IMG/VR virus record: IMGVR_UViG_3300044646_000899
Coordinates: 1-32,191 of that record
Source: a virus
Taxonomy: Duplodnaviria > Caudoviricetes
Direction: 5' to 3' (one strand)
DNA: 32,191 nt
The notes below the pieces were generated by a model. It ran no database searches, was not told where the DNA came from, and saw only the letters and a program-made list of their open reading frames with translations. Positions 1 through 32,191 of the stretch are shown here, in pieces. Position 1 is the stretch's first letter. Every line of letters begins with the position of its first letter. The position numbers were made by a program, and so were the translations under genes.

Positions 1-1
1 A

Positions 2-3000
2 ATGTCCAGTTTCCAGAAGGCGATCGACGAGGCGCTGCGCATGTCCGTGCAGCCGGGCGCGGAACCTATGCGTCCGCAGTCCGCACCGCAAATGTCCTTT
101 CAGGACGCGATCGACTCGATCGTTCAGACGCAATTGTCGGAAGCGCCCGGTGCCACGCCGGGCACGGCACCCGGCGAAGCGGATCTTCTGGAGGGTGCTG
201 CCAAGCAGTATGAAGACCTGCTGATCACGCCGGAAGGCGGAATTGGGATGACTGGGTCTGGCGGGATCCTGCCCCTGCGCGAGATTGAGCGTGGGTTGCG
301 GATGACCGCCGAACAGGCTGCACAGACCATTGCCACTCCGGGCATGCGAGGGCAGTTCATTCGGTCGCTCATGCGACCGAGTGAGTACATCGCGTCGTGG
401 TTCTCCGATGTCGATCCGGCAATGCACAACTTTGTCGCTCAGGCATTTGCAGACAAACTGTCCATGGCTGTCGAGCCGGAGAAGTCTGGGCTCACTGTTG
501 AGGATTTGCGGTCGGAATTGATTGCCATGCGTGGCGCGCAGCAAGGCATGATGCGCGGTGCCCCGGAGGGTGTGATTCCGGACGTAGCGCGTGCAGTTGG
601 GCAGAATGTCCCGCAGATGATTGGTGTTGCTGGTGCGCTGGCGACGGGAAATGTCCCAGTTGCGGCAGGCATCATCAGCACGGCGATGAGTCCGTTCACG
701 TCATATTCGTCGGGCTTCATTGAAGCCATGGACGAGGTTGACCAGCAGCGTGCGGATGACGCAATCGAGGGGCGTCCGCTGACGGAGTACTCGCTTCAGG
801 AATCCAGAACGCGAGCCGAAGCCCGCGCCGTCATTGAGGCTGGAGTGGAGGCTGGTGGCGCTGCAATCGGTGGCAAGGCGCTCGCAATGATTGCGGGTGT
901 TGGGCTCAATACCAAGGTTGGCAAGGCGGCATTGCGTCCGTTCATCGAGCGCGGCGCGCCGATTGTCAACAAGGCGTTGCAGTCCAAGGCTGGCCAGAAG
1001 GGTCTTGATACGTTTGCCAGAATTTCCAACGGGACTGCCTCGTTCAGGAACGGGTGGCTTGGCCGTGCGTCCGGAATCATTGGCGTGTCTGGACTTGAGG
1101 AGGGCGCGGAAGAGGGAATCACCGCTGCGCTGATGGCTCCGTTCACGGCAGCACCGCTGTCAAAGGATTTGGCTGACGGTGTGTACGGGGCGTTCATTGG
1201 AACCATCGCGGGTGGAATCGGCGGAACGGGATCTGTGCTCGCAGTGTCGGGCAATCGGGCGCTGATGAATCGCCGTGAAGCCATGCGGCCCGAAACGGAC
1301 CACGAACGTGCATTGCGGACCATCCATGGTGACGCGCTGAAGCGTCGGGTGAACTGGCAGGACGGCCTTGACCAGACGCAGATTGCCAGCGTGTCCAGTG
1401 CGTTGGACAGCCTGAACGGAATGGACCAGCAGCAGCGCGGCGTGTTCCTCGCTGATTTGGCGCAGCGGCAGGCGGATATCCAGACCGAGGTTGAGTCGAT
1501 GCTGGACGAACGCCAGCGTCTGGACATTGGTCTTGCGGGTGCCATGGATGCCATGGACGCGCAGGCGATTCAGGACATCAAGGACGACATCGCACGCATT
1601 GATGCTTCGATCGGCTCGGCTGTCACCGATCGGCTGATGGCTTCGGCCATCCACAATGCGGTGGCGGAGAAGATCAGCGAGATGCCTGCGGTTATGGAGC
1701 AGGCAGATCCGGCCACCGTCTTGAGTGGTATGGGCACCCGGGCTGGGATGACCATGACCGAAACCACGGCCCCGAAGTCTGGCAAGCGTGTCCAAAAGCA
1801 GATCGAGGCTTTGGGGCGGAAGGTGGTGTGGTTCCGCCCGTCCGGCAAGTTCAACCCGGCATTCCACTCGATGCGAAGCCGTGGGGTGGTGTACCTGAAC
1901 GCAGATGCAAAGCCTGATCGGATCATGGCTTCCGCGCTTGAGGAGGTCTTCCACGATATTCAGATGTTCCAGCCGGAGTTGGCCGAGGTGTTTATGGAGC
2001 GGGCGGGGCTTGCCCCGATCTACGCGGCTGGGGTCGAATACGCTGGGCGTGGGGCTCCAGAATCGGCTGCTACGGGTCGGATGGACCTCGCGGCCATGGA
2101 GCAGGCCGGGGCCGCTCTTGGGGCGCTGGAGGGCGTCCAGCAGGCTCCGATTGCCCCGGGAGTCGCCCGGGCGGGCGCGGCCCGTCTGGAGCAGGAGGGC
2201 GCAGCCAACGCCTTTGCAGCGGCAGCGGCGGCTACCCGTGGCGGCATCTTCGGCCCGGCGGTGGCATTTGCCGCCGCACGGGGGTTCCTAGGCCGCGAGG
2301 CCATGGCGGCGATGGCGGTATTTGAAACCGTTGCCCGGGCGGCGGCGGTGTCCAACGTCGTTGGCCCGAAGGTGCAGGATCCCTCACTGTCGCCACTTGC
2401 CCGCACGTTGCTGTGGGCTGGCAACATGGATGTGAACTTCGCACGTGATATTGAGACGGCACGAAAGTTCGTTGCCAAGCAGGCGGCGGAACGAGTCGGG
2501 AAGGTCATTGCGACCAAGCGCGAGAAGGCCGAAGCGGCAGCGCGCAAGGCGCAGGTGGGCGATATTCAGAAGTCCACAGCAGTAGCAAAGTTGCGCGAGG
2601 CGTTGGTTGGCCAGCCGAACATGCGCGAGGGTGCACGGCTTGACATGGCCCGCCGTTTCATGGCGGCAGCGGCGTCGATGGCGACGCTGAATTTTCGTCC
2701 GCTCACGCCGAGCGAATACCTGCAAGGCCACAAGCGAAACAAGGCTACGCAGACGCTGACCCAGTACACGCTCGATCAGATTGCCAATCCGACAATCGAA
2801 ACGAACGAAACGGGGACGACGCGCACGTCCTACGAGCCTTATGGGATTCCCGGGCTTGACGTGGCGTACATGATCAAGCGCGTGGAGTCTTTGGATTCTG
2901 AAGGCAAGCGCATCGGCGGATACGACGAGGCTGTCGGTCTTTACAGCAATGAGACCGATATCACCGACGTGATTGCTCCAGTGATGTTGCACGCAATCTC

Positions 3001-6000
3001 TCGGTATCCGAACACCGAGATGAGGTGCGATTGCTACGATGTGCGTCGGCCCGGGCAGGCAGAGCAGAACGGCAAGTTGCCGACTGCGTATCGCATGTTC
3101 GGATTCGTGGCGGACGAGCAGGCGATGCCCAACGGGTATGCGCAGTTTGATCCGCAGTATTTGACCCCTCCATCCGGCATGACGCTGGATGAATACATCG
3201 ACCTGCTTTCCAAGTACTGGAAGTCAGAAGGCTGGGTACCGGAGACAGATGCAAATGGACGAGTCACGAATTACCCCGGAGTCTGGTTCGCCAAACTCAA
3301 CCTCTCTGAGTCCGAACGAGAGCGGATTCGTAGCACTGGCCTTGCGGGCTTCACCGCTGACCCCAGCCGACTGGAAAGGATTGCGGCAGGACGAGGCGAA
3401 CGCGATGCTGTCGTTGGTGTATCAGTCGATGGAGAAGGCAGACCCAGCCCGCGTGTGGAGCAAGTGGACGCGGCAGGAGGTGCTCGCGACGATCAAGGGG
3501 ATCGCAGAAACCCGTCGGCAGATTCTGACATCTTCGTCGGCAGTGCTCGACGCATCTCTCTCGTAAAACTCACGCTCGCGCTCAAGCGCGAGTTGGACAC
3601 GCTGACTCCAGACAGCAAGGGGCGTTTGCTGTCTGCAAGCCAGTGGCTTCCGGCTGCGGTGAAGGTCGATCCCGAAGCGGCAGAAGCCGAGCGCATGGCG
3701 GCAATTCCGGTGATTGCCGATGCGATGGCTCGCGTGCGATCGTCGGAACGTGCTGTCGCAGAAGCGCAGGACGCCATCGAAGCCGAGCGCAAGCGTCTTC
3801 GTGCGGAACTGCGGCGCAAGGACGCATCGCCTGCCGAACTTGCGCAGACGCAAGCGTCGATCGTCCGACTCAATCAGGGTCGTGACATCGCGTCGTTGGC
3901 CGAGACCGCGTCGTACATGACGGCAGAGATCGGCACCATTGTCGCAATCACGAATGAACGTGCGCGCATTGTTGCGAAGCGCGAGTCGTTGCGGCAGTAT
4001 TCCAAACTGAAGGGCGCATACGCAAAGGATGACGTTGATCAGTCGGCAGAGGCTCGACTGGTCCGCCTTGCCGACGCCGCCGATGCGAAGGATCGCATCG
4101 CTGCATTGACGGAACGAATCCGCGACATTGACCAGCAGGTGTCCTCATGGGTTTCTGGTGATCCTCTGGTGCAGGCGCTGATGCAAGCGCAGGAGGATCT
4201 CGCGGAGTCAACTAGCGCGCTTGCCGATGCCAAGGCAAACACGTTCGGAGACATTCTGGCCGACAAGGGCATCATGTCCTATCGGATGGCCGGGTCGCGG
4301 AAGTACACGGTTGGTGAACTTCAGGTGCTGCTTGATTCCTTCAGCCAGTCCATCATGGGCTGGCTCACCGAATACACGCAGGCCAATCCGATTCCGAAGC
4401 AGGTCGAGCAGATCATGGTGCGATCCATTGCTGACGACCTCAAGTATGCGGCCACCAAGGCTGGGTCGGCCTCGGCGCTGGAATGGTATGGACGCCTCGT
4501 TGACCAGATGTGGTCGGAAGCGTCGCGCCGATACCCGGAGTTGGCAAAGAAGACGAGCGACGATCGACGCGTATTCGCGTTGATGCTGGCAATCACGTCG
4601 CAGGGCGAACGGGTGTCGAACAACGCACTACTGACCCGGGCCTTGTATGAGGCGTGGGTGAGCGCCGGGCGTGATCGCATCGTGATTCCTCCGTCGTTCG
4701 ATGCCCGTCACGTTGGGCCGATGATCGGCAACCTGAACAAGTTGAACGTCCTTCGTGAGACTCTCGGCTCATGGAAGGCTGTCGAGAAGTTCATGTTGAC
4801 CAAGGCGAAGGTGCGCCAGCACAACAAGACCTTGCGCGAGATGAACCTGTTGTCCGAGAACGGAAAGGTGGTGTTGATCAACGACGCCGCCGACGACATC
4901 GTGTACATGTCGTCCGTTCTTGGTCCGAAGATCGGATCGTTCTTCAACAACCTTTACAAGCGATTCGACACGCTGACCGCAGATGTCTGGTTCACGCGGA
5001 CCTTCATGCGTCCGCTTGGCATGCTGCGAAGACAAGATGACACGGCGATTCGGTCGGCTATTGCTGATGTCGCACAGGAACTGGCGAAGGCACGGGCAAT
5101 CGTTGCCGCAGGGAATCCTGATGCCGTCGGGTTTGCCGAAGCAGAGCAGGTATTGCGTCGAATCCCCGCGAACGTCTTGGAAAATCCGGCGCTGCTCGAT
5201 CAGGTTGCGACGAACTTCGACGTTGAATTTGCAAAGGATGTCCGCAATCGCGTGGTGGTTGGCACCTCGCTGAAGTTGCGGAAGAAGTCCCCGCTTGAGG
5301 CTGCGCTTGTGCGGTATGCCAAGGCGCTTTCGGCGTCGGCGGCGGCTCCAGAGTCGAATTACATTCGGACGCAGATGCGGTCGATTCTGACGCAAGCGAT
5401 TGATGTTGTCAAGAACGAGACTGGCTTGCAGTATGAGGTTGCAGACGCGCAGGCCGCGCTGTGGTATGTGGAGAAGGAGTTGTACGCCATGTTCGGCGCG
5501 GCGGATGACCCGGTGGGTCAGGACTACCGCGTGGCGATGCGCGAGGCGATGTCGGTGGATCTCGGCACGTCATCGGCGCAGGCACAGTTGCGCAGCGCAT
5601 TGGCGGAAAATGATCTCGACGCCACGGTGGCGGATGGTGCAGATGCTGGTGTTGTTGCCGAGCCGCAATCCGAGTCCTTTGCCCGCGAAGAGGCGCAGGA
5701 TGCGGAGGTCCGCAAGACCAAGGCCGCAATCGAAGCAGAACTTCGGTGGGCCGCTGAAAGCGGGTTTACGCTTGAGTCGTTCGCACGCGAACCGTCTGAC
5801 GAACTCAAGGCGCTGGTCGCTTCCGGAGACGCCAAGTTTATTGGAAGCCCAAATCCGACCAACCCAGTGATGCTTTATCACGCGACGGACGAGGTGAAGT
5901 TTTCCCCGTATCGGTCGGAAACTGGCAAGTTGCTTCGCGGGTTGTCGCTGTCAACGGTCGATACCGATGAACTCAAGGTCTTTGGCAAATACATTCATGC

Positions 6001-9000
6001 GTACTACGTGATTGCCACGAACCCGCTTCGTGTTGAGTGCCATGGTGCGTCGTGGGACAACATTCCGAGTTCGGCGTTGCCGTTGGATATTCGCGATGAA
6101 CTAGAATACGTTGCTATCTCAACGGATAAGGTTCAGCAAGTTGCGCTTGCTAACGGGTACGACGTTGTTCACTTTGTTGGGGTCAACGACGACGTTGGAA
6201 CGCACGATGAAATTGTCGTCAGCGGACGCCGCAACCTCATCAGCCCGTTCACTGGTGAAACGCTGGAGCAAATGGACTTTGCAGAGATGCGAGTAGGGAA
6301 TGTTCCTCCGCTCGCGGCGCTGTCGGGCAGTTCGCCACTTGGCGGATCCACCGGAGCAACGCTTCAGACTGCGCCTACGGGTGAACGATGGGTTGTAAAG
6401 GGCGATCTTGGCAACGCGAACTTCGGTCGGAACGAACTGCAATACTTCAACGCGTATCGGTTCTTTGGACTGCCTGTTCCTGACCATGGAATGGATGTCC
6501 GGGTTGGAACACCGGATCTCAACCGGGTTTTGATCACTCGGTACGCCGAGGGGTATCAAACGATCGGGCAGTTCCGAAAGGAGATGGGGCAGCGAGCGTT
6601 TGAAAAATCACTGACATATTCGGACTTGGGAGAACACATCGTTCTGCATGCATTGGCACGCAACTGGGATGTCATTGGCATGGACGGTGACAACACGCTT
6701 GTTGACCCGGACACTGGCAACGTGCTGTATGTCGATCTTGGTGGCACGGGTGGTTACCGCGCACAGGGGGAGGCCAAGCCATACATCACAGGGCCTTGGT
6801 GGTTTACTCAACTGCAAACGCTCGTGGAGTACAACCCCGATTACTTCTACATGCCGCCAAACGGCGCGATTATTACTGATGTGCTCACGTATTTCAAGGG
6901 TATTGCAGAAAACCGCGCCGCGCCAGAAGAAGAGCGTGTCAACCTTCCCGGTGATCTTCAGGAGCACGTGCGGACGGTTGCCGCATGGCTGCTTGGCGTG
7001 TCTGGAATGACCAACACCTTGGAATTGTCGAACATCCTGTTTCAGAACAGGGACGAGGCGTCAATAGAGCGCATTTATGAGCATGCCGGGAAGCGGCTCG
7101 ATGCACTCCGAAATTCCACGAACACGTTTGCGACGTGGCAGAGGATGACGTTTGAAAGCATTCGCGCCCTCGTAAGCGACGGACGAGTTGCACCATCCAG
7201 CATTCGCGAACTGATCCCTGACGAAGCACTTGATTTTCGGACCAATCAGGACGCATACGCTGCTGGCATTGCTGCGCTGCGCACCGCAATGATCGAGCGC
7301 GAACAGTCCGGCGAAGTCAATGTTGCGCTGTTGCCACGGTTTGTGGATGCATATATGCGGGTGTCTGGAAATACGGAACCAGAGATGGTGTTGTCGAAGG
7401 TTCTTGGGGATACCGATGCGCGTCTGATCGGGTATCTCATCAATGCGCATGATGGATTCATTGCCTCGATGCGGAATGAAGAACGCCCAAGTTCGTCCGC
7501 ATATGGCAACTACGCCAAACTAGTCAAGATTCCGGGCACGTCGGTCGTTGAACAGGTGTTCGGAACTGCCACTCCGGTTGGTGCTGGGCCAAGCGCAACA
7601 GAAAGCATGGCGCGAGATCCCGACGCTTCAGATGCCGAGCGAGACGCATTGCGGTCACAGATTTCCGACATGCAGCGCACGATGCGGGATCTTGAGAACA
7701 CGACTGCTGCGCAGCGTACAAACGCCATGCGCGAAGTGCGGGTCTTGCAGCGCAGGTTGTCGTTCGCGGAACTGGTTGCATCGCGCAAGGAAGGACAGGC
7801 GCAGCGATTGAAGGCGCGGCTGGAGCGTGTCAAGGCCATCAATGATGCCGAGCGGATCGCTGCTTCGGAGACTGCAAGCGCGGCTGCGAAGAAACTGGAG
7901 GAGGCGCGTGCTCGCGTGGTCCGCCTGCGCGAGGAGATGCGGGATCGCAAGTCCGAGACGCGAGAAGCAATTGAGGCGCTGGCCGAAGCGGAGGATCGTG
8001 TCGATCGCATTGCCAACTGGGCGTATGCCATCGGACGAAACGAGGGCTTGGTTGCCGGGCAGGTGTTTGGAATGCAGAAGGAACGCAACGCGGCCAAGCC
8101 TTTCCGTGAACGCGTCGCGGTGCTTGAAGCACGCGTTGCGCAGGCCGAGTCTGCGTTGCGCGCCGCGACCCACAGGATCAAGGTTGATGCCAAGGCGTCT
8201 GCTCGGGCAATCGACTTTGCGCACCAGATGGGTCTTCGTGCTGGGCAAGTGCAGGGAATGATGCGTGGTCGGCAGCAGATCCTGAAGAAGATGCAGCAGC
8301 GTGAGGACACGCTTCAGCGCCAGATTTTCGCGATCAAGACCATGCTCCAAAAGTCACGCAACGTGCTGGCAGTGCAGCGTGCAGCGCGGCGGATTGCCAT
8401 GGACGCGGCCATGATGCTTCCGCGCAATCTTCGCGGCCCGCTTGCCACGCGAATCGCCAACGCAACGACGATTGCAAAGGCCAATCGAGTTGCAGTCGAG
8501 GCAACCAAACTGGCCGTCAATGAGGAAGTTCGCCAGCAACTGCGGGTGATCTCTGCGCTGCGCAAGCGCATGAACAAGCGTGGAATGCGGTGGGACGTGC
8601 GGCAGGCGATCGAGCGTTTGCTGACGAAGGCGGACGCCAATCTCCGGCAGGCCAATCGCCGTCGCATCTATGCAACGGTGGCTACCGTGCCGGGCATGGG
8701 TTCGGCAGTGGTCAACGCTGTAAACATCTACGCGCAGGTCTTGGATTCGGCAAATGACGTGCAGGCTGCGTTGCTGCTGTACGAACAGGACCGGGCGTCG
8801 TTCGTGGCCGGGCAGCAGCAGCGCGTCGCCAGATACAACGACCTGAAGACCCGCCTTGCAACCGCCATGACTGGTCGGCAGACGCTGCCGATGCGGGATC
8901 GTGCGGACCTTCCACCTCGCCAGTCGCTGGCGCGCCGCATTTCCATTGCCAACTCGGACATCTACACCCTGATGCTTGAGGTCGAGGGCACGATGGGCGG

Positions 9001-11128
9001 AGTCATCAACGAGATGCTCGTCGGCGCACAGGATGCGAAGGGCGAGGCTGGGCTTGAGCATGCGCGCATCGTCAATTCGCTCGGCACTGCACTTCGTGCG
9101 GCGGGCTACGCTGGCATCGAAGACTACGCACTTCGCAACGGTCTCAACGGAACGTCGATCGCAGAGACCATGGACGTGGTGCTGGAAGGTCGGACGCGGA
9201 CAATTCCAGTTGGTTTGGCCATGTCCATCGCGGCAATGGATGACGAGACGCTGGAGTTGTTCATTCCACCGACGGCACCGGATGCGGCACGGCAGGGCTT
9301 GCAGTTCGCAGGAGCCGAGACGACCCTCACCGTATTCCCGACGGACGCGGAGATCCGGGCGATTCGTGCTGGGCTGACTGCGGGACAGCGCGGCCTGATC
9401 GATGCGATGAAGGACGTGCTTGAGGTGCAGATCCGTGACCGTGCAATGGAAGCCGTGTTCCTTGTCGAGGGCGACCAGCCCCCTGTGATCACGAACTACT
9501 GGCCTCGCGTCCGAAACATGGACGAATTCCAAGGCGAGTCAAAGTCAGTGCTGAACCAGCATGGGTCGTTGGTTCGCAGTGCGCTGACCAGCGTTGGGTT
9601 CACCAATGCCCGTGAAGGTGGACGCCAGCCGCTGATCTATCGCGATGCATTCCAGACGTGGGAGCGGCACCTGCATGTTGCGCTGGACATGATTCACATG
9701 GCGCAGCCCTATCGCGATGCATCGACCGTGCTCACCGATCCCGACATCGTGGCGGCAATCGATCGGCAGATGGGACGCAACACGGCGGAGGCGATCCTCG
9801 CGATCTTCAGCAACGGCGTCGGGGCGACGGCCCGGGCGTCAACGAACGCCATTGACCGGATGACCAACAACGTCACGGGCGCGGTTCTGTCGTTGTCGCC
9901 GCGCACGGCAGCGAAGGTCGTGGTCGGTGGAACGATTCGTCTTGGCAGCGAGATCCCCGGCAACTACTGGGTTGAGGGATTGTCGCGAGCGGCCATCCGC
10001 TTGCGTTCACCGAGCGCATGGGCTGCTCGCGTTGACGAGATCCATTCTGCCAGTGGCTACTTCACGCGGCGGCATCAGATGCAGATGCGAGGCATCGTGT
10101 CAGGCACGCTGTCTGCTGGCGATCGAGTCAAGGTGATGACCGCAGCCAAGGGAATGGCGCGTGCGTTCGCAGCCGCTGGGCATGCGGCCATTGCCAAGAA
10201 CATCACCGACAGTTTGAATGCGCTGGGGGATGCGACCGACAATGCGAACCTCACGCTCACCGCATTGATCGACATGCTCCGGCTGATGGACGAGCACATC
10301 ATGTCGGTCGCGGTGGAAGCACGACTGGCAGAGGCGAAGGACGAGGGCTTGACTGGTACCGATGCGTTTGAGCAGGCGGTGAAGCGGGCCGAGCGCGACT
10401 TCCGGCTGACCCAGAATGCCAGCGATGAATTCGATGAGACTGCATTCGCTGCCGTCAATCGAGTGCGTGGGTCCGGCGCAACGTGGCGCATGCTGTTCGT
10501 GTTCAGCAGCGACCCGCTCAAGGCGCGCAACCAAATCCGCCGTGCGTGGCTGTCTGGCGAACGACGAATCGGTACTGCGCTCGCCATTTCAGGCAACACC
10601 GCGAGCAGCACGATCATCGGTGTGGCGTCAGTCGCGACGGTTGCATACATGGCGAAGACGATCGCGGCCCTGTTCGGCGGAGCCGACGAGCCTGACGACG
10701 AGGAAGACAAGGCATTCGCTGAAGCCGTGAAGTCTGTCCCGGCATCGGTTGCAGCCGAATTGATCGGCTCCACGTTCGGATACGTTGGGCTCGGATTCTC
10801 GACTGCCCTGCAATCGATCGTCAATCGCCGTGCGATGGGACAGGCGATCGTTGTACGACCGATCGAACAGGCAGCGCGTGAGATGCAGGCTGACCGAGAG
10901 TGGTACTACAACGCCGTGCCTGCATTGCTGGCGCTGGGCCAGTTGCGTGGCGTGCCCGTGTACCAGTTGTATCGGTTCGTTGCGCAGCAGATTCCAGAAG
11001 AGGAGAAGGGCAAGGAGCGCACCGTGCAGGAAGCCGTCGATCGTCTGCGCATGCGCTACTCACCAGATGAAATTCGCAAGCGCATTCGCGAACAGGCAGC
11101 ACGACGGACGGTCCCAAGAATTCCCTAG
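2..11128 (+). CDS. Giant multidomain 'polyvalent' protein, probable internal virion/DNA-ejection protein carrying enzymatic modules
   Basis: 3708-aa uninterrupted ORF. Ala/Gly-rich helical N- and C-terminal parts and coiled coils. Internal motifs: LEEVFHD (~1937-1957), CDCYD...LPTAYRMFGF (~3026-3106), EWY...AITSQ...LGPKIGSFFNNL...TADVW...QAALW (~4480-5465), PVMLYHAT...GYD...DEIVV (~5864-6220), LGGSTGA...VVK...NE...NWDVIG..DN...VDLGG (~6338-6745). The start lies at the window edge, so upstream context is unseen. Confidence 0.85.
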   Translation: MSSFQKAIDEALRMSVQPGAEPMRPQSAPQMSFQDAIDSIVQTQLSEAPGATPGTAPGEADLLEGAAKQYEDLLITPEGGIGMTGSGGILPLREIERGLRMTAEQAAQTIATPGMRGQFIRSLMRPSEYIASWFSDVDPAMHNFVAQAFADKLSMAVEPEKSGLTVEDLRSELIAMRGAQQGMMRGAPEGVIPDVARAVGQNVPQMIGVAGALATGNVPVAAGIISTAMSPFTSYSSGFIEAMDEVDQQRADDAIEGRPLTEYSLQESRTRAEARAVIEAGVEAGGAAIGGKALAMIAGVGLNTKVGKAALRPFIERGAPIVNKALQSKAGQKGLDTFARISNGTASFRNGWLGRASGIIGVSGLEEGAEEGITAALMAPFTAAPLSKDLADGVYGAFIGTIAGGIGGTGSVLAVSGNRALMNRREAMRPETDHERALRTIHGDALKRRVNWQDGLDQTQIASVSSALDSLNGMDQQQRGVFLADLAQRQADIQTEVESMLDERQRLDIGLAGAMDAMDAQAIQDIKDDIARIDASIGSAVTDRLMASAIHNAVAEKISEMPAVMEQADPATVLSGMGTRAGMTMTETTAPKSGKRVQKQIEALGRKVVWFRPSGKFNPAFHSMRSRGVVYLNADAKPDRIMASALEEVFHDIQMFQPELAEVFMERAGLAPIYAAGVEYAGRGAPESAATGRMDLAAMEQAGAALGALEGVQQAPIAPGVARAGAARLEQEGAANAFAAAAAATRGGIFGPAVAFAAARGFLGREAMAAMAVFETVARAAAVSNVVGPKVQDPSLSPLARTLLWAGNMDVNFARDIETARKFVAKQAAERVGKVIATKREKAEAAARKAQVGDIQKSTAVAKLREALVGQPNMREGARLDMARRFMAAAASMATLNFRPLTPSEYLQGHKRNKATQTLTQYTLDQIANPTIETNETGTTRTSYEPYGIPGLDVAYMIKRVESLDSEGKRIGGYDEAVGLYSNETDITDVIAPVMLHAISRYPNTEMRCDCYDVRRPGQAEQNGKLPTAYRMFGFVADEQAMPNGYAQFDPQYLTPPSGMTLDEYIDLLSKYWKSEGWVPETDANGRVTNYPGVWFAKLNLSESERERIRSTGLAGFTADPSRLERIAAGRGERDAVVGVSVDGEGRPSPRVEQVDAAGGARDDQGDRRNPSADSDIFVGSARRISLVKLTLALKRELDTLTPDSKGRLLSASQWLPAAVKVDPEAAEAERMAAIPVIADAMARVRSSERAVAEAQDAIEAERKRLRAELRRKDASPAELAQTQASIVRLNQGRDIASLAETASYMTAEIGTIVAITNERARIVAKRESLRQYSKLKGAYAKDDVDQSAEARLVRLADAADAKDRIAALTERIRDIDQQVSSWVSGDPLVQALMQAQEDLAESTSALADAKANTFGDILADKGIMSYRMAGSRKYTVGELQVLLDSFSQSIMGWLTEYTQANPIPKQVEQIMVRSIADDLKYAATKAGSASALEWYGRLVDQMWSEASRRYPELAKKTSDDRRVFALMLAITSQGERVSNNALLTRALYEAWVSAGRDRIVIPPSFDARHVGPMIGNLNKLNVLRETLGSWKAVEKFMLTKAKVRQHNKTLREMNLLSENGKVVLINDAADDIVYMSSVLGPKIGSFFNNLYKRFDTLTADVWFTRTFMRPLGMLRRQDDTAIRSAIADVAQELAKARAIVAAGNPDAVGFAEAEQVLRRIPANVLENPALLDQVATNFDVEFAKDVRNRVVVGTSLKLRKKSPLEAALVRYAKALSASAAAPESNYIRTQMRSILTQAIDVVKNETGLQYEVADAQAALWYVEKELYAMFGAADDPVGQDYRVAMREAMSVDLGTSSAQAQLRSALAENDLDATVADGADAGVVAEPQSESFAREEAQDAEVRKTKAAIEAELRWAAESGFTLESFAREPSDELKALVASGDAKFIGSPNPTNPVMLYHATDEVKFSPYRSETGKLLRGLSLSTVDTDELKVFGKYIHAYYVIATNPLRVECHGASWDNIPSSALPLDIRDELEYVAISTDKVQQVALANGYDVVHFVGVNDDVGTHDEIVVSGRRNLISPFTGETLEQMDFAEMRVGNVPPLAALSGSSPLGGSTGATLQTAPTGERWVVKGDLGNANFGRNELQYFNAYRFFGLPVPDHGMDVRVGTPDLNRVLITRYAEGYQTIGQFRKEMGQRAFEKSLTYSDLGEHIVLHALARNWDVIGMDGDNTLVDPDTGNVLYVDLGGTGGYRAQGEAKPYITGPWWFTQLQTLVEYNPDYFYMPPNGAIITDVLTYFKGIAENRAAPEEERVNLPGDLQEHVRTVAAWLLGVSGMTNTLELSNILFQNRDEASIERIYEHAGKRLDALRNSTNTFATWQRMTFESIRALVSDGRVAPSSIRELIPDEALDFRTNQDAYAAGIAALRTAMIEREQSGEVNVALLPRFVDAYMRVSGNTEPEMVLSKVLGDTDARLIGYLINAHDGFIASMRNEERPSSSAYGNYAKLVKIPGTSVVEQVFGTATPVGAGPSATESMARDPDASDAERDALRSQISDMQRTMRDLENTTAAQRTNAMREVRVLQRRLSFAELVASRKEGQAQRLKARLERVKAINDAERIAASETASAAAKKLEEARARVVRLREEMRDRKSETREAIEALAEAEDRVDRIANWAYAIGRNEGLVAGQVFGMQKERNAAKPFRERVAVLEARVAQAESALRAATHRIKVDAKASARAIDFAHQMGLRAGQVQGMMRGRQQILKKMQQREDTLQRQIFAIKTMLQKSRNVLAVQRAARRIAMDAAMMLPRNLRGPLATRIANATTIAKANRVAVEATKLAVNEEVRQQLRVISALRKRMNKRGMRWDVRQAIERLLTKADANLRQANRRRIYATVATVPGMGSAVVNAVNIYAQVLDSANDVQAALLLYEQDRASFVAGQQQRVARYNDLKTRLATAMTGRQTLPMRDRADLPPRQSLARRISIANSDIYTLMLEVEGTMGGVINEMLVGAQDAKGEAGLEHARIVNSLGTALRAAGYAGIEDYALRNGLNGTSIAETMDVVLEGRTRTIPVGLAMSIAAMDDETLELFIPPTAPDAARQGLQFAGAETTLTVFPTDAEIRAIRAGLTAGQRGLIDAMKDVLEVQIRDRAMEAVFLVEGDQPPVITNYWPRVRNMDEFQGESKSVLNQHGSLVRSALTSVGFTNAREGGRQPLIYRDAFQTWERHLHVALDMIHMAQPYRDASTVLTDPDIVAAIDRQMGRNTAEAILAIFSNGVGATARASTNAIDRMTNNVTGAVLSLSPRTAAKVVVGGTIRLGSEIPGNYWVEGLSRAAIRLRSPSAWAARVDEIHSASGYFTRRHQMQMRGIVSGTLSAGDRVKVMTAAKGMARAFAAAGHAAIAKNITDSLNALGDATDNANLTLTALIDMLRLMDEHIMSVAVEARLAEAKDEGLTGTDAFEQAVKRAERDFRLTQNASDEFDETAFAAVNRVRGSGATWRMLFVFSSDPLKARNQIRRAWLSGERRIGTALAISGNTASSTIIGVASVATVAYMAKTIAALFGGADEPDDEEDKAFAEAVKSVPASVAAELIGSTFGYVGLGFSTALQSIVNRRAMGQAIVVRPIEQAAREMQADREWYYNAVPALLALGQLRGVPVYQLYRFVAQQIPEEEKGKERTVQEAVDRLRMRYSPDEIRKRIREQAARRTVPRIP

Positions 11129-11495
11129 TTCGCATCGAGGCTTCGCCTCGCTGCTCGCTACGGGAGTGAGTAGTAGTTTGTTTTTATAAAGGTCTCGCAG
11201 GGGGCTGCGCCCCCCGCACCCCCGCACAGCCCCGAGCGCAGGCTGCTGGGCTGTTTGCAGTTCAACTGGTGAGTGAAGGAACACCATGACCCCGGCAAGA
11301 GGTCACGGGAATCAGCCCAGCCGGAGCCGTGCGAGGTTTCCCATTGCCCACATGTTGCACCATTTCGCTGGGTGGTAGCCAGCCGCCTCACTGTGGGATG
11401 AGCGCGTCGTGTCAGGGCGACGGCGCGGGCTAGGGTCATGTCCCGCGTCTTGAACCACTTTGCCCCTACCGTGCCGGGCAATACTTGCAGGAGCA

Positions 11496-11524
11496 TTGAC
11501 CCGCAGGCCAGAGTGCGCTATGCT
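11496..11524 (+). promoter_or_regulatory. Sigma70-type promoter (rightward) for the predicted sRNA
   Basis: TTGACC (11496-11501), 17-nt spacer, TATGCT (11519-11524). The predicted start near 11531 coincides with the first base of a helix. Confidence 0.65.
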
Positions 11525-11530
11525 CCCAGC

Positions 11531-11686
11531 GCGTTTGGTTGTGCTTCAGCCAGCATGGTAGCGTCCCGGTCGCGCCCATGTCAAACGCAGGGTCAGGGGG
11601 ACGGGCGCGGTCAGGTGCCCGTCCCCACCCCCATTCAAGCCCCCGGAAGCACGCCCCTGTTGCCGCAAGGCCGGGGGCGTGTTTAT
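11531..11686 (+). ncRNA. Predicted structured small RNA displaying two GGUCAG seeds
   Basis: GCGTTTG(11531-37)/CAAACGC(11582-88) closes inner helices GGTTG/CAGCC and CATGG/CCATG. Linker AGGGTCAG (11589-96). 12-bp stem 11597-11608/11615-11626 with loop GGTCAG. Terminator-like hairpin 11647-11684. G-U pairs and a GCAA tetraloop favour the + strand. No credible ORF. Confidence 0.6.
11555..11584 (-). promoter_or_regulatory. Sigma70-type promoter (leftward)
   Basis: On the minus strand, TTGACA (11584-11579), 18-nt spacer, TACCAT (11560-11555). Confidence 0.55.
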
Positions 11687-11687
11687 T
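11647..11687 (+). terminator. Probable intrinsic terminator ending the sRNA
   Basis: GCACGCCCCTG-(TT bulge)-GCC-GCAA-GGC-CGGGGGCGTGT followed by TTATT (short U tract). Confidence 0.5.
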
Positions 11688-11755
11688 CATGGCTTGCGAT
11701 GAATACTTCCGATGGGGGTGTATGGACCTGAACACTCCTGAATTACGGTAAGCCT

Positions 11756-12655
11756 GTGAAACTACCGTGGTCGGTGACCTCACTCGCCCGCAACATCCAC
11801 CACGTAGAACTGGTGGCGAAGAGCGTGACCGACCACTGGTGGTTTCTGTTATCAGGGGACAGACATCACGATAACCCATTGGCAAATCACGATTTAGAGA
11901 AGCAACACTTCGCTGAAATGGTTCGGCGCAAGGGTGGTTGGATCGATGTAGGTGACCTCTTTTGTGCGATGGAGGGGAGAGCGGATCCACGGCGAAGTCG
12001 CAAAGGGGTACGAGAAGAGCACGCTCTGGCCCCGGACTACTTCGACTCGATCGTCAACCATGCGGCGACGTTCTATGCGCCGTACTCGCAGCACTGCGTC
12101 GTGATCGGGCGCGGCAACCACGAGTCTAGTGTCCTCAAGAATAATGAGACGGACCTGACCGAGCGGCTGTGCGAGCGCATGTCGATGATGTCAAAGCATC
12201 GGGTGCATGCTGGCGGGTACGGGGGCTGGGTGAAGTTCACGGCCAGCGTGAACAGCCACCGCTTCGCCCTGAACCTGAAGTATTTCCACGGCAGCGGAGG
12301 GGCCGCACTGATGTCATTCGACACCCTGAAGGTTCGCCGTCAGGCTGCGGTGATTCCAGACGCGGACGTAATCGTGCAGGGCCACGTCCACAAGCAATGG
12401 GTGATGCCGCTGGCCCGGGAGCGCCTGATCTACGATCGCAACGGCATGCGCGTCGAACACGACACCCAGTACCACGTGCGGGTCGGGACGTACAAGGACG
12501 AATACGCCGACGGAAATGGGGGCTTCCACGTGGAGCAGGGGCGCACGCCGGAAATTCAGGGCGCAGTATGGATGCGCCTCTCGTTGCACAAGGGAACCGC
12601 TCCCAGCGGGTGCATGGCCTATCGCCTGAAGCCGGAGTTCTTCCCCGCAAACTGA
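11756..12655 (+). CDS. Calcineurin-like metallophosphoesterase
   Basis: All five metal-binding motifs in order: GDRHHD, DVGDLF, GRGNHE, FHG, QGHVH. GTG start, exact start uncertain. Confidence 0.85.
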   Translation: MKLPWSVTSLARNIHHVELVAKSVTDHWWFLLSGDRHHDNPLANHDLEKQHFAEMVRRKGGWIDVGDLFCAMEGRADPRRSRKGVREEHALAPDYFDSIVNHAATFYAPYSQHCVVIGRGNHESSVLKNNETDLTERLCERMSMMSKHRVHAGGYGGWVKFTASVNSHRFALNLKYFHGSGGAALMSFDTLKVRRQAAVIPDADVIVQGHVHKQWVMPLARERLIYDRNGMRVEHDTQYHVRVGTYKDEYADGNGGFHVEQGRTPEIQGAVWMRLSLHKGTAPSGCMAYRLKPEFFPAN

Positions 12656-12672
12656 CCGTTTGAGGAGGACAG

Positions 12673-12942
12673 ATGCGCGTCAAACTGAACGGCAAGTGGT
12701 GGACGCTGCGCTTCGTTCCGCAACTGCGTGACTACGGGGACATGGTTGATCCGGGCAAAGCGGAGGGACGGCGAATCCGCATCGGCACGTGGCAGTCCGA
12801 GGAGGAATTGTTGGACACCCTTATCCACGAACTGTTGCATTGCATCGAACCGTCGTGGTGCGAAGAGCGAGTTGCACAAGCCAGTCGTGAAATGAGCCGG
12901 GTGTTGTGGCGACTTGGCTACCGGATCGACAAGTCCGAATAA
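12673..12942 (+). CDS. Small HExxH zinc metallopeptidase-like protein
   Basis: DTLIHELLHC followed by a downstream EE. Strong SD GAGGAGG. Confidence 0.75.
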   Translation: MRVKLNGKWWTLRFVPQLRDYGDMVDPGKAEGRRIRIGTWQSEEELLDTLIHELLHCIEPSWCEERVAQASREMSRVLWRLGYRIDKSE

Positions 12943-13077
12943 GGTGTACGAAAGTACTACATATTTGAACAAGTACCGTCGATTCGATCCATCATCGAAT
13001 TGCGGTCGCGCCCCGAAGCGGTACGCGTTTTGCGATAGCCGTACGCATATTTGATTGCGAATTCCTGACGGACCCGG

Positions 13078-13106
13078 TTGCGGTGTGTCGATACGGTCGC
13101 TATCGT
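13078..13106 (+). promoter_or_regulatory. Putative sigma70-type promoter of the recombination operon
   Basis: TTGCGG, 17 nt, TATCGT, about 45 nt upstream of the ATG at 13150. Confidence 0.45.
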
Positions 13107-13149
13107 GCGACTCGCAAGCATGGTGCTTGCCACAACCGGAGACTGACCC

Positions 13150-13968
13150 ATGAAGATTGTGATGGACATGCCGGAGGCTGAATACCACAGCCTCGACCGT
13201 ATGAGCGCAAGCGCGCTCAAGACCCTTGACCGCGCCACGCCGCTGCACCTGTTGGCCGAGCGGGAGAACCAGACCGACTCATCCGCATTTCGCGTTGGCC
13301 GTGCGTTGCACAGCCTGCTGCTGACGCCAGCCAAGTACGAACTGGACTTCGTCACCTCCCCAGACATCGACCGCCGCACGAAGGCTGGCAAGGAAGAGTG
13401 GGAGAAATTTCTTACGATCGCTGATGGTCGCACGGTCCTTACCAAGGACGAGTCGAACCTTGTCGAAGAGATGCGTGGCGGCGTGATGTCCTGCGAAACC
13501 GCACGCCAATTGCTCGCTGCGTGTGGGACCTGCACCGAAATGACGCTCATTGGTGAGTGGGATGGCATCCCGTGCAAGGCCCGCATCGATGGATTCATCG
13601 AGGAACACGGCACCATCATCGACATCAAGACCCATGGTGGCTTGGCATCGCCGCAGGAATTCGCCAAGGCTGCGCACAACTTCGGGTACTGGACCCAGTT
13701 CGCGTTCTATCGCGAGATGCTGCGCCGCGCTGGCAAGGAGGTCACTAGCGTGATCCTGATTGTCGTAGAGAAGAATGCACCGCACGCATGCCTGTGCGCT
13801 GCGCTGCACACCGACCATCTCGACCTCGCGACTGCCCGCCTGCCTGAACTGCTCGACCTCTACCGCAAGTACATGGACGAACCCGGCCAAGGCTGGCCAG
13901 ATACCGTGACCGAAATCCGCATGCCCAACTGGGCGACCACTGACCTACTCGCACCTATCGGAGACTGA
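13150..13968 (+). CDS. RecE/exonuclease VIII-like PD-(D/E)xK exonuclease (DUF3799-like)
   Basis: EYH...MSASALK, GRALHSLLLTP, DRRTKAGKEEW, CKARIDG...IIDIKT, YWTQFAFY, IVVEKNAPH. SD GGAGA. Confidence 0.9.
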   Translation: MKIVMDMPEAEYHSLDRMSASALKTLDRATPLHLLAERENQTDSSAFRVGRALHSLLLTPAKYELDFVTSPDIDRRTKAGKEEWEKFLTIADGRTVLTKDESNLVEEMRGGVMSCETARQLLAACGTCTEMTLIGEWDGIPCKARIDGFIEEHGTIIDIKTHGGLASPQEFAKAAHNFGYWTQFAFYREMLRRAGKEVTSVILIVVEKNAPHACLCAALHTDHLDLATARLPELLDLYRKYMDEPGQGWPDTVTEIRMPNWATTDLLAPIGD

Positions 13969-13971
13969 CCC

Positions 13972-14763
13972 ATGAATCGCACAGACTTCATCGGAGAACT
14001 GGCGGCTGCGCTCGCCAAGAGCAATTTGGAAATCCGCAATGCGGAACTCGACCGCGTCAACCCCCACTTCAAGAACCGCTACGCCACGCTCGGGAGCATC
14101 CTCAACGCGATCCGCATTCCGCTTGCCAAGAATGGAATCGCCCCTGTTCAGACCGTGAGCATGGCCAACGGGATGGTCACCGTCACTACCTCGCTGATCC
14201 ACGCGTCGGGTCAGGCGATCGAGGACGTGGCCATGTTCCCGCTGCCCAACAACGCCACCGTGCAGCAGATGGGATCCTGCATCACGTACCTTCGCAGGTA
14301 CGCGCTCGCGGCCATCGTCGGGATCGTTGGTGACGAGGACGATGACGGGGAGAACGACCGCGCTACCCGCTTGACCCCGGTCCGCGATGCGTTCAAGCCC
14401 ACGCAGGCGCGTGGTGCGGCGGAGGTTCCCGCAAAGAAGCCTGCGCCTGCGGCGACGCCAGCGCAGCCAGCGCAGACCGAACCTATCGGTGACTGGATTG
14501 CCATCACCGTCAAGTACGCGGACGAGGGCGTGGCTGGCAAGAATCAGACTCCGTATGTGAAGTTGAAGGACTCCAACGGCAACGCCTACTTCGTGTGGGA
14601 TGAGCAGTTGCACGGGGTTGCCAAGGCCGTGCAAGGGCAGACGGTGTGGATCATCACCGAGGCGTCCAAGAAGGCCGATGCGCCGCCCCGTGTCACGCAG
14701 ATCCGCATGAAGCCGCCGGAGCCCGCCTCGATTGCGGGGGACATCTTCGATGAGCAGGACTGA
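13972..14763 (+). CDS. erf: ERF-family single-strand annealing protein with a C-terminal OB-like domain
   Basis: NPHFKNRYATL, LIHASGQ, QQMGSCITYLRRYALAAIVGI..DEDDDG. Adjacent to the exonuclease. Confidence 0.9.
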   Translation: MNRTDFIGELAAALAKSNLEIRNAELDRVNPHFKNRYATLGSILNAIRIPLAKNGIAPVQTVSMANGMVTVTTSLIHASGQAIEDVAMFPLPNNATVQQMGSCITYLRRYALAAIVGIVGDEDDDGENDRATRLTPVRDAFKPTQARGAAEVPAKKPAPAATPAQPAQTEPIGDWIAITVKYADEGVAGKNQTPYVKLKDSNGNAYFVWDEQLHGVAKAVQGQTVWIITEASKKADAPPRVTQIRMKPPEPASIAGDIFDEQD

Positions 14764-15091
14764 CCTCGCAGCAAATGGGTTGCCTCCCCGGCGCACGCCG
14801 GGGCAGGCAACCCGCTGGGACACGCAGGATGCAGCATGGGATGCGGTGCAGCCACGGCTAGCAACCATTCAGCACAAGGTGCTGGAGGCCATCCGCGAAT
14901 GCCCGAGCACCTGTGACGAGTTGGAGCAGGCGCTCGCCCTCACACATCAAACATGCAGCGCAGCCGTCAACAACCTGATGAACAAGGGATTGATCGTGGC
15001 AAGCGGCTATCGCCCGACGCGCTCCGGAAGATCCGCCCGGGTATGGAAGTGCGCCGACTCGGAATTCCTGTTTCCAGTGGGGGCAGCATGA
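14750..15091 (+). CDS. Winged helix-turn-helix DNA-binding protein
   Basis: VLEAIR..PSTCDELEQALALTHQTCSAAVNNLMNKGLIVASGYRPTRSGRSARVW is a typical phage wHTH pattern. Confidence 0.8.
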   Translation: MSRTDLAANGLPPRRTPGQATRWDTQDAAWDAVQPRLATIQHKVLEAIRECPSTCDELEQALALTHQTCSAAVNNLMNKGLIVASGYRPTRSGRSARVWKCADSEFLFPVGAA

Positions 15092-15330
15092 CCGACATCG
15101 TCAACCGCCTGCGAACGAACCGCGACTGCCTCGCACCGTGCCTCATGGACGAAGCCGCCGATGAGATTGTGCGCCTTGAGCGCGTCGTGCTGGATCTGAT
15201 TACCGAGCGCGACGAGGCAAGGCGGGAGGTTTCGTTCCTGCGGCCAAGCGTTTGTCTAGGAGCGCAGACCGCACACGAATACGCAGAGGCTCGTGGTTGG
15301 GACTGCTTTAGACAGGAGGACGGGAAATGA
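15088..15330 (+). CDS. Hypothetical phage protein (MTDIVNRLR...EAADEIVRL type)
   Basis: ATGA overlap with the upstream stop. DIV.RLR and EAADEI.RL motifs are common in small phage proteins. Confidence 0.7.
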   Translation: MTDIVNRLRTNRDCLAPCLMDEAADEIVRLERVVLDLITERDEARREVSFLRPSVCLGAQTAHEYAEARGWDCFRQEDGK

Positions 15331-15596
15331 GTGATGATCCACTAGCGCGAGCGCACCAAGAGATCGAGCGCCTCACGTATGAATTGAAAGTAATGACCGA
15401 AGAGCATCGCTTGGCGTGCGCCGACAGAGACGAAGCACGAGACGAGATCACCAAGATCAATGACGAGTGCACAAAGTTGGCGTGCAGAAATGCAATACTG
15501 GTATTGCAATATGAACGCGCTTCGCACGAAACCGTGCGCGTGAAATCCAACATCGAATCGGCTCTTCGGAGAGCCCTTTACGAAGGTACAGGGTGA
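15327..15596 (+). CDS. Hypothetical coiled-coil protein
   Basis: ATGA overlap, SD AGGAGG. Shares RDEAR with the preceding ORF. Confidence 0.65.
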   Translation: MSDDPLARAHQEIERLTYELKVMTEEHRLACADRDEARDEITKINDECTKLACRNAILVLQYERASHETVRVKSNIESALRRALYEGTG

Positions 15597-15599
15597 TCC

Positions 15600-15929
15600 A
15601 TGCCACGCAAAACGTCCGTCATGTCGGTGCCGGACCACGACCCACTGCTGCAACACCGCTTGAGATTGAAGGCGGAGGAGCGAGAAGCACGAGCGCACGC
15701 CATCGCCGCGTCGCTTGACGAATGCCTGACCCTGCTGATGCTTGCCTTGACACAGGCAGCGGCGACGCCGAGAGGGATGCAGGCGCGGCGCGCCAACAGA
15801 CTGCTGAACAAGTTTCGTACGCTGCGCGACCGTGCGCTAGAAGGACACTCGCCGTGCAGCAAGCGAGCCGAATCAACACTGGAGAACTTGCATGAAGCAC
15901 TGGAATCTTTCGATCGACTGGTTCGATGA
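15600..15929 (+). CDS. Hypothetical protein
   Basis: 109-aa helical ORF in a tightly packed operon. Confidence 0.55.
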   Translation: MPRKTSVMSVPDHDPLLQHRLRLKAEEREARAHAIAASLDECLTLLMLALTQAAATPRGMQARRANRLLNKFRTLRDRALEGHSPCSKRAESTLENLHEALESFDRLVR

Positions 15930-16236
15930 TGGTAAAAAGGTATTGTCTGCTGTCACCTCGACCGAGGTCATGGACGGCGAGAAGGCGCTGGACTCGGTGA
16001 TGCTGCTCACGTCGGGCCTGTCTGCTATGTGCGACTTGGGGAATGACGTGCTGCGGAAGGACAACATGACGTGGGATCGGCGGGCCACCAGCATCATGCT
16101 GGTGGTTGGGTCCAAGCGCCGTTCAATCACCGTGGAACAAACAGCAGCAATGCAGGAACGTGAGGCCAACAAGTGCGCGAATCAAGTGATGGACTGGCTG
16201 ACCGGAGCCGAGACGACGGAACTCCTAGAAGCCTGA
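15892..16236 (+). CDS. Hypothetical protein
   Basis: 114-aa ORF, SD GGAGA, fills the operon. Confidence 0.6.
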   Translation: MKHWNLSIDWFDDGKKVLSAVTSTEVMDGEKALDSVMLLTSGLSAMCDLGNDVLRKDNMTWDRRATSIMLVVGSKRRSITVEQTAAMQEREANKCANQVMDWLTGAETTELLEA

Positions 16237-16592
16237 CCATTACGCTTCCGCCACCACAGATGCCCGGTGCCAACGCCCGCACGCACTGGCGCGTACGGCA
16301 CAAGGCTGCGCGACACGACCGCTACGTGGCGGCATCGCTCGCGCTGGTGGAGATGCGCAAGTGCGCATCGTGGAATCCGCTCCGGCAGGCGGTCGTGTCC
16401 GTCGTATGGCACGGGCGCGGTCGCCTGCCGGACGTAGACAACATCGGAGGCAAGACCAAGGGATACATTGATGGCCTCACCGATGCCAAGGTGTGGGCCG
16501 ACGATGCCGCCATCGTCAGCATCCGCTTCACCGTGGAGCGAATTCGGAAACCAGACCAGCCGCGAGTCGTGCTGAACATCGAAGGTGTGTGA
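16173..16592 (+). CDS. rusA: RusA-like Holliday junction resolvase
   Basis: ITLPPP..GANARTHW, LPDVDNI..K...DGL....VWADD. Start codon uncertain, possibly near 16233-16239. Confidence 0.8.
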   Translation: MRESSDGLADRSRDDGTPRSLTITLPPPQMPGANARTHWRVRHKAARHDRYVAASLALVEMRKCASWNPLRQAVVSVVWHGRGRLPDVDNIGGKTKGYIDGLTDAKVWADDAAIVSIRFTVERIRKPDQPRVVLNIEGV

Positions 16593-16593
16593 T

Positions 16594-16863
16594 ATGTGCG
16601 AGTTCCCCGACTATTCTGCTAGTTATGCACACAGGCTGGGGTGTAGGTGTGTTCGGTGCAACGGCTGGAACACAAAGAAGCAGGCGCGCCTGCTTCGCCG
16701 GACGCGTGCCTTGGTGACCGATGGACCGTTCTGCAATTTCCCCGATCTCTCGCCATGCACCGGGTACCAGTACGGGTGCAGGTGCGGACGCTGCATGGCA
16801 GCGAACCGCGTCCGGTGCCAGCGATGGACTACCAAGAAAAAGAAACAGCCCCGCGCCCAATAG
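16594..16863 (+). CDS. Small Cys-rich protein with a duplicated C-x-FPD...GCRC-xx-C zinc-binding repeat
   Basis: CEFPDYSASYAHRLGCRCVRC and CNFPDLSPCTGYQYGCRCGRC, followed by basic segments. Confidence 0.7.
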   Translation: MCEFPDYSASYAHRLGCRCVRCNGWNTKKQARLLRRTRALVTDGPFCNFPDLSPCTGYQYGCRCGRCMAANRVRCQRWTTKKKKQPRAQ

Positions 16864-16874
16864 GACGCGGGGCT
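16847..16874. terminator. Hairpin terminator between convergent transcription units
   Basis: AGCCCCGCG-CCCAATAGGA-CGCGGGGCT preceded by AAGAAAAAGAAAC (U-rich on the minus strand). Confidence 0.65.
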
Positions 16875-16878
16875 TGGA

Positions 16879-17232
16879 TCATTCCGCCAGCGTGAACGTC
16901 ACCGTCTCGCCAGCCACGAACATCCGGTGCGTGCGAAGCACTGGCACCTGCGGCGTCGGCGGCGGCATGAGTACCTCGGGTTGCGCGCACATGGCGGAAC
17001 CGTTCAGCGGGAGCCGCTCCAGCGTGAACGCTGGCGCTGGTCCGGCAATCGGATTCCATGGCGGGTTGACCCCGGGGAACTGCGACCAGCCGGAGCCAGC
17101 CCATGACCCGTTGCCAAGGCTGACCGCGTAGCCACCCCGCCACATCACCATGCCTTCACCGAACTGGAGGAAGACATCGGCGGCGACGGTCGGGGTCAAA
17201 CAAAGTGCGAGAAGGTTAGCGAAGATTCGCAT
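16879..17232 (-). CDS. Hypothetical secreted protein with an N-terminal signal peptide
   Basis: MRIFANLLALCLTPTVAA/DVF looks like a signal peptide. SD GGAGA. Confidence 0.6.
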   Translation of the reverse strand: MRIFANLLALCLTPTVAADVFLQFGEGMVMWRGGYAVSLGNGSWAGSGWSQFPGVNPPWNPIAGPAPAFTLERLPLNGSAMCAQPEVLMPPPTPQVPVLRTHRMFVAGETVTFTLAE

Positions 17233-17440
17233 TGGCTGGGTCTCCGGGCAGTGCCCGCATGTTGGTGGCAATCGAAACGGCGTGATGCAAGGCGGAGTGA
17301 AGAGATACCGTCACGCCCGGCGGCATTTCGGCCTGAAGGTTGGCGCGGTATGCGTCCAACAGATCGAACGTGATCGGCGGCACCGGAATCGTCTTGCGGT
17401 TCTTCCATGTGCTGTGTGGATTCGCGGCGGAATTTGTCAT
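17216..17440 (-). CDS. Small ribbon-helix-helix-like DNA-binding protein
   Basis: RKTIPV strand followed by two amphipathic helices. ATGA-coupled, SD GAGG. Confidence 0.5.
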   Translation of the reverse strand: MTNSAANPHSTWKNRKTIPVPPITFDLLDAYRANLQAEMPPGVTVSLHSALHHAVSIATNMRALPGDPANANLR

Positions 17441-17679
17441 CGAAATGAAACCTCGGTGTTGTGGTGTGCGGCGAGGAACTCGGACTCCGCAGCGTCGAAC
17501 GCATCGGCTGCGGTTGCCCACCCGGCCTCGTCATCCGGGTCGGCCATGCGAAGGTCTTCGGCGGCTCGCACAAGCGCATCGGAAACTTGGTCTCCAATTC
17601 GCTTGGCTAGTACCACGGGCGTGAGCGAGCGATCGATGCGCATCCAGTACGAGACGGTGCGGAGGTGGCGCGGAATCAC
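17437..17679 (-). CDS. Hypothetical protein with an acidic C-terminus (80 aa)
   Basis: GTG start overlaps the upstream TGA. Its stop overlaps the downstream ATG. Confidence 0.55.
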   Translation of the reverse strand: MIPRHLRTVSYWMRIDRSLTPVVLAKRIGDQVSDALVRAAEDLRMADPDDEAGWATAADAFDAAESEFLAAHHNTEVSFR

Positions 17680-18092
17680 TTGGCCACCCCCGTCACAATC
17701 CGCTCCCGATCCGTCATGCGCTCGACGCAGATGGATCCGCCATCGCTGTCGCGCAGCGCCTTGGCCACGTCGCGGCACCTGTCGCTAGTGCGGATGCCGT
17801 CATGCACCAGCAGGTACAGGCCCTCGCAGATGGACTCCGCCAGCAGGTCGGTGTCGTACTCGTCTGCTTCGTTCGCCACCATGTCACGCCACACGATGGC
17901 GGTGCGAGCGAGGCTGCGAGCGACCACGGCTCCGACGAACCCGAGGTCGTGGCTGTTCCAGTCGGCCTGCATCAGCAGGGTGTTGCGCTTGCGCCGCTTG
18001 TCGTGGACTGCGACGGTCCCATCGGCCATGATGTAGGCGACAATGTGGACATTCGTGTTCGCCTTCAGGGAAATCACGGTGCATTCGTACAT
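17676..18092 (-). CDS. Hypothetical protein (138 aa)
   Basis: Starts right after the conserved leader CGGAGACCTGAC-ATG. Confidence 0.7.
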   Translation of the reverse strand: MYECTVISLKANTNVHIVAYIMADGTVAVHDKRRKRNTLLMQADWNSHDLGFVGAVVARSLARTAIVWRDMVANEADEYDTDLLAESICEGLYLLVHDGIRTSDRCRDVAKALRDSDGGSICVERMTDRERIVTGVAK

Positions 18093-18179
18093 GTCAGGTC
18101 TCCGTAAGGGGTCAGGTGCTGGCCAACGTGGCAAGCCCAAGCCCCCCGGCGCGAACCGGGGGGCGAGGGCGAGTCACCA

Positions 18180-19193
18180 TCAGGCGAGCGCAGCAACCGC
18201 CTTCCACACCTCGGCGGTGTCATCCGCCACGGTGCCGCCCCAGTTGGCGAAGCGGCGGACGGTGGGGTCCTTGACCCGGACGCTGTAGTCCGAGCGGACG
18301 TGCTGGATCCAGTTGGTGGCGGCGTTGGCCGCGACCCATGCCGTCGCACCGAACTGCTGCGACTCGCGGTCGAACACCTGCGCCATGTGCGCGAGGCCAG
18401 CGATCGCCTGCTCGCGGCTGCGCTCCTCCCACCCGTTGGTGGGCTTGGCCGGGATCTCGCCGTCGAGGCGCTGGATCACCTCGACCCACAGGTCCTGCAC
18501 CTGTGTGCGCGTCATCTTGCGGGCGGCGAGCGCCGAAGCGAACTCGCGGCCCTTGGAGATCGACGCGAACCACGTGTTGATCGTGGTCTTCAGGTGTTCG
18601 ACGCGGTGGTTGATGCCGCTGGTGTGGCGGAACGAGATCACGTCGCGGGACTGCCCCATCGCAGCCCGGTAGGTGTTGGCGCACACGACGCGCACGTTGG
18701 TGCCGAACGCCTTGAGCGATTCGCCACCGTCGTGCCCGTTGGCGAGCATGAGGTAGGGGGTGGTCACGTCGCCCTTGCCACCGATCTCCACGCTGGGTGC
18801 CTGAATCAGGAACCACACGCGCTTGCCGCCCCGGATGGACCCGGCGGACTCGATCTTCACACCCTGCTCCGACGAGGCGTCGCGCAGGGCGTAGGCCAGT
18901 TCGGCCAGCGTCTGATTCTGCACCGGGGTGTAGTCGGGGCCGACCACGCCGAGGACCGAGTGGTCATCGGAGCGGACCAGCACCTTGGCGGTGTCGGTCG
19001 AGACGCGGTACTCCGACTGCTCGCCGGGGTTGAAGATCCCGGTCAGGCTGGCGGACTCCTCGACGGTCCACTCCAGCCGGGCGAGGCGGAGGGCGGCGAA
19101 GGGGTTGGGGGCGGACTCCACGACGGTGCCGAGGCCGTGCCAAGCGGCGTTGCGGGCGAGGACGAGGCCGTCGTTCTGCTGAATCTCGTGCAT
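18180..19193 (-). CDS. DUF932 / TIGR03299-family phage/plasmid protein
   Basis: AWHGLGTVV, LEWTV, VLGVVGPDYTPVQN, ESAGSIRGGKRVW, LANGHDG, TNVRVVCANT, FRHT, TAW.A.NA.T.W..H. Confidence 0.9.
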   Translation of the reverse strand: MHEIQQNDGLVLARNAAWHGLGTVVESAPNPFAALRLARLEWTVEESASLTGIFNPGEQSEYRVSTDTAKVLVRSDDHSVLGVVGPDYTPVQNQTLAELAYALRDASSEQGVKIESAGSIRGGKRVWFLIQAPSVEIGGKGDVTTPYLMLANGHDGGESLKAFGTNVRVVCANTYRAAMGQSRDVISFRHTSGINHRVEHLKTTINTWFASISKGREFASALAARKMTRTQVQDLWVEVIQRLDGEIPAKPTNGWEERSREQAIAGLAHMAQVFDRESQQFGATAWVAANAATNWIQHVRSDYSVRVKDPTVRRFANWGGTVADDTAEVWKAVAALA

Positions 19194-19250
19194 GGTCAGT
19201 ATCTCCGGTCAGGGGTCAGGTGTCCCAGTCACGCGACTGGAACATGGGTG

Positions 19251-19278
19251 AATGTACAGAGTATCGACTGGAAGTCAA
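19251..19278 (-). promoter_or_regulatory. Sigma70-like early promoter for the DUF932 unit
   Basis: TTGACT, 16 nt, TACATT. Near-identical architecture to 22140-22167. Confidence 0.65.
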
Positions 19279-19500
19279 CAGACAATCCAGTAAATTTGCA
19301 AGATGGTCGCAAGCGACTGCTGGTTCGCGACTTGCGACAGGGTCTTCGGAAGTTTGGGCAGGGCAAGTAGACTTGGGGTGCGGCGATGTGGGTCAAGGGT
19401 GCGCACCTGATTCCCACACGGGCCGGGGCAGAAGGCCGTCAGGCACGTCCCCCGGCAGGCCAACCGTTGGTGCAAGTGAACATGCCGCAGTCAAAGGGCA

Positions 19501-19524
19501 GAGGGGGGCGGAACCGCCCCCCTC
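19501..19524. terminator. Strong GC hairpin downstream of the 19550-19927 gene
   Basis: GAGGGGGGCG-GAAC-CGCCCCCCTC perfect inverted repeat. U tract is weak. Confidence 0.5.
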
Positions 19525-19549
19525 GCCCGAAGCAACACGATGGCCAGCC

Positions 19550-19927
19550 TCACGCGTCCGGATAGGTGGGTGGGAAGGCCACGTCGCAGATGATGCTGCC
19601 ACGCAGGGCCGTCGCGATCTCGTCAAACTTCCACGACTCCAAGATCGCGGCGAAACAGTCGCGCACGATTTCGCAGGCGAGGTCGCTGGAGTCAACACAG
19701 ATCGAAGAGATTCGCGATGCTGTGATCACCGCCAGCGCGGTGCTGCGCTCGCACGGGGTGTCGGACATGGACAGGGTCTGGCCGTTGACCTCGACGGTGA
19801 ACGGGTTGCCGTTGCCCGTCGTGATGAATACGGTGACCTTGGGCTGGCTGCGCGTCCCGGCGAACAGGGCGGACACGCGGATCCCAGTGTCGGTGGCGAA
19901 CTGGAGTGGAAAGTCGATATTTGACAT
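19550..19927 (-). CDS. Hypothetical protein (125 aa)
   Basis: Preceded by GAGGAGACCCTGACC-ATG. Confidence 0.7.
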   Translation of the reverse strand: MSNIDFPLQFATDTGIRVSALFAGTRSQPKVTVFITTGNGNPFTVEVNGQTLSMSDTPCERSTALAVITASRISSICVDSSDLACEIVRDCFAAILESWKFDEIATALRGSIICDVAFPPTYPDA

Positions 19928-19955
19928 GGTCAGGGTCTCCTCTGGTGGTGTGGTG

Positions 19956-20114
19956 TCAGTCGTGACGGGGGCAATCGGAATCGCCGCACAGCGACTCCCC
20001 GGGCTCGCAGTCGCGCCCGCAATGCGGGCACTCGTTGACGATCGTTCGCTCGGCCTCGGCCTGAAGGCGAACGGTGCGGATCACGGTGACGCGGTGCAGT
20101 CTGTTCGGTGTCAT
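19956..20114 (-). CDS. 52-aa zinc-ribbon-like protein (not in the supplied ORF track)
   Basis: MTPNRLHRVTVIRTVRLQAEAERTIVNECPHCGRDCEPGESLCGDSDCPRHD. Full conserved leader upstream. Confidence 0.7.
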   Translation of the reverse strand: MTPNRLHRVTVIRTVRLQAEAERTIVNECPHCGRDCEPGESLCGDSDCPRHD

Positions 20115-20211
20115 GGTCAGGGTCTCCGGTCAGGGGTTCAGGTGCTAGCCAACATGGCAAGCGCAGGGGCCACCTTGCGATGGCCCGAGCGCGAGTCACG
20201 CCGTCTCTGAA

Positions 20212-20661
20212 TCAGTTGTCACCGTAGTCGTCATTGAACTCCCCGCGCCACGCGGCGATGGCCTCGGCGCTACCGCCTGTCCACACGGTCGCGTACTCGC
20301 CGTTGCGAACGCGCTCCACCGCCGCCGCGTAACCCTCGCGCAGCCGCTCGACCATGGCGCGAGCGCATCCCATCGCCTCGCTCTTGGTGGGGAATGACCA
20401 GCAGTCTAAAGCGTCGCCGTAAGAGTCGATCTCGCGCACCTCGTACTGCACCTCGGCTCGGTACTTGCGGCGGTTGCTGGCCACATGCTCCCGCCGGAAC
20501 GCTACCTGCGCCCGTTCCAGCGCATCCCGTGCGGCGGACAGGGCTGCGGTCTCGGGAAGGGCCTCGATGGCCTTTCGCTGGGCCTCTGCGGCCAACGCCA
20601 TGGCGTTGACGGCGGCGGTGCGTTGCTCGCGCAGGCGGTCGAGTTTGGTCGGTTGTGGCAT
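20212..20661 (-). CDS. Hypothetical protein (149 aa) with an N-terminal coiled coil
   Basis: Leader CGGAGCATCTGACC-ATG. Confidence 0.7.
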   Translation of the reverse strand: MPQPTKLDRLREQRTAAVNAMALAAEAQRKAIEALPETAALSAARDALERAQVAFRREHVASNRRKYRAEVQYEVREIDSYGDALDCWSFPTKSEAMGCARAMVERLREGYAAAVERVRNGEYATVWTGGSAEAIAAWRGEFNDDYGDN

Positions 20662-20746
20662 GGTCAGATGCTCCGTATGGGTGAATGTGCGGGGCCAACG
20701 TGGCCGTCGCATCCGCCACCCCGTCGCCGGGGTGGGCGGTGCGCGG

Positions 20747-21133
20747 TCAGGTCATGGGCAGGGATGGGCGGACTTTGCATAGGGCCGCTTCAAGGGCGGC
20801 ATGCGTTGCGGAGCGGTGCATGCTCGCTCCGTCCAGCGCCACACGCATGAATTCAGGGAAGTCCTCGTCGCACCAAGGCACTGCGTTGTAGGCGCGGAGT
20901 GTGTGCGTGTGCCACGCCGACGCCCTGACGTAGGCGCTCGTTGCGGCTGCGACCTCTGTGTACAGGTCTCCGCGCACGTCGCCCAGCATGGCCATGCACC
21001 CAAGGGAGGCGCGGGCCGCATGCAGGGCATCGTCGGTGGTGGAACAGGACTCCGCGAGCAGTCCACACAAGGAGATGAACTGCTTCGCCCACGCGGGGGT
21101 ACGAGGCGGGGCGGGCTTGCGACTGGTCTTCAT
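20747..21133 (-). CDS. Hypothetical protein (128 aa)
   Basis: Full conserved leader upstream. Confidence 0.7.
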   Translation of the reverse strand: MKTSRKPAPPRTPAWAKQFISLCGLLAESCSTTDDALHAARASLGCMAMLGDVRGDLYTEVAAATSAYVRASAWHTHTLRAYNAVPWCDEDFPEFMRVALDGASMHRSATHAALEAALCKVRPSLPMT

Positions 21134-21224
21134 GGTCAGGTCTCCGGTCAGGGGTCAGGTCATGCGCGTCACGGTGACGCGCCCCTTCCCCCCCGTTGCC
21201 GGGGGGGGTGGGGCGTTGCACTGG

Positions 21225-21479
21225 TTAGGCGGTGGCGGGGACGAACACTACGGTACGGTCATCGGGGTCGGTGTCGAGCGTCGCTGATGCGCCGTCCGGC
21301 ATCGTCCACTGCCACGCCGCGCCCACCCGGCGAATGTCGGTGCCGCCCGCGAGGCGGACGAACACGTGGGCATCGGTGTAGGACGGGAACACAACGGCGT
21401 ATTCGCCATCGGTGCCGCTCGCCCACTGGCGGTAGATTTCAGGGGCGGTGCCGGGCTTGATTCGGATGCACTTGGTCAT
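21225..21479 (-). CDS. Hypothetical protein (84 aa)
   Basis: MTKCIRIKPG...; conserved leader directly upstream of this internal ATG of the 310-aa track ORF. Confidence 0.7.
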   Translation of the reverse strand: MTKCIRIKPGTAPEIYRQWASGTDGEYAVVFPSYTDAHVFVRLAGGTDIRRVGAAWQWTMPDGASATLDTDPDDRTVVFVPATA

Positions 21480-21562
21480 GGTCAGGTCTCCGGTCAGGGG
21501 TTGGAATCGCGTCCAATGACGCGCACTAGCCCCCCTCGCGGGGGGTAGGTGCGGGGCACGGG

Positions 21563-21973
21563 TCAGACGGACAGGGCAGGGAGCAGGGCGCGGATCCGCT
21601 CGCTGTGTTGCAGGGGGAAGGGTTCGCAGGGATCCATGGAGTGCTTGGCAGCAGTCCGGATCGAGTTCCGCATGGCGTTCAGGCGAAGATCCGGGCAGGC
21701 GTCCGGGTTCGTGCCGCTGAACAGACCGAACAGGTGTTCGCAGGAGACGCAGTCGGTCACGTCCTGCGAATCGATCTCCGCCGACTCGACGGCGCAGGCG
21801 ATCGACAGCGTCGCGGCGTAGGTCACGTCGGCGTACCTGCCGTTGACCTCCGTCGTGCGGCTGATCCGCAGGGTCACTTTGCGAACGTGCTTGCAATCGG
21901 GCAGGCGCAGTCGGGCGGACTGGATGGCGGTCTCGACGACGGTCGTCTTGCGGAGGAAAGCGGTCAGTTCCAT
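21563..21973 (-). CDS. Hypothetical protein (136 aa), first gene of the leftward early unit
   Basis: Leader CTGACCGGAGACCCTGACC-ATG. Confidence 0.7.
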   Translation of the reverse strand: MELTAFLRKTTVVETAIQSARLRLPDCKHVRKVTLRISRTTEVNGRYADVTYAATLSIACAVESAEIDSQDVTDCVSCEHLFGLFSGTNPDACPDLRLNAMRNSIRTAAKHSMDPCEPFPLQHSERIRALLPALSV

Positions 21974-22139
21974 GGTCAGGGTCTCCGGTCAGAGGCGAGC
22001 CTGCAACACGCGTCGCAGGCGAATGCCGCGCAGTCGGGTTTCCCCGGCTGGCGGCTGGTTGGTTCGCACTCCCTGTGTCCGCAGGCGTTCGGCCTGCTGG
22101 GGAGCGCGTCTTCACTTGCCAAAGATCACCGACACACAC

Positions 22140-22167
22140 ACTGTACAGGCTGGCCACAGGAAGTCAA
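22140..22167 (-). promoter_or_regulatory. Sigma70-like early promoter
   Basis: TTGACT, 16 nt, TACAGT. Shares CTGTTGACTTCC...CTGTACA with the promoter at 19251-19278. Confidence 0.65.
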
Positions 22168-22273
22168 CAGGCAAGAACGAGAAATCCAAGAAATTTCGCA
22201 GATTGTCAGAAAGCCCTATGGAAACACGGGTTGCGCGAGACTGCGAGCGCAGAACCCGGCACAATGCGCGGGA

Positions 22274-22756
22274 ATGAGCGAGGAACCGGACTGGCTGGAA
22301 GAGTTCGTGAAGAATTTCACGAAGTCTGGAGATCGCAAGGCAGCGTGGCTGCGAGCGTGGGCTGATGGCGCAGGCTGGCGGGGCGCTTGCGCTGCTGCTG
22401 GCGTGGCGGAAAGCACTCCCGTGGGCTGGGAGAAGGCGGACCCGGCCTTCGCGCAGGCGCGAGCGACCGCCGAGCGCGTGGTGGCCGAGCGGCACGAGGA
22501 GACGCTGGACGGCATTGCGTCCGGCGCGTCGCCGGGTTCGCAGGTGCAGTTGAACGCGCTGGCGCTCCGGCTGCGGGGCTTGAAGCCCGGGCGGTACCGG
22601 GACGGTGTGCAGAAGGTCGAGGTGTCCGGCGGGCTGCGCGTCGAGGACGGCAACGCCAGCAGGGCGCTGGAGATGCTGGAGAGGTTCGCTGCGGCTGCGA
22701 GACTTCGCGCCGAGCAGCAAAGTCCGCCAGCCCTGCCGGAGCCGGGCGATGGCTGA
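22274..22756 (+). CDS. terS: Terminase small subunit (HTH type)
   Basis: KAAWLRAW...GACAAAGVAESTPVGWEKADPAFAQA...LRGLKPGRYRD...KVEVSG. Directly upstream of and overlapping TerL. Confidence 0.75.
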   Translation: MSEEPDWLEEFVKNFTKSGDRKAAWLRAWADGAGWRGACAAAGVAESTPVGWEKADPAFAQARATAERVVAERHEETLDGIASGASPGSQVQLNALALRLRGLKPGRYRDGVQKVEVSGGLRVEDGNASRALEMLERFAAAARLRAEQQSPPALPEPGDG

Positions 22757-24857
22757 CGATGGGCGGGGACGCCCGAGAGGCGCATCGAAAGACTGGCTGG
22801 CCAAGCGCAAGGCCGCACGGCTCGCAGGCGGCGAGGCGTGGGCAGCGTGGCAAGCCGCCCACCCCGGCGGGGTACCCACCACCGCAGAGCGAGCAGCCGC
22901 CACCCGCGCCGCCGTCAAGCGCAAGCGAATGCAGAACCGGGGCTACGCCCGCGCCAAGGCACGACCCGCCAAGGCCAGCCCAGCCCCAGCCCCCGCCCAC
23001 CCCCCCGCCGGGGCCGACCCCGCCCCCCCGGGGGGTCCTGCGTCCGGATCCCCCGGGCCTGCCGCGCCGCCGGAGTCCCACCCCCGTCTGCGTCACGGAG
23101 CCCCCTATTCCCCCAGTACGGATCCCCTATGCCTCCCTTCGTGGCCTGCGGACTTGGCTGATGTGATGCGGCTACGGGAGTTTGTGGTGACGGGCGCATC
23201 GCCAGCGGAGCGGGCGGATTTGCACGCCTTGTTCAAGTCGGATCCTGCGGCGTGGCTTGCACTTACGGCGTGGACGTACCGGGTCAAGGAGGTTGGTCTT
23301 GACGGTCGCGAGAAGCCTGTCGCGGTTCCTGACGTACCGTTCATTCCTTGGCCTGTGCAGATTGGGGCGATCCGTCGGTTGCGGACGTGCGTGGGCGATG
23401 GTCGTGACGTGGTGGTTCGAAAGAGCCGTGACATGGGTGCGTCATGGGTGGTGTTGGGGTTGGCGGTCTGGGGGTGGATGTTCCATGGGTGGCAGAGTCT
23501 GTTGGTGAGTCGCGTGGAGGACAACGTGGACCGGACGGGCGACCCGGACAGCCTGTTCTGGAAGGTGGATTACTTATTGGCAAGTCAGCCCGGGTGGTTG
23601 CTTCCCTGTCCTGTTCCGGAGTTGCGCAAGGGTGGTCAGTATCGGCAGCACATGGTGTTGCGTCATCCGCAGAGTGGGGCGACGATTGCGGGTCAGGCGA
23701 GTGGCGCGCACATTGGCCGTGGTGGTCGGCGCACGTTTGTGTTGTTTGACGAGTTCGCGGCGCTTGAGGACGACGACGCTGCGTGGCGGTCGGCATCTGA
23801 CACAACCTCTTGTCGCATCGCGGTTTCCACTCCGATTGGGTATGGGACGCGGTATGACAGGTTGGTGGGCGAGGCGCGTGGGACGGGGAACCCGGAGTTG
23901 GTTGAGATGCTGTACTACCAGCATCCGGAGAAGGCGCATGGGGCGGAGACCCGGGTTGACTTTGACGGCAGCATAAGTGGGGTTGTTGGAAGCACTTACA
24001 TCTGGACGCCATGGCTTGCCGACCAGTTGCGCAAGCGTGACAAGGTGGACTTGGCGCAGAACGTGTTTGCGGAGGCGATGGGTGCTGGCGCGGCGTTCTT
24101 CCCGAGCGTGACGATTACGAGTCATCGGCGGGAGTTTGGCCGGGAGCCACGCCGGGCGAACTGGATTCGTGGGAAGTGGGTGGACAGCCCGACTGGTCGG
24201 TGGCGGTTGTGGGGTGACGAGGACCCGGTGGTGTCGTCGTATGCGGTGGGGATTGACCCTGCCTACGGGACGGGGAACCACGCGAGTGCGGTGGCGGTGT
24301 TGGACGTGACGGACAAGCGGTTGGTGGCGATGATGGTGGATGCCAACATCACGCCTGCGGACTTGGCTGCGGAGGTGGCGGAGGTGTGTCGTGGGTGGTA
24401 TCGGGAGGCGGTGGTGGCGTGGGAGGTGAACGGGCCCGGCCAGAGTTTGCAGCGTGACTTTGAGGCCCAGCGGTTCCATCGTGTGTGGAAGCCTCGCAAG
24501 GAGGGCAAGACCACGCACGGGATCATTGACCGGGTTGGCTGGGTGTCGAGCGAGCAGAGCAAGCGCCTGTTGCTTGGAAACCTGTCGAGGTCGGTCCAGC
24601 AGGGTGAGATGGTGATCCCATGCACGGGGACGTTGGACGAGATGTTGGCGTATGTGTTGGATGGGAATGGGCGGGTGATCCCGGGCAGGCTTCGGGACGA
24701 GAGCACGGGTGCGCGTGAGAACCATGGCGATAGGGTGATTGCGCTTGCCTTGGCGTGGATGGCCATGGATGATGCACCTGTTCCGGGCGGGGAGCAGGAG
24801 TCGTACGCTCCCGGCACGGCAGGAGACCTCTTGCGCCATTGGGAGGTATTTCGATGA
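22749..24857 (+). CDS. terL: Terminase large subunit with a low-complexity N-terminal extension
   Basis: FIPWPVQ, Walker A region RKSRDMGASW, Walker B VLFDEF, motif STP, RNase H-like VGIDPAYG...WEVNGPG...HGDRVIALALA. Alternative start at 23166. Confidence 0.9.
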   Translation: MADDGRGRPRGASKDWLAKRKAARLAGGEAWAAWQAAHPGGVPTTAERAAATRAAVKRKRMQNRGYARAKARPAKASPAPAPAHPPAGADPAPPGGPASGSPGPAAPPESHPRLRHGAPYSPSTDPLCLPSWPADLADVMRLREFVVTGASPAERADLHALFKSDPAAWLALTAWTYRVKEVGLDGREKPVAVPDVPFIPWPVQIGAIRRLRTCVGDGRDVVVRKSRDMGASWVVLGLAVWGWMFHGWQSLLVSRVEDNVDRTGDPDSLFWKVDYLLASQPGWLLPCPVPELRKGGQYRQHMVLRHPQSGATIAGQASGAHIGRGGRRTFVLFDEFAALEDDDAAWRSASDTTSCRIAVSTPIGYGTRYDRLVGEARGTGNPELVEMLYYQHPEKAHGAETRVDFDGSISGVVGSTYIWTPWLADQLRKRDKVDLAQNVFAEAMGAGAAFFPSVTITSHRREFGREPRRANWIRGKWVDSPTGRWRLWGDEDPVVSSYAVGIDPAYGTGNHASAVAVLDVTDKRLVAMMVDANITPADLAAEVAEVCRGWYREAVVAWEVNGPGQSLQRDFEAQRFHRVWKPRKEGKTTHGIIDRVGWVSSEQSKRLLLGNLSRSVQQGEMVIPCTGTLDEMLAYVLDGNGRVIPGRLRDESTGARENHGDRVIALALAWMAMDDAPVPGGEQESYAPGTAGDLLRHWEVFR

Positions 24858-25141
24858 TTGCAAACGCTGACAGGGTCAGGCATTGGGCCGACGAGAACGA
24901 GGAAGAGATCATCTTCGCTGATGGTCTTGACGATGCCGTCATTGGCCTGACGCGGGACATGAAGACGGGCGCGTGGCGGGTGGTCTACGACACGCACCGG
25001 GTGGTTCAGGTCTTGGTCAACGACAAGGGCATGGACCACGACGACGCGGTCGAGCACTTGGAGCACAACATCGTGTGTGCATACGTGGGCGAGGGAACCC
25101 CCATTTGGTCGTTCCTGCCGATCATCGAGGAAGCAGACTGA
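24854..25141 (+). CDS. Conserved acidic phage hypothetical protein
   Basis: ADGLDDAVIG...VVYD...DAVEHLEHNI..AYVGEGTPI pattern, widespread in aquatic phages. SD GGAGG. Confidence 0.8.
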   Translation: MIANADRVRHWADENEEEIIFADGLDDAVIGLTRDMKTGAWRVVYDTHRVVQVLVNDKGMDHDDAVEHLEHNIVCAYVGEGTPIWSFLPIIEEAD

Positions 25142-25374
25142 TGGCGAAGAAGCGTGGCCCGAACCTGTCGGTTGGCCGTGGCGAGAAGTTGCCTGTGTCC
25201 AAGGGCGCTGGCCTGACGGCCAAGGGCCGTGCGCGTTACAACCGGGCGACGGGAAGCAAGTTGCAGGCCCCGACCAAGGACAAGAACGATCCTCGCCACA
25301 AGTCGTTCTGTGCTCGATCCCGGTCGTGGACTGGGGAGCGCGGCAAGGCTGCACGGGCAAGGTGGGGGTGCTGA
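25141..25374 (+). CDS. Small basic conserved phage protein (GLTAKGR...KSFCAR...W.C)
   Basis: 77 aa, K/R-rich. TGATG coupling. Confidence 0.8.
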   Translation: MAKKRGPNLSVGRGEKLPVSKGAGLTAKGRARYNRATGSKLQAPTKDKNDPRHKSFCARSRSWTGERGKAARARWGC

Positions 25375-25375
25375 C

Positions 25376-25507
25376 ATGGCCAAGAACTCGCTGGTCGGAA
25401 ACATCAGCAAGCGTCGCAAACTTGGGATCTCGCGCCCCAAGTCTGCCAGCACTGTCAGCGCGAAGTCATATGCCGCCATGAAGCGCGGCTGGAAGAAGAG
25501 CAAGTGA
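25376..25507 (+). CDS. Small basic protein (43 aa)
   Basis: MAKNSLVGNISKRRKLGISRPKSASTVSAKSYAAMKRGWKKSK; tightly coupled. Confidence 0.7.
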   Translation: MAKNSLVGNISKRRKLGISRPKSASTVSAKSYAAMKRGWKKSK

Positions 25508-25614
25508 TGCCGAAGGTCGGAAAGAAGAAGTTCCCGTACACCGCAAAGGGCAAGATGGACGCCAAGGCCGCTGCGAAGAAGATGGGAATGTCCGTAAAGG
25601 CGCGGCGCAAGTGA
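25507..25614 (+). CDS. Small basic protein (35 aa, not in the ORF track)
   Basis: MPKVGKKKFPYTAKGKMDAKAAAKKMGMSVKARRK; TGATG and GTGA overlaps at both ends. Confidence 0.7.
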   Translation: MPKVGKKKFPYTAKGKMDAKAAAKKMGMSVKARRK

Positions 25615-25907
25615 ACGGGTTCCTGCGGATTCGGTCGTCGTGGTATCCCGTCGATGCAATCCACCAGATCGATGATCTGGGTGGTCGTGTCCGGATCACG
25701 CTGCATGGCAACATCAAGATTGACCTTGACCCCATTGAGGGAGAGAAGGTCATGCGCCAGTTGCAGGGGAAGTCGGAGCCCACGACCGAACCGCAGGCCA
25801 CGTTGCCGTTGATGGCACGCGTTGCGGCGCTTGAGGCTCGCGTCATGGCGTTGACCGCCACCAGTGATCTCATCCGGCAGAACAAGGCGGTAAAGACCAA
25901 TGCTTGA
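25611..25907 (+). CDS. Hypothetical protein
   Basis: GTG start overlapping the upstream stop; overlaps the portal start. Confidence 0.6.
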   Translation: MNGFLRIRSSWYPVDAIHQIDDLGGRVRITLHGNIKIDLDPIEGEKVMRQLQGKSEPTTEPQATLPLMARVAALEARVMALTATSDLIRQNKAVKTNA

Positions 25908-27669
25908 CTTTTCCAGCATCTCGCGAATTCGTGACGAGATCGATCGCGCCGAGTGGTTCCGCGATCAGCACCTTGCCACCCCAAAGGAACTGCGTGAGTG
26001 GTTCACTGGGCAGGGATACCGCGATGGGCATGGCATTGACCACCCAGAGAACGCGGTGCATGCCTATGTGAGCATGGTGCTTCCACGCATCGTGCATGAC
26101 AACCCCAAGGTCCGCGTGACGAGCGCCCGCCCGGAAGTCCAGCGCACGGCGTGCGTTGCGATGAAGGCGGCACTGAATCGGTGGTCCAAGATGACCCGCC
26201 TGCGTTCCACCATCGAACGCATCGGAACTGACATGCTGCTTGGCTGGGGAATCGGGCTGGTGGTGAACGAGCCCAAGGGAGCGGAACGCAAGTGGGATGC
26301 CGACGGCCCCTACCTTCCGCGCATCTATCGCATTGATCCTGCGAGGTTTATCCTCGATCCTGCGGCCATGCACTGGGAAGAGGCCCGCTTCATGGGCCAT
26401 GTCTGGATCGGTGACAAGGATGACCTGCTGCGTCGCGCCGAATCGGACGAGACGTGGAACAAGGAAGTCATCGAGATGCTGGCCACGAACAACGGGGTGG
26501 ACGAACTGCGCGACAATCGCGACATCCCAGAGCGGTACGAACTCGCCATCTATGAGATTTGGGTGCCAGAACTGGACCCGATGGCGGCAGAACTGCTGGA
26601 CGAGATGACGGATCAGGCGCTTGTGAACGGCACGATCTACACGGTCGCGAAGTACCAGAGCAGTTCCAACGACTGCCAGTGCGAGATGATTCGCAAGCCG
26701 CTCCCGTACTACGGCCCCCCGACGGGTCCATACACGATGTTCGGCGCATTCACGGTCCCGAACGACCCCTATCCGCTGTCCCCGATCGTTGCCTGCCGGA
26801 ACCAGATCGAGTACTGCAACGACATGGCCAAGAGCCAGCAGGAGAACCAGAAGCGGTACAAGCGCATGCTGGTCGGGGATGCCAAGAACCCGAAGTTCCT
26901 ACAGGACGTGGTCAACGCGCCGGACATGTATGTCTTTGCGGAGGCTGGACTTGACGCTCGCAGCCTTCAGCCCGTCGAGATCGGCGGAAGCACGAACCAG
27001 CACATCCAGTCGGTGGAGACGGCCAAGGAGCGGCTGGACCGTGCGCTTGGCATGTCGGACGCCATGCGCGGAAACATCGCCGGATCGGCCAGCGCAACGG
27101 AGGTGGCGGTGGCAGAATCCGCCAGCACCATGCGTATTGCCCACCTGAAGCGCGCATTTCAGGATTCCATGGACCTCATGTTGCGCAATGTGGCGTGGTA
27201 CATGTTCCACGACAACCGAATCGTCCTCCCGGTCGGCGGGGAAGACACTGCCGCCATGGGGATCGCGGACCCCGTGTTTCAAGGTGGCTTGAAAGTTGGG
27301 GCATGGGAGGACATGCAGATCGATGTGGACGCCTACAGCATGGAGCGGACCAGCGAGATGCTGGCGTCGCGCCGGGCGGTGGAGACGTTCCAAGTGGTGA
27401 CGCAGGCGGCGCAGGCCATGCCGATGATGCCATGGGTCAAGTGGAAGGACCTGCTCGGGTTCCTTGGCGACGCCCAGAACGTGCCCCAGATGGCCGAGTT
27501 CATTGATGACAGCCAGTTGCGCCAGATGCGGCAGGCCATGCAGGCTCCGCAAAATCCGGCGCAGGGGGGTGTTGCGCAAACCGCAGCGGCCCCTTCTCCT
27601 ACAGGTGAAGCACCAGCAGTTCCGCCCGCAGCGCAGGCGGCGATTGCTGGAGCGCGTGAGCGAATGTAA
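25900..27669 (+). CDS. Portal protein
   Basis: 589 aa between terminase and scaffold. PRIVHDNPKVRV, RIDPARFILDP, GMSDAMRG...SATEV, and a Q/P/A-rich tail typical of podovirus/P22-like portals. Confidence 0.85.
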   Translation: MLDFSSISRIRDEIDRAEWFRDQHLATPKELREWFTGQGYRDGHGIDHPENAVHAYVSMVLPRIVHDNPKVRVTSARPEVQRTACVAMKAALNRWSKMTRLRSTIERIGTDMLLGWGIGLVVNEPKGAERKWDADGPYLPRIYRIDPARFILDPAAMHWEEARFMGHVWIGDKDDLLRRAESDETWNKEVIEMLATNNGVDELRDNRDIPERYELAIYEIWVPELDPMAAELLDEMTDQALVNGTIYTVAKYQSSSNDCQCEMIRKPLPYYGPPTGPYTMFGAFTVPNDPYPLSPIVACRNQIEYCNDMAKSQQENQKRYKRMLVGDAKNPKFLQDVVNAPDMYVFAEAGLDARSLQPVEIGGSTNQHIQSVETAKERLDRALGMSDAMRGNIAGSASATEVAVAESASTMRIAHLKRAFQDSMDLMLRNVAWYMFHDNRIVLPVGGEDTAAMGIADPVFQGGLKVGAWEDMQIDVDAYSMERTSEMLASRRAVETFQVVTQAAQAMPMMPWVKWKDLLGFLGDAQNVPQMAEFIDDSQLRQMRQAMQAPQNPAQGGVAQTAAAPSPTGEAPAVPPAAQAAIAGARERM

Positions 27670-27971
27670 TGCCAGCATACGAATTTCAGACAGCAGAAGG
27701 CCAGATCATCGAATGCGTCTTCGCCATGAGCGAAGCGCCGACCATCGGTGCCGTCTACGACCATCCGATGTTTGGGCCCGTGACGCGAATTGCAAGCACA
27801 GCGCAGGTCAGCCCGAACTTCACCACCAGCACGTATCCCTATGTCAGCCGCGCACTTCCGAGAAATCTTCCGGGTGTGAAGTGCGATTCGGTTGGCCACC
27901 CAATCATCCATAGTCGCCGTGAAGAACGCAATGTTGCGGCTCGTCATGGCTACATCCGAGCAGAGGACTGA
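27669..27971 (+). CDS. FmdB-like small protein with degenerate zinc ribbon
   Basis: MPAYEFQ...ECVFAMSE...VTRIAS mirrors MP.Y.Y.C..C...R..S, but the Cys pairs are missing. Confidence 0.55.
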   Translation: MPAYEFQTAEGQIIECVFAMSEAPTIGAVYDHPMFGPVTRIASTAQVSPNFTTSTYPYVSRALPRNLPGVKCDSVGHPIIHSRREERNVAARHGYIRAED

Positions 27972-27973
27972 AC

Positions 27974-28870
27974 ATGGACAGCAATGCTGAACCCATCGTG
28001 CAGACCGAGACTCCGTCCAGTGGGGCGGAGGAGCAGGTCAAGCAGGACAATTCGCCATCTAACGAGGCCGTCACGGCTGAACCGCTAGATGAAGATGACA
28101 TTGTCTTGCAGAGACTGCTTGATGAACTCGCGGCAGAAGAACCCCAGCCAACCGAAGCCTCGGCTCCGGTCGCTGCGGAAACCACGCCGGAAGTTCCCAC
28201 CATCGACCGTGAAGCGGTTGCCAAGATCCTGAAGAGGGACGGCGTACCCGATGAGGTCATTTCCAGCACTTCTCCAGCAATCCTCCAGCAATGGGCGGAT
28301 GCGGCTGTGAAGCGCCAGAAGGATGTTGACTCGTACGGCGGTCGATTGAAGGAGATGGAGGCACGTCTTGCGACGAGCCAGCAGGCGACGCCTGCGCAGG
28401 GCAACACCCCTGTTGCAGCCGAACCGACCAAGGCTGATCCGTTTGCACAGATGGCACAGGTGTACGGCGAAGAACTCGTCGCCCCTGTTCGTGCTGCCTT
28501 CGTGTCCCAGCAGCAGCAGATGCAAGAACAACTGCTGTTGGCGCAGGCCCGCGCTGCTGATGCGTCACTCCGTGTCCAATATGGAGCAAAGTCTCCTACG
28601 TGGGACGCGGTATTGGCCAAGATGTCGGAACTCGGGTCTGCCAAGCCGGGCGGGTATGCAAGCGTCGATTCTCTTGCCGCTGCTGCCTACTCGGAAATCG
28701 TTGGATCAGCAAGTGCTCAACCCACAAACGTACGCGCTGCACAGCCGACTGCCCCAACAAAGGGAAACACAGCCCCAGTGAAGCCGCCTGTTCGTGACGA
28801 GGACGACCTGATCCTTGACCAGATTCTTTCGGGCGAAGGTGGTCGCCTTCGCACCGCGCTACGCAAATAA
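27974..28870 (+). CDS. Capsid scaffolding protein
   Basis: Acidic, low-complexity, coiled-coil protein immediately before the capsid gene. Confidence 0.7.
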   Translation: MDSNAEPIVQTETPSSGAEEQVKQDNSPSNEAVTAEPLDEDDIVLQRLLDELAAEEPQPTEASAPVAAETTPEVPTIDREAVAKILKRDGVPDEVISSTSPAILQQWADAAVKRQKDVDSYGGRLKEMEARLATSQQATPAQGNTPVAAEPTKADPFAQMAQVYGEELVAPVRAAFVSQQQQMQEQLLLAQARAADASLRVQYGAKSPTWDAVLAKMSELGSAKPGGYASVDSLAAAAYSEIVGSASAQPTNVRAAQPTAPTKGNTAPVKPPVRDEDDLILDQILSGEGGRLRTALRK

Positions 28871-28883
28871 GGAGTAAGGCAAA

Positions 28884-30149
28884 ATGCCTGCAATTACCCA
28901 GTTCAATGACTTCATGCAGAGCACTGGCCCTGCATACCTGAAGTCCGCAGATGCCGTCATCATGGAGGCGGTCAAGAACAACTATGTCCTTTCCCGTCTT
29001 TTGAAGGAAAAGGCAAGCGAAACTCTCATTCAGTCCGGAACGACGATTCGTGATGTCATTGTCTTTGACGATGCCGCCACGTACCAGAAGTACCAGCCCA
29101 ACGATACGTTCACGTGGATGAACCCGCAGGTCACCGACACGCTGTCGGCGGCGTGGCGCTTCAGCATGGATTACATGGCGTGGACTGATCAGGAGGTCGA
29201 ACTCAACGAGGGCGATCCGAAGACGCTCTATAAGCGCCTCAAGCGCGTCAAGGAAATGCGCATGTGGACTTCCATGCTCAACGGCATGGAAAACGACCTG
29301 TGGGCTGCTCCGCAGGGTCAGGGCAGCGCGATTGAGTCGTCCAGCGGACGCGAGCCGTACTCCATTCCCTGCTTCATCACCGAACAACTCAATTCGATCA
29401 CGACGTTTGGTGATCGTGGTGGTCGTCCCACTGGGTTCGGAAACACGGTTCTCGGAATCGACCCCACGGTCGATGCTCGCTGGACGAATCAGGTTTCGTT
29501 CTATGACCGTAACGCAGACCAGAATGCTGCGCCTACGAGTGCAACCATGTCGAACCATAACGCTGGAACGCGCCTGATTGGTGGGCTTTTTCCGGCGATG
29601 GACGAAATGTACCTCAAGGTGCAGTTCAAGGCGCCTCTTACGCAGCGTCAGTACTTTGAGGAAACCAACTTCCAGCGCCAGATGATTCTTTGCTCTCGCG
29701 TTGGAATGAACCAGTACAAGCGTGCCCTTCGTGCGGAAAATGATGTTCTCGTCAACCTTCAGGATGCTGCGTACAACACGCCGACGTTCAGTGGAATTCC
29801 GCTTGAGTACTGCGCCAACCTTGATGACGCGGCAATTTTCCCGGCGCATACTTCGGCGGTGACCGACACGCTTACGGGTCGAAACGCCCCGACTTCGGCA
29901 TCGACTACCGTTGGCCAGACGGAAACCAACGCGAACACGATTGATAAGGGACCGCGCTACTACTTTATCAACGGCCAGTACCTTACCCCGATTTTCCACA
30001 CGACGCGCTACATGAAGAAGCACGACGTGATGCGTCATCCCAATCAGCCGTTTAGTTGGGTGCAGCCCGTTGACTGCTGGTGGAATCTGTTCTGCAACAG
30101 CCGTCAGCGCCACGGAATTGTTTCTCCCGTCCGCCGCAACGACACGTGA
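28884..30149 (+). CDS. Major capsid protein
   Basis: 421 aa, strong SD AAGGAG, position after scaffold, FSGIPLEY and YFIN..YL motifs, followed by a strong hairpin. Confidence 0.8.
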   Translation: MPAITQFNDFMQSTGPAYLKSADAVIMEAVKNNYVLSRLLKEKASETLIQSGTTIRDVIVFDDAATYQKYQPNDTFTWMNPQVTDTLSAAWRFSMDYMAWTDQEVELNEGDPKTLYKRLKRVKEMRMWTSMLNGMENDLWAAPQGQGSAIESSSGREPYSIPCFITEQLNSITTFGDRGGRPTGFGNTVLGIDPTVDARWTNQVSFYDRNADQNAAPTSATMSNHNAGTRLIGGLFPAMDEMYLKVQFKAPLTQRQYFEETNFQRQMILCSRVGMNQYKRALRAENDVLVNLQDAAYNTPTFSGIPLEYCANLDDAAIFPAHTSAVTDTLTGRNAPTSASTTVGQTETNANTIDKGPRYYFINGQYLTPIFHTTRYMKKHDVMRHPNQPFSWVQPVDCWWNLFCNSRQRHGIVSPVRRNDT

Positions 30150-30156
30150 TTATTAG

Positions 30157-30180
30157 GGGGGCGGGCGCAAGCCCGCCCCC
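30157..30180 (+). terminator. Hairpin after the major capsid gene
   Basis: GGGGGCGGGC-GCAA-GCCCGCCCCC with a GNRA loop and no U tract. Confidence 0.55.
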
Positions 30181-30204
30181 AACACCACTTTCATAAGGAA
30201 CATC

Positions 30205-30714
30205 ATGTCACTCACTATTTCTTCATCCGTGCAGCCGTCGCTCGGGGTCGAGCCGCGCCGCCTGATCGTTCGGTGCCGAAACTCCGAGGCAAGTTCGACC
30301 ATTTCGCGTGGTGCGCTGGTGCGTCTTGACTTTGCCTTGGCGTCGGGAAGCACGGAAAGCGGTCAGGGCACTGCCGCAATTACGGCTGCATCCAACAGCG
30401 TGTTTGCAAACGTGGTTCTTGGACCGACTACGGGAGCAGCCACTACGTCGGGTTTTTATGGGATTGCACAGGAGTCCATCGCTGCCGGAGCCACTGGCGC
30501 AGTGATGCTTGCTGGAATCACTACGGCGAATGTCGCTTCTGCAACCTACGCGGTTGGTCAGCGTGTTGGTCTGTCGGCTTCTGCTATTACTGCTGGGACC
30601 ATGACCAACGCCACGACCACGCAGACGATCGCGGTGGTTCTTGTCGGTGGTACGACAGTCACTTCGATTACCGTGCTGCTGCCCGGTGATCTGTCGTTCG
30701 GGATTACGGCGTAA
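30205..30714 (+). CDS. Capsid decoration/cement-like protein
   Basis: Small A/G/T-rich beta protein after the MCP; GIAQESIAAGATGAVMLAG resembles DUF2190-like cement proteins. Confidence 0.6.
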   Translation: MSLTISSSVQPSLGVEPRRLIVRCRNSEASSTISRGALVRLDFALASGSTESGQGTAAITAASNSVFANVVLGPTTGAATTSGFYGIAQESIAAGATGAVMLAGITTANVASATYAVGQRVGLSASAITAGTMTNATTTQTIAVVLVGGTTVTSITVLLPGDLSFGITA

Positions 30715-30729
30715 ACAATTCCAATAACT

Positions 30730-30765
30730 CCACTTGACGGGGAAACCCGCCAAGTGGAATTTTCT
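30730..30765 (+). terminator. Probable intrinsic terminator
   Basis: CCACTTGACGGG-GAAA-CCCGCCAAGTGG followed by AATTTTCT. Confidence 0.55.
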
Positions 30766-31482
30766 ATGCTTACATACGGTGATCTAAAAAACCATGTTCT
30801 GCTTGCTATCGGTGGCCGTCCATCGACGGCTGCTGGTCAGACAGTTGCACAGCGGCAGGCGGAGATCATCAACATTGCTGGCGAACACCTGTTTACGCAC
30901 CCGTGGCGATTCAGGGAGCAGACAGACGTTGTTGCCACGGTTCCCGCCCAGTCATGGGTGGCGCTTCCGGCGGCGTTCTCCGAACTGACGCAGGTCTGGC
31001 GGCAGAACCAGCAGGTTGCTGTTCTGTCTCCCGAACAGGTCGAAACCGCCCGGGCATCAAATTTCAACGACCGAACCTTGATGGCCTATGTCAGGGTCGT
31101 CGTTCCGACGACCGCAGCGCCAACCCAGACGCATCGTCTGGAACTGTATCCGACCCCGATCGCTGCCGAAAACCTCAAGGTGCTCTTCCGGGCTGGGTGG
31201 GTTCAGGTTGCGCACGACACGGCAAATGATCACGTGGTGTCCATCCCGCAGCATGTTGAGGCAACGCTGATAGCCTATGTTCGTGCCGTTGCAGAGGGCT
31301 ACGAAGATGGAAGCCAGAGCCAGCGATTTGCGGAAATTGAGGCTGGTCCGATCTTCGGTGCAGCCAAGCAAAAAGACGGCATGATTCAGAGCAATTTCGG
31401 CCCGGTCCAGCCGACGGTGTGGGGATGGTCCGATGCGCGTGGCAGTGGATTTAGGATGGTCAATACCGTAAGCAACCCATAA
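30766..31482 (+). CDS. Head-tail adaptor / tail tubular protein A-like
   Basis: MLTYGDLKNHV...IINIA...HPWRF...LPAAF...LELYPTP pattern and position after the head genes. Confidence 0.65.
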   Translation: MLTYGDLKNHVLLAIGGRPSTAAGQTVAQRQAEIINIAGEHLFTHPWRFREQTDVVATVPAQSWVALPAAFSELTQVWRQNQQVAVLSPEQVETARASNFNDRTLMAYVRVVVPTTAAPTQTHRLELYPTPIAAENLKVLFRAGWVQVAHDTANDHVVSIPQHVEATLIAYVRAVAEGYEDGSQSQRFAEIEAGPIFGAAKQKDGMIQSNFGPVQPTVWGWSDARGSGFRMVNTVSNP

Positions 31483-31491
31483 GGAACGAAT

Positions 31492-32040
31492 ATGTCTCAA
31501 TTTGGTTTGAAGGGCGTTATTGCGACTCCACGCACGCTTGTAAGTAACTGGTCGGCAACTCCGACTATTACGCTTCCTGCAACCGCAAGTATCACAGAGC
31601 GTGTTTATACGCAGACCCGCCCAGCAACTACAACGACTGGAAATGGCGCTGGGATCATTGTCAATCCAACTTTCAACTTTCTTCGCATTACACCTTTGGT
31701 TAGTGGGTCCGGAACCGCATATACGTTGAATATTCTTGGGTGGACGTTCAACGAGGTGATTTCGCGGTGGTATCCGATTCCGATCGTTAGCCAGCCCCTC
31801 ACGAATGCAACCACTGGAAGTTTTGCGTATCCGCTCGGCGGTTCTCCGCCGACCGTGTTTGGTGCCGTGACGATTGCGGATCCGACTACCGCTGGTAATC
31901 GAACGCGGTATCCGGGATTTGCCGGAGGCTCGCGATATGGCACGCTTGTTGTTGATTGCATTGCGTGTGATCTCGTAGAACTAATTTTCAGTAGTTCCGT
32001 TGGCGGTGAGTTCGCCGGAGCATTTATTGGGGAATTCTAA
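31492..32040 (+). CDS. Hypothetical structural protein
   Basis: 182 aa, T/G-rich, SD AAGGA, within the structural operon. Confidence 0.6.
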   Translation: MSQFGLKGVIATPRTLVSNWSATPTITLPATASITERVYTQTRPATTTTGNGAGIIVNPTFNFLRITPLVSGSGTAYTLNILGWTFNEVISRWYPIPIVSQPLTNATTGSFAYPLGGSPPTVFGAVTIADPTTAGNRTRYPGFAGGSRYGTLVVDCIACDLVELIFSSSVGGEFAGAFIGEF

Positions 32041-32191
32041 TGCGATTTAGAATTCGTGGAACTCCAAACGACTCCGGTGCTCGCCAAATGCTCAGAGAGC
32101 GTCAGGCGCGCGCCACATTCACGCTTCCAGCAAGAACTGGCGAAGCACTTGTGTCAGCGAATAATGTTGCTGGCACCCTGACGATAACGGC
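32040..32191 (+). CDS. Partial ORF running off the window
   Basis: TAATG overlap; MRFRIRGTPNDSGARQMLRERQARATFTLPARTGEALVSANNVAGTLTIT... stays open to the end. Confidence 0.5.
   Translation, partial: MRFRIRGTPNDSGARQMLRERQARATFTLPARTGEALVSANNVAGTLTIT

Follow-up and report, generated by a model that had tools for sequence, protein, structure and literature searches.

A candidate phage small RNA whose predicted open loop complements a repeated early-gene leader, and its predicted convergent partner RNA

The window, i.e. the whole stretch of DNA analysed here, is a virus record of 32,191 bases (G000 among the genomes compared) with an estimated completeness of 77%. According to PHROGs and Pfam it codes for terminase, portal, capsid, exonuclease VIII-like, Erf-like, RusA-like and DUF932 proteins. 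A winged-helix protein is encoded at 14750-15088, with a Pfam score below the curated cut-off, and positions 2-11128 (+) carry an ORF of at least 3708 aa which has no Pfam match and ranges from about 2300 to about 3800 aa in relatives. Gene starts were taken from a simple custom caller by which some genes are missed; the gene at 21133 was added by hand. The label "early" was assigned on gene content and position.

Relatives were found by scans with phosphoesterase, capsid, exonuclease VIII and DUF932 proteins and with DNA patterns, and the metagenome scan yielded at least one locus. Searches of cultured phages and plasmids returned chance matches of 35-37 nt or none. One RNA run with 8% of the words gave contigs from relatives of about 90% identity, which leave positions 10648-11975 uncovered. 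Clues to the host are in conflict: fragments of the capsid gene occur in two genome bins of unrelated phyla, and the DUF932 protein has matches of 43-42% that are labelled Phycisphaerales/Planctomycetota. In the complete close relative G007, no integrase, cI-type repressor or antirepressor family was found by Pfam (E<=0.001) among 48 ORFs, a set of all ORFs but the longest and six that overlap others or are cut, and the same 48 ORFs gave no polymerase, primase or helicase family.

The features of interest are two predicted convergent RNAs, RNA-1 and RNA-0, and a group of gene leaders that carry the hexamer CUGACC (Table 1). No gene was called at the RNA-1 locus. Pairing energies were obtained with a custom ungapped duplex-plus-opening script, not with IntaRNA.

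Table 1. Predicted RNAs, promoters and target leaders in the window (energies in kcal/mol; pairing refers to the RNA-1 loop).
Feature	Position	Strand	Remarks
P+, predicted sigma70-type promoter of RNA-1	11496..11524	+	TTGACC-17-TATGCT by promoter scan
RNA-1, predicted small RNA of ~155 nt	11531..11688	+	fold z -4.88; homologues in same slot
5′ three-way-junction domain	11531..11588	+	P2 loop differs among near-identical relatives
L4 loop UCCCGGU	11564..11570	+	opening 0.3-1.3; doubles as P- spacer
Linker AGGGUCAG	11589..11596	+	lower stem and internal loop, partly open only
Seed hairpin	11597..11626	+	12-bp GC stem with one G-U pair, loop GGUCAG at 11609-11614
CCCCCGGAAG motif, terminator-like hairpin and U-rich tail	11640..11688	+	recurs with changed stems in relatives
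P-, predicted convergent promoter inside RNA-1	11555..11584	-	TTGACA-18-TACCAT, scan score 10/12
RNA-0, predicted structured non-coding RNA of ~290 nt	11258..11548	-	covariation; no Rfam match
Target leader, exonuclease VIII-like gene	13136..13149	+	pairing -7.2
Target leader, Erf-like gene	13940..13971	+	pairing -6.8
Target leader, gene starting 18092	18093..18119	-	pairing -4.8
Target leader, DUF932 gene	19194..19222	-	three CUGACC around GGAGA; pairing -7.5
Target leader, gene starting 19927	19928..19945	-	pairing -6.4
Target leader, gene starting 20114	20115..20145	-	pairing -7.7
Target leader, gene starting 20661	20662..20680	-	pairing -6.9
Target leader, gene starting 21133 (hand-added)	21134..21160	-	pairing -7.2
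Target leader, gene starting 21479	21480..21500	-	pairing -6.6
Target leader, gene starting 21973	21974..21995	-	pairing -7.3
Doubtful site, stop codon of upstream gene	12652..12657	+	21 nt before HExxH ORF; pairing -4.2

The promoter described in the initial annotation was recovered at its position. In relatives its hexamers are kept as TTGAC(C/A) and TA(T/G)(A/G)(C/A)T with a spacer that changes, and in L254 P+ is found without a -35. The foldable unit of about 155 nt that had been described downstream of it also held up: the segment 11531-11690 folds at -85.9 kcal/mol, which is equalled by none of 200 shuffles, and the plus strand is favoured, the reverse strand (11525-11700) having a z of -1.80 with 8 of 200 shuffles as good. 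The window has no Rfam match at the gathering score and by E-value chance matches only. When homologues are folded singly, the three-way junction has the same topology in 12 of 13 cases, while RNAalifold on a sequence alignment of this 5′ domain gave no consensus. Column by column the support is weak: for the named structure of RNA-1, only 66.5% of 194 cells pair and covariation is 0.251 vs 0.166.

Two single-stranded segments had been proposed in the core of this RNA. The hairpin loop GGUCAG is indeed predicted to be open (opening cost 0.0), whereas in the model the linker is mostly paired, its GGG with the C-run at 11628-32, and opens at 5.1 kcal/mol. The extended 10-nt pairings proposed for the two segments would cost 9.9 and 15.3 kcal/mol. 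Because the loop opens at no cost in contrast to linker and extensions, the predicted RNA-1 has a single exposed seed, not two. The L4 loop is a possible minor third seed (CCGGUC against GACCGG); ACCGG occurs in 5 of 11 leaders and the L4 loop is never the best pairing site. The seed hairpin is identical in G007 and G011, and GGUCAG is retained solely in the near relatives G007, G008 and G011.

At the 3′ end, the terminator-like hairpin had to be qualified. It is absent (11647-84) from the list of the terminator scan, but relatives too have CCCCCGGAAG followed by a GC hairpin, of altered sequence, and a U-rich tail, and this combination of motif and hairpin terminator usually closes the slot. 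Between G012 and L157 the 3′ hairpin shows paired changes; in these two relatives it is the reverse strand that has the better fold. The loop or tail of RNA-1 contains UCCAUCC in G001, G003, G012, L156 and L157, and CCAUCC in L161/L162. For this conserved motif no shared target was found at gene starts.

CTGACC is strongly enriched in the window, with 49 copies where 19.1 +/- 4.4 are expected, a number reached by none of 100 shuffles. Twenty of these copies are located within -35..-1 of the 32 called starts (0.73 expected if uniform). The hexamer is present in 8 of 11 minus-strand early leaders vs 4 of 20 plus-strand leaders, the latter including those of exonuclease VIII (13150) and Erf (13972). 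This confirms the eight minus-strand leaders and the RecE-like (exonuclease VIII) and Erf leaders of the initial annotation, so that ten of its about 11 target gene starts remain. The further one, assigned to a peptidase leader, is doubtful: six of the 49 copies contain a called stop codon, and this one is the stop codon of the phosphoesterase-like gene and pairs weakly. The "peptidase" ORF behind it is recognised by its HExxH motif alone and has no match in PHROGs or Pfam.

The best site for pairing with the loop is at -6..-1 in 5 of 8 early leaders and at -7 for exonuclease VIII and Erf; in 3 of 8 early leaders it is found at -18 to -25, upstream of the Shine-Dalgarno sequence. In L156 and G012 the seed match covers the Shine-Dalgarno sequence itself. 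Leaders throughout the family share the core GGAGA..(U)GACC-AUG, with CUGCC or CGACC before the AUG in other members. This core thus exists without RNA-1 and has not arisen for RNA-1.

Further copies of CUGACC may represent additional targets: 14760-65 (+) in the first codons of the winged-helix ORF, 21962-67 (-) in the first codons of gene 21973, and 16233-38 (+), 27 nt before the RusA-like start. Early genes (-) are each preceded by a module of about 90 nt, composed of a GC hairpin without U-tract, a small palindrome and a C-rich stretch, after which the leader follows. Such modules occur at 18093-18180, 20115-20210, 20662-20745, 21134-21225 and 21480-21560 (-) and could be ESAS-like or processing sites. 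Promoter-like sequences are found ahead of the early cluster (TTGACT-16-TACAGT, 22140-22167, -) and ahead of the DUF932 gene (TTGACT-16-TACATT, 19251-19278, -).

We scored RNA-1 against all called early leaders of its own genome, misses included, and compared the result with 1000 shuffles. The observed mean longest complement was reached by 11 shuffles for the window, by 16 for G007 and by 6 for G011. It was reached by 0/1000 shuffles for L156 and G012, and likewise for L294 (vs L156 leaders) and L157 (vs G012 leaders). Controls for the window were at chance (sense 410/1000, plus-strand genes 98/300). The window itself had been chosen for its loop-leader match, and its usable seed has 6 nt in a 6-nt loop, whereas L156 and G012 were found by homology and therefore constitute the real test. 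In L156 the hairpin loop complements CGGAGACCCUGAC (13 nt), with 11-13 nt in 7 of 12 leaders. In G012 it is the P2 loop that complements CUGGAGAACCU (11 nt), and CUGGAGAACC(U) is matched over 10-11 nt in 10 of 14 leaders. Two other lineages thus carry different predicted seeds that match their own leaders.

Other homologues of RNA-1 lack a leader seed, as judged from the shuffles reaching the observed value (of 1000): G001 (886, with only 5 leaders), G003 (995) and L254/G016 (788). L161 (302) and L162 (253) have just a 6-nt match, ACUGGA, which is found in 5 leaders of each genome (out of 12 and 10, respectively). Repeated leaders are present in G003, G016, L161 and L162. Over the lineages, seed and leader are matched in three, the match is absent in three and weak in one. 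The second RNAs of G001 and G003 gave 491 and 530 shuffles per 1000 against their own leaders, and genomes that have repeated leaders without RNA-1 gave 448 (G002), 349 (G004), 877 (G005) and 459 (G006).

With opening costs included, early leaders of the window have a median of -6.6 vs -3.1 for other starts and -1.9 for gene interiors (p 0.014). Early leaders are also bound better in L156 (-9.7, p 2.6e-4), G012 (-8.9, p 4.8e-7) and G011 (-6.6, p 9.8e-4). Binding is weak in G002 (median -2.6, p 0.006), and there is no early-leader preference in L161, G003, L254, G004 and G005. In a genome-wide ranking of antisense 8-mer clusters, the RNA-1 slot is at the top in the window (1/167), in G011 (1/264) and in G012 (1/281). 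With the early cluster masked it ranks first in G000 (1/148), G007 (1/167) and L156 (1/48) and is unranked in the other 8 of the 11 genomes tested; in G001 the slot is outside the top five antisense clusters.

Between close relatives the seed loop is fixed and variation is confined to the other loop, which is P2 in the case of G000, G007 and G011 and the hairpin in the case of G012 and L157. On the exonuclease VIII tree the seed label needs three changes, at least two of which are forced by well-supported branches; the hairpins of G000 and L156 may share an origin. L156 and G012 have their highest score with their own leaders. However, the match is not strictly one-to-one, as RNA-1 of G000 also fits the leaders of G012 (p 9.5e-5) and L156 (p 9.2e-4), and that of L156 fits the leaders of G000 (p 2.8e-3) and G012 (p 1.2e-6). 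The RNA-1 of G012 does not fit the leaders of G000 or L156 (p 0.39, 0.16).

A prospective test covered 43 rows (42 loci, with seven skipped as short or without a -10) and flanks of up to 10 kb. Its sole positive is the already known L156 contig (0/200 shuffles). An 8-mer in at least four leaders was found in 13 rows, and none of the 10 new ones among them matches RNA-1. The window-type locus scored nothing, because its early cluster is outside the flank.

The initial annotation had asked whether the loop and leader hexamers co-vary, and would count homologous loci that keep the stems, and CUGACC in the leaders, beside a loop other than GGUCAG against its proposal. Literally, such loci exist: CUGACC is kept in 9 of 14 leaders of G012, the loop of which is not GGUCAG, and in 4 of 10 leaders of L254/G016, which has no seed. 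G012 carries another seed that matches its leaders; G016 carries none. The idea of one RNA with shared targets gains support from a top antisense match in three lineages, with different seeds and loops; its version with two GGUCAG seeds is weakened by a linker that is mostly paired.

Two further observations concern G003 and G002. The loop of G003 has no target at a start in its own genome and matches GGAUGUCG, which in G004/G005 belongs to a structured stretch on the left side of the promoter. In G002, the top antisense cluster to its own leaders (GGCAGAGUC) is at 16814 (+), just left of RNA-0 and outside the slot between promoter and terminator.

The comparison of relatives also exposed a predicted partner of RNA-1. 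From P-, a transcript is predicted to start at ~11548 and to overlap RNA-1 by ~18 nt; a -10-like hexamer is found at the place of P- in all 13 homologues, with scores of 7-10 of 12. The predicted RNA-0 covaries strongly, with 38 pairs in seven helices, 97.1% of 454 cells paired and double changes in 23 pairs, the helices having been picked on the same alignment on which they were scored. None of 500 shuffles is as good, and slid controls pair at 38-47%. The minus strand is favoured by the counts of G-U against A-C (130 / 17 on minus vs 41 / 25 on plus). One helix pairs the -10 region of P+ with bases before the -35, and both sides co-change while the -10 stays promoter-like. RNA-0 ends at a conserved AACUG. 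A pattern scan gave 105 matches, of which 95, each a viral record, are true homologues of RNA-0; 50 of these are distinct, and in most of the 50 a short convergent RNA-1 with hairpin and U-tract was seen by eye. The module also occurs in G021, which has other structural genes and no leader cluster. Judged by these sequences, the predicted RNA-1 is the short half of a widespread convergent pair with RNA-0 that is found in many phages without the leader.

Several assignments were tried for RNA-0 and rejected. A tRNA or tmRNA is not indicated, since none was detected by ARAGORN in 12 loci. Resemblances to hammerhead, HDV-like, group I/II and RNase P RNAs were judged by eye against the motifs of these RNAs and dropped. 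A 5′ leader of the next gene was rejected because the downstream genes mostly carry promoter-like sites of their own; seven proteins encoded downstream of RNA-0 have no PHROG match. A gene family of ~150 aa often follows RNA-0 (L367, L368, L397, L406, L441), with a promoter-like site directly before the start; the members compared with PHROGs have no match. Within RNA-0, the conserved loop UGAC(C/U)CU (11433-11439, -) could pair with the strand GGG(G/A)GUCA (11287-11293) of a later helix, a possible switch, and a second loop-to-strand pairing (CCCACA/UGUGGG) seems by eye to co-change across lineages. Another loop, GGCUCCG, is almost invariant and exposes a CUCC that resembles an anti-Shine-Dalgarno sequence. 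Beyond the RNA-0 end, positions 11140-11235 of the window have a G-run, an A-run and GCTTCGC-type repeats, which we take to be origin-like. RNA-2, another RNA of the cassette, has a conserved (U/C)UCUCUGACGAG, its own promoter and the same terminator as the RNA-1 slot. It occurs in L003 (9840-9925), L004, L005, L006, L008, L016, L373, L377 and L382 and has no Rfam match in L003-L006 and L008.

The co-occurrence of RNA-0 with a mostly seedless RNA-1 in most of the 50 distinct loci, including G021 without leader cluster, raises the question whether RNA-1 controls only RNA-0, by overlap of 5′ ends, loop contacts or promoter interference, the leader matches being captured copies or by-products without effect. 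Contacts of this kind can be drawn: in both G012 and L157 the RNA-1 hairpin loop has a 9-nt match to the RNA-0 of the same genome, the G012 seed is within the predicted RNA-0 overlap, and the linker of the window is complementary over 7 nt to the RNA-0 loop UGACCCU (11433-39). However, the seeds of the window and of L156 are upstream of P- and outside RNA-0, and the account would leave unexplained why three lineages each have a different match of 9-13 nt, top-ranked and in a loop that is predicted to be open, and why these matches are fixed between relatives. We regard this account as possible though rather doubtful.

The second question is whether the CUGACC boxes are protein sites, either operators on the DNA, at early genes and just upstream of P-, or sites on the mRNA for a repressor of the type of T4 RegA, with the cassette copies as additional sites or as a minus-strand decoy. 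The cassette copies of CTGACC are on the strand of the early genes and precede the -35 of P- by 7 and 25 nt, the winged-helix protein encoded in the window (with its Pfam score below the curated cut-off) would be a candidate, and the better reverse-strand fold of G012 and L157 agrees with this account. Yet in the window the plus-strand fold is favoured, with a G-U pair in the hairpin, and promoter and terminator face the plus direction. Unlike fixed operators, the copies differ by lineage in sequence and in place (upstream of, within or downstream of P-), and they are always in plus-strand loops. Protein sites are therefore considered improbable.

Pairing may be real and serve superinfection exclusion or competition more than timing, the resident phage silencing early genes of incoming relatives. 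The cross-fits of the G000 RNA to G012 and L156 leaders and of the L156 RNA to G000 and G012 leaders point in this direction, as does the RNA-2 of G004, which fits the leaders of G003 and G012 better than its own. The c4 RNA, which acts in immunity (PMC5320573, in the part available), and the CI RNA of P4 would be models. Against exclusion as the main role, the complete G007 has no integrase or repressor in its Pfam set, and the RNAs of L156 and G012 have their best scores against leaders of the same genome; we consider it quite improbable. That RNA-1 pairs with the leaders and stimulates or stabilises, for which the sites upstream of the Shine-Dalgarno sequence in 3 of 8 early leaders could be quoted, is very improbable given a best site that abuts the AUG in 5 of 8 and in exonuclease VIII and Erf and covers the Shine-Dalgarno sequence in L156 and G012.

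On balance, we consider it probable, by a modest degree, that the predicted RNA-1 pairs via its predicted open GGUCAG with CUGACC at ten likely early and recombination genes and thereby keeps ribosomes from loading on the whole set simultaneously. RNA-1 would be made from its own host-type promoter, and its open loop would pair with CUGACC beside the start codon at about -5 to -8 kcal/mol and hinder 30S binding. Repression is preferred because the best sites are between the Shine-Dalgarno sequence and the AUG or just upstream of the AUG. As a stable RNA it might accumulate with time and genome copy number, resulting in a delayed, dose-dependent off-switch for early genes. The initial annotation had suggested a temporal or lifestyle switch; its lysogeny part finds no support, as no integrase or cI-type repressor was detected by Pfam in G007. 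The scaffold of RNA-1 appears to be older than the seed, a short convergent partner of RNA-0 that usually ends in a plain terminator hairpin. Its loops seem to be changeable and, in this phage family, may on at least two occasions have come to target the repeated early leader. Incoming relatives whose leaders are similar might be affected by RNA-1 as well, a second role, in exclusion, that is allowed by the cross-fits.

Phage RNA c4 controls one antirepressor operon in a temperate phage. In P1/P7 it is a folded RNA (Rfam RF01695) the loops of which pair in trans with short boxes at the ribosome-binding site, and, from one relative to another, changes in the loop go with changes in the target (PMC5320573, in the part available); c4 motifs are tabulated in PMC2864571. 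RNA-1 gave 0 matches to the C4 covariance model at E<=10. While c4 has ~77 nt, three stems, RNase P processing and two open loops (a′, b′) on one target, RNA-1 is a predicted primary transcript of ~155 nt with its own predicted promoter and terminator and one open loop at the ribosome-binding site, a second seed costing 5.1 kcal/mol. RNA-1 would have about ten dispersed targets, and the complete G007 has no antirepressor, integrase or repressor (Pfam, 48 ORFs). The CI RNA of satellite phage P4 is a small RNA that shuts off the replication genes of its phage by pairing to short sites (PMC4825925, in part). It is cut from the transcript it controls and causes termination at seqA/seqC, whereas RNA-1 has its own predicted promoter and terminator and its predicted targets are separate leaders in other transcription units, 1.5-10 kb away, at the start codon.

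The leaders themselves resemble the SAS of Cluster K mycobacteriophages, a short asymmetric repeat that contains the Shine-Dalgarno sequence and precedes non-structural genes in one orientation. Its authors left open whether RNA or protein binds, and single reverse copies are found away from starts in four genomes (PMC3203893, in the part available). The window leaders fit this description, with the hexamer in 8 of 11 early leaders and 20 of its 49 copies close to starts, but GGAGA..CUGACC does not match the 13-bp SAS consensus of Cluster K. Consensus and host group differ, and here a candidate partner RNA is present whose seed tracks the repeat in three lineages. RNA-1 would work like c4 on SAS-type repeats, yet it belongs to neither the C4 nor the RNAI model family.

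The latter model (RF00106) represents RNA I of ColE1, which forms with RNA II a pair of structured RNAs, one short and one long, made from promoters that converge and overlap, the long RNA priming DNA synthesis. RNA-1 has 0 matches to it at E<=10. RNA I is fully complementary to the 5′ part of RNA II, whereas RNA-1 and RNA-0 are predicted to overlap by ~18 nt only. RNA-0 alternates with a gene of DUF1376 type, which lies where RNA-0 would be in G004 and G005 (and G022 by N-terminus; Pfam for G004); for a priming role this, like the lack of polymerase, primase and helicase families among the 48 ORFs of G007, is circumstantial. One may speculate that RNA-0/RNA-1 is an undescribed protein-free module of many uncultured phages in which RNA-0 is a primer or origin RNA replacing an initiator gene and RNA-1 its controller, with loops as re-programmable guides that were aimed repeatedly at early leaders in this family, so that a single RNA would couple the control of replication with early-regulon shutdown and with the exclusion of relatives; as a whole we rate this as rather unlikely.

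The phage sRNAs sar, OOP, aQ, VpdS, PreS and 24B_1 regulate phage development (PMC12197685, in part). Some of them are antisense RNAs acting in cis on a single gene, others have host RNAs or a single antirepressor as targets, and the sections available describe no leader repeat of many genes. PMC10914365, as far as accessible, has no shared-leader design. The literature searched, with few subscription papers and with the 38 function-less sRNAs in the supplement of PMC12197685 outside the comparison, contains in its available parts no phage RNA that pairs with a leader repeat of many genes.

In summary, the predicted open loop of RNA-1 is the exact complement of the motif repeated in the leaders, and in two related lineages different loop sequences match their own leaders; hence RNA-1 is likely to turn early-gene translation down as a group. 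SAS-type repeats at phage ribosome-binding sites have been without known partner since the SAS report (PMC3203893, in the part available). Here, a candidate partner RNA is found in the same genome as the repeat. Across three lineages the seed of this RNA varies along with the repeat, so that three seed-leader pairs are at hand for swaps. If the proposal is true, a phage would be able to set the timing of an entire regulon through a single RNA, with no protein involved.
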